DNA of 64,000 bases, taken from Bacteroidota bacterium (GTDB lineage Bacteria > Bacteroidota > Ignavibacteria > Kryptoniales > JAKASW01). The notes below the pieces were generated by a model, which saw only the letters and a program-made list of their open reading frames with translations, did no database searches and was not told where the DNA came from. The stretch spans positions 5,022 to 69,021 of the forward strand of contig JAJYRM010000008.1 in assembly GCA_021794075.1 (NCBI GenBank), given 5' to 3'. The position numbers were made by a program, and so were the translations under genes. Positions 1-64,000 of the stretch are shown piece after piece (position 1 is the stretch's first letter; every line of letters starts with the position of its first letter).

Positions 1-1686
1 TCGGACGGCAAACAACATTGGATCGCCGAGTTCTTGCGCAACATGCCGCGGGACAGCCGCTATCAAATAACATGGACACCTATTGACCGCAACAATCCGT
101 GTCTCCTCTGCCAGGGTGGAACGATCGAAGGTATAGGAGGAATTGCCGCTTCGAATAACCTCGAGCTTCTCCCTTATGCAATGGCGGCTCAGACGGGCAA
201 TGTGGAGGACGCAGAAGATCCCAATTCCAATTTCATTGGTGGTCCATTCAAAGGAAGGGCTGGAATCGGTTTGAAGTACGCGCCATCTTCGAACCTGGTA
301 CTCGGGGCAGTGGTGAATCCTGATTTCAGTCAGATTGAATCCGATGCGACTCAGATCAGCGTCAATAACACTTTCTCCATATTCTATCCTGAAAAGAGAC
401 CGTTCTTTCTGGAGGGCGCCGAACTCTTCGGGACTCTGGCGAGCGCCTTTTATTCGAGAATGATAAACAATCCGCTGGCCGCATCGAAGGTGACTCAGAA
501 ATCCGGATCGTTTTCCGTCGCTTATCTCGTTGCCTATGACAGGGAATCGCCCTTCATCGTTCCGGGCGAAGAGGGGAGCGATTTTGTCGGAACTTCTGAA
601 AAATCACTCAGCAATGTCGTCCGTGCCAAGTATGATTTCGGCAGTGAGTCTTTCATAGGCGGGCTTTTCACTTCAAGGAATTTCACTGCCGCCCACAACT
701 ATGTTGGTGGAGTCGACTGGAACGTACTGTTTCTGGGAAACTTTTATTTCGTGGGACAGGCGCTTGTGTCTGACACGAAGGAGCTGAACGCACTTTCGAT
801 TTTCGATGATCAGCGGCGCTACGGCGCGACGAGGTATACCGCGGCTTTCGACGGGGAAAGCTTCGGTGGGCGTGGCATGCAGGTCGACTTGAAGCGTAAT
901 GCCCGCGACTATTCTTTCGACCTTCAATACTCTTCAGTGTCGCCAACCTTTCAAGCTCAGGATGGGTTTGTGACTTCGACGAACAACCGGTACCTCTCTT
1001 ACTGGCAGGGCTATTGGCTGTATCCTCAGAATTCATTCATTGAGAATGCCTCCCTCCAAACTTCCTCGGGGCTGCATTTCAACGATACGGGTTTCCTGAA
1101 AGAGAAGTGGACAATGTTTGGGGTTCAACTGCAGCTGAAAGGCCAGACCTACGTTTGGATAGATTACTTCCCCCTGAATGACGAGATCTTCCATAGTGTT
1201 GGATTCAGCAGGATATATCGCACAGAGTTCACTATTAACTCTAATCCATTCAGCGAACTTTCGATATATTTCAACGGATCGATAGGAAGGTTCGTCTATC
1301 GAGAAGATGTGCCTGATCGTGGGAGAGGAAACAACTTTTCGCTTGAAGTCGTCCTGAAGCCTACCGACAAATTGACGGTGGACGTGTCGTATTCAAAATC
1401 GCGGCTTTGGTCAATGGACAATGCCCATCTCTTCTACGACGGCTACATAAGCCGCGGGGTCGTAGCTTATCAATTCTTTCAGCAGTTGTTTGTTAGGTTG
1501 ACGGGTCAGTACGATCAGTTCGCCAAGAAAATCCAGATTGATCCGCTCATAAGTTACAAACTGAGTCCTTTTACGGTTTTTTACGCCGGGTCCAATCATG
1601 GATTCACGAAATACTCCCTGCCATATGGGGTTCAAAGGACCGAGCAGCAGTTCTTTGTGAAAGTCCAATACCTCTGGCAGAGTTGA
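1..1686 (+). CDS. DUF5916-like (CBM9-associated) secreted/outer-membrane protein, 5'-truncated by window edge
   Basis: Frame 1 is open from nt 1, with no stop before the TTG at 34, so the gene continues upstream of the window. The motif NPDFSQIESDATQISVNNTFSIFYPEKRPFFLEGAELF matches my memory of DUF5916 proteins. The family name was not verified by search. Confidence 0.5.
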   Translation, partial: SDGKQHWIAEFLRNMPRDSRYQITWTPIDRNNPCLLCQGGTIEGIGGIAASNNLELLPYAMAAQTGNVEDAEDPNSNFIGGPFKGRAGIGLKYAPSSNLVLGAVVNPDFSQIESDATQISVNNTFSIFYPEKRPFFLEGAELFGTLASAFYSRMINNPLAASKVTQKSGSFSVAYLVAYDRESPFIVPGEEGSDFVGTSEKSLSNVVRAKYDFGSESFIGGLFTSRNFTAAHNYVGGVDWNVLFLGNFYFVGQALVSDTKELNALSIFDDQRRYGATRYTAAFDGESFGGRGMQVDLKRNARDYSFDLQYSSVSPTFQAQDGFVTSTNNRYLSYWQGYWLYPQNSFIENASLQTSSGLHFNDTGFLKEKWTMFGVQLQLKGQTYVWIDYFPLNDEIFHSVGFSRIYRTEFTINSNPFSELSIYFNGSIGRFVYREDVPDRGRGNNFSLEVVLKPTDKLTVDVSYSKSRLWSMDNAHLFYDGYISRGVVAYQFFQQLFVRLTGQYDQFAKKIQIDPLISYKLSPFTVFYAGSNHGFTKYSLPYGVQRTEQQFFVKVQYLWQS

Positions 1687-2139
1687 GTTCTCCGCAGGCT
1701 GATTTCAAGGAGGGCGAAGGAGGCAGCGAACTTGCCTGGATTGGCAAGGGGGTCGCGCAAAGAAATAGAGTGGACGTCCTTCCTGAGAGTCTGCTGGCGA
1801 CAGGACGGGGAGAAGATTTGCACGAGTTTGGCGTGGCTTCTTAGGGGAGTCTGATCTTGGGCGGCATCGATCTTGCTATCGGATCAGAAGCCGGATTAGC
1901 GGTTCATCATGCTGTTGACATTCATTATGGAATTACCGAGATTTTTTATGTAGTAAAAGTTGCATCGACACAAGCCTGGATACTCCGGACTAAAGAGTGT
2001 TGCAGCGTTCCATGCGATGCTCTATTCACATACCCGTCTGATACCAGCGTTGCTTCGGGCAGCGGCAGGAGTGGTACTGATATCGATGTCGATCTATAAC
2101 GACTTGACGATCATGGTATCAAAGAAGGGAGGGTACGAA

Positions 2140-2502
2140 ATGGAAGCCAAAAACCTGGCGATACTAAGGAACGAAATCTTCACCCGGGTTAGGTCAATAC
2201 TATACGAACGGTATGGGGAGTTCGTGCCTGACCCGCTGATTGAGAACGAATCGCAGGGGGAGACTGTTGTAAAGGCCATCAAGCGCGTCGAATCATTCAA
2301 GGCAGACGAGGATTTACTCGACTTATTCGAGGCGCTTGAGAAAGTTTTTTCGGGACGATACGGCTATTGCCTGTTTTGCAGGAAGGAAATAGAATTCTCG
2401 AAACTAATGAGAAACCCGCTGGCGAAGTTTTGCGATAGCTGCGAGCGCATACTGAACCCGAATTACGTTACGGGAGACGCGCAATCGGACGAAAAGCTTT
2501 AG
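2140..2502 (+). CDS. DksA/TraR-family C4 zinc-finger protein
   Basis: C-terminal CLFC-x17-CDSC four-cysteine finger. I moved the start to ATG 2140 because AGGGAGGG lies 6-8 nt upstream. The 60 upstream codons of the 1960 ORF look non-coding. Confidence 0.7.
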   Translation: MEAKNLAILRNEIFTRVRSILYERYGEFVPDPLIENESQGETVVKAIKRVESFKADEDLLDLFEALEKVFSGRYGYCLFCRKEIEFSKLMRNPLAKFCDSCERILNPNYVTGDAQSDEKL

Positions 2503-2571
2503 CTCCATGCGTGGGAAATCGTCGTCATGGATTGGGCTGTTTCATTATTCTGCAGAACGAATCCGCGCGCG

Positions 2572-3633
2572 CTAGTGAACTGGTACAGCCGGCATCAGCG
2601 CCGAGGTGAGCGCGGACGCGATTTCATCGAGTGGCAGGACAGCGTCTGCAAGTTCAGCATCCACTATAGATTTCGGCATGCCGTAAACCACGGAAGTCTC
2701 CTCGTCCTGCGCGATAATTCTACCGCCCGATTCCTTTATCAATCTCGCCCCCTCGAGTCCGTCGTGACCCATCCCGGTCATCACCGCCGCGAGCACGCGT
2801 CCCCCGAACACTTCGTTCGCTGATGAGAACATTACATCAACTGAAGGGCGATGGAGCGTGTCGCCCGGATCTTTCGAGATGACAATCTTCGGAAGACCGC
2901 CGGTTCTTGTGAACTTCATATGAAGCCCGCCGGGCGCGATGTATACTTTTCCGCTGCTCAAATTCATACCGTCTTCCGCTTCGCATACCTCCAGCCGGCT
3001 GATCGAGTCGAGTCTTTCCGCGAGTGATTTTGTAAACTGCGGCGGCATATGCTGAACGATCGCGACGGGGACGGGGAAATCCACAGGAAGCGAAGGAATG
3101 ACTTTCTGGAGAGAGAACGGCCCGCCCGTGGAAATGCCGATGGTGACGATCTGGGTGCCGGATGTCTTCAGCTGCGACGGTCTGGGAAAATTCGATATCC
3201 TGTTTGTAAGATGCGTCGAGAATTGTCCGAACCTGCTTCGCGTGATCGCCTTTACTTTTGAAATAAGCTCGCCCTTGATCTTTGTGATATCCAGCGAGAC
3301 ATATGAGAGTTGCTTCGGTATGAAATCCACTGCTCCCGCCGAGAGCGCGTCTATTGTCGCGCGGGCGCCTTCGACGGTGAGAGAGCTAACCATGAGGACA
3401 GGAAGAGGGTTTTCGCGCATGATCTTCTTTAGCGCGGTGATCCCGTCCATCCGGGGCATCTCGACATCGAGAGTCATTAAATCAGGATGGAGCAGCTTCA
3501 CTTTCTCAATCGCGTCGATCCCATCCCTCGCGGTACCGACAACATCTATTTCTGGATCGTCTCCAAGCATCATGGATATAGCCTTGCGCATGAACGCGGA
3601 GTCATCGACAACGAGCACTCTGATCGTAGACAT
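2572..3633 (-). CDS. cheB: Chemotaxis protein-glutamate methylesterase CheB (REC + methylesterase)
   Basis: N-terminal receiver (IRVLVVDDSAFMRK, LMTLDVEMPRMDG) and a C-terminal CheB esterase domain (GISTGGP, VQHMP, GMGHDG). Start taken at MSTIRV; its ATG lies 1 nt after the cheA stop. Confidence 0.93.
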   Translation of the reverse strand: MSTIRVLVVDDSAFMRKAISMMLGDDPEIDVVGTARDGIDAIEKVKLLHPDLMTLDVEMPRMDGITALKKIMRENPLPVLMVSSLTVEGARATIDALSAGAVDFIPKQLSYVSLDITKIKGELISKVKAITRSRFGQFSTHLTNRISNFPRPSQLKTSGTQIVTIGISTGGPFSLQKVIPSLPVDFPVPVAIVQHMPPQFTKSLAERLDSISRLEVCEAEDGMNLSSGKVYIAPGGLHMKFTRTGGLPKIVISKDPGDTLHRPSVDVMFSSANEVFGGRVLAAVMTGMGHDGLEGARLIKESGGRIIAQDEETSVVYGMPKSIVDAELADAVLPLDEIASALTSALMPAVPVH

Positions 3634-3634
3634 T

Positions 3635-5458
3635 TCAGGCTCTCGCTTCGCTCGTTGTGGCGGCCTTTGTCGATTTCTCGACGAGACGCAAAAGCTCGCC
3701 CGCATCGATTATCATGATTACTCTGCCGTCGCCCAATATCGTGGAACCTGCTATTCCGGGAATGTTCTTCAGGTAAGCGCCGAGAGGCTTTATCACGATT
3801 TCTTTCTGACCAATCAGCCGGTCAACCACAATTCCGAATTTCTTGTTTGCCACACCGACGACGACGGTGTAAAACGCCTTGACACCCGTGTCTCTTCCTG
3901 GAACATTGAGTATTTCTGAAATGTCAACAAGCGGCAGGACCGTCTCCCGCAATCTGATCACTTCACGACCGTTTACCGTTGAGACTTCGGAGCGGGAAGT
4001 GCGGACAACTTCGAGAACCGAGCTTAAAGGTACGGCAAAAGTTTCGCCTCCGACCCCGACAAGGAGCCCCTGGATGATTGCCAGCGTGAGAGGGAGTTTC
4101 AGCGTAAATCTTGTCCCTTTGCCCACTTCGGATTCAACAGTGATTATGCCGTTCAATTTGGTGATGTTTGTCTTCACTACATCCATGCCCACCCCGCGTC
4201 CGGAGACGCTGCTCACTCTTTGAGCGGTGCTGAAGCCGGGTAGGAAAATCAGGCCATAGGTATCCTCTGTCTTCATGTCGTGCGCTTCTTCCGGCGTGAT
4301 GATCCCTTTTTCAATCGCCTTCTGTTTGAGTTTCTCCGGATCAATTCCGGCGCCGTCGTCCCTCACTTCAATTATAACATGATTACCCTCGTGTCCCGCT
4401 GAAAGGCTTATTGTTCCTTGCCGCGTCTTGCCCGATTTTTCCCTGACGTCTGCGGATTCAACTCCATGATCGGCGGCGTTCCTGATCAAATGCACGAGCG
4501 GGTCGCTGATTTCTTCGATAATCGATTTGTCGAGTTCGGTTTCCTCACCGCTGATAACGAGGCTTATCTCCTTGGAAAATTCGCGGGCGATGTCGCGCAC
4601 GAGTCTTGGAAACCTGTTGAAGACCCTCCCTATCTGGACCATCCTCGTTTTCATTACAGCTGTCTGAAGTTCCGTCGTAATAAAATCTATCTGTGCCGCC
4701 GTGTCATTAAGTTGATGAGAGAAGTCTTCGCGGCCATCCTCGTTCCTGTCGAGGGAGACAATCTGGGAAAGCCGGTTCCTGCCGAGCACCAGCTCTCCGA
4801 CGAGATTCATGAGATGGTCGAGTCGTTGAACATCAACCCTTATCGTAGTGTCGGTGATATTCTTCTCGCTCTTCGGTGGCTGCAAGTGTTGTGGCTGCGT
4901 TCCTTGCTCGGTCTGATGAGATTCGCTTGGCCTTGGGGAAGAGGTATCTTCAAGTGTCTCGGCTGCCGGTTCCTGTTTCGCGGCCTGCGATGCAGAAGGG
5001 ATGTCTTTGGCCTCGCTTGGTTCAGTTTTCGCGGCAGGCTGGCTGGAAGGGAGTTCTCCTTTAGAAAGGATCTCCAGCTTCTTTATCGTCGGGGTGAGAT
5101 CGATGTCGCTGATGTTCTGGTCTACAACTTGTTTCAACAAGACCTTCATCAGGTCGAAAGCTTCAAGCATCACGTCGAGCATCGCGGGCTGGAAGGAAAT
5201 TTCGCCTCGTCGCATCTTATTTAATACGTCTTCGAACCTGTGCGCGAGAACGCTCATCTGTTCGAAGCTGAGGAAGCCTGCGGTTCCTTTTACGGTATGT
5301 ACGGCGCGGAAGATGGAGTTAATGAGCTCTTTGTCATCCGGTCTCTTTTCAATCTCAAGGAGCTCATTGTCGAGCTTTTCAAATATTTCGTTGGTCTCTA
5401 CGATAAAGCTCTCTACAATTTCCTTCATATCGTCCGAGAACATCGCGTGCTGCGCCAT
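3635..5458 (-). CDS. cheA: Chemotaxis histidine kinase CheA
   Basis: HPt (HTVKGTAGFL), dimerisation region (RVDVQRLDHLMNLVGELV), HATPase (NAADHG, DDGAGI, GRGVGMDVV) and a C-terminal CheW-like domain. The P2 position is occupied by a low-complexity linker. Confidence 0.95.
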   Translation of the reverse strand: MAQHAMFSDDMKEIVESFIVETNEIFEKLDNELLEIEKRPDDKELINSIFRAVHTVKGTAGFLSFEQMSVLAHRFEDVLNKMRRGEISFQPAMLDVMLEAFDLMKVLLKQVVDQNISDIDLTPTIKKLEILSKGELPSSQPAAKTEPSEAKDIPSASQAAKQEPAAETLEDTSSPRPSESHQTEQGTQPQHLQPPKSEKNITDTTIRVDVQRLDHLMNLVGELVLGRNRLSQIVSLDRNEDGREDFSHQLNDTAAQIDFITTELQTAVMKTRMVQIGRVFNRFPRLVRDIAREFSKEISLVISGEETELDKSIIEEISDPLVHLIRNAADHGVESADVREKSGKTRQGTISLSAGHEGNHVIIEVRDDGAGIDPEKLKQKAIEKGIITPEEAHDMKTEDTYGLIFLPGFSTAQRVSSVSGRGVGMDVVKTNITKLNGIITVESEVGKGTRFTLKLPLTLAIIQGLLVGVGGETFAVPLSSVLEVVRTSRSEVSTVNGREVIRLRETVLPLVDISEILNVPGRDTGVKAFYTVVVGVANKKFGIVVDRLIGQKEIVIKPLGAYLKNIPGIAGSTILGDGRVIMIIDAGELLRLVEKSTKAATTSEARA

Positions 5459-5464
5459 TTCGAT

Positions 5465-6295
5465 TCAAGCCCCCTTACCGAACAATTTGTCTATTTCATC
5501 CTGTGATGTGTGGCCGGAACCGGTCTTGCTGGGCGGAGCCTTAGGAGGCGTCGTATCTCCAACTGACTGCACAACATGGTCCGCATCCCGCTGCGCGTTT
5601 CCGGATCTGTCGTACGTTGCGAGAGGATCAAATGTCCGCCCGTCCACTTTCTCGATTTCAGAGATTAGATCTGCCCCGGATATCTTGAATCTGTCGATAA
5701 GGTTAGCCAGCCTGTCCTGCACTGACTGAATCAAGTGGTTGACCGACGCGATTTGTTGAGAGGTGATATCCTGCACCTGGAGTGAGATCATTATGTCATT
5801 GGCCTTGTTGCGTATGTCCTGGAGACTGTCCTGAAGTCCGCCGGCGTTGGACCTGAGGGCCCTGATGTGATAGTCCTTCTGCTCATGTATTTCCGTGAGC
5901 TTTGCGAGCAGCTCGGAGTTACTCCCCTTCAGGGACGATTTCAGCATCTTGAGTTCCTGTTCGTCCAGGCTCTCTACCGCAGCCAGGTCGTTCGTAGCGG
6001 TCTGGAAATGGGAACCGATGGCGTTAAGCTTGGAGAGAACGCCGTCGAGGTTGTCCAGTATTTCAGTCGTGGCAAGCTCAGTCGCTTGTGTGACCTTGTT
6101 GAGCTGAGAAGATGCGCGCGGCATTTTGTTCGCGCTTTCATAAATTGATTCGTTTATTTCTTCGAGCACGGGAACTATGTCGTTGACGAAGTAAAATAGT
6201 TCTTCCAGAAACGGTATTACTCTTTGACCGAATATGAAGAGCGCGCGCAGCTCATTTATTTTGTCCAGGATTCCACCGAGATTTTTGGTGTTCAT
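5465..6295 (-). CDS. cheZ: CheZ-like CheY-P phosphatase (remote homologue)
   Basis: SLQVQDITSQQI matches the CheZ catalytic QDxTGQ-type motif (E. coli FQDLTGQ). The C-terminal SQDEIDKLF resembles the CheY-binding tail of E. coli CheZ (SQDQVDDLL). The gene sits between cheY and cheA, as in cheY-cheZ-cheA-cheB clusters. Confidence 0.55.
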   Translation of the reverse strand: MNTKNLGGILDKINELRALFIFGQRVIPFLEELFYFVNDIVPVLEEINESIYESANKMPRASSQLNKVTQATELATTEILDNLDGVLSKLNAIGSHFQTATNDLAAVESLDEQELKMLKSSLKGSNSELLAKLTEIHEQKDYHIRALRSNAGGLQDSLQDIRNKANDIMISLQVQDITSQQIASVNHLIQSVQDRLANLIDRFKISGADLISEIEKVDGRTFDPLATYDRSGNAQRDADHVVQSVGDTTPPKAPPSKTGSGHTSQDEIDKLFGKGA

Positions 6296-6304
6296 GATTC
6301 CCCT

Positions 6305-6676
6305 CTATAAAGTCGTTTTCAAGATTTGGTCGATTTTTTCTTTCAACACCTGAGGAGTAAACGGTTTCACAACATAGTTGTTTACTCTGGCCTGCAAAGC
6401 TTCCATCACGTCTTCTTTCATTCCTCTGGTGGTGACCATAAGGATGGGCAGGTTGAGGAACTGGTCGTCCGAGCGCACGGCTTTCGTGAATTCCAACCCG
6501 CTCATGTTCGGCATGTTCCAATCTGTGATCACAAAGTCGATCTTATCCACATAGAGTTTCGTTAGCGCATCCTTACCGTCTTCAGCTTCGACTATATCAT
6601 CATAGCCGATCCCCTTGAGGGCATTGTTGACGATCCGACGCATCGTCTGAGAGTCGTCAACTACGAGGAATTTCAT
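6305..6676 (-). CDS. cheY: Chemotaxis response regulator CheY
   Basis: Single REC domain with canonical residues: VVDDS, ITDWNMPNMSG, MVTT, VVKPF. Confidence 0.9.
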   Translation of the reverse strand: MKFLVVDDSQTMRRIVNNALKGIGYDDIVEAEDGKDALTKLYVDKIDFVITDWNMPNMSGLEFTKAVRSDDQFLNLPILMVTTRGMKEDVMEALQARVNNYVVKPFTPQVLKEKIDQILKTTL

Positions 6677-6687
6677 GGGCGTTCTCC

Positions 6688-7053
6688 TTAGTTAATGTAT
6701 TTTGCAACTTCGTATTGAATTCTTTTTTGATCGAATGGTTTAACGATATAAGAGTTGGCTCCCAGCTGCATGCCCGTCTCGACATCGTTTTCGTTGCTCA
6801 AGGAAGACAGAATTATGACGGGCACGTCCGAATACTCGCTGTCTTCGCGCAAGGCCTTGAGAAATTCGAAACCATCCATGTTAGGCATGTTCAGGTCTGT
6901 GATGACGAGGTCGACCTTGTTTTGCGAGAGTTTCTCGAGCGCGTCCATGCCGTCTCTCGCAGCGACTACGAGGAGGCCGAGGGACCGCAGAGCGAAGACC
7001 AAAAATTTCCTGACTGATTCGGAATCGTCGACTATCATTACAACTTTTTTCAC
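6688..7053 (-). CDS. Second CheY-like single-domain response regulator
   Basis: REC domain (IVDDSESVRK, ITDLNMPNMDG, ILSS, IVKPF), in tandem with cheY. Confidence 0.85.
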   Translation of the reverse strand: MKKVVMIVDDSESVRKFLVFALRSLGLLVVAARDGMDALEKLSQNKVDLVITDLNMPNMDGFEFLKALREDSEYSDVPVIILSSLSNENDVETGMQLGANSYIVKPFDQKRIQYEVAKYIN

Positions 7054-7059
7054 TTCACC

Positions 7060-7932
7060 TCACTCCTTTCGATACGCGATTGCTTTCTCGAAGTGCACGG
7101 GCTTCAACGCCTGAGATAAGCCGTATAGAGTCTCCGAGTAACCGACAAAGAAGTAGCCTCCCTTGTTTAGGCTGTTATATACTGATGAGACCACGCTCTC
7201 TTTTGAATTGTAATCGAAGTAGATCAATACGTTCGCGGCGATGACTACATCGAAGTCCCTCATCAGTCTCATTGAGGCCTTGTCGAAGAGATTGAGCTGT
7301 CTGTACTCGACCATCTTCTTGACTTCTTCGCCCAGAAAGTACTTGTCGCCCTCGTGCTTGAAGTACTTGTGTCTGTATTCCATAGGTATGTTGCGTATCG
7401 AGTATTCCTTATAGATGCCCCTCTTTGCAACATCGAGGACCTGTGTGTTTATATCGGTGCCGACGATTTCAAACTTAATCGCCGGAAAACGCGGCTGGAA
7501 TTTCTCTCTTATGATTAGGGCCAGAGTGTAAGGTTCTTCCCCCGACGAAGCGGCAGCGCTCCAGAGCCGTATTCGATTAATGCCATTCTGCCTGCGCTGC
7601 ATGATGAGCTGCGGGAGGATGTGATTTTCTATAGCGGCGAACTGCGGCTCATTCCTGAAGAAGAAGGTCTCGTTAATTGTGATGTTGTTAATAAGGTGTG
7701 GGAGCTCACTGGATCCGGAGCCGTTCATCAACGCCCGGTAATAGTCTTCGAATGAGCCGATGCCGAGCGCGGAGAGCCTTCGATTTACGCGGCTTTCGAG
7801 AAGATACTTCTTGTTGTCGGCGAAGAAGATGCCGGTCCGCTCATATATGTACGTCCGCAGCCGTCTGAACAAATCTTCCGCCAGGGAGATGCTTTGAGAA
7901 TGAATAGTATTTGGAGATGAAAAGTAACTCAT
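7060..7932 (-). CDS. cheR: Chemotaxis methyltransferase CheR
   Basis: CheR N-terminal helical domain plus a SAM-dependent methyltransferase domain (IRLWSAAASSGEEPYTLA, VIAANVLIYFD). Confidence 0.92.
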   Translation of the reverse strand: MSYFSSPNTIHSQSISLAEDLFRRLRTYIYERTGIFFADNKKYLLESRVNRRLSALGIGSFEDYYRALMNGSGSSELPHLINNITINETFFFRNEPQFAAIENHILPQLIMQRRQNGINRIRLWSAAASSGEEPYTLALIIREKFQPRFPAIKFEIVGTDINTQVLDVAKRGIYKEYSIRNIPMEYRHKYFKHEGDKYFLGEEVKKMVEYRQLNLFDKASMRLMRDFDVVIAANVLIYFDYNSKESVVSSVYNSLNKGGYFFVGYSETLYGLSQALKPVHFEKAIAYRKE

Positions 7933-7941
7933 CGGCCTGGT

Positions 7942-9312
7942 CTAATTCCTCCGGCTCGAGGTTAATTGAGTTACCAGAATTATTGCCGCTGATCTTATCT
8001 CCACGTCGTCATCGCTCGTCAGCATGTCGAGCTCTTTCTCAAACAAACGCGGGCCGAGTTTCGCCGCCAATTCGATTGCTAGCATTTTGACGGCAGTCTC
8101 GGGGTCTGCGAGACTTGCTCTGACCAACTCTTGCGCCCAGACATTTCCATACGCGAAACATTTGCTAAGGGCGATGATTCGTGTCTCGACATCCAGTTCG
8201 CTCAGGTGTTTGCCGATGAACGCGGCTATCGCGCGCGTCTCGTTGTTGTCCGGGAAACCGAAGCCTGTGTCGCTGAGGTTTTGAATCAATAGCACAACCA
8301 TCTTTATCGTTGGCAAAGGATTGTCGGCTGCCAGAGCCTGTGTCAGCGCGATCTTGACCGATTTCTGAGCCTGCGCGGTGAGAACCGGCAAAATGGCCGA
8401 GTCTATAGAATCGGCTTTCCCAATGTGGCTTATTAGGGCGGCAAGAACTTCGTCGTCCACAAGACACGCGAGTCCGCGAACGGCAGCCCTGACGTATGTG
8501 GGGTCAGGGTCATCCAACATATCGAGCAGGTCAGGCTTAAGTGATGCGGGCATCTTCTCCGATTTATCCGCCGATTCGAAAAGGACAACGAGTGAATGAA
8601 GAATTACAGGCTTTGCCAGCCCTGAGACCTGGTTCAGCTTTTCCAGAAGGATGTCGGTCGTCTCACGGTCCTTGCGAGAGGAGAGCGCGTCGGCGGCCGC
8701 AAGCTGAACAATCGGGTCGTTATCCGAAAGAGCTTTAACAAAAAACTTAAGGTCCGAGTCGCCCTGGATCTTGGCCGCCGCGCTTACAATATTGGGCCTC
8801 GCGTATTCGGCTTCGTCGTACAACTCGAGGAGTTCACTAACGTATTGGTTGGCGTGGAGAGCACCGAGCGCGTCTACCGAAGCGCATACCACGTTCTGAT
8901 CGGTATCACGCAAGTGAGCCGCAATTTTCTCCACGCTTTCGGGGGCGGCCGGGAGCTGGGCGAGGATATCGATCGCGAATTTTCTTACATCCTTATCGGC
9001 GGAATCGATGTAGGGAAGGAGCGCGTTGACCGCCACCCCCTGCATCCTGACGAGCGCATCCCCCGCGAGGTTCCTCACGGCGATATTCATGCTTTGTATA
9101 TGAGAAGCGGTCAACGAAGCTGCCTTTTCGTTGAGACAGAGCACGAGGACATGCGAAGCAGCTTCCCTAACTCCTCGGTCCGGGTCTGTCAGAAGATATG
9201 CTGCGGCTTCTATAACCCGATCATCCTCTGAGTAGTCGTACAATGCTTCGAGCGCGTTCCTTTTACCCGAAGGATCCTGCGTGTGCAGCTGTTCGATCAA
9301 TTCGTCAATCAT
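7942..9312 (-). CDS. HEAT-repeat (PBS-lyase-like) protein
   Basis: Repeated D-x-D/N-x-x-VR-x-x-A units, for example DPDRGVREAASHVL, SADKDVRKFAIDIL, DTDQNVVCASVDAL, DNDPIVQLAAADAL, DPDPTYVRAAVRGL and DDDVEIRSAAIIL. Confidence 0.75.
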   Translation of the reverse strand: MIDELIEQLHTQDPSGKRNALEALYDYSEDDRVIEAAAYLLTDPDRGVREAASHVLVLCLNEKAASLTASHIQSMNIAVRNLAGDALVRMQGVAVNALLPYIDSADKDVRKFAIDILAQLPAAPESVEKIAAHLRDTDQNVVCASVDALGALHANQYVSELLELYDEAEYARPNIVSAAAKIQGDSDLKFFVKALSDNDPIVQLAAADALSSRKDRETTDILLEKLNQVSGLAKPVILHSLVVLFESADKSEKMPASLKPDLLDMLDDPDPTYVRAAVRGLACLVDDEVLAALISHIGKADSIDSAILPVLTAQAQKSVKIALTQALAADNPLPTIKMVVLLIQNLSDTGFGFPDNNETRAIAAFIGKHLSELDVETRIIALSKCFAYGNVWAQELVRASLADPETAVKMLAIELAAKLGPRLFEKELDMLTSDDDVEIRSAAIILVTQLTSSRRN

Positions 9313-9318
9313 AATAGC

Positions 9319-10695
9319 TCACAAGTTCCTGGTACGGATTATTTCATTTCTCAACTCTTCGAAAGTAGTGTTGCTGTAGCTCCTTTTTAGGGGAACCCTG
9401 ACACCGTTTATTTCGGCTACGACGCTCTGATGAATGATCCCGAGCACCGTCAGTTTCGGGCATTTCTTGCGGCTCATCGCGAGTACCGATTCCTGCTTCT
9501 TCGCGGAAAGCTCCTTCACCAGATCGTTTTGGCGGCGGAGTTTTTCCTGCAGGAGCTTGAGCTGCTCGACTTTCTCGTAAGTAAAATTGTTACCGTCGAT
9601 TCTCTCCCTGACCAGGATATAGACGTCGTTCTTCAGTTGATCGATAACTTTTGACTGTAGCTGAATTTCTCGGTCAATGGCGATCGCGTTCTCCCTCTGG
9701 AGTTCGGCAATGCCGACTTTCACCCTCGTGGTTGAATAATGTTCTCCACCGATCGTTTGAGCTTCGATTGCTTCGCCGGCGGCCACAGTGCCTCCCATAA
9801 TTGTGGCATTAGTGGCAATAATTTTCTCGGAGGCGATTAGATGTGCGTTCACGCATTCTTTTCCTATAGTTATCGAACCTTCAGCCTCTATCATCTGGTT
9901 TAAAACGACATTGACCGCTACAATTCCGGCAGCTCTAATCAGGCCATCGCCGCGGCCGACGAAACTTCCTTCAACGGTAACGTTCCCTCCAGCTACAATC
10001 TTGGCGTCCTCCACAGATCCTTCGACATGAAGGTCATGACGGATCCTCAGGCTGCCGCTTCCTTTTATGTCGCCGGTAACGTGTAATGAGCCGGCACACT
10101 CCAGCTCGCCGTCAGAATAGTCGATATCACCGTGTACCATGTGTTGTGGAACTATCTCCACACTTGCGGGGCCCGCGTTAAGGTAGCCGTCTGCCGCGGC
10201 TTCGAGGATTATCTTAGTTTCAGTCTCGACGCGTTTTATCTCTGGGCCCGTGAAGATGTTGCAGGCCTTTCCTTCATCGGGTTGCACTTTTCTGCCGAAG
10301 ACATCTACCCCGACAATCCCGGAGGAAGGCTTGTATATTTCGCCTATTGTATCTTCAGTGTAGACGTTCGTGATCTCAAGTTTCTTTTCGCCTTCAGAGC
10401 GGGGACGAGCCTCCAATGGCTTATAGTAGCCATCGTTGCCGTCGGAATGCCTGGAGCCGCGCGCGACCAGAGTTCTCACTCCGACGTTTTTGATTGCGGC
10501 GAGCGCGGCGTTCAAATCGACCCCGTAGACAATGCCGTTGGCTTCCAGGAGCGCCTGTATATCAGACAATTCCAGCCCATTTTGCTCTGCGGTTGCATAG
10601 GTTTCGTAGCAGTCGCCAGATATGTCAAGCTTGATGCGCGTGCTTGCGACTTCCACTTTTGTCCGACCTCCGCGATCATCTTCCGGTTGGCTCAT
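9319..10695 (-). CDS. FapA/DUF342-family protein
   Basis: N-terminal FapA_N-like segment ([24 protein letters not shown]), a central beta-helix-like repeat ([36 protein letters not shown]...) and a C-terminal coiled coil. Its start overlaps the stop of the upstream MCP. Confidence 0.65.
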
Positions 10696-12470
10696 AATAC
10701 TTGCATCCCTCGCGTTGAAAACGCGGGCACCATTGTCCTTGCGGACTGGGCCTTTGTCGCATTTTGCCCGTGCGTAGCATTCGGGTTGATCGGCTGGTTG
10801 CCAGGATATCTCCCGCTTTCGTCGAATTTGAAATTTGTGGTGAGACTTTGTAACTCTCCGGTGAGTCGGGTTAGATCTTCTGTCGCCATCGCTATCTGGG
10901 CAATCCCTTTTGCCGATTCTGTCGAAACCGTCGAAATCGATTCCACATTCTGTGAGATTTGTTCGCTGGTCGAAGACTGTTCTTCGCTCGCGGCGGCGAT
11001 CTGCATCATCATGTCTACGACATTGTCCGTATTGCTCACGATGTTCTTTAGTGATTCGCCCGCTTTGTCCGCGAGTCTTATCCCCTCCCCCACTTCGACG
11101 TTTCCGCGCTTCATGGATGCGACCGCCACGCTTGCCTCAGCCTGGACATTTTTAATCATCGCTGCGATTTGTTTGGTAGCTGTCGTTGTCCGCTCCGCGA
11201 GCTTTTTCACCTCGTCAGCGACAACGGCGAAACCTCGACCTTCTTCTCCCGCTCTCGCGGCCTCGATAGCAGCGTTGAGGGCGAGGAGATTGGTCTGATC
11301 CGCGATATCGTCTATGACCAGCACTATCTCTCCGATTTCCTGCGTCGCAGAGCCGAGCCGTTCCACCGTAGCGGCGGAGTTTTGAACCACTTCGGCGATT
11401 TCTCTTATCTTGAGCACCGTCTGGTCGACGATCTTGCTCCCTTCATTTGCGACGACGCCGTTCTTCTTCGCGATGTCGGCAGTCAGGGTAGCGTTCCTGG
11501 AATTTTCGATTACCGTCTTGGTCATTTCTTCCACTGCCGCCGCGACTTCACTCGTCTGGTTGGACTGTTCCTGAGCGCCCGCAGAGAGTTCCTCAGTCGA
11601 GCTGCTTATCTGGGACGAAGCGGTGGCAGCCGCGGCCGAAGTATCGGAAACCCGCCTAAGGGTATCTCTGAGACTAGCTATAGTCCTGTTGACCTCCATC
11701 CCGAGCTCATACAGTTGGCCGTCCTTTTCGATATCAACGCTTGTTGTCAAATCTCCAGCCGCTAGGGCTCTGATTGCTTCTTCGATTGGTCGCGTCTGCT
11801 CTTCGAGGTATCGCTTCTGCCGTTCAATGTTTTTCCTGAGGTCTATGAAAGTCAGAAATGCCCCCACGATCTCACCATTCGCCTTCCTAATGGGGCCCGA
11901 GCTCGCGATTACCGGCATAGACCCTCCTGCGTTGTTCCGAATATTGACTTCGTAAGCGGGAAGAGGCAGGCCTTGAAGCGCACTCCTTGTGGCGCGATCG
12001 CTGCCGAACAACTCAAGAACTTTCATCTTCCCGACGACATCCGCGGCCTTCACGCGCATCAGCTCACATGCCGCTTTGTTTATGAAAGTCAGGTTCGTGT
12101 CTCTGTCGGCCATGAAAAGAGGGCTTTCGATGCTGAGTTGTATGCTTCGTGAAATAGCGGCTTCATCCTTGACATGGGATGCGATCTTATGCAAAGATGC
12201 CGCAAGACACTTAAGTTCAGCCCCCGCCACGGAGCGCGGTTCTACATCGTAATCACCTACGGCAATCCTTTCCGCATCTTGGTCAAGCGCTTTGATTTGG
12301 GAGGAAACTCGTGCCGCAAATACGAATGCCAAGGCTACGAAACCTATGACTGAAATTACCATCATCGAAATGCCGTGATCGTATCCTGCCGCGAGGGAAC
12401 CCCCAGCGACCAACAATGTACCCAGGACAACTTTCGTTGTGAGTTTCAGCTTTGCTGTCATACCCGACAT
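10692..12470 (-). CDS. Methyl-accepting chemotaxis protein (TM hairpin, HAMP-PAS-HAMP, signalling domain)
   Basis: Conserved MCP hairpin tip [44 protein letters not shown]-like segment lies between two HAMP-like segments. There is almost no periplasmic loop. Confidence 0.9.
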
Positions 12471-12507
12471 GGTCCTTCTGCTTTCATTTTATTATTCGTT
12501 TCCAAGA

Positions 12508-14664
12508 TTATACTTGCTGAACTGTTTCTCGATGCTTGCCCATTTTGAACCTTGTCGTTAAATGTTGAAGACGTTCGGTCAGTTCGTTAAGTTCTTCGGC
12601 GGCCCCCGCAATCGCGGCTATTTCGCTCGCTGATCCTGCAGAGACGGCGGATATTGATATAATGCTCCGTGAGAGCTGCTCGCTCGCGGTGGCCTGTTCC
12701 TGGTTTGCGGAAGCGATCAGGCTAAGTGTACCGACGATTCCTTCCGCGCTTAGGACCACGCGGTTTAATGATTCGCCTGCCGCATCCGCAAGCTTGATTC
12801 CCTCGTCGACTTCTCTGTTCCCATGTTCGATCGAGTTGACAGCGCTATCGGTGCCTTCCTGAACATCTTTTATTATGGAGGAAATTTTCTTCGTTGCCTG
12901 TGTTGTGCGTTCGGCGAGCTTTCTTATCTCGTCGGCGACGACGGCGAAGCCCCTTCCACCTTCGCCCGCCCTTGCGGCCTCGATGGCGGCGTTGAGTGCG
13001 AGGAGGTTTGTCTGGTCAGCTATCTCTTCTATGACCGAAGTGATTTCGCCGATTTGCCTCCCGAGGGCGCCGAGCCTGTTAATCGTACTCGATGATTGGC
13101 GGACTACATCCGCGATGCTCCTCATCTTGGAAACCGTTTCCCCAAATATCGCTCCGCCATTCCGGGCCGCGTCCCCATTCTCTCTCGCTACCTCCACGGC
13201 CTCGCCGGCTTTCGTGGAATTTTGTGCCGCGGTGGCACTCAGCCTTTCGATAGCGCCGGCGACTTCATTGGCTTGTGTTGATTGCTCCTGGGCGTTGGCC
13301 GCGAGTTCCTCCGCGGAGACGCTTATCTGGTTCGACGCACCCGCTGTCATCTCAACTGCGCGGGCTACCTGCTCGATTAAAATGTTGAAACTCTTCACAG
13401 ACTCGTTGAAGCCGTTGAATAGCGTGCCTATCTCGTCTTCGTTTTCCACCGGGGCATGAACCGTCAAATCTCCGTCAGCTAGTTTTTCCATTTGACCAAG
13501 CAGCATGGCTATGCTGTCAGTCAGGTAAGACTTCTGCTCCTGTAGATTCTTCGATGTCTCCTTGATCTCTGTTATGTTCGTCAATACCTCGACGCCTCGT
13601 ATTGTTTCACCTGCCGAATCCGTGACAGTGGAGGCATGGTACAGGACGGGGGCTTCGACTCCGTCAAGCTCCGCGATTGATTCACCGGAGATTTGCGAAT
13701 GGTTGTTCCATGCCCTCGAAACCGGGCAGTCGCTTGTTCTACAGATGGGCAACTTGAAGACTTCGTAACACTTCTTTTTCTCTACGACGTCTTTGTACCT
13801 GTTGTGGCTTGCCTTTAGCGCGGCTGAATTCGCGAACTGGATAGTGTAATCCTTGTCAACCGCATAAACAGGATTTCCGACTTGATTCAAATAGCTGACC
13901 AACTTGGCAATGTCGACAGACATATCATTGAACGCCGCCGCCAACTCTCCAAACTCATCCTTAGATTCTATCTTGACCTGTGTGCCCCATTTGCCTCCCG
14001 AAATATCTTTCGTCGCGCCGGTAAGGGCCCTGAGAGGATTCACAAGCGATCTGTATGCCAGCACGCTCGCGATGACAGTGGCCAGGATGAGAACGCCGAT
14101 TGCAGCCCACATCCTGTCTTTGATGGTTCTCTCGGCGTTGACGCCAGCCAAACCCGCGCGCAAGACCTCCTGTGTCTCATGGCCGCTTAATCCGGATAAC
14201 TCGTTGTTCATTGCCGCAAAGTCGGAAAGGAGGCTGTCTCTGGTTGACACGAAACGCGCCGGATTCCTAAACCTGAGAGTCTTCAGGGAAGAGGGGTCAG
14301 CCGAGCGGATTTTGTTCCAGAGGGTCTCAATTGAACGGAGCGCCGTTCGGTCTCCTGTCATATTCCTTGCGATTACCTTTGTAAGAAAGGCAGCGAAGTC
14401 TGCCGACGACTCCAGGGCCTTGGATGGTTCTGCCACGCCGTATAGCACAAGCTTTTCTTCAGCGGCGGCTTTAATCGAAAGTGTATAGAGATAATTGAGA
14501 TCGCGGCCGTCATTTGCCGCGGATCTGATCCCGGATGACGCAACTGAGGCATAATCGCTAACCTCGTTACCGATTATGATGCCCGAGACTATCAAAACCA
14601 ACGTCGCTGTCCCAAAGGTGAGGAATATGCGCGTCGATAGATGTGTGTTATACAGCCACTTCAC
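12508..14664 (-). CDS. Methyl-accepting chemotaxis protein (periplasmic domain, HAMP, Cys-motif PAS, HAMP, signalling domain)
   Basis: MCP tip [43 protein letters not shown] start with GAGGTG 7 nt upstream. Two TM segments flank a periplasmic region of about 150 aa. Confidence 0.9.
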
Positions 14665-14726
14665 TTTTGCCCACCTCGCTGAGGAGATTAAACAGATTCC
14701 TTTTTACTTAGCATATGAAATGTTGT

Positions 14727-15224
14727 TCAAGCATTCGTTTCCATTTCGACTTCCGCTAGCTTCTCTTGCTCGTCGGAAGAGAGAACTTTGTTGAGATCGA
14801 GTAGTATGAGAAGTCTGTCCTGGAGCTTCGCCACGCCGGTGATGTAGCTTGAATTGATGCTCGTGGTCAATTCCGGCGGGGGCTCGATAACCGTCTTCTC
14901 GACTCGTATTACTTCCTTCACTTTGTCCACGAGAAAGCCGACGACTTTGTCGATAAGCTCGACAACGATTATCCTGGTGTCGTTGTCGCGGTCTTTCCGC
15001 GCCATGCCGAACCTTTTTCGGAGATCGATAACCGGTACTATTTTACCGCGAAGGTTGATTACCCCCTCGACAAATTCGGGTGATTTGGGAACACGTGTAA
15101 TGTCCACGGTACGAATGATCTCCTGTACCTTCAGGATATCCACGCCGAATTCCTCGTTTTCAATGACGAAGCTTACCAGCTGGTATATGGTCTCGTTCAA
15201 CTGGTTGCTGCTAACCGCGGTCAT
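14727..15224 (-). CDS. cheW: Chemotaxis coupling protein CheW
   Basis: CheW domain: LVSFVIENEEFGVDILKVQEIIR, INLRGKIVPVIDLRKRFG. Confidence 0.92.
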   Translation of the reverse strand: MTAVSSNQLNETIYQLVSFVIENEEFGVDILKVQEIIRTVDITRVPKSPEFVEGVINLRGKIVPVIDLRKRFGMARKDRDNDTRIIVVELIDKVVGFLVDKVKEVIRVEKTVIEPPPELTTSINSSYITGVAKLQDRLLILLDLNKVLSSDEQEKLAEVEMETNA

Positions 15225-15227
15225 TTC

Positions 15228-17159
15228 TCATTTCCTCCTGGAACCGTTTGAGTTTGAACCGTTTGAATGTGATTCGGTCCTGTAAGCGCCCTTTGTGAGC
15301 GGAACGATCTTGCCATTTTCCCTGACTCCGAATGAACTCCTCTCGTCCAGGCTTGAAGCGAGATGGAAACGTTCGATAAGTTCGCGCAGATGTTCCGTCA
15401 GGCGGTTGAGATTTTCAGCCGTCCGAGCGAGGTCCACCGTTGCCGCTGAGACATGGCTGGACACTGTTGAAATGCTCTCGACGTTGTGTGAGATCTGCTC
15501 GCTGGCGGAGGATTGTTCTTCTCCGGCTGCGGCAATCTGGTTGATCATGCCGACGACGCCGTTTACGGAAGAAATTATTTCGGAGAGAGAGTCCGCCGCC
15601 TTGTCAGCAAGCTTCATTCCGTTCTCGGCTTCCGTGTTCCCTTCGGTCATTGCCAACACTACCTGAGTAGTCTCCTGCTGGATTCTCTTGATCATGCCGG
15701 CAATTTCCTTCGTCGCCGACGTCGTGCGCTCCGCGAGTTTTCTGACTTCGTCCGCAACTACCGCGAAACCGCGTCCTTGCTCGCCTGCTCTGGCTGCTTC
15801 GATAGCCGCGTTCAATGCCAGCAGATTTGTCTGATCGGCTATATCGTCAATGACCTGTATTATCTCGCCTATCTGAGCGCTCGATTTTCCGAGCGTGTCG
15901 ACTATCTCGGCCGACCTTTTCACGAGCTTGGCGATCTTCGTCATGCCTTCAATAGTTTCCTGAAACACTTTTTCGCCCGCGTTGGCGAGATCGGATGCTT
16001 TCTTCGCCATACCCGCGGCTTCATTAGCGTTCTTCGAGGATTCTATGACGGTCTTGGACATTTGCTCGATGGCCGTTGCGACTTCGCGTGTCTGGTTCGC
16101 CTGCTCCGCCGCACCCGTGGACATTTCCTCGGCGGCAGACGAGATCTGGCCGGATGCTTCAGCTAATGAATTCCCCGCGTGATGGACCTCTCCGATTAAC
16201 CCGTTGAGGTCGCGTATCATCTGATTGATTTTTCCCATCAGCGCCGCCACTTCATCGCTGTCTTCGATGGAGAGCTCTTTGGTAAGATCGCCTTTGGTTA
16301 CTGCCTCCACGACGTCGGATATTCTCTCGAACTGTCTCTTGAGATAAACCTGTCTATCTTCGGACTCCTTCTGCATTGATTCAGCGAGCTTTCTGGCTTC
16401 CTCTGCCTGTTGAGTCTTTAAGTTCACCTCGTCGAGCGCTTTCTTACTGTTCTCGATCATTATGTTGAACGACGCGGCCAATTGACCGATCTCATCCCCC
16501 TGATTAATGTCGACCCTCACGTCGAAATTGCCCGCGGCAACCTTTTGAACGGATTGTTTGAGCGAATCCACAGGGAGAATCACCGTCTTGCGTACAAGGT
16601 ACATCGCCACCAGGCCGAAGAAAGCAAACAGGAGAAACGTGAGAACAGATATTAGGACGCTGGTCGAGTTCTCGGAAGAGAGCGATTCAGAGGAGATCGC
16701 CACCGAAACGTAACCAAGAAGCTGGTGCGTCTTTTTGTTGTCGACTTTGATGGTCGAAATGACGACGGGGGTTCCATCGTCCATATTGGCGCTTTTGACT
16801 TTTCCCGCCATGGAAAGGGGATCTGTGTTGGAAATTCTAATTGAGCTGTAATCAAGCTGAGCAAGCGTTTGGCCGCTGGGCGTGAAGAATGACCCGGCAA
16901 CTGCATCGCCTGTCCCGACGAGGTTCCTTAGCGCGTCTGACAAACCTGACGAATCGTTCATCATAAGGCTGAATTGTGATTGCGCGCCGACAGCTTGCGC
17001 CAGGAGGTTCGCTTTGTCTTTTAGTTGGTGCTCGGAGACGCCCACCGAATATCTTGAGTAAATGAATACGAGCGTCCAGGCAAATACGATAAACGCCGAG
17101 AGGAGAATAAAAAACTTTTGTCTCAGTTTAATGTTTGCGATCCGTTGGTTGGTGTTCAT
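15228..17159 (-). CDS. Methyl-accepting chemotaxis protein (periplasmic sensor, HAMP, signalling domain)
   Basis: MCP tip [40 protein letters not shown]. Two TM segments flank a periplasmic domain of about 130 aa. Confidence 0.9.
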
Positions 17160-17168
17160 CTTAAATCC

Positions 17169-17738
17169 TCAGTTTGATGCCAAAACCTGTGTGACCGAAG
17201 CGTATTTCGCGGGGACCTTGAGTCCAAGAGCATTGAGAGTTTTTTGATTCACGTACAACTTCGTGTTGCCGCCGTCGGTGACTACCGCCGCGCAAGCCCC
17301 GGCCGAGACCCAGTCAGTATTCGGGGCGAAGAGAGGTATCCCCTGTAAGGTTGAATTCTTTATCAGATAGTCGCGGGCAATTGAACTGCCGAGCACTTGG
17401 CTATTTTGGATGACCCAGATCGCCTGCACATGATAGCTCCCAGTGAGGTCGCGGAATTGGGCCGCTACATCGGGAAGCGCTTCGACGTCTGCCAGAACGA
17501 TCTTCACTCCAAAGGAGGCGGAAGCCCTCTTGACCTGGTTCAGCAGATCCCCATTGTTGTCGGCTGACTGTTTATACATCAGTCCGACGGTTGTCGCCTG
17601 GGGCAAGATTTGTTTTATCATAAATAATGATTGCAGCGGTGTGGCATTGGACTCCAAAGCCTCGGGTGTGCCGAAAAGAGCGGCCGATACCAATAGGACC
17701 AAGGAGAGCTGGACAGCGATCTTTTTTAGCAAGTGCAT
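17169..17738 (-). CDS. Small periplasmic protein, YfiR/DUF4154-like or half-size ABC-substrate-binding-like
   Basis: Signal peptide (MHLLKKIAVQLSLVLLVSAALFG). About 165 mature residues with alternating beta-alpha pattern. The C-terminal GACAAVVTDGGNTKLYVNQKTLNALGLKVP resembles the end of YfiR and PF04392 proteins. First gene of the che operon, 9 nt upstream of an MCP. The family call is tentative. Confidence 0.4.
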   Translation of the reverse strand: MHLLKKIAVQLSLVLLVSAALFGTPEALESNATPLQSLFMIKQILPQATTVGLMYKQSADNNGDLLNQVKRASASFGVKIVLADVEALPDVAAQFRDLTGSYHVQAIWVIQNSQVLGSSIARDYLIKNSTLQGIPLFAPNTDWVSAGACAAVVTDGGNTKLYVNQKTLNALGLKVPAKYASVTQVLASN

Positions 17739-18385
17739 CTTTGCGCATCCTTTGTTTTCTTTTTAAAGCTATTTTCCTCGTTGTTAGTTTTTCTGAAGAG
17801 AATAGTCTCTCCAAGCCCTCTCGGTTTCTCATTTGCGAATATTATTGCGGTTAGGACTACAGGCGTAATCAAGCAACGTCGACGCTTCAATGAATTTTCT
17901 TGACGACTCTGTGAAAGATAGAGCCGGCCGAAACCGGTTTCCCGATAGTGTCATCGATTTCGTCACTCCCGGTATCAGTGCGCGTGTGGTTTCGGCAAAA
18001 TCCGCAAACACAAGGTTTCGAAATATTCCCCGGTGACTTGAAGCCATCGGCTTTGTGCTGCGGTACATCAAGTACATTCTGTCTATACTCCTTCATGCTT
18101 TCACCCACAATCGCCGTGCCGCTCTCTTTCTTCGGATTTTAGATTGTTTTCAACAACGGCACTGTGATTCACCTTGTCAACGGCGGAATATTAGCCAGTG
18201 GTTTGAATAATAATCGCCAGCCGTGCGCGAAGCATCGTAGGGGATAAAGTGGTGTGTCTTTCGTCGAGGCGGTTGCCGGATGGTACGGCCTAGTCATCTG
18301 ACTCGCGTCAGATCTCGGTCGATGTCCTGCCCTGGCGAATAGTGAACATCAATGGAGAATATTGCGCAAGCAGCAGGCGGATGTC

Positions 18386-18413
18386 TCAAATTTCTGCTCG
18401 GATTTGAGGATAA
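18386..18413 (+). promoter_or_regulatory. Sigma-28 (FliA)-like promoter candidate upstream of the flgB operon
   Basis: TCAA-N16-GAGGATAA compared with the consensus TAAA-N15-GCCGATAA: 3/4 and 6/8 matches, with the spacer one nt long. It abuts the sigma-54-like motif and its predicted transcription start falls inside it, so the two are alternative readings. Confidence 0.2.
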
Positions 18414-18417
18414 GAAT

Positions 18418-18432
18418 TGGCACAGTCGTTGA
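18418..18432 (+). promoter_or_regulatory. Sigma-54-like -24/-12 element candidate upstream of the flgB operon
   Basis: TGGCAC-AGTCG-TTGA compared with the consensus TGGCAC-N5-TTGC. The only mismatch is the conserved C at -12. It lies 30 nt upstream of the micro-ORF ATG. A near-identical motif occurs upstream of fliL. Confidence 0.3.
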
Positions 18433-18462
18433 ACTACATGCGGAGAGCAAAGGAGCGTTGGT

Positions 18463-18597
18463 ATGAGAAAATATTTGGTAATAGTTTCGCTGGTGGCTTT
18501 CTTTTCTACCTTGGCGGTGATTATCGCAGATGCTCAAAATGCCGAGGAGATAACTGGAGCAGTGGACGATGAGATGGACAATTATCTGGGAGTATGA
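18463..18597 (+). CDS. 44-aa micro-protein (signal/TM segment plus acidic tail), leader gene of the flgB operon
   Basis: Not in the ORF track because it is under 60 aa. Sequence: MRKYLVIVSLVAFFSTLAVIIADAQNAEEITGAVDDEMDNYLGV. AAGGAG lies 7 nt upstream of the ATG. The stop TGA is 2 nt before the flgB ATG. Confidence 0.4.
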   Translation: MRKYLVIVSLVAFFSTLAVIIADAQNAEEITGAVDDEMDNYLGV

Positions 18598-18599
18598 AC

Positions 18600-18983
18600 A
18601 TGAAGATTGGTCTATTTGATAGGAGCAGACTTCCCCTTCTTGAGAAGGAGATGGAATTGTATGTGGCGAGAAACAAGGCGATCGCGAACAATATCGCGAA
18701 TATTGCAACTCCAGGCTACAAGACTATTAACGTAACCTTCCGAAATGAGCTCGCGAATGCCATCGCCAATTCTACCAACGATGTCCAGCTTAGCGAGGAA
18801 GTAAAGCAGGTCGAGCCTACGATCCAGGTCGACAATAGCGGCTCGCTTGATAGCGGCGCGAACAACGTGAACATAGATCAGCAGATGGCCGATCTGGCTA
18901 AGAACCAGCTACAGTTTGAGCTGGCCGCTCGTCTGACGACCGACACGCTCACTTTGATAGACAAAAGCATAAACGGGATGTGA
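18600..18983 (+). CDS. flgB: Flagellar basal-body rod protein FlgB
   Basis: NNIANIATPGYK rod-protein N-terminal motif and C-terminal LQFELAARL. ATG 18600 is preferred over 18594 because of the GGGAG spacing. Confidence 0.9.
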   Translation: MKIGLFDRSRLPLLEKEMELYVARNKAIANNIANIATPGYKTINVTFRNELANAIANSTNDVQLSEEVKQVEPTIQVDNSGSLDSGANNVNIDQQMADLAKNQLQFELAARLTTDTLTLIDKSINGM

Positions 18984-18985
18984 TC

Positions 18986-19480
18986 ATGAAGATTGGAGAT
19001 ATGTTTTCTGCGATTGACATCAGCGCGTCCGGCCTAGCCTTGCAACGCAAGAAAATGAACGCGATAGCGAGTAACCTCGCGAACGCGGATTCTATCGGAC
19101 CGAATGGCCAGCCCTATCAAAGAGAAGTGGTCCTATCCACTCCCGGCGAGTCGATTGGTTTTAACCAGGAACTTGCCAATCAAATGATTCCAATGGAGAC
19201 ATCCGCCCCCGGTCAGACTCAACTTTCCAATTCGGATATGTCGGTTCCCGATTTCACGGTGAAGGAAGTCTCGAGTAAGGTGGTTAATGAGCCGACCGCC
19301 GTAAAGACGGTCTATGATCCTACAAGCCCGTATGCTAATTCCCAGGGATATGTCACGGAGCCGAAGATAAATGTGGTTACGGAAATGGTGGATATGATCA
19401 CAACGACGCGCGAATACCAGGCGAACGTTACCGCCATACAGGCCTCAAAGAGTATTATAAAAGACTCAATCAACATCTGA
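18986..19480 (+). CDS. flgC: Flagellar basal-body rod protein FlgC
   Basis: FSAIDISASGLALQRKKMNAIASNLANADS and C-terminal MVDMITTTREYQANV. The track ORF begins at GTG 18980; I prefer ATG 18986. Confidence 0.92.
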   Translation: MKIGDMFSAIDISASGLALQRKKMNAIASNLANADSIGPNGQPYQREVVLSTPGESIGFNQELANQMIPMETSAPGQTQLSNSDMSVPDFTVKEVSSKVVNEPTAVKTVYDPTSPYANSQGYVTEPKINVVTEMVDMITTTREYQANVTAIQASKSIIKDSINI

Positions 19481-19488
19481 GGAGAATT

Positions 19489-19758
19489 ATGAAAGTTGGT
19501 TCTATTTCAAGTATGGGGTTTTCGCCGGTATCACAGAGAGAGCCGGCAAAAAGTTCAAGGGTGGCAGCTCCGGAACAAAAATCTCAGTCGACGGCGGGAG
19601 TCTCGCTTAGTCATGGCGGCTTGACAAATGCCGAGCGCGCGTTTTTTGCGAAACTGTTTCCGGAATCCTCGTCGCAAATACATGCCCATTCAACTTATTC
19701 GCCCAACGGTATTCATTCTTCCATGGAGCCCGGGCAAATCATAAATAGAAAGGTGTAG
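19489..19758 (+). CDS. Hypothetical 89-aa protein inserted between flgC and fliE
   Basis: GAGGAG lies 4 nt upstream of the ATG, and the stop is 1 nt before the fliE ATG. Ser/Pro/Gln-rich with no TM segment and no family I recognise. Confidence 0.5.
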   Translation: MKVGSISSMGFSPVSQREPAKSSRVAAPEQKSQSTAGVSLSHGGLTNAERAFFAKLFPESSSQIHAHSTYSPNGIHSSMEPGQIINRKV

Positions 19759-19759
19759 G

Positions 19760-20059
19760 ATGCAGGTCAGTGAACTTCAGGCAGCGATAGGCAGATTGGC
19801 GCCTGATATTTCTGCTAACAAAAGCGCCAACGATGCGACAACAAGTTTTGGGGAAATGCTCGACGGCTTCGTCAATCATGTCAACGATCTTCAAAACAGC
19901 GCGAACACAGCCATGGACAAGATGGCGTCTGGCCAGCCGGCGGACGTCAACGAGGTCATGGTCGCCATGGAAAAGGCAAAGGTAAGCTTCGACATGCTTC
20001 TTCAGATCAGGAACAAGATGCTCGATGCTTACAAGCAGATTATGCAGATGCAGATGTGA
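19760..20059 (+). CDS. fliE: Flagellar hook-basal body protein FliE
   Basis: About 100 aa. FGEMLDGFVNHVNDLQNSA ... EVMVAMEKAKVSFDMLLQIRNKMLDAYKQIMQMQ is the typical FliE pattern. Confidence 0.9.
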   Translation: MQVSELQAAIGRLAPDISANKSANDATTSFGEMLDGFVNHVNDLQNSANTAMDKMASGQPADVNEVMVAMEKAKVSFDMLLQIRNKMLDAYKQIMQMQM

Positions 20060-20070
20060 GTCGCTGACAA

Positions 20071-21648
20071 ATGGCAAATTCACCGTCGTCTTTTCCCGGC
20101 CAGTTCTCATCCATATTTAAGAAGCTGACTTTTCAGCAGAAGATAGGCATTGGTATCGCGGCCGTAGTCTCCGTGATCGCCGTTGTCATGCTGATAAACT
20201 GGGCAAACAAACCGACATACGGCGTGCTCTTCTCCAATCTGGAACCACAGGATGCCTCAAAGATAGTCGATAAGCTGAAATCCGCGGCGGTGCCCTACGA
20301 ATTGGGCGACCAGGGCAAATCGATCCTGGTTCCTAAGAACAAGGTCTATGCGCTACGGCTGCAACTGGCCGGAGAGGGCCTCCCGAAATCAAGCATCGTC
20401 GGCTACGGAATTTTCGACAAGCCGACGTTTGGGATGACCGATTTCACTGAACGGGTGGACTACAAGAGGGCTCTGGAAGGAGAGTTAGAAAAGACGATAC
20501 TTCAGCTTGACGAAGTTCAGGGAGCAAGCGTGCGTATCGTCATTCCGGAAAAGGCCCTGTTTCGCAGTCAACAACAGAAAACCACGGCGTCCGTCTTCCT
20601 CAAACTGAAACAAGGGGCGCACCTGAACGCGGAAGAAATAAACGGTATTCAGAATCTTGTTGCCGCGAGCATAGAAGGACTCAGTCCGGACAACGTTACA
20701 ATAGTCGATTCAAAAGGAGACATGCTTTCAAGAAAAACTTCGGGCATTGATGCACTGACATCTTCGGAGTACGATCTTCAGACAAAAGTTGAGAACTATC
20801 TTGCCAACAAGGCCCAGAGCATGCTCGACGCCGTTCTCGGTCCAGGCAACGCGATAGTCAGGGTGAACGCCGATCTGGATTTTAACCAGGTGGAGAAGAC
20901 TACGGAGCAATATGATCCGAACAGCGTTGTCCTCAGCGAGCAGACGATGCAGCAGCATTCGGCAGTCCCGGCAGACTCGCTCTCGAACAATTCCGGACAG
21001 ACCAACGTCGTTACCAACTATGACGTTGGAAAGACAGTGGAGAAGCTGGTCGGCAGCGTCGGAAGCATAAAGAAGCTCTCCGTTGCGGTGCTGGTAAACG
21101 GGAAATTCACTGCCATAAATAAAGGGGGAGTGCAGACTATCGAGTATACTCCGCGAAGTCAGCAGGAGATATCCCAGCTTACGAACATCGTGGAGTCTGC
21201 CGTCGGATATGACGCGAACCGAGGAGACCAGGTCTCTCTTGTCAATATTCCCTTTGAAAACGGCAACCAGCAATACATGATGAAGCAGAAGCCCGGTCTC
21301 AATGTTCAGGATTACGCGGACAAATTTGTGATACTCGCCGCGATGATCGGGGCCATAGTGGTCTTTCTATCGATTTTCCGAAAACTTCGGAAGCAGGAAG
21401 CGGAACCTTTGAAGCAGGTAACGGTCTCCAGGCAGCCGAAACAAGCGCTTGCCGATGGTGAGAGGGCATCGCTCAACGCTCGGGATAGGGAGGATGTCGT
21501 CGAAAGTCTGCAGGCCGCCGAATATTCGGAGGAAATTCTTAGGGCTCAAAAGATCAGGGAGACCGTCGGAGAATACATACAGACAAAGCCGGTAGACGCG
21601 GCAAAATTATTGAAAGTTTGGCTAACGGATGGCGGTGAAAATGTCTAA
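20071..21648 (+). CDS. fliF: Flagellar MS-ring protein FliF
   Basis: N-terminal TM segment, YscJ/FliF ring-building motifs (PYELGDQGKSILVP, ALRLQLAGEGLP), a second TM segment near the C-terminus and a C-terminal FliG-binding tail. Confidence 0.93.
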   Translation: MANSPSSFPGQFSSIFKKLTFQQKIGIGIAAVVSVIAVVMLINWANKPTYGVLFSNLEPQDASKIVDKLKSAAVPYELGDQGKSILVPKNKVYALRLQLAGEGLPKSSIVGYGIFDKPTFGMTDFTERVDYKRALEGELEKTILQLDEVQGASVRIVIPEKALFRSQQQKTTASVFLKLKQGAHLNAEEINGIQNLVAASIEGLSPDNVTIVDSKGDMLSRKTSGIDALTSSEYDLQTKVENYLANKAQSMLDAVLGPGNAIVRVNADLDFNQVEKTTEQYDPNSVVLSEQTMQQHSAVPADSLSNNSGQTNVVTNYDVGKTVEKLVGSVGSIKKLSVAVLVNGKFTAINKGGVQTIEYTPRSQQEISQLTNIVESAVGYDANRGDQVSLVNIPFENGNQQYMMKQKPGLNVQDYADKFVILAAMIGAIVVFLSIFRKLRKQEAEPLKQVTVSRQPKQALADGERASLNARDREDVVESLQAAEYSEEILRAQKIRETVGEYIQTKPVDAAKLLKVWLTDGGENV

Positions 21649-22675
21649 AGAAGTTGCCCGTCAGATCACATTTGAACAGTTGACCGGAAGGCAGAAGGCC
21701 GCAGTCCTCATGATAGCTCTCGACGTGGAGAGCGCCGCCCATATTTTCAAACACCTTGACCAGGGAGAGATCGAGAGACTTACGGTCGAGATTACGAACA
21801 TGCAGGGAGTTCATTCCAACGTAATCAACAAAGTGATGGAGGAATTCCAGCAGCTCAGCCTGGCCCAGGAGTATATCGTTAAAGGCGGCCTCGATTATGC
21901 CCAATCTGTCCTCGAGAAGGCTCTAGGTGCTATGAGGGCGGGCGAGATAATAGAGAAGGTAAAGGAACTCACGACCGTTAGGGGCTTTTCCGTCTTGAAA
22001 AAGGCGGAGCCGCGACAGTTGGCGAACTTTCTTCAAAAGGAACATCCCCAGACGATTGCCCTCATCCTCAGTCATCTCGCGTCCGAACTGGCAGCGGACG
22101 TGCTTGAAGCTTTCCCGGAGGATCTACGGGCTGATGTCGCTTTCAGGGTCACTACGCTTGGAAGGGTGGCGCCTTCGCTCGTGGGTGAAATCGAGAGTGT
22201 CGTGGATGAGGTAGCGGAAGAGGTAATAAATGAAAACAGTACCTCGACCGGTGGTGCGAAGGCGATGGCGGCCATACTGAACAAAGTCGGCGTTGTGCAG
22301 GCGAAATTCCTGATGACCGCGATCGAGCAGCGTGACCCGCAGGTTGCCACGGAGGTCAAGCGCCTGATGTTCATGTTTGAAGACATCCTTTACATCGATG
22401 ACCGCAGCGTACAGCGGATACTTCGCGAGGTTGACAAGAAAGATCTTACCCTTGCGCTCAAGATCGCTGATGATAAACTCAAACAGAAGATATACGCGAA
22501 TATGTCCGAGCGTGCGACGGAGATGATCAAGGAAGAGCTCCAATTCATGGGCCCTGTGAGACTACGGGATGTGGAATCCGCGCAGACGAGAATAGTCGAT
22601 GTCATCCGCCAGCTGGAAGAAAACGAAGAGATTGTAATCGGAGGAAGAGGGAGCCCGGAGGATGTCTTTGTCTAG
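21641..22675 (+). CDS. fliG: Flagellar motor switch protein FliG
   Basis: LTGRQKAAVLMIAL, EHPQTIALILSHL, and C-terminal MSERATEMIKEELQFMGPVRLRDVESAQTRIV. An alternative start at 21629 is possible. Confidence 0.95.
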   Translation: MSKEVARQITFEQLTGRQKAAVLMIALDVESAAHIFKHLDQGEIERLTVEITNMQGVHSNVINKVMEEFQQLSLAQEYIVKGGLDYAQSVLEKALGAMRAGEIIEKVKELTTVRGFSVLKKAEPRQLANFLQKEHPQTIALILSHLASELAADVLEAFPEDLRADVAFRVTTLGRVAPSLVGEIESVVDEVAEEVINENSTSTGGAKAMAAILNKVGVVQAKFLMTAIEQRDPQVATEVKRLMFMFEDILYIDDRSVQRILREVDKKDLTLALKIADDKLKQKIYANMSERATEMIKEELQFMGPVRLRDVESAQTRIVDVIRQLEENEEIVIGGRGSPEDVFV

Positions 22676-23405
22676 AGAGTCAGTGCAGGACGGCAAGCCG
22701 AATGTCATCAAGCTTCATTCTCGCTTTCATGATTTGAAGATCGTGGACTACAGAAGTGTGATTGAAGAAATAGTTGCCGACAAGAAGAATATTGTTAAAG
22801 TCGACGTTGAAGATATCGTCGGAAGTGCCCAGCCAATGATTGGCGAGCCGGTGGCGATAGACGTTGACGCGGGGCTCCAGGAGGCGGCTAAGAAAGCGGT
22901 AGCTGAAGCGTACGAAAAGGGATTTGAGGCCGGAAAGCTCGAAGCTTCCATCACGCTCCAGTCGGAATACGACCGCAAAGTGGGAGAGGTAACCGAGAAT
23001 TTCCCATCCGTGCTTAGGGAGTTTGCAGCCGAGGTGGCAAGATTCAGTCAGGATTTTGATAGAGCCGTGGTGACGCTGGCTCTGGCGATAGCGAGAAGAA
23101 TCGTCGCGAGAGAAATAGCGGAAGATGAAGGCGCCGTCCTTGCCAAATCGCGCGAAGCGATAAAGAAAATCATCGGCGTCGAGAAGATAAAGATTCACAT
23201 CAATCCTTCCGATGAAGAATATATGAGGGAGCACAGGAACGACCTGAGCGCCTATGCCGACTCCGTGAAGGAGATTGTGATAGAAGCCGACGGCAAAGTT
23301 GAGCGTGGAGGATGTATCATCGAAAGCGAACTCGGTAATATAGACGCGAGGGTATCGACTCAATTTGAACTCATAGAAGAAGCCTTGTTAGGTTTAACCA
23401 AATAA
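22662..23405 (+). CDS. fliH: Flagellar export protein FliH
   Basis: Position between fliG and fliI, and a FliH/YscL-like C-terminus (IHINPSDEEYM..., ERGGCIIESELGNIDARVSTQFELIEEAL). Confidence 0.8.
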   Translation: MSLSRESVQDGKPNVIKLHSRFHDLKIVDYRSVIEEIVADKKNIVKVDVEDIVGSAQPMIGEPVAIDVDAGLQEAAKKAVAEAYEKGFEAGKLEASITLQSEYDRKVGEVTENFPSVLREFAAEVARFSQDFDRAVVTLALAIARRIVAREIAEDEGAVLAKSREAIKKIIGVEKIKIHINPSDEEYMREHRNDLSAYADSVKEIVIEADGKVERGGCIIESELGNIDARVSTQFELIEEALLGLTK

Positions 23406-24748
23406 TGAGCGCAGCTTTTTCCGGAACGGACACTTACGTGGAACACATCGATAAGTATATCGACCAGCTTGAGAGACTCGACCTTGTCAAGGTGAACGGT
23501 CGTGTTTCGGAGGTAATTGGTCTGGTAATAGAGTCTGTCGGACCGACAAGCTCGCTTGGCGATGTGTGCAGCATAAAGTCACGAGACGGTGAAGAGCTCT
23601 GTATGTCCGAAGTGGTTGGCTTCAGGAGCAACAGGGTTTTATCCATGGTGCTGGGAAGCGCGTCGAGCATCGGTCCGGGAAGTGAAATTGTGGCTAGCGG
23701 CAAAACATTCTCCGTTGGTGTCGGCATGGATTTGCTGGGGAGAGTTTTGGACGGTCTTGGCAGGCCTATGGACGGTCTTGGCCCGGTCGATTTCGAGGAA
23801 ATGCGCTCGATATATGCCGCTCCGCCAAATCCGCTTGAGAGGAAGAGAATCACGAAGCCGATTTCCAGTGGAATCCGCTCGATCGATTCACTCATCACGA
23901 TGGGAAAAGGTCAGAGAATGGGAATCTTCGCCGGGAGCGGCGTGGGCAAAAGCGTCACTCTTGGCATGATTGCCAGAAACTCCAGCGCCGACGTGAACGT
24001 GATCGCTCTCGTTGGCGAACGCGGCAGGGAAGTAAGGGATTTTATAGAAAAAGAACTCGGCGAAGAAGGCCTGAAGAAAAGCGTTCTCGTGGTTGCCACG
24101 AGCGACCAGGCCTCTTTGATACGCGTCAAGTCTTCACTCATAGCCACAACGATCGCTGAATACTTCAGAGACAAGGGACTCGACGTACTCCTCATGATGG
24201 ACTCCGTCACGCGCGTCGCGATGGCGCAAAGGGAAGTTGGACTGACGATCGGCGAACCGCCGACTACCAAAGGATATACTCCAAGCGTGTTCGCGTTACT
24301 TCCGAGGCTCCTCGAGCGCGCCGGTAACTCCCGAAAGGGAAGCATCACGGGTCTGTACACGGTTCTTGTCGAAGGCGACGATATGAACGAGCCGATAGCC
24401 GACGCAGCGAGATCGATACTCGACGGACATATCGTGCTGTCGAGGAAACTCGCTTCCTCCGGTCATTACCCGGCCGTCGACGTACTTGAAAGCGTCTCCC
24501 GCGTTATGCCCGACGTAACGACCAGAGACCACAGGAAAGCCTCCGGATATCTTCTGGATTTGCTCGCTACCTACCGGGAAGCCGAGGATCTTATCAACAT
24601 AGGCGCGTACGTGAAGGGAAGCAGCCAGAAGATAGACAAAGCGGTCGCGATGATAGAGCCGATAAGGAAGTTTCTCAGACAGGGAATGGATGAGATTTCG
24701 ACGTTGGATGATGCCTTGAGCCGGCTAATGGAATTGACCAAAGACTAG
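23405..24748 (+). CDS. fliI: Flagellum-specific ATPase FliI
   Basis: Walker A GSGVGKS, Walker B LLMMDSVTR, and F1/T3SS ATPase signatures throughout. Confidence 0.95.
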   Translation: MSAAFSGTDTYVEHIDKYIDQLERLDLVKVNGRVSEVIGLVIESVGPTSSLGDVCSIKSRDGEELCMSEVVGFRSNRVLSMVLGSASSIGPGSEIVASGKTFSVGVGMDLLGRVLDGLGRPMDGLGPVDFEEMRSIYAAPPNPLERKRITKPISSGIRSIDSLITMGKGQRMGIFAGSGVGKSVTLGMIARNSSADVNVIALVGERGREVRDFIEKELGEEGLKKSVLVVATSDQASLIRVKSSLIATTIAEYFRDKGLDVLLMMDSVTRVAMAQREVGLTIGEPPTTKGYTPSVFALLPRLLERAGNSRKGSITGLYTVLVEGDDMNEPIADAARSILDGHIVLSRKLASSGHYPAVDVLESVSRVMPDVTTRDHRKASGYLLDLLATYREAEDLINIGAYVKGSSQKIDKAVAMIEPIRKFLRQGMDEISTLDDALSRLMELTKD

Positions 24749-24760
24749 GATATGTGAGAG

Positions 24761-25189
24761 ATGGCAAAATTTAAATTCAGACTGCAATCGTTGATCAAAG
24801 TTAAAGAGATACAGGAAAAGAAGGTGGAGCGGGAGCTTGCGACTATCAAGAACAACATACTGAAGGAGCAGGCCCGTCTCGATGATCTGAAGCACGAACA
24901 CGAAAGACTTGTTTCGGCCTCTCCTGTCGAGGGCAAAGTGAGAGCCGCCGATATCGCTCTTCGCCAGGACTACATCCAAAAAATTTCCAGCCAGATACAT
25001 TTCGAGAACACGAGAATCGTACTCCTGACTCAGTCGGAGAATAAGAAAATCGACGAAGTAATGGAAGTGAAGAAAGACAAGGAAGCCATCGAACGCCTGA
25101 GAGAAAAAAGGTTTGAAGAATACAAGAAAGACATTGAAAAAAAGGAGCAAGTGTTGATCGACGCGCTTGCCCAAAGGATTAGCGGCTGA
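24761..25189 (+). CDS. fliJ: Flagellar export chaperone FliJ
   Basis: A 142-aa all-coiled-coil protein directly after fliI. It starts MAKFKFRLQSLIKVKE, as FliJ proteins do. Confidence 0.75.
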   Translation: MAKFKFRLQSLIKVKEIQEKKVERELATIKNNILKEQARLDDLKHEHERLVSASPVEGKVRAADIALRQDYIQKISSQIHFENTRIVLLTQSENKKIDEVMEVKKDKEAIERLREKRFEEYKKDIEKKEQVLIDALAQRISG

Positions 25190-25191
25190 AG

Positions 25192-25779
25192 ATGAAGACT
25201 ATAGTCGCGTATGTCCTTGGATTCTCGGTGACGTTCACTGTCATTGCCGGTGGAATGTACTTTTTGTCGGAAAAATACCCGTGGATGTTCGGGCAATCCG
25301 ACGCGCAGACCGTGAAGAATGCCAGTGCTAAAGTTGCGGCAACCAATCCGGGTGGACTTGTGGGAATGAGCGGCGGGAGTGCCGGAGCCGATACTTCAAG
25401 CGGCGCGAACGAGACCGTTATCACGCTAAAGAAAATGCTTGCCGCCAAGAACGATACAATCGCGGTCAGGGACGATTCGATCAGGTCTCTGAGCAGGTCT
25501 CTCTCTCAACTTCAGATGAAAACTTCCGATGCTAGTAGTATGATTGCCCAGCTTCAAAGCGAAGTCAATTCCTGGAAAAGCAAAAAGAAGGCGGACCTTG
25601 CGTCTGCTTATAACGACATGGATCCGGCCATTGCGGCGAAAATTATGACAAACCTCGACGACCGTGATATCATTTTCATTTTATCGACAATACAGAAGAA
25701 ACAGGCAGGAAAAATTCTTGGAGATCTTGATCCTACCAGGGCCGCGAAACTGATGATGAGTCTTAATACCACCAAATGA
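25192..25779 (+). CDS. MotE/YlxF-like protein with MgtE-N-type repeat
   Basis: N-terminal TM segment, a coiled coil, then MDPAIAAKIMTNLDDRDIIFILSTIQKKQAGKILGDLDPTRAAKLM (MgtE_N-like). Same position as ylxF in Bacillus-type operons. Confidence 0.6.
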   Translation: MKTIVAYVLGFSVTFTVIAGGMYFLSEKYPWMFGQSDAQTVKNASAKVAATNPGGLVGMSGGSAGADTSSGANETVITLKKMLAAKNDTIAVRDDSIRSLSRSLSQLQMKTSDASSMIAQLQSEVNSWKSKKKADLASAYNDMDPAIAAKIMTNLDDRDIIFILSTIQKKQAGKILGDLDPTRAAKLMMSLNTTK

Positions 25780-27560
25780 CGCAGGCAATCCAGATATTGG
25801 GCTCAAACGCCTCTGGTCCATCGACGACAGGCGGAGCGCAGCCGACAGGTTCGGCTTCCCCTGTCAATGCGCTGGGATTCAACGCGTTGATGGAAATCTT
25901 GGCGTCGCTACTGATGGTCAATGGAGGCGCTCAAACTACTTCAGCGCAAAGCTATCCTGCCGCAGCCCAATCAGCGGATCCATTGTCACAGACCACTTCT
26001 TCCTCAGGGACTTCATCCGGAAATTCAGGCGTCACATTACTTGAGCAATTGACCTCCATTTTATCCGGAAGTGGGCAATCTAAACAGGGAAAAGATTCCG
26101 CGAGCAATTCGCAGACTGCGGCGCAGTATTCGCTCGCAGGATTGGCTATCGCTCCGGCTTATCCGAGTATGGCGCCGACTCAAACAGACCTGCCGAACAA
26201 CCCGCAGCTCGCTTTGACTGGTATTACGACCGCGATGCTGTCGCAGGTTGAGAAAGAGCTTGCCTCGCTCGTGGAGACTAATCAACTCTCCGCGACGCAA
26301 GGAAGTTCATCGGCGATCGTCGGTGATATCGCCCAGCCGAACGCGAACTCAGGAAGCAACACGGCTAATCCTGCCAGCACGAACGAGCAGTCAGCGGTTT
26401 CTCCAGCGACCGAAAAGGAATTAGCGAATTTATTGTCGATAGCCTCGGGAAGTGCGCCAGGCCCTAAGGCGCTTAAGGAGTTGAACGCCATATTAGCTGG
26501 CGTGAACGGCGGCGACGCAGTTTCTATGCAGGATATTCTTCAGAGATTAGAGGCATCGGCCAAGCTTGCCGCATCCGCGCAACCTTCACAGCCGGTATCG
26601 CAAGGGTATGCAGTCGCTCCTTCTACTGGCACTGCCTCTGCGCAAGTCCTCGGTTTTCCTCAGCAACCGACGATTAATATCAACAACGCGAATCAGCAAG
26701 GTGTTGGTGCGCCGGTGCCGTCTCCTCAAGGCAACGGGACGACCGCCTCCGCTCAACAAAGCAATGTGACAACGGCCTCAGTTGCTTCACCGGTGTCCGC
26801 AATGACGGCGGCCACGATTGAATCCGCCGCCACACAGGGTAACGCGACCGCCTCGTTAAGTGCCGGAGCTGCTTCAGCTTCTCCGCAAGCGAATACGGCG
26901 AATCAGGGTTCAAATCTGTCAGCCGCCGCGACGCAGCCTCAGATTGGACAAATCCAGGCGACTGCCACGGAGCAGGGAAATCAGAGCACCGCGGGCTCAG
27001 GTAAAGACTCCGCGGATTTACTGAAAGCGGATGCATCGCAGGCGTATATTGCGGCTTCCGGTCAGCAGAAAGTGAGTACCACATTCCAGCAGACATTGTC
27101 GGAAGTGGCTCAGAACCGGCCCACGACTCTTGTGAAGCCAGACGCGCTCCAGCTTGCCCAAAACATGGTTAGGGAAGTCAGGCTGATGGCGCAGCAAGGC
27201 AAGACGGTTGTAAACATGAAGCTTGAGCCTGAATCACTCGGATCTGTTACGCTCCAGGTGTCAAGCGAAGGGGGTAAGATCAGCGCGCAGTTCAACGTGA
27301 AGACAGCGGATGCCAGAGCTTACCTGGAAGCAAACGTTCCTGAGATAAGGCAGGCGCTAGAAACCAACGGTGTGTCGGTATCTCATCTTGGAGTGAACCT
27401 ATCGGGTGGTGAATTGCCCGCGGGAAATCAGCAGTTTGGTTATCAACCGAAGAGGCAGCGGACCAGATATTACAGCAATCAGGGTATCGCCGCGATTTCA
27501 ATAGCCGCGCCCGAGACATCAAGGACCTTCGGCTACAATACCATGGAAATGCAACTATAG
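25776..27560 (+). CDS. fliK: Flagellar hook-length control protein FliK
   Basis: Long Ala/Ser/Gln/Thr-rich ruler region followed by a Flg_hook domain (LKLEPESLGSVTLQVSSEGGKISAQFNVKTADARAYLEANVPEIRQALETNGV). Confidence 0.8.
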   Translation: MTQAIQILGSNASGPSTTGGAQPTGSASPVNALGFNALMEILASLLMVNGGAQTTSAQSYPAAAQSADPLSQTTSSSGTSSGNSGVTLLEQLTSILSGSGQSKQGKDSASNSQTAAQYSLAGLAIAPAYPSMAPTQTDLPNNPQLALTGITTAMLSQVEKELASLVETNQLSATQGSSSAIVGDIAQPNANSGSNTANPASTNEQSAVSPATEKELANLLSIASGSAPGPKALKELNAILAGVNGGDAVSMQDILQRLEASAKLAASAQPSQPVSQGYAVAPSTGTASAQVLGFPQQPTININNANQQGVGAPVPSPQGNGTTASAQQSNVTTASVASPVSAMTAATIESAATQGNATASLSAGAASASPQANTANQGSNLSAAATQPQIGQIQATATEQGNQSTAGSGKDSADLLKADASQAYIAASGQQKVSTTFQQTLSEVAQNRPTTLVKPDALQLAQNMVREVRLMAQQGKTVVNMKLEPESLGSVTLQVSSEGGKISAQFNVKTADARAYLEANVPEIRQALETNGVSVSHLGVNLSGGELPAGNQQFGYQPKRQRTRYYSNQGIAAISIAAPETSRTFGYNTMEMQL

Positions 27561-27567
27561 GTGAACT

Positions 27568-28287
27568 ATGCAACTAAATGACATAACGTCCGCTTTGCCA
27601 ACCGCAAATGCGACTACGTCGGGAACGACGGCTACTACTTCTTCTTCCTCCAGCCAGTCGTCTTCGGGTACCGGCACCTCTCAGACGCTTAATGAGCAGG
27701 ATTTTCTGCAGATGTTGGTGACTGAACTTCAGAACCAGGATCCGACGAATCCTCTCCAGAGTACAGCCCTGGCGGCACAACTGGCGCAGTTCAGCTCCGT
27801 AAGTGAGCTGCAGACCCTGAACACGAACGTCCAGAATTCGACGAACGCGAATCTCGTCATGACCCAGTCTATCAGCAACACAATGGCAGCGACATTGATC
27901 GGGAAGAAGGTTCAGGTGAATACCTCACAAATCAATTATGATGGCACGACCAACCCGACGCTCGGGTTTACGCTGCCTAGCAGCGCTGCGGATGTTAAGG
28001 TAAACATTCTGAACTCCAACGGGACAGTAATCAGGACGATCGATGAAGGACCGATGGCGAGCGGCGACCAGACCATGACGTGGGATGGAAAAGACAGCTC
28101 CGGAAATCAGGTCCCTTCTGGCGCGTATTCGTTCTCTGTTAGTGCCGCCGACTCACAGGGGAATCAAATCACTCCTTCGCTCTATGTCCTTGGCACTGTC
28201 CAGGGAGTTAAGTTCGGTTCCAACGGCGCTTCACTTCTTGTTGACGGAACGCAAGTCGACCTCTCAAGCGTCCAGGAAATCTTCTGA
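27568..28287 (+). CDS. flgD: Flagellar hook capping/assembly protein FlgD
   Basis: LNEQDFLQMLVTELQNQDPTNPL (FlgD N-terminal motif) plus a FlgD Ig-like domain (MTWDGKDSSGNQVPSGAYSFSV). Confidence 0.88.
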   Translation: MQLNDITSALPTANATTSGTTATTSSSSSQSSSGTGTSQTLNEQDFLQMLVTELQNQDPTNPLQSTALAAQLAQFSSVSELQTLNTNVQNSTNANLVMTQSISNTMAATLIGKKVQVNTSQINYDGTTNPTLGFTLPSSAADVKVNILNSNGTVIRTIDEGPMASGDQTMTWDGKDSSGNQVPSGAYSFSVSAADSQGNQITPSLYVLGTVQGVKFGSNGASLLVDGTQVDLSSVQEIF

Positions 28288-28295
28288 GGCTGAAG

Positions 28296-28682
28296 ATGCA
28301 GGAAGTCAACGGAGTCAAAATCCCCTTTGTACCTCTTGGAGGTGTTGATGGCTTAAAGTCGACACCTCAGATCGCGACGCCGGAAGGGAAAACGTTTGAT
28401 GAAGTCCTCAGGGGTGAACTGGAGGGACTTAAGTTCTCTCATCACGCCCAGACAAGGTTGGAATCGAGAAACATCCAGCTTTCAAGCGAAGACTTAAAAC
28501 AGCTCTCCGACGCGGTCAACCAGGCGGGACAGAAAGGCGCGCAGGATTCTCTGGTAGTAATGAAGAATGTAGCATTCATCGTCAATGTCAAGAATCGCAC
28601 TGTCGTAACGGCAGTTGACGGTGAAAACCTGAACAACAATTTGTTTACAAACATCGACAGTGCAGTTCTAATTAATAAATAA
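28296..28682 (+). CDS. Flagellar operon protein (TIGR02530-like)
   Basis: A 128-aa protein between flgD and flgE. The segments FSHHAQTRLESRNIQLSSEDLKQL ... VTAVDGENL...FTNIDSAV match my memory of the TIGR02530 family. Confidence 0.55.
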   Translation: MQEVNGVKIPFVPLGGVDGLKSTPQIATPEGKTFDEVLRGELEGLKFSHHAQTRLESRNIQLSSEDLKQLSDAVNQAGQKGAQDSLVVMKNVAFIVNVKNRTVVTAVDGENLNNNLFTNIDSAVLINK

Positions 28683-28817
28683 CAAAGGGCTGGCCTCCCG
28701 GTTCCGAGCTTTCGGAATCCGGAGAAGCCCCTCTGAAGCGCCGACTGACTGAAGCGCTTCAACAAATACTGAGGACGCGGTGTGCCGTGCCCTCATGAAA
28801 AAATGGAGGGTTATAAG

Positions 28818-30938
28818 ATGCCATTCAGTGCTTCTCTAACTTCTGCCATCTCCGGTCTGGACAGTCATCAGACCATGATGGATACAATCGCAAACAATAT
28901 CGCTAACGTCGATACGATCGGCTATAAGTCGAGCAACGTGATTCTCGGCGAGTCGTTCGATCAAATCCTTCGGAATGCTACAGGTCCGAATGGTCTCAGC
29001 GGCGGAACAAATCCCATTCAGCTCGGTCTCGGTGTCTCCGTGCAGTCCACGGACACAAATATGACTCAGGGTAATCTTGAGACCACCGGCCAGAACACCG
29101 ACCTCGCCTTGCAGGGGCAGGGATATTTCATTGTCGATCTCAACGGGAGTCAGTATTACACACGCGCCGGAGCTTTCCAATTCAACGCGAACGGTCAGCT
29201 GGTGGATCCGGGTACCGGCGCGATCGTACAGGGAAAAACGGCTGATGCGCAGGGAAATCTCCCCGTCGGCTCCGCGGTGTCGGATATCACGATACCATTT
29301 GGTCAGAAATCGCCCGCTAAAGCTTCCAGCTACATTCAGATGAGCGGAAACCTCGATTCCTCCAAGACTCCGCTAGGCACGATCTTGCAGTCTAATTCCG
29401 TTTATGCTGTCGACAACGGGCAGAGCGATGTCCAAGGACTCCTCGCTGCCGACGCCGGTGGAGGCAACAGCCATGTGGTAACAGGCATGGTGCCCGATTC
29501 CACAACGCTTACGATGACGGTGGATGGAAAGGCGTATACTTACACATATGTCACCACTGACTCGGGAACCGGCAAGGGCGATTTTCATACGATGCAGGAT
29601 CTGGTCAATGAAGTCAACTATAGCTTGAACCAGCAGTTCGGCGGTTCTTCACCAGTGACGGCGTCTGTCAATACGACAAACGGTTCCATCAGCTTTGTAA
29701 ACAACGGGACCGCGACACATTCGCTACAGATTACAAGCACGAACCCCGTTCTTCAGGCTGCAATGGAAGCCTCAAGCCCGGTCACGCTCGCGGCAGGTGG
29801 CGGGTCCCTCTCGACGCAGGAGTTCTCGCACGTCGCTACCGCTTCCGATCTCCTGACCAACCTGCGTAACAGCACGGGCGGGAGTCTCGGGATCGCAAAT
29901 GGGGATCAGATAAATATCAATGGCCAAGTAAATGGCTCCTCGATCACTCAAGGAGTTTTGCAGGTAAATGGTGCATCGACAACTTATGGCGATCTGGCAA
30001 AGAGTGTGACTTCCGCTTTCGGAATCACAAACCAGACCGGTACTACGATAGATCCTCAAACAGGAGCGATGGATATCAACGCGGACGGAGGTACCGCGCA
30101 TTCAATTTCAAACGTCGATATAGCCGATGGAACGAACACCGCGGCTGGCTTCAATAGCGTATTCAGCGCGAAGGCAGGCGATTGGACGCAAACCCAGGCG
30201 GCGACCGACGTCACTCAGAATATATCCACGACGATTTACGACTCGCTCGGAAACCAGTACAATGTCACGCTTTCATTTACGCGCGACATAACCAGGCCGA
30301 ATACGTGGAACTGGCAGGCTTCCGTAAACCAGCCCGCGGTAATCACGGGCGGCGGTTCCGGCACCGTCGTCTTCAACAATGACGGCTCGTTGAACACATT
30401 TACTTATGCCGACGGCTCAACAAGTCTACAGATAAATCCCGCGCCGGTTGGAAACGCCTCGAATCTCAGCGCGAATTTGATAAGCCTTAAATTGAACCCG
30501 GGCACTTCGGGTAACTTCTCGGGCTTGACTCAGATGAGCGGGGCCTCAACTACGGTATCCGGCCAGCAGGATGGCTACGGTTTAGGTGTCCTCAACAGCG
30601 AATCGATAGATCAGAACGGCAACATCATCGGTCAGTTCTCAAACGGAACCACTCGCACCCTTGGACAGGTGATGCTCGCCACATTCAACAATTCCAGCGG
30701 TCTCGTAAACGTGGGCGGCAACCTGTTCGCCGCTTCACCCAGCACGGGCAACGCCATTATAGGGGAAGCCGGTACTGCGATACCTACTCAGGTCGTAAGC
30801 GGTTCTCTTGAACAGTCAAACGTGAACCTCGCGAGTGAACTCTCCAACATGATCGTTGCCGAGCGCGGGTTCCAGGCGAATGCTCAGGTAATCAACGCGA
30901 GCGACACGCTGCTCAATACTCTGGTCAATCTCCAGTAA
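28818..30938 (+). CDS. flgE: Flagellar hook protein FlgE (large, about 706 aa)
   Basis: N-terminal SGLDSHQTMMDTIANNIANVDTIGYK and C-terminal SGSLEQSNVNLASELSNMIVAERGFQANAQVI. Start moved to ATG 28818, with GGAGGG 7 nt upstream. Confidence 0.92.
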   Translation: MPFSASLTSAISGLDSHQTMMDTIANNIANVDTIGYKSSNVILGESFDQILRNATGPNGLSGGTNPIQLGLGVSVQSTDTNMTQGNLETTGQNTDLALQGQGYFIVDLNGSQYYTRAGAFQFNANGQLVDPGTGAIVQGKTADAQGNLPVGSAVSDITIPFGQKSPAKASSYIQMSGNLDSSKTPLGTILQSNSVYAVDNGQSDVQGLLAADAGGGNSHVVTGMVPDSTTLTMTVDGKAYTYTYVTTDSGTGKGDFHTMQDLVNEVNYSLNQQFGGSSPVTASVNTTNGSISFVNNGTATHSLQITSTNPVLQAAMEASSPVTLAAGGGSLSTQEFSHVATASDLLTNLRNSTGGSLGIANGDQININGQVNGSSITQGVLQVNGASTTYGDLAKSVTSAFGITNQTGTTIDPQTGAMDINADGGTAHSISNVDIADGTNTAAGFNSVFSAKAGDWTQTQAATDVTQNISTTIYDSLGNQYNVTLSFTRDITRPNTWNWQASVNQPAVITGGGSGTVVFNNDGSLNTFTYADGSTSLQINPAPVGNASNLSANLISLKLNPGTSGNFSGLTQMSGASTTVSGQQDGYGLGVLNSESIDQNGNIIGQFSNGTTRTLGQVMLATFNNSSGLVNVGGNLFAASPSTGNAIIGEAGTAIPTQVVSGSLEQSNVNLASELSNMIVAERGFQANAQVINASDTLLNTLVNLQ

Positions 30939-30958
30939 TAGGTAAGTAATTCCTGTTT

Positions 30959-30989
30959 AGGGTGCAACACGCGTTGCACCCTATTTTTT
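30959..30989 (+). terminator. Rho-independent terminator/attenuator after flgE
   Basis: AGGGTGCAA-cacgcg-TTGCACCCT forms a 9-bp GC-rich stem. It is followed by A and TTTTTT, and starts 21 nt after the flgE stop. Confidence 0.6.
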
Positions 30990-31015
30990 CCCATCCCTAA
31001 AGAAGCGAGGCCGGC

Positions 31016-31252
31016 ATGATTAAACTGACACAGATAAATGGCGACGAGATCACGGTGAACGCTGATCTGATCGAGACCATAGAGAAAGCTCACGACACCA
31101 TCATTACGCTCACAACCTCTCGGAGAATTCGCGTTCGGGAAGACATCGAGGAGATAGTAAAGAGAGTCGTGGACTACAAGCGGCGCATCAATTCGCCGAG
31201 CGTCTCTTCAGGGAGTCCGGAAACGGAGAATCTCCCCGATCAGCCCCTTTAG
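31016..31252 (+). CDS. flbD: Flagellar protein FlbD
   Basis: MIKLTQINGDEITVNADLIETIEKAHDTIITLTTSRRIRVREDIEEIV is the FlbD family pattern. Confidence 0.8.
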   Translation: MIKLTQINGDEITVNADLIETIEKAHDTIITLTTSRRIRVREDIEEIVKRVVDYKRRINSPSVSSGSPETENLPDQPL

Positions 31253-31349
31253 GAGGCGAATAAGGCCGTCCGACCTTTTCTTTGGCCAAAAATTCTTGGA
31301 TTTTTTTCGGACATGCAGGGCGCTTTCTCATCACTTTTGAAACGACTGA

Positions 31350-31380
31350 CAATATTGTTCACTTGCTCAATATTGTTCAC
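31350..31380 (+). repeat. Perfect 13-bp direct repeat CAATATTGTTCAC x2 (period 18 bp), candidate regulator/enhancer site
   Basis: Copies at 31350-31362 and 31368-31380, read directly from the sequence. They lie 60-90 bp upstream of the sigma-54-like motif preceding fliL. Confidence 0.85.
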
Positions 31381-31438
31381 AAATCATTCCTTCCTTCCAA
31401 AAAACTCCAAAATTCGGCCTGAAATAAGGGTTCCTTAC

Positions 31439-31453
31439 CGGCATAGTCCTTGA
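31439..31453 (+). promoter_or_regulatory. Sigma-54-like -24/-12 element candidate upstream of fliL
   Basis: CGGCAT-AGTCC-TTGA shares GGCAYAGTCSTTGA with the flgB-upstream motif. It lies 50 nt upstream of the fliL ATG. It deviates from the consensus, notably at the -12 C. Confidence 0.25.
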
Positions 31454-31503
31454 CTAATCAAGTGTATGAAAAACAAAAAGAATGAAGAAGAGGCATAATA
31501 GAG

Positions 31504-32013
31504 ATGGCAGAGACAGTTGAAGGAGCGGGTACGGCCAAGCCGGCTGGCAAGTCGAAAAAGTTGCTTGTCATCGTGGTGGTCGTCGTTGCTCAATTGGTAG
31601 CGGCATATTTTCTGGTGGGCCTTTTCCTCAAGCGTGGCGGACCGGATTCACCCGGAGCTACCGCGACCGCCAGCGCCAAAGAAAAGAAAGCCTCTTCAAG
31701 CGATTCCAATTTCGATAACGTTTTTATCGTGAAGGATTTGATAGTGAATCCTGCCGGTACAAACGGGTTGCGGTTCCTTCTTACGACGATAGGACTTGAA
31801 GTGTCATCAGCCGAGACCGAAAAAGAATGTGAAAAACGGAATGTCGAGATTCACGATGCGATCATCAACATTCTTACAAGCAAGACCCTTCCGCAGCTCG
31901 ATGAAGTCAATTCCCGCGATAGCTTGAAAACTGAAATCAAGGTCGCACTCAACAAGGACCTTACGACGGGGAACGTGCTGCATGTCTATTTTAGCAAGTT
32001 CATAATCCAGTGA
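31504..32013 (+). CDS. fliL: Flagellar basal body-associated protein FliL
   Basis: N-terminal TM segment plus a FliL domain (VKDLIVNPAGTNGLRFLLTTIGLEV..., HVYFSKFIIQ). Confidence 0.85.
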   Translation: MAETVEGAGTAKPAGKSKKLLVIVVVVVAQLVAAYFLVGLFLKRGGPDSPGATATASAKEKKASSSDSNFDNVFIVKDLIVNPAGTNGLRFLLTTIGLEVSSAETEKECEKRNVEIHDAIINILTSKTLPQLDEVNSRDSLKTEIKVALNKDLTTGNVLHVYFSKFIIQ

Positions 32014-32022
32014 GCATAGAGA

Positions 32023-33039
32023 ATGCCTGAAGTACTGTCGCAATCCGAAATAGACAATCTTCTTGCCGGGATAGGCAAATCTCCGGCGGTGGAGGTAGCT
32101 GAAGGGGTGCCCGAGGTCAAGGAAGAGACGCGTGACGTGCAGGGATTCGACTTCCGAAGACCGAACCGCGTTTCAAAGAACCAGCTTCGAATATTTCAGG
32201 CGGTTCACGAGACGTTCGCTGAGCTATTCGGCTTCTACCTCGCCTCAAAGCTCCAGACTCAGGTTTCGGTAGCGGTGAGTTCCGTCGACCAGCTTTTCTA
32301 TTCTGAGTATCAACTTTCAATCGGGAGCCCCACTTGCCTTTACGTGTTCGACATGCAGCCCTCCGAAGGAAGGGGAGTGTTGGAGCTTTCGCCGATGCTT
32401 GTATTCGCCATAGTTGAGAGACTTCTGGGTGGAGGAGCCACGGAGCCCCAACGGAAAATCCGTGCGGTGACGGAAATTGAAAAAACTCTCATCAAGGGCA
32501 CAATAGAGAAGGCGCTCCAGGATTTGCAGGGCGCGTGGAAATCGATCAGTAGATTGAAGTTCACGCCAAACCGTTTCGAGAGCGAAGCGGATTTTCTACA
32601 AATAGCGCCGGCTAGTGAGATCGTGCTCGTGGTCTCGTTCGACGTACAGATCGCCGGGACGGGCTACCTCATGAATCTTTGCTTCCCGACTTTTTCGCTT
32701 GAAGAGATAATACAACATCTTACTGTGCAGCACGTCGCCCCGATGGGAACCGGCGACGCGCTCCAGAGAGCGAAGTCTACGACTGCAGCCGTGAAAAACA
32801 TCTCAGTGACTGAACTTCCTGTGAGTGTTGAGCTCGGCAAGTCGTCCGTTACCATCCGCGACCTTCTCGAGCTCCAGGTAGGAGATGTAATATTACTGGA
32901 CAGCAAGAAAGACGGATTACATCCGGTAAGGATAGCGTCCAGGACAAAGTTTTTTGCGAAGGCCGGCGTGCATGAGGGGCACAAGGCGGTGAAGATAGTA
33001 AGAAATGCAACAGAAGAGGAACAAAACGGAGATTTCTGA
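32023..33039 (+). CDS. fliM: Flagellar motor switch protein FliM
   Basis: N-terminal CheY-P-binding motif LSQSEIDNLL, a FliM middle domain, and a C-terminal SpoA domain (VSVELGKSSVTIRDLLELQVGDVILLD). Confidence 0.93.
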   Translation: MPEVLSQSEIDNLLAGIGKSPAVEVAEGVPEVKEETRDVQGFDFRRPNRVSKNQLRIFQAVHETFAELFGFYLASKLQTQVSVAVSSVDQLFYSEYQLSIGSPTCLYVFDMQPSEGRGVLELSPMLVFAIVERLLGGGATEPQRKIRAVTEIEKTLIKGTIEKALQDLQGAWKSISRLKFTPNRFESEADFLQIAPASEIVLVVSFDVQIAGTGYLMNLCFPTFSLEEIIQHLTVQHVAPMGTGDALQRAKSTTAAVKNISVTELPVSVELGKSSVTIRDLLELQVGDVILLDSKKDGLHPVRIASRTKFFAKAGVHEGHKAVKIVRNATEEEQNGDF

Positions 33040-33413
33040 TGGCCGATGATGCGATCAACAATGCTGAAGTAGAAAAGTCCGAACGAAAAGAAGTTCAGAG
33101 TCCGGCGTTCGAAAACCTTACCGATACGGGTGTGAAATCCGTCGGCAGCGAGAACAAACTCGATCTGGTTCTCGACCTCGACCTTCTTGTAAGCGTGGAG
33201 CTCGGAAAGACGACAATGATGATAAAGGACATTCTCGAACTCGGGCGCGGGTCGATCATTGAATTTGACAAGCTCGTCAGCGAGCCGGTGGATATTCTTG
33301 TTAACGGAAGAAAGATGGCTGAGGGTGAAGTTGTCGTGGTCGACAAGCACTTCGGCATCCGGATAACGAGCCTCATCGATCCTTCGGATCGCATAAAGGG
33401 ATTGAGGAAGTAA
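33039..33413 (+). CDS. fliN: Flagellar motor switch protein FliN
   Basis: SpoA/FliN domain: LLVSVELGKTTMMIKDILELGRGSIIEFDKLVSEPVDILVNGRKMAEGEVVVVDKHFGIRIT. Confidence 0.9.
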   Translation: MADDAINNAEVEKSERKEVQSPAFENLTDTGVKSVGSENKLDLVLDLDLLVSVELGKTTMMIKDILELGRGSIIEFDKLVSEPVDILVNGRKMAEGEVVVVDKHFGIRITSLIDPSDRIKGLRK

Positions 33414-33748
33414 TGGACTGGCTGGTCGTCAAAGCGTTCTTAACCATGATGATGATTGTCGGGCTTATGTTTGCCCTTCTTATTGTGGTGCGCAAATACT
33501 TTTTCAATAAACCGCATGTCTCCAACAATAATATGAAGGTTCTTTCCAGCCTGAGTTTACAGCCGAAGAAGTCTATTTATTTGGTGAAGGTGTTCAATAA
33601 GGTAATGCTGGTCGGCACAAGCGACAATTCAATTGCCGCGCTCGGTGAAATCACCGACGACGAGACGCTCGAGATGATTGAGACGACGCAGCAGAAGAAA
33701 CAAATAGGAGGCTTCGCCGAGCTTCTGAAAGGGCTTTCGCTGAGATGA
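33413..33748 (+). CDS. fliO: Flagellar biosynthesis protein FliO
   Basis: A 111-aa protein with a single TM segment, between fliN and fliP. Contains LSSLSLQPKKSIYLVKVFNKVMLVGTSDNSIAAL. Confidence 0.65.
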   Translation: MDWLVVKAFLTMMMIVGLMFALLIVVRKYFFNKPHVSNNNMKVLSSLSLQPKKSIYLVKVFNKVMLVGTSDNSIAALGEITDDETLEMIETTQQKKQIGGFAELLKGLSLR

Positions 33749-34503
33749 AGAAGCTTCTTTCTATCGGCGTGCTAGCCGTTTGTCTGATGTCGACAGTGCC
33801 CGCCGTCGCCCATGCCCAGACGACCGTCCCGATACCTCAGGTCACCTTAGGTATAGCGAAATCTTCGAGTCCTCAAAACGTGGCGTTGACTCTTCAGATC
33901 CTCTTCTTCATGACGATATTGAGTCTTGCTCCCGCGATTTTGATAATGACGACAGCCTTTCCGCGGATCATCATTGCTCTTTACTTCATCAGGCAGGCGC
34001 TCGGAACTCCTACCATGCCGCCCACGCAGCTTCTCATAGGGCTCGCCCTTTTCCTGACATTTTTCATAATGGCTCCCACGTGGAACAAAGTTAACGAGAC
34101 AGCCTTTCAGCCGTATCTCAAGAACAAGATCTCGCTGGACTCGGCATACGCGGTCGGCGTCAAGCCGATAAGGGATTTCATGCTCCGGCAGACTCGCCAG
34201 AAGGATCTGGCTATGATGGTGCATCTTGCCAATCTTCACCGCCCGAATACTCCGGCGGACATTCCGACATATGTGATCGTGCCTGCTTTTGCCATCAGTG
34301 AAATGCGGATAGGTTTTGAGATCGGCTTTCTGGTCTTCATCCCCTTCATGATGATAGACATGATAGTCGCAAGCATATTGATGTCGATGGGCATGATGAT
34401 GGTCCCGCCGATGATGATATCTCTACCGATGAAGATTTTGCTCTTCGTTCTTGTCGATGGTTGGTACCTCCTCGTCGGTTCACTCGTAAGAGGATTTCAT
34501 TGA
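33745..34503 (+). CDS. fliP: Flagellar export apparatus protein FliP
   Basis: Signal peptide plus conserved FliP segments (TILSLAPAILIMTTAFPRIIIAL, GLALFLTFFIMAP, FLVFIPFMMIDMIVASILMSMGMMM). Confidence 0.95.
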   Translation: MKKLLSIGVLAVCLMSTVPAVAHAQTTVPIPQVTLGIAKSSSPQNVALTLQILFFMTILSLAPAILIMTTAFPRIIIALYFIRQALGTPTMPPTQLLIGLALFLTFFIMAPTWNKVNETAFQPYLKNKISLDSAYAVGVKPIRDFMLRQTRQKDLAMMVHLANLHRPNTPADIPTYVIVPAFAISEMRIGFEIGFLVFIPFMMIDMIVASILMSMGMMMVPPMMISLPMKILLFVLVDGWYLLVGSLVRGFH

Positions 34504-34510
34504 GGAAGAT

Positions 34511-34777
34511 ATGACAGAAGCCTTTGTAATCGGAATCACCAGGGACGCTTTTTACACGATCTTCATAGTGTCCGCGCCCGCGTTAATCGTTTCCATAGTT
34601 GTCGGCCTCCTTATTTCGATCTTTCAGGCCGCCACATCGATAACTGAAATGACTCTTACTTTCGTCCCTAAGATTTTGGCGATCGGTGTCGTCTGCATAC
34701 TCCTTCTTCCGTTCATCATGCAGAAGATGCTCCAGTTCACGCAGCACGTTTTCAATCTTATACCAAACCTGAAGTGA
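34511..34777 (+). CDS. fliQ: Flagellar export apparatus protein FliQ
   Basis: An 88-aa protein with two TM segments. SIFQAATSITEMTLTFVPKI is typical of FliQ. Confidence 0.92.
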   Translation: MTEAFVIGITRDAFYTIFIVSAPALIVSIVVGLLISIFQAATSITEMTLTFVPKILAIGVVCILLLPFIMQKMLQFTQHVFNLIPNLK

Positions 34778-34778
34778 A

Positions 34779-35546
34779 ATGACTTTCTACGCCGAAAAAT
34801 TCGTCGTCTTCCTTCTCGTCTTCATAAGGACGCTCTCTATGTTCGCGACAGCGCCCTTGTATGGGAATCAGGCGATCCCCGCGCAGGTGAAGGTCTGGAC
34901 CGGGGCGGCGGTCGCGTTCGCGCTTTTCCCGCTGGTCGCGGCTCACACTGGCTCTCTCTCTCTCGACCTTGGCTCCCTTATTGTTCTCGCCATCGAGGAA
35001 GTGATAGTCGGCTCCGCGATCGGGCTTACCATGTCGATGATCTTTATGGGCATCGATTACGCCGGCGAGTTACTCGGGGTTGAGATGGGTCTTTCAATTT
35101 CAAGCATGATCGATCAGCAGAGTGGCGTCAACGTCCCCGTCATAGGTCAGTTCGAGGCCATCATGGCAACGTTTCTTTTTCTGATAATGAACGGTCATCT
35201 ATTCTTGCTTCAGGCGCTTCAAATGAGCTATACCGCGGTTCCCGTGTCCGGCTTGAGGATAACGGGTTCAGCGGTGAACCTCTTCGTCGGCCTGAGCGGC
35301 ATGGTTTTCGTGACAGCGATAAAGATCGGCGCTCCGGTGATTGTTTCCCTTTTCCTGGCGGACGTAGTTCTGGGCATCATGGCCAGGATGGTGCCGCAGG
35401 TGAATGTGTTCTTCGTCGGAATGCCGATAACCATCGGCATAGGCGTGGTTCTATTGATCGCCTCACTTCCTTTTTTCGTCCTTGTGTTCGGAAGGCTTCT
35501 TGGAACTTTTGAAGACCAGACAGTGCAACTCCTGAGGTTGATGTAA
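34779..35546 (+). CDS. fliR: Flagellar export apparatus protein FliR
   Basis: Polytopic 255-aa membrane protein in the fliPQR position with a FliR-like pattern (FIRTLSMFATAPLYG, ARMVPQVNVFFVGMP). Confidence 0.9.
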   Translation: MTFYAEKFVVFLLVFIRTLSMFATAPLYGNQAIPAQVKVWTGAAVAFALFPLVAAHTGSLSLDLGSLIVLAIEEVIVGSAIGLTMSMIFMGIDYAGELLGVEMGLSISSMIDQQSGVNVPVIGQFEAIMATFLFLIMNGHLFLLQALQMSYTAVPVSGLRITGSAVNLFVGLSGMVFVTAIKIGAPVIVSLFLADVVLGIMARMVPQVNVFFVGMPITIGIGVVLLIASLPFFVLVFGRLLGTFEDQTVQLLRLM

Positions 35547-35547
35547 G

Positions 35548-36633
35548 ATGGCAGACGACAATTTCGCGGAAAAGACGGAACCTGCTACTCCCAAGCGACG
35601 CAGCGAGCTTAGGAGAGACGGAAAAGTCGTCAAGAGCATGGAATTGAACTCCGCGCTTGGTCTTCTCGGGGGAAGCATCATTCTCTATGTGCTAGGCGGC
35701 GGTCTGATTGCCGAGATAGCAAATGTTATGAGGCAGTATCTATCCCTTTCTTACGGAATGGACCTGAGTCAAACGAACGCGATAGCCATTGCCGGCAACG
35801 TTGCCTCGCGGTTCTTGCTGATCGTTTTTCCGGTACTTCTGGTGATAATGGGAATCGGCATTTTGTCAAACGTCGCCCAGGTCGGCTTCTTGTTCACAAC
35901 CAAGCCGCTCATGAAGGGCTTCTCCGTGATGAATCCGTTGAATGGGATAAAGAAGCTCGGCTTTTCGCAGGGGTCTCTCATAGAATTAGGAAAAAGTATC
36001 ATCAAAATTTTGATCGTAAGTGTGGTCGGGTACTTCGCGCTCAAGACACTCATCGAAGGGTCCATTCGCCTGGTCGACAGCTCGCCCATTGAGATCTTTT
36101 CATCTATGGGTACCGGTGCTTTCGCGGTAAGCATGAAGATCGCGGCTGTATTTTTCATGATGGCCGTAGTGGACTTCATTGTGCAACGCAGGAAATTCGC
36201 ACGCGATACAAGAATGTCTAAGCAGGAAATCAAGGAAGAGCACAAGAGCGAGGAAGGAGATCCCCAGATAAAGGGGAGGATCAGACGTGAAATGGTGAAA
36301 CGTCACAAGATGCGCATGATGGCCAACGTTCCGAAGGCCGACGTTGTCGTGACGAATCCTACCCATTACGCCATCGCGATACAGTATAATCCGGCGAAAA
36401 TGTCGGCTCCTGTGGTTGTCGCGAAAGGAAAGGACCTTATTGCTCAGAGGATCAAGGAGATTGCGGCGGAACATAACATTCCAATCGTGGAGGACAGACC
36501 GCTCGCGCAGCTCCTTTACAAGACCGTGGACATCGACGAACAAATCCCGCCAGATCTGTTCAAGGCGGTTGCTCAGATACTTGCATATATCTACAAGATG
36601 AAAAAACTGAAACGCGGTTACGGAAAGAACTAA
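35548..36633 (+). CDS. flhB: Flagellar export switch protein FlhB
   Basis: EKTEPATPKRRSELRRDGKV N-terminus, four TM segments, and the NPTH autocleavage site (VVVTNPTHYAIAIQY). Confidence 0.95.
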   Translation: MADDNFAEKTEPATPKRRSELRRDGKVVKSMELNSALGLLGGSIILYVLGGGLIAEIANVMRQYLSLSYGMDLSQTNAIAIAGNVASRFLLIVFPVLLVIMGIGILSNVAQVGFLFTTKPLMKGFSVMNPLNGIKKLGFSQGSLIELGKSIIKILIVSVVGYFALKTLIEGSIRLVDSSPIEIFSSMGTGAFAVSMKIAAVFFMMAVVDFIVQRRKFARDTRMSKQEIKEEHKSEEGDPQIKGRIRREMVKRHKMRMMANVPKADVVVTNPTHYAIAIQYNPAKMSAPVVVAKGKDLIAQRIKEIAAEHNIPIVEDRPLAQLLYKTVDIDEQIPPDLFKAVAQILAYIYKMKKLKRGYGKN

Positions 36634-38715
36634 ATGGCGGCGACTGTAGACAGAATATCGGCCAGCAAAGCGTACAAATTATTCGGGAAGAATACCGACC
36701 TGCTACTCGCGGGTGTGGTGCTTCTTATTCTCTCTCTGATGATCGTGCCGCTTCCGCCGTTCATGCTTGATGTTCTCATTTCGGCAAACATTACGTTCTC
36801 GATCGTCCTCCTGATGGTCGCCATGTACATCACGAGCCCGCTCGAACTTTCCGCGTTCCCCGGTTTGCTCCTGATACTCACGCTGTTCCGTCTCTCTTTG
36901 AACGTTGCCTCTTCAAGATTGATCCTCAGTAAAGGATATGCCGGTGAAGTCATACACGCGTTCGGCTCGTTTGTCGTTCAGGGAAACTACGTAGTCGGCG
37001 TAATCATATTCATAATCTTGGCGACCATCCAGTTTGTCGTCATTATCAAAGGCTCCGGAAGAATCGCGGAAGTCACGGCACGGTTTACCCTGGACGCGAT
37101 GCCCGGTAAGCAGATGAGCATCGATGCCGATATGAACTCCGGTTTGATCACCGAAGATCAGGCCAGGCAGCGGCGCGTCAACCTGCAGAGAGAGGCAGAC
37201 TTCTTCGGCGCGATGGACGGCGCAAGCAAATTCGTCAAAGGCGACGCGGTAGCGGGTGTCATCATAATAGTCGTCAACATCGTCGGTGGATTCATCATAG
37301 GTATGGCGCAGCTTGGGATGAGTTTCACGGAGTCTCTCTCACACTACACTCTTCTCACGATCGGCGACGGCTTGGTCACGCAAATACCTGCACTGGTTAT
37401 TTCAACGGCGGCAGGCATGATAGTAACCAGGAGCGCGTCAGGCGGCCAGCTCGACCAGGAATTGAAAAAGCAGCTATTATCGAGGCCGAAAGCGCTCTAC
37501 ATCGCCGGCGGAACGCTCGCGTTTTTCGGGATCATCCCGGGACTTCCGACAGTGCCATTCCTCGCCCTCGCCACAATTGTGGCGGGCTTCGGTTACGTCA
37601 GGTCTAAAACCATGTCGAACCAGCCTGCGGAGGAGCAAGCCAAGGCGGTTACTGAAGAGGAGAAGAAGGACGAGAAAATTGAGTCCTACCTGCAGGTCGA
37701 TCCTATCGAACTTGAGATAGGGTACGGTTTGATTTCGATGGTAGATGAAGCTGCGGGCGGCGATCTCTTTCAGCGGATCACGAATTTGAGGAAGCAGATC
37801 GCGCTCGAGTTAGGCATGATCGTGCCTCCAATCAGAGTGCGCGACAACCTTCAACTCCCGCCGAGCCGCTACGTGATCAAGATAAGAGGCGTGCAGGTTG
37901 CCCAGGGTGAACTTTACATGGATCGATACCTCGCGATGAGTCCGAGTATGAAGGAAGGCGACATCCCGGGTATTTACGTCACGGATCCGACTTTCGGACT
38001 ACCCGCAGTGTGGGTCGAAAGAACGCAGCGCGACAATGCCGAAGTTCTGGGCTTCACTGTCGTGGAGGCGCCTGCAGTGCTGTCGACGCATCTTGGCGAG
38101 ACGCTGAAAAGGAATGCGGATAAGATCCTCAGCAGGCAGGAAGTGAAGATGCTCATAGACAATTTGAAGAAGGACTACGGCGCGCTCGTCGAAGAGATTA
38201 ATCCGGACCTTCTTCCGCTGGGAACGCTTCAGAAGGTGCTTCAGAATCTGCTCAAGGAACGCATCCCGATACGGGACCTCGTGACGATCATCGAGTCGCT
38301 TCTTGATTATTCCAAAGTAACAAAGAACACAGAGGTCTTGACCGAATACGTAAGGCACGCTCTCTCTGAAACAATAGCTGCCCTCTACGCCGATCCGTCC
38401 GGCGTAATTCACGCGATAACGCTTGATCCGTCAGTTGAACAGATACTGTCGAGTTCTCTGCAGACTCAAAAAGAGATCACGAACACGCTCGGGCTTTCAC
38501 CTGAAATCACAAAGAAAATAAACGACAGCGTTTCGAGAAATGTCGAACACGCTCAATCGTTCGGTTACGACCCAGTCGTCATTTGTTCGGCGACAGTAAG
38601 GCTTTATTTCTACAGGCTTATACATACGAACTTCCAGCAGGTGGCCGTCACTTCGTACACGGAGCTCCCGGCACGCACCGAGATTGATATCATCGGAAGG
38701 ATAGTAGCAGGATGA
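36634..38715 (+). CDS. flhA: Flagellar export gate protein FlhA
   Basis: Conserved FHIPEP region (ARFTLDAMPGKQMSIDADMNSGLI, GAMDGASKFVKGDA) and a C-terminal cytoplasmic ring domain. Confidence 0.96.
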   Translation: MAATVDRISASKAYKLFGKNTDLLLAGVVLLILSLMIVPLPPFMLDVLISANITFSIVLLMVAMYITSPLELSAFPGLLLILTLFRLSLNVASSRLILSKGYAGEVIHAFGSFVVQGNYVVGVIIFIILATIQFVVIIKGSGRIAEVTARFTLDAMPGKQMSIDADMNSGLITEDQARQRRVNLQREADFFGAMDGASKFVKGDAVAGVIIIVVNIVGGFIIGMAQLGMSFTESLSHYTLLTIGDGLVTQIPALVISTAAGMIVTRSASGGQLDQELKKQLLSRPKALYIAGGTLAFFGIIPGLPTVPFLALATIVAGFGYVRSKTMSNQPAEEQAKAVTEEEKKDEKIESYLQVDPIELEIGYGLISMVDEAAGGDLFQRITNLRKQIALELGMIVPPIRVRDNLQLPPSRYVIKIRGVQVAQGELYMDRYLAMSPSMKEGDIPGIYVTDPTFGLPAVWVERTQRDNAEVLGFTVVEAPAVLSTHLGETLKRNADKILSRQEVKMLIDNLKKDYGALVEEINPDLLPLGTLQKVLQNLLKERIPIRDLVTIIESLLDYSKVTKNTEVLTEYVRHALSETIAALYADPSGVIHAITLDPSVEQILSSSLQTQKEITNTLGLSPEITKKINDSVSRNVEHAQSFGYDPVVICSATVRLYFYRLIHTNFQQVAVTSYTELPARTEIDIIGRIVAG

Positions 38716-39968
38716 GAATAAAGAAATTCACCGGTTCTACGGCTAAAGAGGCCGTGGAGAAGATGCGGCAGGAATTCGGCGAAGAAGCCGTAGTCCTGAA
38801 CACGCGCCGCGTATCCAAGGGCGGCCTTCTCGGAATAGGCAATGAAGAATATGTCGAAGTGACTGCCGCTTACGACGAGTCCCCGATGAAGGTGCAACCG
38901 CGGCGCCAGGAAACCCGTTCACAGCAGGCGCCGGCCGCCGGAGAGGATGTCCTCGGCAGCCTTAGACAAATGGCTTCCAAGTTTGAAGAGAAACGAAAGG
39001 CTGATATCTCCACGAAGCGGCCGCCGGTATCGATGGCCCAGGCCGCCTCAAGCGCCGAGAGCGACGCCCTCAGGCAGGAACTCTCCGAGGTGAAGAGCGC
39101 GCTTGGAGAAATAGCTCAGCATATCAAGCACTCCAAGATGCCGGTCCTTTCCGAAGCGCTGAAAAACGTTTACACGTCGCTTGTCGACAACGAGGTCGAG
39201 GAGGATATTGCTCTCGAAATCGTGCAGGCCTGCAACAACAAGCTGAGCGGAAGCTCAATTGAAAACCAGTTTGCGGTTGACAACTTCGTCTATTCTGCCA
39301 TAGCCACCCGTTTCTTGGAAGCCCCTGTCAGAAGGCTTGGAAGGAGAGGCTACGTTGTCGCGCTCGTCGGACCGACCGGTGTCGGCAAGACAACAACCGT
39401 TGCTAAGCTCGCTTCCATAAGCAAGCTTGTCAAAGGTGAGAACGTCGCGCTGATTACGGCCGATACGTACAGGATCGGAGCCATCGATCAGCTTAAGGCT
39501 TTTGCGGATATAGCATCGATACCGTTATCCGTCGTGTACACTCCGGACGAAATGATAGCCGCTATCAGAAAGTATTCGAACTACGACACGATTTACATAG
39601 ACACTGTAGGTAGAAGTCAGCGGAAGCCCGACAAAATAATTGAGCTCGGCAGGTTCATCGACGCTGCCGATCCGAACGAAGTTCACCTGGTGCTGAGCGC
39701 AAACTTCTCGGCGAGCACTGTACTCGATATTTACAAGAGATTCAAGAGTCTTAAGCCTAACAGGCTGTTGATCACTAAAACAGATGAGGCTGTTTCTCTC
39801 GGGATGTTGCTGAGCATTGCCCGGGATTCTAGGGTGCCGTTTTCTTTTATCACGAATGGCCAAAGCGTTCCCGATGACATTGAGCCCGCGTCGGGAGATG
39901 GCCTTTCTAAAATGATTTATCCGGTCGGATCATATCGTGATGAAATCGGAGCCGAAGCCCATGCTTGA
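38712..39968 (+). CDS. flhF: Flagellar SRP-type GTPase FlhF
   Basis: MRIKKFTGSTAKEAVEKMRQEFGEEAVVL B-domain start. NG domain with GPTGVGKTTT, DTYRIGA, DTVGRS and TKTDE. Confidence 0.9.
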   Translation: MRIKKFTGSTAKEAVEKMRQEFGEEAVVLNTRRVSKGGLLGIGNEEYVEVTAAYDESPMKVQPRRQETRSQQAPAAGEDVLGSLRQMASKFEEKRKADISTKRPPVSMAQAASSAESDALRQELSEVKSALGEIAQHIKHSKMPVLSEALKNVYTSLVDNEVEEDIALEIVQACNNKLSGSSIENQFAVDNFVYSAIATRFLEAPVRRLGRRGYVVALVGPTGVGKTTTVAKLASISKLVKGENVALITADTYRIGAIDQLKAFADIASIPLSVVYTPDEMIAAIRKYSNYDTIYIDTVGRSQRKPDKIIELGRFIDAADPNEVHLVLSANFSASTVLDIYKRFKSLKPNRLLITKTDEAVSLGMLLSIARDSRVPFSFITNGQSVPDDIEPASGDGLSKMIYPVGSYRDEIGAEAHA

Positions 39969-40785
39969 TCAGGCAGTAAGGTTGAGGGAAGTGGTGAACG
40001 CTCAGACAGCCGTGGCGCAAATCGGCGATCAGCCGCATAAGATCAGCGTCGTAAGCGGAAAAGGCGGAGTGGGTAAGAGCAACATAGCCCTCAATCTCGG
40101 TATAGCACTCGCCCGGGATGGCGCACGTGTCCTACTGGTTGATGGTAATGTCAATCTTTCCAACCTCGATATCCTTTCTGGTGTTTCGCCGAACTACAGG
40201 CTCTTCGATGTGATTGAAGGGAAGGTAGGGCTCAGAGAGGCGACCGCGGAAATATCTCCGAACGTGTTTCTCCTTGCTGGCATGTCCGACGGAAGGTTGA
40301 AGAAGCTCGGGTCGGGAGACGCGGCAGCGTTCTTCAGAGAAGTAAAGCTCGCAGAGCCGGCATTCCATTACGCTGTGATCGATACAGCAGGCGGCATCGT
40401 GCAGGAGTCGATATCGCTCGCTCTCCTATCCGATGAGGTTCTTGTCGTCTCGACGCCGGAGCCGACGGCGGTCATGGACGCTTATGTGCTCGTGAAGGCG
40501 ATCAAAAGAATAAACGCGAACGCCGATCTGAGGTTGCTCATAAACAGGGCAAAGAGCGCCGAGGAGGCGGATGAAGTGAGAGCGAAGTTCGACCTGGTCA
40601 GCGAGCATTTCTTGAATCTCAAGATCGAATACGCCGGTTTCATCCCTTCGGATGAATCGGTCGAGAAAGCTGTAAGTGTGCAGTCGCCCTTAGTCAAAGA
40701 GTTTCCAGAATCCTTGTCTTCAAAGGCGATTGCTTCGATGGCGGAACGCATCCTGGCAAAAGGATCATTCAGGAAAAAAGTGTGA
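39961..40785 (+). CDS. flhG: Flagellar number regulator FlhG/FleN (MinD-type ATPase)
   Basis: Deviant Walker A SGKGGVGKSN and a MinD-like fold. An alternative start at 39937 is possible. Confidence 0.88.
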   Translation: MLDQAVRLREVVNAQTAVAQIGDQPHKISVVSGKGGVGKSNIALNLGIALARDGARVLLVDGNVNLSNLDILSGVSPNYRLFDVIEGKVGLREATAEISPNVFLLAGMSDGRLKKLGSGDAAAFFREVKLAEPAFHYAVIDTAGGIVQESISLALLSDEVLVVSTPEPTAVMDAYVLVKAIKRINANADLRLLINRAKSAEEADEVRAKFDLVSEHFLNLKIEYAGFIPSDESVEKAVSVQSPLVKEFPESLSSKAIASMAERILAKGSFRKKV

Positions 40786-41054
40786 TGGACAAGCTTGGAA
40801 TAAAAATACCGATGCTGGCCTTCTTCCTTGGCGTCGTTTACTTCGCCTCCGATGGATTCGGCGTCGTTGATGCGATAATAAGGGCGTTCATGCTTGCTTT
40901 CGGTATCGCCCTGATTATCCTCCTATTCACAATGCTACTCATGTTCTTCCTGACTCTTCAGAAGAACCGATCGGAAACCGAGAAAACACCTGCCGCGGAT
41001 CAGCGATCACAAACAGGTCAGCTGCAGAGCAAGAAAGTTGAGATGCAATCATGA
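40782..41054 (+). CDS. Hypothetical small membrane protein (2 TM) between flhG and fliA
   Basis: Two hydrophobic segments followed by a polar Gln/Lys tail. Its start overlaps the flhG stop and its stop overlaps the fliA start. No family recognised. Confidence 0.5.
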   Translation: MMDKLGIKIPMLAFFLGVVYFASDGFGVVDAIIRAFMLAFGIALIILLFTMLLMFFLTLQKNRSETEKTPAADQRSQTGQLQSKKVEMQS

Positions 41055-41779
41055 CGACTCAAGAACTCTGGGAAAAATACTCCCGGCGCAAGACGGCGGC
41101 AGTGAAGAAAGAACTCGTCCTTTCTTACATGAATCTGGTCAAATACGCGGCCCGAGCTATTAATCTCCCTTCGAAGTGCGTCTTCGACGCCGATGACCTG
41201 ATGAGTATAGGCATAATCGGTCTGGTGGAGGCGATAGAAAGGTTCGATCCGAAGCGCGGGGTGAAATTCGAGACTTTCGCGTCACAGAGAATTCGCGGCG
41301 TCATGCTTGACGAAATAAGGAAAGTAGATTGGCTCCCGAGGTCTGTCCGCGACAAATATAAGAAAGCCTCCAAATCGCTGAGCGAGCTCGATATGGACAG
41401 CATAAACGGCGAGAAGTACGCCCGTGCGATAAACATGAGTATCAGTGAGTTTGAGCAGATCAAGGGTTACCTGGCTAATGCCGAAACCGTCTCTCTCACC
41501 AGGACGATCGGTGAAGATATGACCCTTGAAGACGTGATTGGCAGCGACAGCGAAGTTATCGAGCAGTTCGAGGATGAGGAACTGAAGGGGCAGCTCGTGC
41601 AGATCCTGAAGCAGCTTCCTGAAAGAGAACGCATGGTGGTCACCCTTTACTATTACGAGGAACTCACCTTCAAAGAGATTGGAAAGGTTCTTGGGATAAG
41701 CGAGTCCCGCGTGTCCCAAATACATTCTGAGGTGATATCGAAAATGAAGGGGCAGCTAAGAAAGGTTGTTGAACTATGA
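41051..41779 (+). CDS. fliA: Flagellar sigma factor FliA (sigma-28)
   Basis: Region 2 (GIIGLVEAIERFDPKRGVKFETFASQRIRGVMLDEIRK), region 3, and region 4.2 (LPERERMVVTLYYYEELTFKEIGKVLGISESRVSQIHS). Confidence 0.93.
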   Translation: MTTQELWEKYSRRKTAAVKKELVLSYMNLVKYAARAINLPSKCVFDADDLMSIGIIGLVEAIERFDPKRGVKFETFASQRIRGVMLDEIRKVDWLPRSVRDKYKKASKSLSELDMDSINGEKYARAINMSISEFEQIKGYLANAETVSLTRTIGEDMTLEDVIGSDSEVIEQFEDEELKGQLVQILKQLPERERMVVTLYYYEELTFKEIGKVLGISESRVSQIHSEVISKMKGQLRKVVEL

Positions 41780-42942
41780 TAGGGGTTGGACAATTGACTG
41801 ACAGGTTATCATCGATAAAGGATTTGCCCACTTTTCCGACCACCGCGTTGGAAGTCATGCGGCTCGCGAGCGATTCGGACAGCAGCGCTGCCGAGCTGGC
41901 GAGGATAATTTCAAGAGACCCTTCGCTAGCGACCAAGATACTTCGGGTGGCTAATTCGCCTTATTATGGCTTTGCCAGAAAGATTTCTACTATTGAGTGG
42001 GCGATCGTCGCTCTCGGGTTTGAGACTCTGAGAGAGACCATCCTCTCACTGACGATGATTGACCTGTTCAAAGGCGGCGCGACGAAAAGTTTTGACCCGC
42101 GAAAGTTCTGGAAGCATGCCGTCGATACAGCCTCGGCCGCCCGGACGCTCGCGCGTGAGGTGAAATACAGGATCCCCGGTGAGGCGTACGCCTCAGGTTT
42201 ACTCCACGATGTCGGGACGCTGGTACTCTACAAGTATTTCCGGGATGATTTTGATGAGATACTCAGGCTTGAAAACGAAGAAGGGGTGCAGCCTTCCCAG
42301 GCCGAAGTGGTGGTCACGGGGACGACCCACGGCGAGATCGGTGCATGGCTCGCATCCAAATGGGGATTCCCGGCTTACCTCGTCGAGGCAATTCAGTTCC
42401 ATCACTCACCGGCGTTTGCTCAAGTGAATCCGGAGCTTACTTCGATAGTTCACGCGGCAAGCCTCATCGCGTCATCTGTCGGTTACTCCTGCGCTGACCA
42501 ACCTATAAGGTTCGATACCTTGGCGATTAAATATCTCGGGATCGAGAGGCTCTCCTCTCCCATGAGAATTCTCGCCAAGAAATATGTCAACGATGATAAT
42601 ACGAGCCTCATAAAAATTCGCGTGCCCATGACCGATTACGCGCCCGGCAGCGAACCGGAACTGCCCACAATCGATTCAGAAGAAAAGTCTGACGACGAAG
42701 TGGACGACGGCACTCTCAAGAGATTTTTCAAAGATGCTATAAAACTTCTTCCTTCGACCGAAAGACTGGTCTTGACTCTTAAGCTTTACGAAGGGCTTGA
42801 ACTCAGACAGGTGGCGACTGTGCTTGGTTACGAGGAAGCAATTGTCGCTGAGTATTACAAGAACGCAATTTCCGCGCTCCAGCAGATGGCTGAACGCGCG
42901 ATACTAACGAATAGGTTGGACCAATGGAAAATGAGATTCTAA
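41776..42942 (+). CDS. HDOD-domain protein with C-terminal FliA-like sigma region 4
   Basis: HDOD hallmarks: LPTFPTTALEVMRL, ANSPYYGF, GLLHDVG, HGEIGAWLASKWGFP, FHHSP. After an acidic linker comes LLPSTERLVLTLKLYEGLELRQVATVLGYEEAIVAEYYKNAISALQQM, which aligns to FliA region 4. An ATGA overlap links it to the fliA stop. Confidence 0.75.
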   Translation: MIGVGQLTDRLSSIKDLPTFPTTALEVMRLASDSDSSAAELARIISRDPSLATKILRVANSPYYGFARKISTIEWAIVALGFETLRETILSLTMIDLFKGGATKSFDPRKFWKHAVDTASAARTLAREVKYRIPGEAYASGLLHDVGTLVLYKYFRDDFDEILRLENEEGVQPSQAEVVVTGTTHGEIGAWLASKWGFPAYLVEAIQFHHSPAFAQVNPELTSIVHAASLIASSVGYSCADQPIRFDTLAIKYLGIERLSSPMRILAKKYVNDDNTSLIKIRVPMTDYAPGSEPELPTIDSEEKSDDEVDDGTLKRFFKDAIKLLPSTERLVLTLKLYEGLELRQVATVLGYEEAIVAEYYKNAISALQQMAERAILTNRLDQWKMRF

Positions 42943-43784
42943 AAGAAAAAGTACAGAATATCATACAGCTTCCCGCACTTCCCACTATTGCGGTCGAGGT
43001 TGCTTCGCTAATCGACAATCCGAACACGAGTGTCTCCAAGCTGACTAAAGTCATCTCCGCCGACCAGGTCCTGACTGCCAAGGTGCTGAAAATAGCGAAC
43101 TCGCCTTTCTACGGCTTTCAAAGGAAAATATCGACGCTCGATTTCGCCATCATGGTACTCGGCTTCGATTCGCTGAAGGAGATTTTGATAAGCGTTTCGT
43201 TAATAAGCGCTTTTAAAAAGAAACAGGACAAATATTTCAATTCGAAAGAGTTCTGGGAGCATTCGCTGGCTACGGGAATTGCCGCTCGTACCCTCGCGAA
43301 ACAGCTCGGCTATCGTATCAGCGGTGAATCGTTTGTGGCAGGGCTCATCCACGACATCGGGATACTCGTGACCCATCAATATTTCCACGATGATTATATA
43401 CAGATCGTCGATGCCGTGACCGACGGAAAGGTGTCCTTCCAGGATATGGAAGAGACGGTCCTCTTCGCCACGCACGGTGACATCGGGGCATGGCTGGCTG
43501 AGCGGTGGAATCTTCCCGATCAGCTCATTGAGGCGATCAGATTCCATCACAAGCCGAGCCTCGCCGAAAGAAACCCACAGCTGACGGCCCTGATCCATTT
43601 TGTCGATTATCTTTGCCATAAACTAGGTATTGGCGCTCTCTCCTATGAGAAAGTGCAGCAGTACGATCCTGAATCGTTGAAGATCCTTAACATCTCTGAA
43701 GCTGAGATGACCGAGGCTTTCTATGAGTCCTTCGGTTCGAAACTGCGCGAAGATCTTGAGCGGACATTTGTGAATATTATCTGA
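42924..43784 (+). CDS. Stand-alone HDOD-domain protein
   Basis: LPALPTIAVEVASLIDNP, ANSPFYGF, GLIHDIG, HGDIGAWLAERWNLP, FHHKP. It overlaps the previous gene by 19 nt. Confidence 0.85.
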   Translation: MENEILKEKVQNIIQLPALPTIAVEVASLIDNPNTSVSKLTKVISADQVLTAKVLKIANSPFYGFQRKISTLDFAIMVLGFDSLKEILISVSLISAFKKKQDKYFNSKEFWEHSLATGIAARTLAKQLGYRISGESFVAGLIHDIGILVTHQYFHDDYIQIVDAVTDGKVSFQDMEETVLFATHGDIGAWLAERWNLPDQLIEAIRFHHKPSLAERNPQLTALIHFVDYLCHKLGIGALSYEKVQQYDPESLKILNISEAEMTEAFYESFGSKLREDLERTFVNII

Positions 43785-43809
43785 CTTGTTTACCCGGAGA
43801 TTATAATAA

Positions 43810-45219
43810 ATGAAAAAAGAAGAGTTAGCAGAGAACGACACGAAAACGGAGAGCGGAAATCCGCAGACGCCTGCCGTTGCTGAGACAATAGAGCGATTCA
43901 TGGAGACTCGCGAATCGTACATCCATGCGCTGGAAAGCACGATTCAGATGCTCAAGATGAAGCTCGATTTGCACGAGAAGACCGAGACGGACATCAAACA
44001 GTCCCTCGACGAAATATTCGCGATGCAACGGCTTGCAAACACAATCAGCACCGCCACCGACCCAATCTCTGTCTTCGATTCTCTCCTGGAACTTACCCGT
44101 CAGGTGGTTCCCGTCGAAGAGAGCATGATATTCGAGGTCGGAGCGTCAAGGTCTCAGACGAAGCCCTTCCTTTCCACGTGCTCCGACTATATGCTCAAAG
44201 CTTCGCAGCATCTGCTTGAAGAGGGTATTCTCGACTGGGTTATCGAGCAGAAGAAGACGACCGTGGTGCCTGATCTTAACGCGTCGGTGGCGGAAGCCGG
44301 AAAGCGGAACTTTGTTGTTGTCCCGCTGACACTCCGCAACGAGGCCATCGGGGTCTACATCATTCGCACAAGCGGCTTGCGCAGTATATTCACCGACCAT
44401 GAATTGATGTTGCTCGGAATTCTTTCGAACCAGGCCGGCGTCGCGATCGAGAACCTTCATAACATTCACAAACTTATCGACGCCGCCGAAGAGCTGAAGA
44501 AATCGCAGTCCCAGATGCTTCAGGCCGCGAAGCTCGCCTCCCTCGGGGAGCTCGCGGGCGGTATCGCGCACGAAATCAACAACCCTCTTCAGATTCTCCT
44601 TGGCCATATCGCCCTCCTTCAACAGGGGAAAGATATCGAGCACAGGATCGAGATCATCAGGAGCCAGGTCCAGAGAATCTCTCAGATTACCCGCCAGCTT
44701 GTCTCGTTCTCCAGGAGCGTCCCCGAAGAACTTAGCCATGAGCTGGTCAATGTCAACTGGGCTATAAACGAAATCATAGCTCTCGTCGATTATCAGTTTA
44801 AGAACCGCGGCATAGATTTCGACCTGCGTTTCTCGGAAGACATCCCACCGCTGGACTCGAACAAGAACTATATGCAGCAGGCTTTCCTTAATCTTCTGAT
44901 AAACGCGAAAGACGCGATGCCTAACGGAGGAAAGATGATCATTTCAACAGAGTTCGTTAATGGGAAAATAAATATACGCTTCACCGATTCGGGGTCGGGC
45001 ATAAAAAAAGAAAACCTTGTCAAAATTTTCGAACCGTTCTTCACGACGAAGGAGCCAGGAAAGGGAACCGGCCTCGGCCTTCCGATCACGAGAGGGATTG
45101 TGAGGAAATTTGGAGGCGAGATCAAAGTCGACAGTATCGAAGGCCAAGGTACAACTTTTTCGATAGTGCTTCCGGTACTTAGAACCGGCAGCACTATCAG
45201 TGGAGGTAATGTTAAATGA
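43810..45219 (+). CDS. Cytoplasmic GAF-domain sensor histidine kinase
   Basis: No TM segment. GAF-like region (LLELTRQVVPVEESMIFEV ... VVVPLTLRNEAIGVYII), H-box GIAHEINNPLQ, N-box LLINAKDAM, G-boxes DSGSGI and GKGTGLGL. Confidence 0.85.
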   Translation: MKKEELAENDTKTESGNPQTPAVAETIERFMETRESYIHALESTIQMLKMKLDLHEKTETDIKQSLDEIFAMQRLANTISTATDPISVFDSLLELTRQVVPVEESMIFEVGASRSQTKPFLSTCSDYMLKASQHLLEEGILDWVIEQKKTTVVPDLNASVAEAGKRNFVVVPLTLRNEAIGVYIIRTSGLRSIFTDHELMLLGILSNQAGVAIENLHNIHKLIDAAEELKKSQSQMLQAAKLASLGELAGGIAHEINNPLQILLGHIALLQQGKDIEHRIEIIRSQVQRISQITRQLVSFSRSVPEELSHELVNVNWAINEIIALVDYQFKNRGIDFDLRFSEDIPPLDSNKNYMQQAFLNLLINAKDAMPNGGKMIISTEFVNGKINIRFTDSGSGIKKENLVKIFEPFFTTKEPGKGTGLGLPITRGIVRKFGGEIKVDSIEGQGTTFSIVLPVLRTGSTISGGNVK

Positions 45220-45896
45220 CAGGAATGTTCTTAATGTTTCTATCCGTCGCGGACACCGCGGCGGTAAATATCAGAGCGCTGGTGACAAGGGATATGGCGC
45301 GCGCGGCAGTCAAGGCCGCCGAGGCGGCGTATCGGAAACCTCCGAGCGAGTTTTTCGGGATCTCCGAGTTCGTGCTGCTTCTCGAGTTGGCGATGATCCT
45401 TGCCATGGCCGCCCTTCTTGTCGCCCTTGTCGTTCGGTCCAGGAGACTAGCGCGTGAACAAAAAGAGAAAGTGGCCCGGGCGCAACGGATGAGTGTCAAA
45501 CGGCCTGCCGCCATTACGAAGGCGGAGATCGAGAGGATACTCGGGCAGATCGCCGTCGATAAGGCGAAAAACGCGGAAGCGTTGACCGGAGCATATTACA
45601 TCGACAACAACGGTAGGCTCGATTCCGCGGCCGCCGTCCACGAGATGGCGAGGGAACACGGAATGGAATCTGAGCGGCTGAAATTTGCCATCTCATACGC
45701 CTCTCAGTCGGCGAGACAGACGGGCGCTAAGTTCAAGGAAGCTTTCTCGCTGGTCAGCGAAGAATCTGATCTGAACGTTTTGGCTCGTCAGCTCAACATG
45801 GGAAAGGGTGAGCTTGAACTTATCCTCGCGTTAAAACGGAGTAAGATTGCCAATTCCAGAAATGTTGTGGATAAAGGCAAAGGAGGAAAATCATGA
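45216..45896 (+). CDS. Hypothetical membrane-anchored protein with C-terminal HTH-like tail
   Basis: One TM segment (FVLLLELAMILAMAALLVALVV), a charged helical region, and C-terminal DLNVLARQLNMGKGELELILALKRS. That tail is reminiscent of flagellar-locus DUF2802/DUF6115 proteins, from memory only. ATGA overlaps on both sides. Confidence 0.45.
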   Translation: MTGMFLMFLSVADTAAVNIRALVTRDMARAAVKAAEAAYRKPPSEFFGISEFVLLLELAMILAMAALLVALVVRSRRLAREQKEKVARAQRMSVKRPAAITKAEIERILGQIAVDKAKNAEALTGAYYIDNNGRLDSAAAVHEMAREHGMESERLKFAISYASQSARQTGAKFKEAFSLVSEESDLNVLARQLNMGKGELELILALKRSKIANSRNVVDKGKGGKS

Positions 45897-46648
45897 TCAA
45901 AGGAATCTACACAAGCGCGCTTGGTCTTATACCGCTGCAGAAGAAACTCGAAGTAATCGCAAACAACCTCGCGAATGTTGATACGACTGCGTTCAAGAGG
46001 GATGATTCGTTTGCAAACCAGCTTATATCCGCCAATACGGTGGTAAATAACGGAAGCGTGGATCCGACGCAGAATGATGTCAGCGAGCAAACGTTCACGG
46101 ACTTCTCACAAGGTCCGCTTCAGCAAACCAGCAATCCGCTCGATGTCGCGATAGACGGTCATGGCTTTTTCGTGGTTCAGAACCAGGACGGCAGCACCAG
46201 CCTCACGCGCGACGGATCGTTCACGCTTTCAAGCGACGGTACCCTCGTAACCCGCAACGGCGCGACCGTTATGGGGGCCGACGGGCCGATACGCATCGGC
46301 GACATACAGCAGATACAGTCGAGTAGTCTAGTCATCGACAGGTACGGCGTCGTCAAGGCAGGCAAAGAAATCTACGGTCAGCTGAGAGTGGTGATGCCCT
46401 CTTCGTATAGCGCGATCAGCAAGGCGGGCGGAAATCTCTATTCGCTTCAACAGAGTGCTCAACTCCAGGATGTCAACCCGTCTTCTGTGACGATCAGGCA
46501 GGGTTATCTCGAAGGGTCTAACGTTAATCCCATCGAGGAGATGGTGGCCATGATACAGATCCAGCAGGATTTCGAAGCAGGCCAGAAAGCCATACAGAGC
46601 CAGAACACCACGCTCTCGGAAGCGAACCAAGTCGGTCAGGTGGCTTGA
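45893..46648 (+). CDS. flgF: Flagellar basal-body rod protein FlgF
   Basis: MIKGIYTSALGL...IANNLANVDTTAFKRD N-terminus and a FlgF/G C-terminal domain (GYLEGSNVNPIEEMVAMIQIQQDFEAGQKAI). Confidence 0.85.
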   Translation: MIKGIYTSALGLIPLQKKLEVIANNLANVDTTAFKRDDSFANQLISANTVVNNGSVDPTQNDVSEQTFTDFSQGPLQQTSNPLDVAIDGHGFFVVQNQDGSTSLTRDGSFTLSSDGTLVTRNGATVMGADGPIRIGDIQQIQSSSLVIDRYGVVKAGKEIYGQLRVVMPSSYSAISKAGGNLYSLQQSAQLQDVNPSSVTIRQGYLEGSNVNPIEEMVAMIQIQQDFEAGQKAIQSQNTTLSEANQVGQVA

Positions 46649-46697
46649 CATGACGACAACGATTTTTAAAACAAGAAATATATAACCGGAGGAAAAC

Positions 46698-47486
46698 ATG
46701 GACAGAGCGTTGAAGACAGCTGCAACCGGAATGTACGCGCAGCAACTCAATGTAGATGCGATAGCTAACAATCTGGCAAACGTGAACACGACTTCGTTTA
46801 AATCGACAAGGGTTGAGTTTCAGGACCTGATGTACCAGACAATCCGCGCCACCGGCGTACCGGACCAGTTGGGTACATATGGCACTCAGGAACTGCAGGT
46901 CGGCGACGGTACGGTCCCGTCCTCAACTACGCGAAACTTCAGCCAGGGCGATCTGACGCCGACTCAGAACCAGCTTGACTTCGGAATTCAAGGGGACGGA
47001 TTCTTCGAAATCCGCATGCCGGACGGCACTGAGGCATACACGCGCGACGGCTCTTTCAAAATATCGGCCAATGGAAACCTAGTCACATCGAACGGAAACC
47101 TCGTCGAGCCCGGCATCACCATACCTGAAAACACGACCAGCCTGTCTGTGGGTCCAGACGGAACCGTGCAGGCGACTGTCTCGGGTCAAACGAATCCTGT
47201 CACGCTCGGCCAGCTACAACTCGCAAAATTTATAAATCCCGACGGACTTCAGGCTCTTGGGAACAACCTTTATCAGGAGACAGTCACATCGGGCACTCCG
47301 ATCCTCGGGAATGCAAACACGACGGGCTTTGGCACTGTTCAGCAGGGCTACCTGGAAGCCTCCAACGTTTCGATCGTTAACCAGATGGTGAAGATGATCG
47401 AGGCGGAGAGGGCATATGAGCTTAACTCGAAGGCGGTCCAGACTGCCAACTCGATGATGCAGATCGCGAATAACCTTGTACAGTAG
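46698..47486 (+). CDS. flgG: Flagellar distal rod protein FlgG
   Basis: ALKTAATGMYAQQLNVDAIANNLANVNTTSFK, and C-terminal GYLEASNVSIVNQMVKMIEAERAYELNSKAVQTA. Confidence 0.93.
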   Translation: MDRALKTAATGMYAQQLNVDAIANNLANVNTTSFKSTRVEFQDLMYQTIRATGVPDQLGTYGTQELQVGDGTVPSSTTRNFSQGDLTPTQNQLDFGIQGDGFFEIRMPDGTEAYTRDGSFKISANGNLVTSNGNLVEPGITIPENTTSLSVGPDGTVQATVSGQTNPVTLGQLQLAKFINPDGLQALGNNLYQETVTSGTPILGNANTTGFGTVQQGYLEASNVSIVNQMVKMIEAERAYELNSKAVQTANSMMQIANNLVQ

Positions 47487-47497
47487 GAGATGATGGA

Positions 47498-48211
47498 ATG
47501 AAATGCGTTTCCTTCGCGGGAATGATTCTTGTGCTATCGCTGACCTCCTTCGCTGTGAGCGAGGCGTTTGGCCAGACCGTGAGCGGGTCTGCCGTACGCG
47601 ACATCGTTGCCGCATATATAAAGAACACGCTCCCGAGATCGCTGGAGACTTCACTAGAGTTTGAAGACCTCAGACCCAGCTACGGCGTCGGCTATAAGAA
47701 ATGCCGCCTGGTTGTTTCGTCAGTAAACTCAGTAACCATGAAAGGTCTCGTGACTTTCCTCGTCAGGGCTCATGCGGTCGGACGCGAAAAGGGTTTCACG
47801 CAAGTAATACCGGTGACGGTGAAGATCAGGACTTTCCAGAAGGTTCTTGTCTCGACTCAGACCATCAACCCGCACAGTGTAATTAGCCGAGACGAAGTGA
47901 CCACTGTGAGAACCGAAACGACCGATATCAATAACCCCGTGTTAAACCTCGGCCAGCTCGATGGAAAGTGGACGACGCAATGGATACAGAGCGGAAAGCC
48001 GCTGACGTTCAGCATGTTCGCTCGCAAGCCGTTAATCAAACAGGGTGAGGCAATAACGATCATATTCAGGACGAAGAACATCACGGTTAGCGACCAGGGA
48101 AGCGCGCTGCAAGACGGGAGAATGGGCGATGTTATCAATGTCGCAAACGAGTACAGGCAAAGCCTTCGTGCCAGGGTTATCGGCAAAGGCGAGGTTCTTT
48201 TAGTGAATTAG
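47498..48211 (+). CDS. flgA: Flagellar P-ring assembly chaperone FlgA
   Basis: Signal peptide, a SAF-like domain, and the C-terminal FlgA pattern (QGSALQDGRMGDVINVANEYRQSLRARVIGKGEV). Confidence 0.8.
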   Translation: MKCVSFAGMILVLSLTSFAVSEAFGQTVSGSAVRDIVAAYIKNTLPRSLETSLEFEDLRPSYGVGYKKCRLVVSSVNSVTMKGLVTFLVRAHAVGREKGFTQVIPVTVKIRTFQKVLVSTQTINPHSVISRDEVTTVRTETTDINNPVLNLGQLDGKWTTQWIQSGKPLTFSMFARKPLIKQGEAITIIFRTKNITVSDQGSALQDGRMGDVINVANEYRQSLRARVIGKGEVLLVN

Positions 48212-48230
48212 AAGTCTTGGAGGATCAATT

Positions 48231-48839
48231 ATGAACAACGAACCGCAAACATATATCAACGGCAGGATAAAGATGGTAAGAATCGTAGCGCTGACGTTTC
48301 TGCTTGCCGGCACGTCGTATGGGCAAGCAATGCGCAATCCGATGAGATCCCTATTCTCAGATTATAAGGCATCGAGAGTCGGAGATGCCGTGACCGTGAT
48401 CGTGACAGAGCAGAGTTCCGCGTCAAAGGATCAATCGACAAACACGAGCAGGGCAAGCAACGTAGGCTTGAACGGCGCGCTGTCGGTCGGGAACGCGACC
48501 GGTCCGTCAGGCAGCGGGTCCCTTGGCACAACAAACGATTTCAAAGGAAGTGGCTCGACAAGCGAAACCGGTAGCGTCCAGGCCACCGTCAGCGCCCAGG
48601 TAGTCAGGGTGGACCAGTACGGCAACCTTGAAATCAAAGGGAGTAGGGACATATCGATCAATGGTCAGGATCAGATTATAAAGATTAGCGGCGTCATTCG
48701 CCCGTCAGACATACTCCCCGACAACACGATATACTCGTCGCAGATATCGGACGCCAAGATCGTGTTTGAAGGATCCGGTTCAGTCAACTCAGCGCAAAAC
48801 CCGAGCTGGCTCATGGCATTTTTCCATTGGCTTTTCTGA
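48231..48839 (+). CDS. flgH: Flagellar L-ring protein FlgH
   Basis: SLFSDYKASRVGDAVTVIVTEQSSAS ... GNLEIKGSRDISINGQDQIIKISGVIRPSDI is the FlgH family pattern. GGAGG lies 7 nt upstream of ATG 48231. The protein contains no cysteine. Confidence 0.88.
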   Translation: MNNEPQTYINGRIKMVRIVALTFLLAGTSYGQAMRNPMRSLFSDYKASRVGDAVTVIVTEQSSASKDQSTNTSRASNVGLNGALSVGNATGPSGSGSLGTTNDFKGSGSTSETGSVQATVSAQVVRVDQYGNLEIKGSRDISINGQDQIIKISGVIRPSDILPDNTIYSSQISDAKIVFEGSGSVNSAQNPSWLMAFFHWLF

Positions 48840-48844
48840 GGTAA

Positions 48845-49936
48845 GTGATGAAAAAGACTTTTGTAATACTCTTAATGGCAGCTTCTGTCGCGTACGCGAC
48901 ACGTATAAAGGACATTGCCTATATCAAGGGCGTCAATCATTACCAGGTTATCGGCTACGGCCTCGTCGTCGGGCTTAACGGGACCGGCGATTCTCAGATG
49001 TCGATCCTTACCCAACAGTCGGTTGCAAGCATGATGAAGAGGTTCGGCATCACGCTCGATCAGAGCCAGATCAGGATGAGAAACGTGGCCGCCGTTATGG
49101 TGGTGGCGTCGATTCCACCTTTCTCTGCGAAAGGCGCCTCGATTGACGTAACCGTTTCGTCCATGGGAGACGCAACCAGTTTGCAGGGCGGCGCGCTTCT
49201 TCTGACCGACCTGGTCGGACAAGACGGCAGGGTTTACGCGACGGCACAGGGCCCAATCTCCGTCGGTGGCTACAACTTCCAGGCAGCGGGGTCGATGATA
49301 CAGAACAACTTCACGACCACCGGCAGGATTCCCAATGGCGCCCTCGTCCAGAGAACTCCTCCGGTTCAGTTCGACAACAACGGGGACATCTCAATAATTC
49401 TCTCGCAAGAAGATTTCACGACCGCCGACAGGGTTGCAGAAGTAATAAACAAGAGCGTCGGTAGCCCGGTCGCGTATGCGATAGACGGTGGGAGAATAGA
49501 TGTCAACGTGCCGAAGGCGTTTCAACCGCAGAATAAAATTGTCCAGTTCATTTCGCAGATAGAGATGCTTCAGGTCGTTCCCGATGTTGTCGCGAGAGTG
49601 GTTATTAATGAACGCACAGGCACCGTCGTCATCGGGCAGAACGTGACGATCCTTCCTGTTGCTATTTCGCATGGTAATCTGAATATCGAAGTTCAGGCTT
49701 ATCCCGTCATCTCACAACCCGCGCCATTCTCTCAGGGCCAGACCTATGCCACCGAGGCGGCAACGCTGCAGGCGAACCAGGACACGAGCTCCGTCGTCGC
49801 CATAAACGGCGCGGCAACGGTACAGGATATCGCCAACGCTCTGAACTCGCTTAAGGTCAGACCGGAAGACATAATAGCAATATTCCAGGCGTTGAAGGCC
49901 GCCGGAGCTTTGAAAGCACAACTAGTGATAATGTAA
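48845..49936 (+). CDS. flgI: Flagellar P-ring protein FlgI
   Basis: Signal peptide, then RIKDIAYIKGVNHYQVIGYGLVVGLNGTGD, and C-terminal IIAIFQALKAAGALKAQLVIM. Confidence 0.94.
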   Translation: MMKKTFVILLMAASVAYATRIKDIAYIKGVNHYQVIGYGLVVGLNGTGDSQMSILTQQSVASMMKRFGITLDQSQIRMRNVAAVMVVASIPPFSAKGASIDVTVSSMGDATSLQGGALLLTDLVGQDGRVYATAQGPISVGGYNFQAAGSMIQNNFTTTGRIPNGALVQRTPPVQFDNNGDISIILSQEDFTTADRVAEVINKSVGSPVAYAIDGGRIDVNVPKAFQPQNKIVQFISQIEMLQVVPDVVARVVINERTGTVVIGQNVTILPVAISHGNLNIEVQAYPVISQPAPFSQGQTYATEAATLQANQDTSSVVAINGAATVQDIANALNSLKVRPEDIIAIFQALKAAGALKAQLVIM

Positions 49937-49941
49937 CCGGC

Positions 49942-50760
49942 ATGGATAAGATTCAGCAAAACATATCGGCAGGACAGGTTCAGTTAACCGCGCAGCAAAA
50001 AGCGAAACTCAAAGTCGCTGTGAAAGACTTTGAAGCCGTGTTCATGCAGTATATGCTGAAAGCCATGCAGGAAACCGAGAATATCGACGGAAAGAGCGAC
50101 AACAAGGGATACGGAAACGGTATCATGACCGGCCTGTTTAATATGAAGCTCTCGGAATACATGACAAAGAATTCAAGCCTCGGCATCGGTAGCATGCTTT
50201 ACAAGCAGCTTACCGGTGAGGAGATGGACACGACTCCTGCCGGGGTTTCTCAGTCGGAGCTCAACGATCCGGTCCAGGGGCTTCCCGATAAGCCGCAAAA
50301 TGTTCTTCAGAAGATAAAAGCCTACAGCTCGGGTTCGCTGCTGGAGAACGTCGGTAAATATTCCGATATAATTAATGAAGCGGCAGGTACCTACAATTTG
50401 CAGCCTAACCTGATAAAAGCTGTCATCGCCGCGGAATCTTCGGGGAACGCCGACTCGCTTTCGGTCAAGGATGCGAAAGGGCTCATGCAGCTTACCGATT
50501 CGACTGCAAAGGAAATGGGCGTCTCAAACCCGTTCAACCCGAAGGAGAACATAATGGGTGGCGCGAAGTATCTGAAAAGCCTTGTGGAGAAATTTCCCGG
50601 CGACCTTGAAAAGGCGCTGGCTTCTTACAATGCGGGACCCGGAGCGGTTGAGCAATACGGTGGCGTGCCTCCATACCCGGAGACACAAACATACGTCAAG
50701 AGAGTAATGAACTATTTAAACATGTTCGACGCGAGTGAGGTTGGCAATGGAGGACAATAG
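49942..50760 (+). CDS. flgJ: FlgJ-like rod-binding domain fused to a lytic transglycosylase (SLT) domain
   Basis: N-terminal rod-binding motif (AVKDFEAVFMQYMLKAMQE). C-terminal SLT signatures (AVIAAESSGN, GLMQLTDSTAKEMG, ASYNAGPGAV). Confidence 0.8.
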   Translation: MDKIQQNISAGQVQLTAQQKAKLKVAVKDFEAVFMQYMLKAMQETENIDGKSDNKGYGNGIMTGLFNMKLSEYMTKNSSLGIGSMLYKQLTGEEMDTTPAGVSQSELNDPVQGLPDKPQNVLQKIKAYSSGSLLENVGKYSDIINEAAGTYNLQPNLIKAVIAAESSGNADSLSVKDAKGLMQLTDSTAKEMGVSNPFNPKENIMGGAKYLKSLVEKFPGDLEKALASYNAGPGAVEQYGGVPPYPETQTYVKRVMNYLNMFDASEVGNGGQ

Positions 50761-51190
50761 TAAGAAACGTTTGCTAGACTTAACTGGACTGGAAACCGCC
50801 GAGTTCGAAAAAATGGCGGAGATACTTTTGAAGAAACGATCAGCAATTTCCAGTCTCGATACGGAAAGGCTCCAAACATTGGTGAGCGAAGAGCTTTCCA
50901 GGATGAACGAGATACGCGTACTTGAAAAGGAAAGAGCGGAAATTCTTCGGACTCTTTCTCTTTCGGGAGAAGAGCTCGTCGAGCCCGCGTCTCTAGACGG
51001 TAAACTGGGAAGTGAGTATGCAGGCAAGTTTCTGGAACTCCATGGGAAATTCCGTGCGGTATTCGCGAACGTAATGAGGCTGAACGATATGTGCCAGGTT
51101 TTGCTCCTGCATTCGCTCGCCTTCATTAAACAGAATATCCGAATCCTTACCGACGACGGTAAGCGAAGACTGGTCGACAAGAAAGCCTGA
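50747..51190 (+). CDS. FlgN-like flagellar export chaperone
   Basis: About 147 aa, helical, immediately upstream of flgK. The N-terminal pattern (LLDLTGLETAEFEKMAEILLKKRSAISSLDTERLQTL) is FlgN-like. Confidence 0.5.
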   Translation: MEDNSKKRLLDLTGLETAEFEKMAEILLKKRSAISSLDTERLQTLVSEELSRMNEIRVLEKERAEILRTLSLSGEELVEPASLDGKLGSEYAGKFLELHGKFRAVFANVMRLNDMCQVLLLHSLAFIKQNIRILTDDGKRRLVDKKA

Positions 51191-51196
51191 GCTGTC

Positions 51197-52579
51197 ATGA
51201 GCGGACTAACAAGCATACTTAACATCGGGAATGAGGCTCTCAACACGAGCCAGACCGAGCTGAACACGACCGCGCACAACATAGCGAACGCGAATACTCC
51301 TGGTTATACCAGGCAGCGCGTCGACACACAGGCGGCCATCCCGGTCGAGACGCCTTACGGCTACCTCGGCACCGGCGTGGAAGTGACCGGCATACAGGGC
51401 GTCAGAAATGCCTACGTTAATGAGCAGGTAACAAACCTGAACTCAGATTTGAGTCAGGCAAATATCAACCAGCAAACCCTGACATCGATCGGGGGGATCT
51501 TCAACGAGACGGCTACCTCGACAAACGGATTGACCGCGCAACTTAACGCGTTTTTCGGCGCGATGCAGACTCTGTCGCAATCTCCCGAAGACAGCGGACT
51601 GAGACAAAACGTATTGCAGGCCGGAATAAACGTCGCCACTACTTTCAATTCCCTGAACAGTCAGCTCCAGAACGTAAAGTACCAGGTAAGCCAGCAAATC
51701 GGATCGGATGTAAATCAAATCAACACGCTCGCTGGAACCATCGCGAGCATCAACAAACAGCTCATGGCCAACGCGGGAACATCGAGGAATTCCTCGGATC
51801 TTCAGGACCAGATGAATAACGCGATCAGTCAGCTGAGCAATCTGGTGAACGTGAAGGTGGTGACGGACTCGAATGGCGTAATGAACGTGACTGCGGGCGG
51901 GGCTGTCCTGGTCGCGGCGGGAAGCGCGTTTAAGTTCAGCATGACGCAGACCTCTTCCGGAATAACCGTCGGTCGCTCTGATTCTTCGGTGCCTGCCACG
52001 ATCTCTTCAGGCGAACTGGCTGGGCTTATGAACTCTTACGACACCCAGATCCCAGCGTACTCTTCGCAACTCGATACGATTGCTTCGACATTCGCCAAGA
52101 CAATCAATACATTCAACAACGCCGGCTACACGCTCTCTACAAATGGAAAACAGGCCACGCAGGGAGGAGACTTCTTCCAGGGAACTACCGCCGGGACGAT
52201 ACAGGTGTCTCAAAACATTATTTCTAATCTGAACAACATAGCGGCTTCCTCTTCAGGAGCGCCTGGCGACGGCCAGAACGCGGCCGCCATGGGCAACGTG
52301 CTGAACGCACCAGTGATGAGCAACGGTCAGTCTATCATCAATGCTTATGAGGCCCTTGTGAACCAGGTCGGTACAGATTCACAGACTGCCAACAACAATG
52401 TCCAAACCATTCAACTCCAGCAGAATCAGATGCAGGCTTTCCAGTCTTCGATCTCCGGCGTTTCCCTCAACCAGGAGCTGACCAACATGATTCAGTATCA
52501 GCATTCGTTCGAGGCCGCCGCCAAGGTTATTACGACAGCGGACGCGATGTACCAGACAATTATCGGAATGGTGCCGTAA
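51197..52579 (+). CDS. flgK: Flagellar hook-associated protein 1, FlgK
   Basis: N-terminus ILNIGNEALNTSQTELNTTAHNIANANTPGYTRQ and C-terminus SGVSLNQELTNMIQYQHSFEAAAKVI. Confidence 0.88.
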   Translation: MSGLTSILNIGNEALNTSQTELNTTAHNIANANTPGYTRQRVDTQAAIPVETPYGYLGTGVEVTGIQGVRNAYVNEQVTNLNSDLSQANINQQTLTSIGGIFNETATSTNGLTAQLNAFFGAMQTLSQSPEDSGLRQNVLQAGINVATTFNSLNSQLQNVKYQVSQQIGSDVNQINTLAGTIASINKQLMANAGTSRNSSDLQDQMNNAISQLSNLVNVKVVTDSNGVMNVTAGGAVLVAAGSAFKFSMTQTSSGITVGRSDSSVPATISSGELAGLMNSYDTQIPAYSSQLDTIASTFAKTINTFNNAGYTLSTNGKQATQGGDFFQGTTAGTIQVSQNIISNLNNIAASSSGAPGDGQNAAAMGNVLNAPVMSNGQSIINAYEALVNQVGTDSQTANNNVQTIQLQQNQMQAFQSSISGVSLNQELTNMIQYQHSFEAAAKVITTADAMYQTIIGMVP

Positions 52580-52580
52580 A

Positions 52581-53465
52581 ATGAGAATCAATGAACAACA
52601 GATCGTGAGCGATCTGCTTTACTCGCTTGGCCAGGACAACTCGTCCATCAACAAGCTGCAGGAGCAGATCTCGACCGGCCAGATTGTGAACTCTCCTTCC
52701 GACAATCCGGCTCTCAACCAGCAGCTGATGCTGCTTCAAGGACAGGTTAATCAGAATAATGTCTACACCCAGAACGCGCAGTACGCTTACGGATTCTTGA
52801 ACGAACAGAGCTCTGTGCTGAATAGCGCCGTGGGCATCCTCACAAATATTAAGACCATGATGGTTTCAGCGGCGAACGACACCAATGCGCACGATCTTCA
52901 AAGCTACGGCACTGAACTCGGGCAGCAGATCAAACAGCTCCTTGACCTTTCGAATACGCAGTACGGGGGAAAATATATTTTTGGAGGGACGGAAACGACA
53001 TCGCAGCCCTTTTTTATGAACGCGGCGCAGACTGCCGTCAGCGCCAATCCAAACGGCGTGGGTGGCGCCCTTCAGCTCAATGTCGGCCAACAGATGACCG
53101 AACAATATAATATCACCGGCGCCGAAGCTTTCAATAACGGGAATCTTTTCAACGATCTTATCTCAATCGAGAACTCGATGGCGAGCGGGAACACGCCGAG
53201 CCAGGCAAACCTATCAACCGTCAGCAACTACCTTAACTCGATGATAAACACCAACGCGAAAGCGGGCGCGATGATGGACCGGTTTAACCTCATCCAAAAT
53301 CAGTTGAGTTCCCAGAATCAAACGCTTCAAACGACGATATCGAACCTGGGAAATACCGACGTGGCATCTGCCGTAATCCAACTTCAGCAGCAGCAGACAA
53401 CATTGAACGCGGCACTGAAAACAGGCTCCGGAATCATTCAACTCTCTCTGGCGAATTACCTCTAA
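52581..53465 (+). CDS. flgL: Flagellar hook-associated protein 3, FlgL
   Basis: Flagellin-N-like start (INKLQEQISTGQIVNSPSDNPA) and a flagellin-C-like end (DVASAVIQLQQQQTTLNAALK). Follows flgK. Confidence 0.8.
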   Translation: MRINEQQIVSDLLYSLGQDNSSINKLQEQISTGQIVNSPSDNPALNQQLMLLQGQVNQNNVYTQNAQYAYGFLNEQSSVLNSAVGILTNIKTMMVSAANDTNAHDLQSYGTELGQQIKQLLDLSNTQYGGKYIFGGTETTSQPFFMNAAQTAVSANPNGVGGALQLNVGQQMTEQYNITGAEAFNNGNLFNDLISIENSMASGNTPSQANLSTVSNYLNSMINTNAKAGAMMDRFNLIQNQLSSQNQTLQTTISNLGNTDVASAVIQLQQQQTTLNAALKTGSGIIQLSLANYL

Positions 53466-53468
53466 GGC

Positions 53469-54245
53469 ATGAAGAAAACCATCGAAATAGGGACGGTGGT
53501 CGGACTATTGTTCGGCCTGATCGCGATATTCGGATCCTTCCTTATGGAAGGAGGAAATTTCGGCGCGCTGATAATGATCCCGGCCATCACGATCGTTATC
53601 GGAGGCACCTTCGCGACCGCGATGATCGGAACTTCATTCAAGCAGTTCGGCAGCATTTGGAAATTCGCGCTCGTCGCTTTCATGCCTCCGAAGCAAGATG
53701 TCAAGAAAATGATCGACACCATAGTCCGCTTCGCTACTGTGGCACGCAAAGACGGGCTTCTCGTCCTGGAGAAAGAACTCAACAATATCGATCACACGTT
53801 CCTGAAGAAGATGTTGCGTTTTGCGATCGACGGAACGGATCCGCAGACGATGCGGGCGGTCGCCGAGACTGAAATGGGATTCCTGAACGAACGCCACGCC
53901 TCCAACGCGCAGATATTTCAGAAAATGGGGGGCTATGCTCCAACGATGGGAATCATAGGTACCGTTATGGGGCTCATCGTGACACTCGCTAACGCGGGAG
54001 GAAACCCGAACGACCTCATTCACCATATCGCGAGCGCCTTCATCGCTACGCTTTGGGGTATCTTCACTGCCAATATCATTTGGCTCCCGATTGCCGATAA
54101 GTTGAAGACAATCCACGCAGAGGAGAACCTCCTCATGGAGATAACGCTCGAAGGGGTGCTGGCATTGCAGGCGGGTGAGATTCCCGCCATCGTCGCAGCC
54201 AAACTGAAATCAATGCTTCCGAGCGGCGAGCAGGGTGATCTGTAA
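53469..54245 (+). CDS. motA: Flagellar stator protein MotA
   Basis: MotA/TolQ/ExbB channel pattern: four TM segments and APTMGIIGTVMGLI ... AFIATLWGIFTANIIWLPIADKL. Confidence 0.92.
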   Translation: MKKTIEIGTVVGLLFGLIAIFGSFLMEGGNFGALIMIPAITIVIGGTFATAMIGTSFKQFGSIWKFALVAFMPPKQDVKKMIDTIVRFATVARKDGLLVLEKELNNIDHTFLKKMLRFAIDGTDPQTMRAVAETEMGFLNERHASNAQIFQKMGGYAPTMGIIGTVMGLIVTLANAGGNPNDLIHHIASAFIATLWGIFTANIIWLPIADKLKTIHAEENLLMEITLEGVLALQAGEIPAIVAAKLKSMLPSGEQGDL

Positions 54246-54946
54246 TGCGGAAGAGGCACAGCGCGGAGCATGATAACCAGGAAAGATGGCTCCTGACGTA
54301 TTCAGACTTGATCACGCTTCTTCTGGGCCTCTTTGTAATACTATATGCCAGCTCCCAGGTCGATATGAAAAAATACAAGCTGGTCGTTTCTGCTTTCGAG
54401 AATGTGTTCGGCGGCGGGAACACTGCCGGTCCACTTCCAGGGAGCCAGGGAGTGATGACCGCCCCGTCGGTCACCCCCCCTATGAGACAGTCCATGGAAA
54501 TGGAACGCAAGGTAAAATCCGTTCTGGGAAACAACCTGAGAAGCGGCAATATCTTGATTACAGAGGACGAACGTGGAGTGACAGTCCATTTCCTTGAGAA
54601 GTTGATGTTTGATCCCGGCAAAGCCGATATCAAACCTGATGCGCTCCCGGCACTCGATACGCTAGGGTTCCTACTTTCATCCATACCGAACGAGATTCGC
54701 ATCGAAGGAAACACCGACAATACGCCGATTCACACGGCGCTTTACCCGTCTAACTGGCAGCTGTCAATTGCACGGGCGATGAATGTGGGTTATTATTTAT
54801 TGAAACATTATCCAATACGGCCGGAGAAAGTGGCGATAGTCGGCTACGGGCAATATCATCCTCTTGTTCCGAACGACACCCCGGCCGACAAAGGAGAAAA
54901 CAGGAGAGTAGACATTGTCATACTCAACCGCATCACGTCAAAATGA
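54245..54946 (+). CDS. motB: Flagellar stator protein MotB
   Basis: WLLTYSDLITLLLGLFVILY with the conserved Asp, and a C-terminal OmpA-like domain (IRIEGNTDNTPI ... NRRVDIVIL). Confidence 0.9.
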   Translation: MRKRHSAEHDNQERWLLTYSDLITLLLGLFVILYASSQVDMKKYKLVVSAFENVFGGGNTAGPLPGSQGVMTAPSVTPPMRQSMEMERKVKSVLGNNLRSGNILITEDERGVTVHFLEKLMFDPGKADIKPDALPALDTLGFLLSSIPNEIRIEGNTDNTPIHTALYPSNWQLSIARAMNVGYYLLKHYPIRPEKVAIVGYGQYHPLVPNDTPADKGENRRVDIVILNRITSK

Positions 54947-54989
54947 CCCCGCATGGCGGGAAAGGACTGAGGAGAACGTGGAAGTGAAA

Positions 54990-55382
54990 ATGAAACTTGT
55001 GACGAGGCAGTTTGGTGAATTGGAGTTCGACGAGAGTATAATTTACCATTTCCCGAACGGCTTGCCCGGTTTTGAAGAACTTCACAACTTCATTATTATA
55101 GACGAGAAGGACACCGAGCCATTGCGCTGGCTGCTTTCCGTGGATGACCCTAACATTGGGTTTGCGCTTTTGGAGGCTTCGCTGGTTGCTCCCGATATTT
55201 ACAGGGAACTCCCTTCGGAAGAAAAATCGTCTATGGCGTTCGTTGTCGTGGTCCTGCGGCGAAATCCCGACCCGACCACGGCGAATTTAAAGGCGCCGAT
55301 CATACTTAACGAGGCCACGAGGACCGGGAAGCAGGTCGTCCTAAATTCTGATAGATTTTCTACACAATACAAGATTAACTGA
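54990..55382 (+). CDS. fliW: Flagellar assembly factor FliW
   Basis: FGELEFDESIIYHFPNGLPGFEELHNFIII...PLRWLLSVDDPNIGFAL ... ANLKAPIILN is the FliW family pattern. Start taken at MKLVTRQ; the 25 upstream codons of the track ORF overlap motB. Confidence 0.88.
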   Translation: MKLVTRQFGELEFDESIIYHFPNGLPGFEELHNFIIIDEKDTEPLRWLLSVDDPNIGFALLEASLVAPDIYRELPSEEKSSMAFVVVVLRRNPDPTTANLKAPIILNEATRTGKQVVLNSDRFSTQYKIN

Positions 55383-55397
55383 CCATGGAAGGCTAGC

Positions 55398-55679
55398 ATG
55401 TTAGTATTGACAAGGAAGTTGGGCGAAGTAATAAAAATCGGCGACAAGGTTAAAGTCGTCGTAGTCGCCGTAGATGGTGGTAGCGTCAAGCTTGGCATCG
55501 AAGCTCCGGACGAAATCCCAGTTCACAGAGAAGAAGTCTACGTGAAGATAGCATCGGAGAACAAGGAAGCTTCGTCAAGGCTCGACAGGGATAGCGCTAA
55601 AGCGCTGAAGGACATGCTTTCAAAAGGTTCTCCGCGAGCAAGCAAGGACTCGGAACGAACGGGAAAGAAGAATGCCTGA
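55398..55679 (+). CDS. csrA: Carbon storage regulator CsrA (long C-terminal tail)
   Basis: MLVLTRKLGEVIKIGDKVKVVVVAVDGGSVKLGIEAPDEIPVHREEVY is canonical CsrA, followed by a charged tail of about 40 aa. Confidence 0.93.
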   Translation: MLVLTRKLGEVIKIGDKVKVVVVAVDGGSVKLGIEAPDEIPVHREEVYVKIASENKEASSRLDRDSAKALKDMLSKGSPRASKDSERTGKKNA

Positions 55680-56388
55680 CGCTGCTCAGAAGCGCGTTCT
55701 GGTAATAGACGACACGAAAATCATCCAGAGGTTCGCCGAAGATTTCTTCAAGCGGATGAATATGTCCGTGTCGCTGGCTTCCGACGGTTATGAAGGCTTG
55801 CGGATGGCGCTTTCCTCCCGACCTGATGTTATATTCCTTGACCTGATGATGCCGAGGCTCGATGGCTTTAAAACTCTTCAGGTCATAAAATCTAATGAGG
55901 TCACCAAGGATGTCCCGGTCGTAGTCATGACGGCATACTCTGACAGGATAAATGTCGTGTCGGCGGGTAAGTTGGGCGCCGCTGCTGTCATTACGAAACC
56001 TCTTTCCGAAGAAGTCCTCTTGCAGAAATTACAACAGGTCTTCGGCAGGAACTTTATTAGGTCGATGATCCCGCGGGATCCGAAGGAAAAAGAAAACCCG
56101 TTCGGTGTGAAGGAAGAAGAGTACAGCGACGTCGTGCGAAGTATGGTCGAGGAATTCGTGGCGTACTTTGGCGAGCAGGTTGACTTGCTGGAAAAGGCTG
56201 TTCACGAAAAGGACATCAATACCATCAGAACGATTACCCATAACATCCGGGGCACGGGCGGATCGTTTGGTTATGATGAGGCGACTACGCTTGCGACCCG
56301 GCTGAACGAGGTCGTCCACCATTCCCCCGTTGATTGGGAGAACGCGGAAGAATTGCTTTTACAGTTAAAGAACAGGTTGAAAAAATGA
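55672..56388 (+). CDS. Response-regulator receiver fused to an HPt domain
   Basis: REC residues (VIDDT, FLDLMMPRLDG, VMTAYS, ITKPL) plus a C-terminal HPt (IRTITHNIRGTGGSFGYDEATTLATRL). The ATG lies inside the last codons of csrA. Confidence 0.8.
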   Translation: MPDAAQKRVLVIDDTKIIQRFAEDFFKRMNMSVSLASDGYEGLRMALSSRPDVIFLDLMMPRLDGFKTLQVIKSNEVTKDVPVVVMTAYSDRINVVSAGKLGAAAVITKPLSEEVLLQKLQQVFGRNFIRSMIPRDPKEKENPFGVKEEEYSDVVRSMVEEFVAYFGEQVDLLEKAVHEKDINTIRTITHNIRGTGGSFGYDEATTLATRLNEVVHHSPVDWENAEELLLQLKNRLKK

Positions 56389-56768
56389 AAGCGCTGGTTG
56401 CGGATGATGTACCGATGATCAGGAAACTCGTGGAGTTTCATCTGAAACAAGTCGGTTTTGATATTTCAAATGCTGCCGATGGGGCGGAGGCGCTCATGCT
56501 CGCGGAGACCAACAAGTATGATTTGATACTTTTGGACATAATGATGCCTGAGATGGATGGACTCGAGGTCCTGCGGCGAATTCGATCGGGAAACGTAAAC
56601 AAGGCCACACCGATAATAATCATGACCGCTTACGGCGATTCCGCGAACGTGAAAAAGGCGGTCGAATTCGGCGCGAACGACTTCATCGTTAAACCGGTGG
56701 AACAAGTTTCGTTTAGGAAGAAAGTTGTCAATGCGGTCAGTTCGCGGTCGAAGGAAGGCGGCAAATGA
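56385..56768 (+). CDS. Single-domain response regulator (CheY-like)
   Basis: ALVADDVPMIRK, LLDIMMPEMDG, IMTAYGD, FIVKPV. An ATGA overlap links it to the previous gene. Confidence 0.85.
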   Translation: MKALVADDVPMIRKLVEFHLKQVGFDISNAADGAEALMLAETNKYDLILLDIMMPEMDGLEVLRRIRSGNVNKATPIIIMTAYGDSANVKKAVEFGANDFIVKPVEQVSFRKKVVNAVSSRSKEGGK

Positions 56769-58285
56769 GACTTTCGCTCTCCATGATCGTGAAGAATGAA
56801 GAGCGTTTTCTTCCCGGTTGCCTTGAAAGCGTAAAAGCGCTAGTCGACGAGATGGTGATCGCCGATACCGGCTCCACCGATGGGACGAAAGAGATAGCCA
56901 TCAGCTTTGGAGCCAAGGTGATAGACTATCCCTGGCGAAACGATTTCTCTGCCGCGCGAAACGAATCCCTTCGACACGCTACCGGCGATTGGATCTTGTA
57001 TCTGGATGCTGACGAGAGAATTGACGCTTCTTATCACGCATTGATCCGGAAAATAATCTCATCACGAAAAGCCGATGCCTATCTTCTCAATCTGAAGAGC
57101 AAGATCGGTACGAGGGAAGACGCTCAGTACCATCTTGTCGCTTACCCACGCTTGTTCAGAAAAATGAAAGACGTTTTCTTCACCGGGCAAGTCCACGAGC
57201 AGGTAACCCCCTCGCTCTTGAAAGCGTCTGCCCGAATAATTCCTTCGGACGTGATTATCGATCATCTGGGTTATGCCCAGGATGATGATGTTATACTAGA
57301 GAAGGCCAGGCGTAATCGTGTGTTGCTTCTATCACAGGTCGAGAAACGGGAGAACTACGGCTACGCGCTCTACCAGCTCGGCCAAACTGAAATTGTCCTC
57401 GGTAATATAGATGCGGGTCTGCTCCGCCTCGAAGAGGCACTCGCCGCCGGCGGCATCGGTGATTCTGTGGTGGCTTCGATTCACGGTATCATCGCGGAGA
57501 ATTTGATGAAGCGGGGGAATTACGACGCTGCCATCCTCGCTTGCGACAGGTCGCTTGCCTCTGCGCCGACTCAGAGCTTCGCTCACATTTTGAAAGGGGA
57601 CGTTCTCGCGAAACTTGGGAATCATTCGGATTCTGTTAAGGAATACACCTCCGCGCTGAAAGAGTATGAATCTGGAATTTTGGAAGGGAAGACGCATACG
57701 GCTGTCGAACCAGTATTCGACAAGTACGTGCTTTACGCCAGGATCGCAAACGCTGCGCTCCTCGCCGGTGATGAAGGAACGGCGGTCACTTATTTCGGGA
57801 AGGCCGCGCGGCAGAAACGCACTCCGCATAACGTTACCAGGTATGTTGAGCTCCTCGTGAAAGAAGGGATGCTTGACGAAGCCGCAAAAAGCGCGGATGA
57901 GTTTTCCGAGTTCAAAGAGGAAGATTGGTATCTGAGGCTGATGTCGTCGGTCTTCATGGAGAAGGGGGATTATGATCAGGCGTCTCGTTTCCTCGGCTGC
58001 GTTTCGTCCCATGACGCCGTTTCCCTAGGCAGCCTTGCTAAGTGCAGGATGAAAGGCGAAGATTTCACTGGAGCGGAATATGCATTCCTTCAGGCTGTCG
58101 AGCTCGGCTACGATGACGAGAATGGACTCGAACTTCTCGGACTTGTTCAGTTCAAGCTCTTGAAGTTCACTGAAGCGGCAGACACGCTCGCTCGGGTAGT
58201 CAAGGCCAATCCTTCCAATGCCCGCGCGGCGAAGTTTCTCCAGGCGGCAAGGTCGCAAGTTGTGTCCTCCGCATTAGCGAGGTAA
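56765..58285 (+). CDS. Family-2 glycosyltransferase fused to TPR repeats
   Basis: GT2 N-terminus (LSLSMIVKNEERFLPGCLESV...VIADTGSTDGT...LYLDADE) followed by about 300 aa of TPR-like helical repeats. Confidence 0.8.
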   Translation: MRLSLSMIVKNEERFLPGCLESVKALVDEMVIADTGSTDGTKEIAISFGAKVIDYPWRNDFSAARNESLRHATGDWILYLDADERIDASYHALIRKIISSRKADAYLLNLKSKIGTREDAQYHLVAYPRLFRKMKDVFFTGQVHEQVTPSLLKASARIIPSDVIIDHLGYAQDDDVILEKARRNRVLLLSQVEKRENYGYALYQLGQTEIVLGNIDAGLLRLEEALAAGGIGDSVVASIHGIIAENLMKRGNYDAAILACDRSLASAPTQSFAHILKGDVLAKLGNHSDSVKEYTSALKEYESGILEGKTHTAVEPVFDKYVLYARIANAALLAGDEGTAVTYFGKAARQKRTPHNVTRYVELLVKEGMLDEAAKSADEFSEFKEEDWYLRLMSSVFMEKGDYDQASRFLGCVSSHDAVSLGSLAKCRMKGEDFTGAEYAFLQAVELGYDDENGLELLGLVQFKLLKFTEAADTLARVVKANPSNARAAKFLQAARSQVVSSALAR

Positions 58286-58333
58286 AATCCCTACTCCTGC
58301 CGGAACCTTTTATATCCAGAGATACTATTTACC

Positions 58334-58358
58334 ACACGCCATTTCAGCGTGTTTTCTT
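58334..58358 (+). terminator. Weak candidate terminator after the flagellar super-operon
   Basis: ACACGC-catttca-GCGTGT (6-bp stem) followed by TTTCTT. The stem is short, so confidence is low. Confidence 0.25.
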
Positions 58359-58387
58359 GATTCACTGGGCTGTTTATTCTAACTTTA

Positions 58388-59329
58388 ATGAGCATTATGG
58401 CACGAGAAGATAGTATTACTGAAATTTTCAATATTAGTCGTTCTGAGTCGGATAGGGCAGGTTACATAGCGATCGTCGGAGGCGGACTTATGGGCAGAGG
58501 CATTGCCGAGACCGCCGCGACCGTCGGCATAAATGTCCTAATAATTGAGCGCGACGAGGAATCTGCGGATGCCTGCAGGCAAAGGATATCTGAGACGCTC
58601 GATTCCGAAATTGAACGATGGGCACTGACAAAAAGTGAGAAGAAAGCGATTCTCTCCCGCCTGAAATTCTCAACAGACCTCACCGAAGTAGCTGAGTGCG
58701 ACCTCATAATCGAGGCTATCGAAGAAGACTTCACGTCGAAGAAAATGGTATTCAAAGAGCTTGACCGGATCTGTGACGCGAATACGATTTTTGTCTCGAA
58801 TACGGCAACCCTCAGCCTTACGAAGCTGGCGGACGCGACGACGCGTCCTGACAAGATTATAGGCGTGCACTTTCTTAATCCTGTCCCGAAGATACCGCTT
58901 GTCGAGGTTGTCCGCGCTCTGAAGACCAGCGACGATACCTTCAAAAGGATAAAGAAATTTGCCGAGGATATCGGCAAGACTGTGGTCGAAGTGTTCGAAT
59001 ACCCCGGTTTTGTGACTACGAGAGTTATCCTTCCGCTTCTGAATGAAGCGATGCAGGTTCTCCTCGAGGGAATTGCAACTGCCGAAGGTATTGACACGGC
59101 GATCAAGCTCGGTTACGGCCTGAACGTCGGTCCGCTCGAGATGGCCGATTCAATGGGACTCGATGAGGTCTTAACGTGGCTCGATACCATGTACCACGAG
59201 CTCGGCACCGCGCAATATCGGGCGAGCCCCATCCTGAGAAGAAAAGTTCGCGAAGGTCACCTGGGGAAAAAGACAAGTCAGGGCTTTTTCAAGTACGATG
59301 AGTCGGGAAAGAGAATAGACGTCAATTAA
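58388..59329 (+). CDS. 3-hydroxyacyl/3-hydroxybutyryl-CoA dehydrogenase
   Basis: NAD-binding IAIVGGGLMGRGIA, HFLNPVPKIPLVEVV, and a C-terminal 3HCDH domain (GPLEMADSMGLD). Confidence 0.85.
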   Translation: MSIMAREDSITEIFNISRSESDRAGYIAIVGGGLMGRGIAETAATVGINVLIIERDEESADACRQRISETLDSEIERWALTKSEKKAILSRLKFSTDLTEVAECDLIIEAIEEDFTSKKMVFKELDRICDANTIFVSNTATLSLTKLADATTRPDKIIGVHFLNPVPKIPLVEVVRALKTSDDTFKRIKKFAEDIGKTVVEVFEYPGFVTTRVILPLLNEAMQVLLEGIATAEGIDTAIKLGYGLNVGPLEMADSMGLDEVLTWLDTMYHELGTAQYRASPILRRKVREGHLGKKTSQGFFKYDESGKRIDVN

Positions 59330-59362
59330 TAGTCTTCTTTCATGAAGAAGAAAGATGAAATG

Positions 59363-60643
59363 AAAGTCCTCGTTTTAAATTCCGGAAGTTCCTCCGTAAA
59401 ATATCAGTTCATAGACCTTAAAGACCAGACTGTTCTGGCGAAGGGGTTGATAGACCGCGTGGGGATGAGCGATTCGGTGGTAACCCATGAAAGGTACGAC
59501 GGCGATAAAGTCAAGATTAGCGCCGAAGTACTGGACCATCAGACCGCCATTGAGTATGTGTTAGCCGTTCTATTGAGCAAGAACCACGGTGTCATTAAAG
59601 ATAAGTCTGAGATCGATGCCGTGGGGCATCGCGTGGTCCACGGAGGTGAAAGCTTTTCCGAAAGCGTGCTCATAGACGAAAAGGTGATGGACGATGTTCG
59701 TGAGAATATCGAGCTTGCGCCGCTGCACAACCCGCATAACCTTCGTGGTATCCAGGCTGTCCTAAAACATCTTCCGGGGACTCCACAGGTTGCCGTTTTT
59801 GATACGGCCTTTCACCAAAAGATGCCTCCTTACGCGTTCCTCTACGGCATACCGTATCTCCTTTATCGACGCTATAAGATCCGGCGCTACGGATTCCACG
59901 GCACCTCTCACTTCTACGTGTCTCAAAGAGCGGCGGAGCTTCTCGGGAAACCGATCGAGAAACTTAAGATAATCACCGCTCACCTTGGAAATGGTTGCAG
60001 CATGGCCGCGGTTAATGGCGGAGTGTCGGTCGACACCTCGATGGGATTCACTCCGCTTGAAGGATTGTTAATGGGAACGAGAAGCGGCGACCTAGATCCG
60101 CAGATCATTCTGCACATAGTGGGAAGGGAAGGATTGTCGCTTGCGGAGGCAAACACGCTTCTTAATAAACACAGCGGCCTGCTCGGCATTTCGGGGCTTA
60201 CGAGCGACATGAGGGAAATCATTTCTGAGAAGAAGGCGGGGAACAAACAGGCCGAACTCGCTTTTGAAGTCTTCACTTACAGAATTAAGAAATATATAGG
60301 TTCCTACGCGGCCGCAATGGGCGGCGTGGACGCGATTGTGTTTACGGGGGGAATCGGAGAGAATAGTCCCGACGTCCGCGCGGAAAGTTGCAAGGGACTC
60401 GAATTTCTCGGTGTCAGCATCGATGCGGAGAAGAATAACTCCGCCGATAAGGAGAAGGTGATCAGTTCCGATTCTTCCAGGGTAAAAGTGTTCGCCTTGC
60501 CGACTAACGAGGAACTCGTTATCGCTCTCGATACGATGAGAATTGTAGACGCCGCCTCGCACCCGTCGTCCGCTGCCGGACATGGGGGAGACGGAAAAGC
60601 TTCCGGGGAGGTAAGAAATGAAAAAGTTGATTCTGCTGGTTAG
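59363..60643 (+). CDS. ackA: Acetate kinase
   Basis: MKVLVLNSGSSSVKYQ, GHRVVHGG, FDTAFHQ, HGTSH, HLGNGCS, FTGGIGENS. It carries a C-terminal extension of about 35 aa. Confidence 0.93.
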   Translation, partial: KVLVLNSGSSSVKYQFIDLKDQTVLAKGLIDRVGMSDSVVTHERYDGDKVKISAEVLDHQTAIEYVLAVLLSKNHGVIKDKSEIDAVGHRVVHGGESFSESVLIDEKVMDDVRENIELAPLHNPHNLRGIQAVLKHLPGTPQVAVFDTAFHQKMPPYAFLYGIPYLLYRRYKIRRYGFHGTSHFYVSQRAAELLGKPIEKLKIITAHLGNGCSMAAVNGGVSVDTSMGFTPLEGLLMGTRSGDLDPQIILHIVGREGLSLAEANTLLNKHSGLLGISGLTSDMREIISEKKAGNKQAELAFEVFTYRIKKYIGSYAAAMGGVDAIVFTGGIGENSPDVRAESCKGLEFLGVSIDAEKNNSADKEKVISSDSSRVKVFALPTNEELVIALDTMRIVDAASHPSSAAGHGGDGKASGEVRNEKVDSAG

Positions 60644-60767
60644 CGCGGCCGCTATCGCGGCTGGTGTCGCTTACGTCGTCATCAAGACGGTCGAAGAACT
60701 GCAGTTCCAAGAAAAAGAAGACCTGACGTCGGAAGACGTCGAGTCTCAGCTGCTTCAGCACGAGTAG
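60618..60767 (+). CDS. Possible 49-aa single-TM micro-protein
   Basis: Not in the ORF track. GGGGAGG lies 7 nt upstream of ATG 60618. Sequence: MKKLILLVSAAAIAAGVAYVVIKTVEELQFQEKEDLTSEDVESQLLQHE. It overlaps the ackA tail by 26 nt. Confidence 0.3.
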   Translation: MKKLILLVSAAAIAAGVAYVVIKTVEELQFQEKEDLTSEDVESQLLQHE

Positions 60768-60774
60768 GACTTCA

Positions 60775-61548
60775 TTGCTTCCAAAAGTTATTGGAGTAGT
60801 CCACCTCCTTCCTCTCCCCGGTTCCCCTGGATATGGCGGCTCTATTGACGGCGTGCTCACGCACGCGATCGAAGATTGCAAGGCGTATCATGAAGGTGGC
60901 GTCGAAGGAGTAATCGTAGAGAATTTCGGGGACGTTCCGTTTTCTGCCGGAACAGTCGAACCGGTTACCGTGGCAGCGATGACCCGTGCCGCCGTGGAGC
61001 TTAAGCGTGAGTTTCCTGACATCTATTTCGGTCTGAATGTGCTGCGCAACGACGCGGAGTCGGCGTTAAGCATCGCTTACGTTACCGGTGCCGGTTTCAT
61101 TCGTGTAAATGTTCATGTCGGCGCGGTTGTAGCCGATCAAGGAATAATCCAGGGGAAAGCATATCAGACACTTCGGCTGAGAAAAAACCTCAACTCATCG
61201 GTTCAAATACTTGCCGACATCGATGTCAAGCACTCCGCTCAGATCGGCGACTACGACATAAAAGTACAGGCCGCCGACGCGCTTGAAAGAGGGCTTGCCG
61301 ACGCGCTTGTGATAAGCGGTTCGCGTACGGGACAGGCTGTGGACATGGAGCAGCTTAGACAATTGCGCCGCGAGTTTAAGGAGGCAAACATCGTGATAGG
61401 GAGCGGAGCCAACAGCTCCAACGTGAACTTACTTCTTAAGTACGCGAACAACGTGATAGTTGGAACTTCGATAAAGAAAGACGGCGTTACTTCGAGCCCT
61501 GTCGATCCCAAACGGCTGGCTGCTTTCGTGAAGGCTGCCGGCATTTAG
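60775..61548 (+). CDS. BtpA/SgcQ-family (TIM-barrel) protein
   Basis: VIGVVHLLPLPGSPGY and the overall pattern match the BtpA family. TTG start. Confidence 0.7.
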   Translation: MLPKVIGVVHLLPLPGSPGYGGSIDGVLTHAIEDCKAYHEGGVEGVIVENFGDVPFSAGTVEPVTVAAMTRAAVELKREFPDIYFGLNVLRNDAESALSIAYVTGAGFIRVNVHVGAVVADQGIIQGKAYQTLRLRKNLNSSVQILADIDVKHSAQIGDYDIKVQAADALERGLADALVISGSRTGQAVDMEQLRQLRREFKEANIVIGSGANSSNVNLLLKYANNVIVGTSIKKDGVTSSPVDPKRLAAFVKAAGI

Positions 61549-61816
61549 ATCTGCACGCTTCGAGATCTCATTCGCCCGTAAGAGATGAACGCCTGCTTTA
61601 CCATGGTACGCGCTTAAATTTTATATCTCAATCACGAATCGTGCAATTAATCTCTTCTGATCCCGAGCGCGCTAGTATCACCCAACCAAGCCTTTCGCAC
61701 TCGGTGGGCTTTGCCTGTGCCATTCGTGTTGTCGTTATTTTACTACTACCTCCTCAAGTATAAAATCCGCGCCTCCCTCGCTTGTCTCTCCTAACAGTTC
61801 TGTTTAATTTGCAGAC

Positions 61817-63190
61817 ATGGGAGGAATCAGTATGACATTCGTGAACGCGCCGGCGTTCAGTGCGGCTGCCATGGTGGCTGGAGCTGATCCCGTCGTGAAG
61901 GTGCTCGTCTATCTTGTTGTCATGCTTGTCGCGGCGAAACTTGGCGCGGAGCTTTTTGAAAGGATCGGTCAACCGGCGGTGCTCGGCGAGCTGATTGCCG
62001 GCGTTGTTCTCGGCAACCTCGTGCTCTTGGACAGTGGATGGACCTTCTTCGAGGCACTGCGCGCGAATGTCTTGACCGATCACGCGGCGATCGCCATCGA
62101 CATTCTCGCAAAGATTGGAATAATAATACTCCTTTTCGAAGTTGGGCTCGAATCAAGCGTGAAGGATATGAGACGCGTGGGTTTCTCTTCTTTCCTGGTT
62201 GCCGTGATAGGAGTCGTCCTTCCGTTCGTGCTGGGCTATTTCGTCTCGACAATCTTCGTGACGAAGGTCCCGAAGGAAATACTGGCGATTTCCCCGAACT
62301 TCAATATTCATAATATTCATTTATTCATCGGCGCGACGCTTTGCGCCACCAGTGTCGGGATCACTGCGCGTGTTTTCCAGGACATGGGGAAGATTCAGAT
62401 ACCGGAGGCAAGAATAGTGCTCGGCGCCGCCGTTATCGATGACGTCCTCGGATTGATTATCCTCGCGACGGTCTCTGCAATAGTTTCTTCGGCGGAGATG
62501 GGAACGGATCTATCTTTCATGGAGATCGCCAAGCTGACGTTGATCGCGGTTGGTTTCCTGGTCGGGGCTATCATCATCGGAACATATATCATACCGAAGC
62601 TCATGAAAGTCGCGGCGAAATTCAGAACGCAGGGTCTGATGCTCATTACGGCGATCCTGTTCTGCTTCGGGCTGTCGGCGCTTGCCAGCGAGGCGGGCCT
62701 TGCCTCCATCGTAGGCGCATTTGCAGCAGGGCTAATACTTGAGGAAATACATTTTAAGGAGTTTGGCAGCAACACCACCATCAAGAGCCTGATCCAACCG
62801 ATTGCCATCATATTTGTTCCGGTTTTTTTTGTGCTCATGGGAATCCAGGTCCGGGTCGAAAGCTTTCTTATACCTTCTATACTCGGAATTTCCGCTGGTC
62901 TTATCGTGGTCGCTTTTATAGGCAAGCAGGCTTGCGGACTGGTGGTAAGGGAAAAGGATGTCGACCGCGTGACTGTCGGATTGGGAATGATACCTCGGGG
63001 GGAAGTGGGCTTGATCTTCGCGAGCATCGGCAAGGGGCTCGGCGTGATCAATGACGATATTTTCTCCGCCATTGTTATAATGGTTATCGTGACTACGTTC
63101 GTGACGCCGCCTCTTCTGAAGTGGTCCATTGCCCGCGCAGAGAAGAGAATCAGGATCAAACAAAAAACCGCTCGAGGTATTGCCGAATGA
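61817..63190 (+). CDS. Cation:proton antiporter (CPA family Na+/H+ or K+/H+ exchanger)
   Basis: About 12 TM segments and a typical exchanger N-terminus (GAELFERIGQPAVLGELIAGVVLG). No C-terminal KTN domain. Confidence 0.85.
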   Translation: MGGISMTFVNAPAFSAAAMVAGADPVVKVLVYLVVMLVAAKLGAELFERIGQPAVLGELIAGVVLGNLVLLDSGWTFFEALRANVLTDHAAIAIDILAKIGIIILLFEVGLESSVKDMRRVGFSSFLVAVIGVVLPFVLGYFVSTIFVTKVPKEILAISPNFNIHNIHLFIGATLCATSVGITARVFQDMGKIQIPEARIVLGAAVIDDVLGLIILATVSAIVSSAEMGTDLSFMEIAKLTLIAVGFLVGAIIIGTYIIPKLMKVAAKFRTQGLMLITAILFCFGLSALASEAGLASIVGAFAAGLILEEIHFKEFGSNTTIKSLIQPIAIIFVPVFFVLMGIQVRVESFLIPSILGISAGLIVVAFIGKQACGLVVREKDVDRVTVGLGMIPRGEVGLIFASIGKGLGVINDDIFSAIVIMVIVTTFVTPPLLKWSIARAEKRIRIKQKTARGIAE

Positions 63191-63204
63191 AATCAGATTT
63201 GTTC

Positions 63205-64000
63205 ATGGGGTACGTTTTAACCGCCTTAGGCTCCGGCTCATTCCGAGGCGACAGCGTAAAGGGTGACACCGTTGGGTCCGCTGCGGACTCGGTAGTCGGC
63301 GTTATCAGTAAGGGATTCGATTCCATATTTTCACAACCTTCAAAGCTTGATTACATACTCCTGCACGGCGCTCTCTTCATACTTCTTACTTTTCTCCTGG
63401 TGTTCTTGATACGGTTTCTAAATCGGTTTACAATCAGGTTGCATGGCTTCGTCAGAAGAAATCGCGGCGTGATCATACGGTCCGTCAGGATAAAGAATCT
63501 TGAGCTCGTCTCGGCCGATCAGCTTGCAACTATCGCGTTCAAATCCGTAAGAATTCTTCGTTGGGCCGTAATCATCTTTCTTGTTTACTTGTACCTCACG
63601 CTCGCTTTCAGCCTGTTTGTCTGGACTGAACTGGTCGCCCAGAAATTACTGGGGTACGTGCTTAGCCCGCTCGTCGGCATCGCGAAGGCGGTCATCTCAT
63701 ATCTTCCTAATGTATTTTACATTGCCGTCGTTGTCGTGGTCGCGCGTTACGTCCTCAAATTGATGAAGCTGATCTTCTCGAAAATTGAGGATAAGACGAT
63801 AACGATCCCGGGTTTCCCTGAGGAATGGGCGAAGCCGACATTCAGAATTGCCACCTTCCTTCTCATAGTCTTCGTGCTTGTGATCATATTCCCCTATCTC
63901 CCTGGTTCAGAGAGCGCGGCGGCGAAAGGGGTTTCGATATTCCTCGCGGTCCTTCTGTCACTTGGCTCTTCATCGGCCATATCGAACATTATTGCCGGTG
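63205..64000 (+). CDS. Mechanosensitive (MscS-type) ion channel, 3'-truncated by window edge
   Basis: My own translation from ATG 63205 is open to the window end. It shows several TM segments and ends in LLSLGSSSAISNIIAG, the conserved MscS pore-helix motif. It is absent from the ORF track because no stop lies in the window. Confidence 0.7.
   Translation, partial: MGYVLTALGSGSFRGDSVKGDTVGSAADSVVGVISKGFDSIFSQPSKLDYILLHGALFILLTFLLVFLIRFLNRFTIRLHGFVRRNRGVIIRSVRIKNLELVSADQLATIAFKSVRILRWAVIIFLVYLYLTLAFSLFVWTELVAQKLLGYVLSPLVGIAKAVISYLPNVFYIAVVVVVARYVLKLMKLIFSKIEDKTITIPGFPEEWAKPTFRIATFLLIVFVLVIIFPYLPGSESAAAKGVSIFLAVLLSLGSSSAISNIIAG

Follow-up and report, generated by a model that had tools for sequence, protein, structure and literature searches.

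A gene encoding an HDOD domain joined to a copy of region 4 of the flagellar sigma factor sigma-28 was found immediately downstream of fliA in the window, the whole 64,000-nucleotide stretch of DNA analyzed here. Its product, hereafter HDOD-r4, is tentatively regarded as a two-module regulator in which the C-terminal domain would mimic the sigma-4 domain of FliA and serve as a decoy or partner-switch element gated by the HDOD domain, a reading placed somewhat short of an even chance. The structural side of this proposal, namely an HDOD domain, an acidic linker and a FliA-type region 4 that has kept its fold, had been put forward in a sequence-only reading of the same DNA, and hidden Markov models, profile comparison with PDB chains and the predicted fold all agree with it.

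The fusion gene and its operon

The HDOD-r4 gene occupies positions 41776–42942 (+ strand, as all features described below), starts with ATG and encodes 388 amino acids, the open reading frame originally described. The product consists of three parts: a full HDOD domain, a disordered acidic linker and a four-helix C-terminal domain. The HDOD domain proper spans residues 17–212 (41824–42411) and matches PF08668 over model positions 1–196 of 196 (E=3.6e-63, 213 bits versus a cutoff of 22.9); PF08668 also matches all 32 members of the HDOD-r4 family examined. The helical part continues up to about residue 273 (nt 42594). The linker, residues 274–310 (42595–42705), contains the SEEKSDDEVDD stretch already recognized, and is predicted to be disordered (AlphaFold2 pLDDT <50). 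It is hypervariable, showing the lowest mean column identity in the family (0.40, versus 0.83–0.87 in the flanking domains), and it varies in length, with insertions in P0017 and P0023. By contrast, the region 4 tail is the best-conserved segment of HDOD-r4, its mean column identity of 0.87 exceeding that of the HDOD domain. A tail that changes less than the HDOD domain, next to a linker that varies freely, indicates that the tail is a functional domain on a tether, and column conservation places it under strong purifying selection. The AlphaFold2 model of the full-length protein came with no inter-domain error map and is silent on docking of the tail to the HDOD domain.

Structural comparison of the HDOD part by Foldseek retrieved 3HC1 (E=9.8e-11), MmoQ, SadB (9qzk), 3M1T and Cj0248, each with a probability of 1.00. 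In an alignment with the di-iron HDOD protein 3HC1, residues H114, H144, D145, H185, H209 and H210 have identical counterparts; they are invariant or nearly so across the HDOD-r4 family. The metal ligands of 3HC1 are five His and one Asp according to the text of PMC12075610, which was the only source for the identity of these ligands. On the strength of this alignment, the HDOD domain of the fusion probably holds a two-metal site, metal binding being deduced from the matching residues.

The presence of SadB among the structural matches brings up a further possibility, that of a proteolysis adaptor whose HDOD domain recruits a protease such as Lon, the sigma-4 copy providing a handle by which to recognise or dimerise with FliA, so that the level of sigma-28 would be set, not its activity. 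In enterobacteria, Lon degrades FliA. SadB, composed of YbaK and HDOD domains, mediates proteolysis of AmrZ, and mutations in its HDOD pocket have no effect on that role (PMC12075610). However, the fusion protein has no YbaK match in Pfam, its HDOD domain beginning at residue 17, and unlike SadB it keeps the full His/Asp set of 3HC1; moreover, nothing points to pairing between two sigma-4 domains. An adaptor role is considered quite improbable.

The gene fliA itself (41051–41779) encodes a sigma-28 of 242 amino acids with canonical regions 2, 3 and 4, which matches NCBIfam FliA_WhiG above cutoff (E=9e-67) as well as the Pfam models of region 2 (E=2.1e-17) and region 4 (E=6.7e-20). Its stop codon overlaps the start codon of the HDOD-r4 gene in the tetranucleotide ATGA (41776–41779), which can be read directly from the sequence. 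The overlap, pointed out at the outset for this one genome, is kept as (A/G)TGA in 20 of 20 genomes, two of which have GTGA. Judged by this arrangement, fliA and the HDOD-r4 gene are translationally coupled. Such coupling, together with a fixed gene order, is typical of pairs made up of a sigma factor and its regulator.

The order flhF-flhG-TM90-fliA-[HDOD-r4]-HDOD2-GAF kinase is invariant in the 19 loci compared. TM90 is a 90-amino-acid membrane protein encoded between flhG and fliA (40782–41054) with a 4-nt overlap with both neighbours; it is kept in 19/19 loci, and an ORF of 72–80 amino acids takes its position in L025 and in the outgroup loci L020 and L023. HDOD2 (42924–43784), which the sequence-only reading had not mentioned, is a stand-alone HDOD paralog of 286 amino acids (PF08668, E=3e-65) that is 41% identical to the HDOD domain of the fusion and whose start overlaps the last 19 nt of the fusion gene. 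It is followed in the same operon by a histidine kinase with GAF, HisKA and HATPase domains assigned by Pfam (43810–45219), whose position is maintained in 19/19 loci and in L020 and L023. The regulatory block ends, before flgF, with a gene for a membrane protein of 226 amino acids (45216–45896) that has only weak matches to DUF2802 and DUF6115 and is kept in the 17 loci that reach that far.

No FlgM (PF04316) was detected among about 55 Pfam-scanned ORFs of the window, HDOD-r4 included; the scan left aside the large and easily placed genes fliF, fliG, fliH, fliI, flgE, fliM, fliN, fliP, fliQ, fliR, flhB and flhA. Within this set of ORFs, the initial remark that the locus contains no recognisable flgM holds. 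Two small ORFs were inspected as hidden flgM candidates and discarded: one of 98 codons (2527–2823) is spurious, since it overlaps cheB on the opposite strand, and one of 78 codons (31016–31252) is FlbD.

Identity and surfaces of the C-terminal domain

The tail contains a sigma-28-type region 4 at residues 311–377 (42706–42906), with helices at 311–322, 327–337, 343–350 and 354–377. BLASTP aligned it with the adjacent FliA without gaps, 23 of 72 positions being identical (E=4e-10 for the pair), and in 20 genomes tail and cognate FliA region 4 were 29–39% identical over 59 columns aligned without gaps, so that the original hand count of about 19 identities in 50 positions was right. For the window protein, PF08281 (E=0.0018, 18.3 bits versus a gathering threshold of 25.7) and PF04545 (E=0.0074, 16.2 bits versus 24.1) both stayed below threshold. 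At the family level the region 4 signal was significant: PF08281 matched 30 of 32 members at E<=0.01, with a best value of 4.6e-6, and a precomputed Pfam region 4 match exists for three members. The best sigma model on the tail was NCBIfam FliA_WhiG (E=9.5e-8, residues 299–371). TIGR02479 gave 32 bits on the fusion, against a cutoff of 189.6, and covered only model positions 150–222. The Pfam scan found neither Sigma70_r2 nor Sigma70_r3 in the protein; without regions 2 and 3, it cannot be a sigma factor.

More sensitive comparisons pointed to the same relatives. A profile of the family tails searched against PDB chains matched FliA/WhiG with E=1.9e-10 to 6.8e-6; the seven top matches were all FliA/WhiG, and the next one was an ECF sigma factor at E=0.0096. 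Remote matches of about 250 amino acids, found among 1.84 billion representatives, were likewise all FliA/WhiG. The AlphaFold2 model of the tail alone had a pLDDT of 85.7 and shows a sigma-4 helix-turn-helix (HTH) fold, as had been anticipated; its best 50 fold matches were all sigma region 4, with TM-scores of 0.70–0.90 against isolated sigma-4 domains (normalised to target length), and WhiG superposed on it with an rmsd of 0.8–1.4 A at 37–38% identity. At E<=1, Pfam returned no GerE (PF00196) match in the fusion, versus E=0.015 for the neighbouring FliA, and neither LuxR nor any other DNA-binding HTH family on the tail. Beyond the end of FliA, the gap-free alignment leaves an extension of the tail at residues 379–388 (42910–42939), in the LDQWKMRF region. 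This extension, another feature absent from the sequence-only reading, is conserved, with a mean identity of 0.86 over residues 372–388.

Isolated sigma-4 domains, and the related HTH domains of LuxR/GerE type, bind DNA. A one-component transcription factor was weighed as an alternative: the HDOD domain would sense, the sigma-4-like HTH would bind DNA, probably as a dimer held by the C-terminal extension, and flagellar promoters would be repressed or activated with a specificity shifted from the sigma-28 -35 element. An N-terminal sensor followed by a C-terminal HTH is the commonest one-component layout, the fold matches of the tail include sigma-E region 4 on DNA (2H27), and dimers might form through the additional, conserved helix at the C-terminus. 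The residues that would face DNA give a mixed picture. In P. aeruginosa FliA, Q228 reads a -35 base and the Q228A substitution impairs transcription (PMC12784957). Alignment with that protein (PMC12784957) places residues I356-V357-A358-E359 (42841–42852) in the recognition helix, E359 being the equivalent of Q228 and Glu in 19/20 tails, and the equivalent of S224 being mostly Ala. R15, invariant in FliA, has been replaced in every tail, as have K54 and K56, which are basic in 20/20 FliAs, and R60, which is basic in 18/20. The recognition helix carries a net charge of -1.15 in the tail versus +0.9 in FliA. On the other hand, the sigma-invariant Arg position is R or K in 19 of the 20 genomes, I356 of the window being the outlier, the recognition helix of the tails gains K/R at column 49, with K/R49 and N50 conserved, and the net charge of the whole domain (+1.4) is not below that of FliA region 4 (+0.65). 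Accordingly, the tail may bind DNA.

These data qualify two earlier statements. That the recognition-helix positions differ from those of FliA is true of the window sequence, but its Ile356 is not typical of the family. That the -35 contacts were probably lost agrees with Glu at the Q228 position, but not with the basic residue at the Arg position, nor with a domain that is not net acidic. Loss of the base-reading Gln and of several basic residues conserved in FliA, an Arg position that can be taken by Ile, as in the window, the acidic recognition helix and the kinship of the tail to sigma-28 region 4, rather than to any transcription-factor HTH, all weigh against the transcription factor, which is held possible though on the unlikely side.

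Residues L187, I191, L200, A203, L204 and L210, which contact FlgM in P. aeruginosa FliA, correspond to F, I, L, T, L and L in 20/20 tails, and by this alignment the hydrophobic residues of the FlgM-binding groove are all retained. Residues of this kind belong to the sigma-4 fold in general and to binding of the beta-flap, and they single out neither FlgM nor another partner. At the position of E209, the residue that forms a bridge to sigma-2 when FlgM is bound, 20/20 tails have Gly, as fits a sigma-4 domain without a sigma-2 partner. In sigma factors, the sigma-4 groove receives the tip helix of the beta-flap. Docking of the sigma-4 copy there might bring the HDOD domain to RNA polymerase, or might generally block docking of sigma-4 domains, in an anti-sigma-like action on the core enzyme. 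The fully kept groove and the confidently predicted fold would suit this idea. However, such a module would disturb all sigma factors, yet the genetics tie HDOD-r4 to fliA alone, and motility of P. aeruginosa is hardly altered by the FliA substitutions L187R and L204R, so that these two residues are not clearly decisive for binding to RNA polymerase (PMC12784957). A polymerase-directed module is judged improbable.

Distribution and origin of the fusion

Full-length homologs of the fusion form about 41 protein clusters of 382–398 amino acids and 59–99% identity, and the gene is present in 19 species-representative genomes of the uncultured phylum Kryptoniota, one branch of which encodes HDOD-r4. 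Synteny, one of the checks suggested in the sequence-only reading, showed the same order throughout the 19 loci. These data bear on the most trivial explanation, that the gene is an assembly chimera or a decaying, functionless remnant of a duplicated fliA. The subthreshold Pfam region 4 matches of the window protein might be taken as a sign of decay, and an assembly artefact had been a worry from the beginning. Yet independent assemblies, Mb-scale contigs and chromosomes among them, contributed clusters with the same architecture, conservation peaks in the tail, and 20/20 genomes keep the reading frame as well as the overlaps with fliA and HDOD2. A chimera was rejected, and an accident of either kind is given next to no credence.

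Outside the fusion clade, fliA is directly followed by a plain HDOD gene in Ca. Kryptonium, as in Ca. Kryptonium thompsonii, and in a third lineage. This indicates that the linkage of fliA and HDOD is older, and that the region 4 tail was acquired later, by an additional copy of HDOD. The older adjacency had not figured in the sequence-only reading. In locus L025, two tandem HDOD genes after fliA were examined as a possible unfused ortholog of the fusion and dismissed, as they are mutual paralogs that arose by independent duplication.

In a neighbour-joining (NJ) tree, HDOD2 groups with the single fliA-adjacent HDOD protein of Ca. Kryptonium (87–94% bootstrap), whereas the HDOD domain of the fusion, which has a long branch, did not group with HDOD2 (0% bootstrap), so that a simple recent duplication lacks support. 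The tail is 32% identical to the cognate FliA, 29–33% to FliA of other lineages and 37–38% to WhiG; it is no closer to its own FliA than to other FliAs or WhiG. A one-step tandem duplication of a segment comprising fliA region 4 and HDOD is an unproven possibility. It predicts the order seen, fliA-[HDOD::r4]-HDOD2, and in 20/20 genomes the region 4/HDOD2 junction (CAA-TGG) mirrors the fliA/HDOD-r4 junction (CTA-TGA), the TGG codon of W384 being in the same register as the TGA stop codon of fliA. Against it stand the NJ tree, a tail that is not nearest to the cognate FliA and the outgroup fliA/HDOD junctions, which have no ATGA overlap. Whatever the path, the outgroup loci offer a clear example of the origin of a regulator, an extra HDOD copy having gained a sigma domain beside a sigma gene.

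Proposed function and comparison with known systems

In the preferred reading, HDOD-r4 would be made together with sigma-28, its HDOD domain tethered by the flexible acidic linker to a diverged sigma-4 copy that reads no promoters and instead mimics the sigma-4 domain of FliA. The mimic would compete for an anti-sigma-28, a protein that normally holds FliA sigma-4 by the same hydrophobic groove as FlgM. One candidate for this role would be a FlgM encoded elsewhere in the genome; a second is the co-operonic HDOD2, orthologs of which lie directly after fliA in relatives that have no fusion. In response to its signal, the HDOD domain of the fusion, which is paralogous to HDOD2, would cover or uncover the mimic, and HDOD-r4 would act as an anti-anti-sigma factor or buffer in the manner of PhyR. 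Adjacency of fliA and plain HDOD genes, taken with the fusion, amounts to a hint of the Rosetta-stone type that HDOD proteins and FliA sigma-4 interact. Counted in favour of the decoy were the sigma-28 type of the tail, its conservation, coupling to fliA, loss of the Q228 equivalent, the kept groove and the lack of FlgM among the scanned ORFs of the window; counted against it were the generic nature of the groove residues, the basic residues kept in the recognition helix, the NJ tree, a tail no closer to its own FliA than to others, that HDOD2 is tied to FliA by gene order alone and that a FlgM may well lie elsewhere in the genomes. The protein-protein contacts of HDOD-r4 and the direction of its regulation are what we infer from these traits; retention of the groove residues and a fliA-HDOD linkage that reaches beyond the clade make a decoy or partner-switch function plausible.

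A more specific version is regarded as doubtful. According to it, the fliA-adjacent HDOD protein of Kryptoniota and their relatives would be an anti-sigma or holding factor of sigma-28 that grips region 4 and takes over all or part of the role of FlgM, and the HDOD::sigma-4 fusion would be a built-in decoy that frees FliA upon a signal sensed by the metal-containing HDOD domain of the fusion itself. Were the fliA-adjacent HDOD protein an anti-sigma factor, this would be the first molecular function in sigma factor control for a stand-alone HDOD protein; were the fusion its decoy as well, sigma factor mimicry would have evolved a second time, independently of PhyR.

The HDOD domain is widespread in signalling, but its molecular role is still largely obscure; several HDOD proteins affect motility, by a mechanism that is not known. 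A fusion of HDOD with sigma-4 that is always made with sigma-28 yields a concrete hypothesis, that fliA-linked HDOD proteins act on sigma-28 through region 4. The sequence-only reading knew of no described family combining HDOD with a sigma region 4. In agreement with it, our literature searches found no paper joining HDOD with sigma region 4 or with anti-sigma factors, and the homologs are named "HDOD domain-containing protein" in databases, the architecture not being an annotated family; judged by titles and abstracts, the literature retrieved on Kryptonia and flagella contained nothing on flagellar regulation. The HDOD proteins described in the papers retrieved have this domain either by itself or together with a receiver or YbaK domain. 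G. sulfurreducens 3HC1, MmoQ, SadB, C. jejuni Cj0248 and P. syringae PSPTO_4229 share fold and family with the HDOD part of the fusion, but none has a sigma region 4. Effects on motility or biofilm have been described for several of them (PMC11813219, PMC12075610, PMC6543031). SadB works by protein-protein contacts, as proteolysis adaptor for a transcription regulator (PMC12075610).

Among sigma factors, the tail is nearest to region 4 of FliA/WhiG, keeps the groove residues for FlgM and is encoded by a gene coupled to fliA; HDOD-r4 differs from these proteins in having no regions 2 and 3, a Glu in place of the -35 Gln and a 10-residue C-terminal extension. It bears no similarity to the anti-sigma factors FlgM or RsiG, the latter acting with c-di-GMP. 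With LuxR/GerE regulators it shares a sensor followed by a C-terminal four-helix HTH structurally related to sigma-4, but the tail has the helix order of sigma-4, two helices and then the HTH, and its relatives are sigma-28 region 4. In P. aeruginosa, the HptB-HsbR-HsbA partner switch sequesters FlgM and sets sigma-28 activity independently of FlgM export. That system is made of STAS and anti-sigma-kinase-type proteins, with neither a sigma mimic nor an HDOD domain.

Among the closest parallels is PhyR, the anti-anti-sigma factor in the PhyR-NepR-sigma-EcfG partner switch that governs the general stress response of alphaproteobacteria; its sigma-like domain mimics the sigma factor and titrates the anti-sigma factor NepR (PMC4551977). 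Both are non-sigma proteins that carry a sigma-derived domain beside a signalling domain, and the PhyR model NF006623 matches the tail weakly (E=0.00098, 18.9 bits versus a cutoff of 240) in its region 4 part. PhyR, however, combines sigma-2-like and sigma-4-like regions of ECF type with a receiver gated by phosphorylation, whereas HDOD-r4 has a sigma-4 domain alone, of the group-3 sigma-28 type, attached to HDOD through a disordered linker, with no receiver and no sigma-2-like part, its mimicry being conjectural. Should the tail be a decoy, regulation by sigma factor mimicry would be known from just two cases, this one being the first to derive from a group-3 sigma factor, and HDOD-r4 would reveal how late flagellar genes can be controlled where the flagellar locus shows no flgM.

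The fusion gene and its spread

The fusion gene HDOD-r4 (41776-42942, + strand) is a 388-aa ORF whose ATG start overlaps the TGA stop of fliA as ATGA (41776-41779, +). The upstream gene (41051-41779, +) encodes a canonical sigma-28, matched by NCBIfam FliA_WhiG with 225 bits (cutoff 189.6) and by Pfam regions 2 and 4. Residues 17-212 of the fusion covered the whole Pfam HDOD model (E=3.6e-63), and AlphaFold2 predicted a disordered linker (residues 274-310) followed by four tail helices (311-322, 327-337, 343-350 and 354-377). Over the last ~75 residues, the alignment to region 4 of the adjacent FliA is gap-free (BLASTP, 23/72 identical, pairwise E=4e-10). HDOD hallmarks, stop-start overlap and gap-free alignment had all been claimed in a sequence-only reading, and this descriptive part, an HDOD domain, linker and region-4 tail coupled to fliA, is thus confirmed.

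A search of 5.8 billion proteins recovered about 41 clusters of 382-398 aa with 59-99% identity and 100% query coverage, originating from ENA, NCBI, JGI and Logan assemblies, some on contigs of 3-4.5 Mb. Below the family, identity fell abruptly to about 41%, the level of 286-aa HDOD-only proteins. Family members were named 'HDOD domain-containing protein' or 'nucleotidyltransferase with HDIG domain', and in one case 'RNA polymerase sigma factor'. The number of clusters, their several independent sources and the presence of the gene in 19 species-representative genomes led us to reject an assembly chimera. No part of HDOD-r4 is more constrained than the tail, mean column identity being 0.83 for the HDOD domain, 0.40 for the linker, 0.87 for the region-4-like part and 0.86 for the C-terminal extension.

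The 19 genomes, matched by a tail profile in GTDB r232, were all labelled Candidatus Kryptoniota or 'Bacteroidetes bacterium' MAGs. They share an identical gene order: flhF, flhG, a 90-aa membrane protein, fliA, HDOD-r4, HDOD2 (a 286-aa HDOD paralog directly 3' of HDOD-r4), a GAF-HisKA-HATPase kinase, a 226-aa membrane protein, flgF and flgG, three of the loci ending early at a contig end. Including the window, a 4-nt (A/G)TGA overlap between fliA and the fusion gene, and a 19-nt overlap of the fusion-gene end by HDOD2, were present in 20/20 genomes. The 90-aa membrane protein (40782-41054, +), for which no family assignment was found, overlaps flhG and fliA by 4 nt each and is kept in 19/19 loci; an ORF of 72-80 aa occupies the equivalent site in the outgroup Kryptonium-type loci and in L025, a locus of an AT-rich lineage. 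The 226-aa membrane protein (45216-45896, +) ends the fliA-HDOD-kinase block, shows only weak DUF2802/DUF6115 matches and is kept in 17/19 loci, i.e. all those reaching that far. Its position after the sigma-28 gene recalls that of SwrB, which follows sigD in Bacillus subtilis.

The window holds a minus-strand chemotaxis cluster and a flagellar locus of ~40 kb that extends from flgB through motAB, fliW and csrA to two response regulators. FliW (54915-55382), a 93-aa CsrA (55398-55679), a receiver-Hpt protein (55672-56388) and a single-domain response regulator (56334-56768), all on the + strand, lie at its end, which points to FliW-CsrA type control of flagellin, although the window contains no flagellin gene. 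Adjoining the chemotaxis cluster, an ORF at 1960-2502 (+) gave a weak, sub-threshold match to a C4 zinc finger of DksA/TraR type (E=1.1e-4, 22.5 bits versus a cutoff of 24.9); its listed TTG start yields 180 aa, but translation may actually begin at an internal Met, that of MEAKNL, with a product of about 120 aa.

Assignment and origin of the tail

Taken alone, the window protein scored below threshold with two Pfam region-4 models (E=0.0018 and 0.0074). Among more than 20 sigma models, FliA_WhiG matched residues 299-371 best (E=9.5e-8), and PF08281 was matched at E<=0.01 by 30 of 32 family members. When a profile of the 19 tails was compared with the PDB, the seven best chains were all FliA or WhiG (E=1.9e-10 to 6.8e-6), the next one being an ECF sigma (E=0.0096). 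A tail-only AlphaFold2 model (pLDDT 85.7) had sigma-factor region 4 domains as 50 of its 50 best PDB fold matches, superposing on WhiG with 0.8-1.4 A rmsd at 37-38% identity and reaching TM values of 0.70-0.90 against isolated sigma-4 domains. The suspected region 4 was hence borne out by both profile and fold. When 1.84 billion representatives were searched exhaustively with the tail (HMMER), only four close relatives emerged, all HDOD-r4 family members or fragments of them. The other matches were weak; 8/8 of those checked, of 236-270 aa, had FliA/WhiG-type sequence, six being full-length FliA/WhiG and two (P0137 and P0139) matching over their C-terminal part only. Since close matches are confined to its own family and remote ones are FliA/WhiG, the tail is an offshoot of sigma-28 region 4 restricted to one lineage.

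The same search returned further unusual proteins. In P0137 (253 aa) a VWA domain is combined with a region 4 of FliA/WhiG type, strongly matched by PF04545 (E=1.5e-17), and 12 VWA domains and 12 sigma-4-like segments are spread along P0124 (2693 aa), although the latter could alternatively be an assembly concatenation. The two represent another non-sigma family with a sigma-28-type region 4. P0131 (648 aa) contains a SigB/F/G-like sigma at 55-272 and a second, ECF-like region 4 at 460-520.

Among the nearest HDOD-only proteins are those of Ca. Kryptonium thompsonii. In Kryptonium-type loci flagellar gene order is unchanged, and fliA is directly followed by one 291-aa HDOD gene and then the GAF kinase. 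In NJ trees HDOD2 clustered with this single Kryptonium HDOD (87-94% bootstrap), and the HDOD of the fusion formed a longer branch just outside this group. In the third lineage (L025:3469-5873, 30% GC), a 210-aa FliA, matched by Pfam regions 2 and 4 with no match to region 3, precedes two tailless HDOD genes (294 and 290 aa) that are paralogous to each other and were duplicated independently of the Kryptoniota pair. Combined, these loci and trees indicate that the fliA-HDOD linkage predates the fusion, that HDOD duplication beside fliA occurred more than once, and that the extra copy gained a sigma-4 domain in the window's clade alone. One tandem duplication spanning fliA region 4 and most of the HDOD gene could have generated the observed order, and the matching junction registers, [CTA][TGA] (fliA/fusion) and [CAA][TGG] (fusion/HDOD2), fit it. 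This model is unproven, however, because it lacks support in the NJ tree and identity of the tail to the cognate FliA (32%) is not higher than that to other FliAs (29-33%) or to WhiG (37-38%).

Residues of the tail and of the HDOD module

Structures of P. aeruginosa sigma-28 (PMC12784957) were mapped onto the gap-free alignment, with eight landmark residues serving as a check. Q228, which reads the -35 element and whose substitution Q228A impairs transcription (PMC12784957), is Glu in 19/20 tails, and S224, the second -35 contact (PMC12784957), is mostly Ala. At columns 15, 54, 56 and 60, where FliA conserves basic residues, the tail has neutral or acidic ones, and net charge of the recognition helix is -1.15 versus +0.9 in FliA. 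E209, which forms a salt bridge to sigma-2 (PMC12784957), is Gly in 20/20 tails, consistent with a domain that would have no sigma-2 partner. The hydrophobic FlgM-binding surface (L187, I191, L200, A203, L204 and L210; L204R weakens FlgM binding about 190-fold; PMC12784957) corresponds to F, I, L, T, L and L in 20/20 tails. Such retention is compatible with binding of a partner but does not specifically prove it, as these residues are common to sigma-4 domains generally.

Other features agree with the main rival, an HDOD-gated HTH transcription factor of changed specificity: 19 genomes keep R or K at the sigma-invariant Arg position of the recognition helix (Ile in the window), the whole domain is not acidic (+1.4 versus +0.65 in FliA), and there is an extra C-terminal helix. 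We regard this rival as less likely than the sigma-4 mimic proposed below. Docking of the tail on the RNAP beta-flap is a minor alternative.

The HDOD domain is closest to G. sulfurreducens 3HC1 (E=3.4e-35 by sequence, E=9.8e-11 by fold), in which five His and one Asp bind two iron ions (PMC12075610). H114, H144-D145, H185 and H209-H210 of the fusion are identical in the aligned 3HC1 and conserved in the family, so that a metal site is likely. SadB lacks three of these His residues (PMC12075610), whereas the fusion has the full set. SadB mediates proteolysis of the AmrZ regulator, HDOD-pocket mutations being without effect (PMC12075610), and a SadB-like adaptor role is another minor possibility for HDOD-r4. 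Known HDOD biology is thin: SadB does not bind c-di-GMP in P. aeruginosa (PMC12075610), binding is reported for that of P. fluorescens (PMC6543031), and an HDOD-only protein alters swimming in P. syringae (PMC11813219).

A possible sigma-4 mimic and its relation to known systems

The sequence-only reading had proposed a region-4 decoy gated by HDOD sensing, an interpretation that our results support only in part. The reading we tentatively favour is a flexibly tethered sigma-4 mimic: HDOD-r4 would be made in step with FliA, and its sensing HDOD domain would control how the tail competes with FliA sigma-4 for a partner that binds the groove. This partner could be a FlgM encoded elsewhere or HDOD2. 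No FlgM match was found among the scanned ORFs of the window. flgM often precedes flgN; here FlgN directly follows FlgJ (49942-51190, +; FlgJ with rod-binding and SLT lytic transglycosylase domains, not glucosaminidase), and the 26-nt overlap of the two genes leaves no space for flgM. As flagellin, fliD and fliS are likewise absent from the window, flgM may be located with them elsewhere. HDOD2 is suggested by the fusion itself (a Rosetta-stone argument), by fliA-HDOD coupling conserved in lineages lacking the fusion, and by the paralogy of both HDOD proteins.

A literature search found no paper linking HDOD with sigma region 4 or anti-sigma factors. The HDOD::sigma-4 architecture is therefore considered new, and its function as a sensor-fused sigma-domain mimic unproven; a well-conserved, undescribed architecture from an uncultured lineage provides a clear, testable hypothesis on sigma-28 control and HDOD function. 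FlgM, LuxR/GerE-type and SadB-type identities were rejected. HDOD-r4 is a member of the HDOD family and, despite a region 4 of sigma-28 type, not a sigma factor, since regions 2 and 3 are absent. Neither is it a PhyR, whose receiver domain and sigma-2-like part it lacks, but it may work like one.

Follow-up and report, generated by a model that had tools for sequence, protein, structure and literature searches.

Related regulatory systems

Sigma factors of the FliA/WhiG family are controlled post-translationally by anti-sigma proteins, FlgM acting on sigma-28 and RsiG, with c-di-GMP, acting on sigma-WhiG, and the contacts include region 4 of the sigma factor. A partner switch operates in the PhyR-NepR-EcfG system of Alphaproteobacteria, where PhyR joins a receiver domain to a mimic of regions 2 and 4 of an ECF sigma factor without promoter recognition, is encoded beside the sigma factor that it imitates, and titrates that sigma factor's partner NepR. 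The HDOD-containing proteins SadB, GsmR, and MmoQ act on motility or transcription by contacting other proteins; SadB does so with the transcription regulator AmrZ, serving as an adaptor for its proteolysis, and in 3HC1 two irons are bound through five histidines and one aspartate (PMC12075610). In histidine kinases of the NtrB/AtoS/ZraS type, the HisKA domain has the H-box HEINNPL and the ATP-binding domain is intact. Among small membrane proteins, FipA (DUF2802) is encoded near fliA in gamma-proteobacteria, just after the flhA-flhF-flhG-fliA-che operon, and binds FlhF (PMC11620751), and SwrB of Bacillus subtilis activates flagellar type III export (PMC4526659).

Organization and conservation of the locus

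The window, i.e., the whole 64,000-nt stretch of DNA analysed, was found from open reading frames and Pfam domains to hold four co-directional genes between fliA and flgF, all on the plus strand and within a co-directional flagellar gene array of ~40 kb (18594-58285). The fliA gene (41051-41779; 242 aa) encodes sigma-28 (NCBIfam FliA_WhiG, 225 bits, above cut-off; Pfam Sigma70_r2 and Sigma70_r4) and is directly preceded by flhF, flhG, and a gene for a conserved 90-aa membrane protein (38712-41054). It is followed by gene 1 (41776-42942; 388 aa), a fusion of an HDOD domain, a linker, and sigma region 4; gene 2 (42924-43784; 286 aa), a stand-alone HDOD protein (Pfam HDOD, E 3e-65); gene 3 (43810-45219; 469 aa), a soluble histidine kinase with a coiled coil and Pfam GAF, HisKA, and HATPase_c domains; and gene 4 (45216-45896; 226 aa), a single-pass membrane protein, after which flgF (45893-46648) encodes a rod protein (Pfam Flg_bb_rod, LlgE_F_G_D1, and Flg_bbr_C). 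As read from the sequence, ATGA overlaps join fliA to gene 1 (41776-41779), the kinase gene to gene 4 (45216-45219), and gene 4 to flgF (45893-45896), genes 1 and 2 overlap by 19 nt (42924-42942), and a 25-nt gap with a GGAG motif before the kinase start (43785-43809) separates gene 2 from the kinase gene, so that the four-gene block and every overlap and gap given in the first-pass annotation are confirmed. No promoter-like or terminator-like sites above shuffled expectation were found in 40500-47000, and the spacing suggests that the cassette genes are probably co-transcribed with fliA.

Seven other Kryptoniota genomes, with identities as low as 59%, have all four genes between fliA and flgF (L001/L002, L007, L008, L009, L010, and L011), and L012 carries the first three up to the kinase gene, in which its contig stops. 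The first-pass annotation had itself named co-conservation in related genomes as the check on its proposal, and the four genes are kept together in L001/L002 and L007-L011; since the arrangement is present again in independent genomes, it is more than chance. A three-gene version (HDOD, kinase, and gene-4-like protein) occurs in L003/L014, and L013 has the HDOD and kinase genes followed by an ORF-sized gap in which no relative of gene 4 was detected. The order fliA-HDOD-GAF kinase is also found in Calditrichota (L016, L018, L020, and L051) and Fibrobacterota (L034). The description of the cassette as a local insertion does not hold, the fliA-HDOD-GAF kinase core being common to three phyla, and the cassette is best explained as a module for sensing that is tied to the flagellar sigma factor and was not acquired recently. 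The putative decoy contributed by gene 1 (see below) is an add-on that is non-essential to this core module, because it is absent from the three-gene Kryptoniota, Calditrichota, and Fibrobacterota.

The region 4 tail of gene 1

The C-terminal 77 residues of gene 1 (aa 312-388; 42709-42942, plus strand), the proposed decoy, are a sigma region 4 of the FliA/WhiG type and include a conserved 18-aa C-terminal extension. The tail is 36% identical to region 4 of the window's own FliA (BLASTP, E 3e-10), its top NCBIfam match is FliA_WhiG, and its top PDB sequence matches are WhiG in RsiG complexes (6pfj, 6pfv, and 7lq4) followed by FliA chains (6pmi, 9wsf, and 1rp3), FliA-FlgM complexes among them; the Pfam sigma region 4 model finds it only below threshold (18.3 bits vs a cut-off of 25.7), and a weak match to the PhyR family model (NCBIfam, E 3e-4) was also obtained. 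The AlphaFold model of the whole protein is of modest confidence (mean pLDDT 64), and in it the tail forms four helices (pLDDT ~77-85) that superpose on solved region 4 structures with TM 0.80-0.85 and rmsd 1.0-1.8 Å. Between the HDOD domain and the tail lies a disordered, acidic linker. Regions 2 and 3 of a sigma factor are missing, and gene 1 therefore cannot act as a sigma factor. Among 42 full-length family members, 59-99% identical, mean identity is 85.7% in the tail, 73.4% in the HDOD domain, and 33% in the linker, a pattern indicating that the tail is under purifying selection and is the most conserved segment of gene 1.

In sigma-28 of Pseudomonas aeruginosa, S224 and Q228 make base-specific contacts with the -35 element, and alanine substitutions at these positions impair function (PMC12784957). 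Sequence alignment places A355 and E359 of gene 1 at the equivalent positions, with Ala in 30/42 and Ser in 5/42 family members at the first, and Glu in 38/42 and Gln in 1/42 at the second. The motif SESR[VI]SQ is kept in all 11 FliA proteins compared from three phyla (SESRVSQ in the window's FliA), and on this alignment the tail has lost the Ser and Gln used for -35 reading (Ser→Ala and Gln→Glu). Two positions equivalent to FlgM-interface residues stay hydrophobic, F318 (40/42 members) for L187 and L335 (42/42) for L204, and this conservation may simply be part of the region 4 fold. Gene 1 might instead be a transcription factor of the one-component kind, whose helix-turn-helix tail, like those of LuxR/GerE relatives, binds an operator of its own while the HDOD domain senses and flagellar promoters are repressed or activated directly. 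The full region 4.1-4.2 fold, the Arg or Lys found at position 356 in 37/42 members, and the C-terminal extension, a helix that could give the dimerisation needed for operator binding, are consistent with such a factor. However, both sigma-28 base-reading positions are replaced, one of them by an acidic residue in most members (PMC12784957), position 356 varies and is Ile in the window's own protein, and the nearest sequence relatives are FliA/WhiG sigma factors and not LuxR-type regulators, which makes direct operator binding quite unlikely.

The tail probably derives from region 4 of the neighbouring FliA (residues 186-233). A profile built from the tail scores best on FliA of the same lineage (33-40 bits), with 25-30 bits on FliA of Calditrichota and three-gene Kryptoniota and 36.6 bits on the single Fibrobacterota FliA. 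In a neighbour-joining tree of HDOD domains, that of gene 2 clusters with the single HDOD of the three-gene Kryptoniota, and that of gene 1 is placed as a paralog originating within Kryptoniota; judged from sequence, gene 2 is the ortholog of the lone HDOD gene that follows fliA in other lineages. The local order, sigma region 4 (of fliA), first HDOD, second region 4, and second HDOD, together with this tree, fits a tandem duplication of the 3′ end of fliA plus the HDOD gene.

The HDOD domains

The HDOD domain of gene 1 (aa 17-212; 41824-42411, plus strand; Pfam HDOD, E 3.6e-63) carries H114, H144, D145, H185, H209, and H210, each conserved in at least 41/42 members, and gene 2 aligned to 3hc1 likewise keeps five histidines and the aspartate. 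Both domains had been called degenerate, which is not the case at the metal site, where the residues of the 3HC1 di-iron site are retained. In structure comparison the modelled HDOD fold of gene 1 matches 3hc1 and SadB (9qzk), SadB being the second-best structural match of gene 1. SadB differs from the cassette HDODs in its YbaK-like N-terminal domain and in the loss of most metal-binding histidines, and a sigma domain such as that of gene 1 is found neither in SadB nor in the receiver-HDOD proteins.

FlgM and the putative partner of the tail

No flgM was found in its usual slot, the flgJ/flgN overlap (50735-50760, plus strand), or in the rest of the 64-kb window, in agreement with the first-pass annotation, and the slot is likewise empty in L001 and L003. 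Pfam and NCBIfam searches with the four cassette proteins showed no resemblance to FlgM or RsiG. One reading of this gap is that gene 1 is itself the inhibitor, its orphan region 4 occupying the RNA polymerase beta-flap or another docking site of sigma-28, so that the cassette would stand in for a missing FlgM. The tail keeps the region 4.1 core (LP..ER.V.TL), which is the flap-packing part in sigma factors, and the translational coupling of gene 1 to fliA suits stoichiometric control. A free region 4 bound to the flap would, however, compete with every sigma factor and not with sigma-28 alone, and because relatives without the fusion also have an empty flgM slot, the fusion is no simple one-for-one replacement of FlgM; direct inhibition by gene 1 is accordingly rather improbable. 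The earlier interpretation of the cassette as a checkpoint on sigma-28 that may substitute for FlgM is partly supported by the co-conservation of the four genes, by the empty flgM slot, and by the tail, which, as a FliA-type region 4 from the neighbouring fliA, makes a functional connection with sigma-28 plausible.

The reading preferred here, tentatively and with somewhat less than an even chance of being right, is a sigma-28 control module to which one lineage has added a region 4 decoy in gene 1. The ancestral core would be a metal-binding HDOD protein and a soluble GAF histidine kinase encoded directly after fliA. In one Kryptoniota lineage, the duplication described above would have produced gene 1, a copy that retains the region 4 fold and its hydrophobic surface residues without the -35-reading Ser and Gln, and that may serve as a decoy for the usual binder of sigma-28 region 4. 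That partner would most likely be a FlgM-like anti-sigma factor, and the state of the HDOD domain, set by the signal that it presumably senses, would determine the amount of free sigma-28; the decoy, if real, would thus tune flagellar gene expression. Were there no anti-sigma factor, the decoy would have nothing to titrate. The logic is that of the PhyR-NepR-EcfG partner switch, with a sensor fused to a sigma-like domain lacking promoter recognition, a gene adjoining the imitated sigma factor, and proposed titration of a partner. In contrast to PhyR, gene 1 imitates a group-3 sigma factor, FliA, in region 4 alone and uses an HDOD sensor, and its NepR-like or FlgM-like counterpart is hypothetical. 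FlgM and RsiG represent the anti-sigma side of the interface, whereas the cassette copies the sigma side.

The kinase and the membrane protein

The kinase (Pfam GAF 6e-9, HisKA 3e-10, and HATPase_c 3e-23) has no hydrophobic or transmembrane segment, in line with its first description as soluble, and with its HEINNPL H-box, N box, and G boxes conserved it looks catalytically intact. Its top NCBIfam matches are AtoS and ZraS, and orthologs are 50% identical in the three-gene Kryptoniota and 30-36% identical in Calditrichota and Fibrobacterota. Unlike NtrB/AtoS/ZraS-type kinases, it combines solubility with GAF sensing, invariably follows an HDOD gene, and has no adjoining NtrC-type regulator. 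The remark that it lacks an adjacent cognate regulator calls for amendment, as candidate phosphorelay partners are encoded where the operon ends: genes for a REC-Hpt protein (238 aa) and a single-domain REC protein (144 aa) close the flagellar gene array (55672-56768, plus strand; Pfam Response_reg and Hpt), and the kinase probably signals through these two. A REC-Hpt gene after csrA is also present in a relative at 59% identity, and Calditrichota and Fibrobacterota carry a gene for a REC-kinase hybrid a few genes downstream.

Gene 4 has one hydrophobic segment (approximately residues 50-79) behind an N-terminal segment of ~45 residues, and its cytoplasmic part contains two repeats of a "...G.GE[LV]EL.L" motif in a DUF2802/DUF6115-like tail. 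FipA, the DUF6115 family, and SwrB are likewise small proteins that cross the membrane once and have a coiled region in the cytoplasm, and FipA and DUF6115 members share the C-terminal "G.GE.EL.L"-type motif. In B. subtilis, swrB follows sigD. SwrB has the same monotopic architecture as gene 4 (PMC4526659). Pfam matches of gene 4 fall below the cut-offs (DUF2802, E 0.014; DUF6115, E 0.043), as does that of its L001 ortholog (DUF6115, E 1.7e-4), the gene 4 family profile reaches true DUF6115 members, and no significant structural match to the gene 4 model was found. From these scores below the Pfam cut-offs, gene 4 appears distantly related to the FipA (DUF2802)/DUF6115 group. It differs from FipA in lacking the Gly critical there, and from FipA and DUF6115 proteins in its doubled motif, N-terminal segment, and sub-cut-off scores. 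The first-pass annotation knew of no flagellar locus with such a set at this position; for gene 4, fipA near fliA in gamma-proteobacteria is an analogue (PMC11620751). Gene 4 probably links the system to the flagellar assembly apparatus in the membrane, either FlhF or the export gate, and the flhF, flhG, and 90-aa membrane protein genes upstream of fliA encode its possible partners.

The resemblance to FipA, which acts on FlhF placement and not on transcription (PMC11620751), would also suit a general two-component unit for behaviour or assembly (the motor, flagellar number or placement via FlhF/FlhG, or c-di-GMP-type responses), in which the tail of gene 1 is only an interaction or dimerisation module and sigma-28 activity is not the target. 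HDOD-kinase pairs do occur in non-flagellar operons with NtrC-type regulators (L087 and P0080), an HDOD gene lies between cheB and cheR in L089, and in three lineages the core module functions although the tail is absent. Such a unit is nevertheless unlikely, since the position of the HDOD-kinase pair directly after fliA in three phyla, and a tail derived from FliA and more strongly constrained than the sensor domain, point to control of sigma-28.

Organization of the fliA–flgF region

The four cassette genes lie within one unbroken forward-strand array, whose order was taken from an ORF listing and a greedy gene map: flhA (36634-38715), flhF (38712-39968), flhG (39937-40785), a gene for a 90-aa membrane protein (40782-41054), fliA (41051-41779), gene 1 (an HDOD–linker–sigma region 4 fusion; 41776-42942), gene 2 (a stand-alone HDOD protein; 42924-43784), gene 3 (a soluble GAF histidine kinase; 43810-45219), gene 4 (a single-TM protein; 45216-45896), and flgF (45893-46648), followed in order by flgG, flgA, flgH, flgI, flgJ, flgN, flgK, flgL, motA, motB, fliW, csrA, and genes for a REC-Hpt and a REC protein. 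The whole flagellar array spans ~18.6-58.3 kb with almost no spacing, and a divergent chemotaxis operon lies opposite. The five junctions from fliA to flgF, read from the sequence, agree with the first-pass annotation: three are ATGA overlaps, one is an overlap of 19 nt, and one is a gap of 25 nt that contains a GGAG motif ahead of gene 3. Promoter- and terminator-like sites between 40500 and 47000 do not exceed the count expected from shuffled sequence.

The 90-aa protein has counterparts elsewhere, as a small hydrophobic protein (73-90 aa) without a family match is always found between flhG and fliA, overlapping both, in Kryptoniota and Calditrichota (public loci L001:9034-9279, L003:8979-9200, and L016:7436-7702). 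The same slot in the Fibrobacterota locus L034 holds a 110-aa ORF.

Conservation of the cassette and its core

The nearest named relatives are Candidatus Kryptoniota MAGs, and gene 1 has 42 full-length relatives that are 59-99% identical. Loci on public contigs were compared through gene maps, and all loci retrieved were screened by phmmer. All four genes stand between fliA and flgF in L001/L002, L007, L008, L009, L010, and L011, and genes 1-3 are present in L012, where the contig ends within the kinase gene; the grouping proposed at first pass thus held in related genomes. A second Kryptoniota lineage (L003/L014) has a three-gene version consisting of fliA, one HDOD gene, the kinase gene (product 50% identical), a gene for a 179-aa protein with the same two-repeat tail as gene 4, and flgF. 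In L013, an HDOD gene and the kinase gene are followed by an ORF-sized gap before flgF, in which no relative of gene 4 was detected.

Other phyla were scanned with a kinase alignment, taking one genome per species. The order flhA-flhF-flhG-fliA followed by an HDOD gene and a GAF kinase gene was found in L016 (Calditrichota) and L034 (Fibrobacterota), and at least fliA-HDOD-kinase in the Calditrichota loci L018, L020, and L051. The cassette had initially been described as inserted between fliA and flgF, which is the wrong word: the HDOD-kinase pair follows fliA in Kryptoniota, Calditrichota, and Fibrobacterota, and its association with fliA is ancestral in this part of the tree. A conserved fliA-linked HDOD/GAF-kinase module is thus observed, and the arrangement is real, conserved, and undescribed.

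HDOD-kinase pairs also occur in other settings. In Bdellovibrionota-type contigs (L087:5001-8768 and the locus of protein P0080), a stand-alone HDOD gene and a PAS histidine kinase gene overlap, and a gene for an NtrC-type sigma-54 activator comes next, making the pairing a recurrent unit outside flagellar loci. In another lineage (L089:3982-6760), directly after fliOPQR-flhB, cheB and cheR flank an HDOD gene, a further tie of HDOD proteins to motility loci. Linkage to fliA was also considered for the distant stand-alone HDOD genes of L005 and L006 and was dropped, as these loci are not flagellar. In some Calditrichota and Fibrobacterota, a highly charged ORF of ~105 aa lies between fliA and the HDOD gene and overlaps the HDOD start (L016:8642-8971, L051:1049-1384, and L034:8704-9015). 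These ORFs have a conserved C-terminus (...HLDVKI or ...LIVDIDA), are absent in L018 and L020, gave no family match, and are unrelated to the gene 1 tail.

HDOD domains of genes 1 and 2

To our knowledge, HDOD domains are common and have no established mechanism. Both cassette HDODs are complete, covering profile positions 1-196 of 196 in PF08668 with 213 bits (E 3.6e-63) in gene 1 (388 aa) and 220 bits (E 3e-65) in gene 2 (286 aa), against a gathering cut-off of 22.9. In Foldseek comparisons, the N-terminal part of the gene 1 model matches the HDOD structures 3hc1, SadB 9qzk, and 3m1t. The 3HC1 protein holds two irons via five histidines and one aspartate (PMC12075610), and the H, HD, H, and HH positions of gene 2 are identical to those of 3HC1 in an alignment with E 1.9e-37. 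Similarly, H114, H144, D145, H185, H209, and H210 of gene 1 are conserved in at least 41 of the 42 members. The two domains had been called degenerate, a description that does not fit, since the five histidines and one aspartate of the predicted metal site are kept in both. SadB is without three of these metal-site histidines (PMC12075610). The SadB protein of Pseudomonas aeruginosa showed no binding of c-di-GMP and serves as an adaptor in the proteolysis of AmrZ (PMC12075610); c-di-GMP binding has been reported for the P. fluorescens SadB (PMC6543031). For the cassette HDODs, nucleotide binding and the sensing of metal, redox state, or gas are equally likely.

The region-4 tail of gene 1

The N-terminal 270 residues of gene 1 are taken up by the HDOD domain, and no match to Sigma70_r2 or Sigma70_r3 was found in the protein, which, lacking regions 2 and 3, cannot be a sigma factor. 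Its region 4 (the tail, aa 312-388) is below the Pfam cut-off. Residues 301-388 align by BLASTP with FliA of the window (36% identity over 69 residues, E 3e-10), a profile of the tail detects region 4 in every FliA among the fetched loci, and its top PDB sequence matches are sigma-WhiG (6pfj, 6pfv, and 7lq4) and FliA (6pmi, 9wsf, and 1rp3). The best NCBIfam family of the tail is FliA_WhiG, of which only profile positions 164-222, the last 60, are matched. The AlphaFold model of gene 1 has a modest overall pLDDT of 64, with four helices at residues 311-387 (pLDDT ~77-85), and the modelled tail superimposes on solved region-4 domains with TM scores of 0.80-0.85 and rmsd values of 1-1.8 Å (Foldseek).

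In P. aeruginosa sigma-28, S224 and Q228 make base-specific contacts with the -35 element, where alanine substitutions lower transcription and flagellation, and the interface with FlgM includes L187 and L204 (PMC12784957). These residues were mapped to gene 1 via an alignment with chain 9wsf_A and counted over 42 members. The base-contacting S224 corresponds to A355 (alanine in 30, serine in 5, and other residues in 7) and Q228 to E359 (glutamate in 38, glutamine in 1, and others in 3); the FlgM-interface residues L187 and L204 correspond to F318 (phenylalanine in 40) and L335 (leucine in all 42). The FliA proteins themselves retain SESR[VI]SQ in 11/11 cases across three phyla. Within the gene 1 family, the tail is the best conserved part, with a mean identity of 85.7% vs 73.4% for the HDOD and 33% for the acidic linker, and an 18-residue C-terminal extension without a FliA counterpart is also conserved. 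What is observed is therefore a lineage-specific copy of FliA region 4 without the DNA-reading residues, strongly constrained and fused to an HDOD with a metal site.

This pattern of conservation speaks more for a decoy that binds protein than for a domain that binds DNA or a remnant in decay. Gene 1 could instead be a DNA-binding one-component regulator, for which a sensor domain joined to a modelled region-4 fold would speak; given the replacements at both base-contacting positions, we consider this quite improbable. A decoy would be consistent with the conservation of F318 and L335, which could also reflect folding alone. A search with the tail alone recovered fragments and one deletion derivative (L091), and no further fusion partners for a decoy of this type.

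Origin of gene 1

The order of segments is fliA (region 4), HDOD1 of gene 1, a second region 4, and HDOD2 of gene 2, with overlaps at both region 4-to-HDOD junctions. This order would be the outcome expected of a single tandem duplication of a unit comprising the 3' end of fliA and the HDOD gene, after which the stop codon of the first HDOD copy was lost. In a neighbour-joining tree, HDOD2 clusters with the single HDOD of the three-gene Kryptoniota, and the branch of its paralog HDOD1 arises within Kryptoniota, later than those of Calditrichota and Fibrobacterota. The tail profile scores 33-40 bits against FliA of the same lineage, 25-30 bits against FliA of Calditrichota and three-gene Kryptoniota, and 36.6 bits against the single Fibrobacterota FliA. 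The anatomy is clean, and the duplication scenario is testable.

A collapsed flagellar locus is present in another Kryptoniota genome on a 3.15-Mb contig (L091:1206-5536), with the order fliL, a FliM/FlhF chimera, flhG, the small protein, fliA, a 121-aa protein, HDOD2, and a MotB C-terminal fragment. In this 121-aa product, the first 38 residues of HDOD1 run straight into an intact region-4 tail (80% identical). Deleted from the locus are gene 4, the kinase gene, and the genes for rod, ring, and hook-associated proteins.

The kinase and its possible partners

The product of gene 3 (469 aa) contains GAF, HisKA (Pfam 40.6 bits), and HATPase_c (Pfam 82.8 bits) domains and no hydrophobic segment, and it is closest to the AtoS/ZraS class (NCBIfam). 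No variation is seen among three aligned orthologs at the H-box histidine H254 or in the N, G1, and G2 motifs. The first-pass annotation had described a kinase with no adjacent cognate regulator, which is correct for its immediate neighbours, the HDOD gene and gene 4, and does not extend to the array, since genes for a REC-Hpt protein (55672-56388, forward strand, after csrA at the end of the array) and a single-domain REC protein (56334-56768, forward strand, closing the array) lie 10 kb downstream. REC-Hpt is likewise conserved behind csrA in a 59%-identical relative (L090:20463-20657). The REC-Hpt and REC proteins look like a phosphorelay without a kinase of its own. In addition, a REC-histidine kinase hybrid gene directly follows the kinase gene in L018 and L020 and lies one or two genes further in L034 and L016. 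The cassette could also be a signalling unit with a target other than sigma-28, in keeping with the HDOD-kinase pairs of non-flagellar operons; with the HDOD-kinase pair placed next to fliA in three phyla, we regard this as unlikely.

Gene 4

The product of gene 4 (226 aa) matches no family above threshold. It carries a single membrane helix (about residues 50-79) with a basic stretch behind it, and a motif that ends in MGKGELELILALK occurs twice. Word-seeded and exhaustive searches found its family in Kryptoniota only, and a deep family profile search of 1.8 billion representatives gave nine matches, four of them remote, so the family is narrow. Three of the remote matches, P0180-P0182, are DUF6115 proteins by Pfam (P0181 and P0182 at E 4e-4), which is what points to DUF6115. 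Against DUF6115 (PF19610; gathering score 27), gene 4 of the window scores 14.6 bits and its L001 ortholog 22.4 bits (E 1.7e-4), and in L016 the gene after the kinase encodes a 500-aa TPR/membrane protein whose C-terminal tail, at 28.1 bits, is above the gathering score. In B. subtilis, swrB follows sigD, and SwrB may belong to DUF6115. SwrB is monotopic, with a cytoplasmic C-terminal domain, and activates flagellar type III export (PMC4526659; bioRxiv 10.1101/2021.04.30.442225).

DUF2802 (PF10975) is matched by gene 4 at 16 bits, under the 33.5 cut-off, and by the L001 ortholog at E 4.7e-4. This family is FipA, a single-pass membrane protein whose gene lies just after the flhA-flhF-flhG-fliA-che operon and which binds FlhF via a conserved glycine and leucine (PMC11620751). 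As in FipA, the membrane helix of gene 4 is N-terminal, the C-terminal part is predicted to be cytoplasmic, and the gene lies in the fliA neighbourhood, with flhF and flhG 5 kb upstream. Of the FlhF-binding motif, gene 4 keeps Glu-x2-Leu (E199 and L202) but has glutamate, not glycine, 16 residues upstream.

The gene 4 model (pLDDT 66) gave nothing better than E = 1 against PDB in Foldseek, so the HTH-like tail described at first pass stays a statement about a sequence motif. The possibility that this tail is another region 4, for which weak Pfam r4_2 matches to two DUF6115 members were the sole support, was dropped, as profile-profile comparison with the gene 1 family showed no relation.

FlgM and a candidate model for sigma-28 control

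Control of sigma-28 is a textbook example of coupling gene expression to assembly, so far via FlgM export. In the window, flgJ directly overlaps flgN (50735-50760), as it does at L001:19014-19017 and L003:17732-17745, so that the usual flgM slot is empty in both Kryptoniota lineages examined. No Pfam match to FlgM (PF04316) was found in the cassette proteins or in the small ORFs without a family in the window, and six-frame segments of the window gave none by motif regex or by phmmer with FlgM query sequences; no candidate anti-sigma-28 protein was found within the 64 kb. The cassette had earlier been suggested as a possible FlgM substitute. In its most direct form, gene 1 would be a competitor in the place of FlgM, a role that the vacant slot would accommodate and that is quite unlikely, since the slot is also vacant in the lineage without gene 1.

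Our tentative proposal, possible but held with low confidence, is that gene 1 is the first group-3 (flagellar) sigma mimic to be described, a region-4 decoy gated by a di-iron HDOD, which arose by tandem duplication of the fliA 3' end and the downstream HDOD gene atop the undescribed fliA-linked HDOD/GAF-kinase module of Kryptoniota, Calditrichota, and Fibrobacterota. As a decoy, the tail would compete for a partner that binds region 4 of sigma-28, following PhyR-NepR-EcfG logic; the HDOD proteins and the kinase would supply the signal via the REC proteins of the operon, and gene 4 may tether the module in the vicinity of FlhF or of the export gate. The level of free sigma-28 would then depend on a redox, oxygen, metal, or nucleotide signal, through competition for its anti-sigma partner. 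We infer all mechanistic steps of this model, and the organisms are uncultured. Like the PhyR-type mimic, gene 1 joins a putatively promoter-blind sigma-like domain to a sensor, here a degenerate region 4 to an HDOD; the PhyR sensor is a receiver, whereas that of gene 1 is an HDOD, and the likeness is therefore an analogy and not family membership. In kind, the cassette would belong with two known forms of regulation, one being sigma mimicry or partner switching and the other an accessory two-component system that controls flagellar genes. Full-text literature searches returned no account of an HDOD-sigma fusion, a sigma-28 mimic, or the locus in Kryptoniota.

A sensor module wired to fliA in three phyla would mean a signal-dependent route to the control point otherwise reached through FlgM export. 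If the decoy reading is true, sigma mimicry extends from the PhyR/ECF system to the flagellar sigma factor, and the case would illustrate how one tandem duplication can create such a regulator. With a defined neighbour (the kinase), a candidate target (sigma-28), and an intact predicted metal site, the HDODs are found here in a testable context.

Candidate regulatory sites and neighbouring genes

The sigma-28 promoter pattern TAAA-N14-16-CCGATA has a single match in the window, within flgA on the wrong strand and at chance level. The heptamer GCCGATA occurs 22 times in the window vs 7.7 expected, a count reached in 0 of 100 shuffles (for example, at 24391, 24658, 24947, 25387, and 54093). The sites placed so far lie within coding regions without TAAA at the sigma-28 -35 spacing, and the excess is probably a codon-usage effect.

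In the 516-nt gap directly upstream of the flagellar array, TGGCACAGTCGTTGA at 18418-18432 (forward strand) has one mismatch to the sigma-54 -24/-12 consensus; the total count of sigma-54-like matches in the window is at chance level, and the site is therefore a lead only. If it is real, an NtrC-type activator could drive the operon, and with it an NtrB-like kinase such as gene 3 could do so. A short ORF (18464-18598, forward strand) that opens with MRKYLVIVSLVAFFSTLAVIIADAQN and resembles a signal peptide lies between this possible site and the first array gene at 18594, which had no Pfam match at E 1e-4 and is read as flgB from its position.

Adjoining the chemotaxis operon, a gene for a 180-aa protein (1960-2502, forward strand) encodes a zinc finger of the DksA/TraR type at the C-terminus (Pfam E 1e-4; NCBIfam DksA_like E 7.5e-9, under the cut-off), and the protein could bind RNA polymerase. 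The chemotaxis operon itself includes a FapA-family gene (9319-10695, reverse strand); in the Calditrichota locus L016 (15108-16532), a FapA gene directly follows the REC-kinase hybrid gene, downstream of the HDOD-kinase pair.
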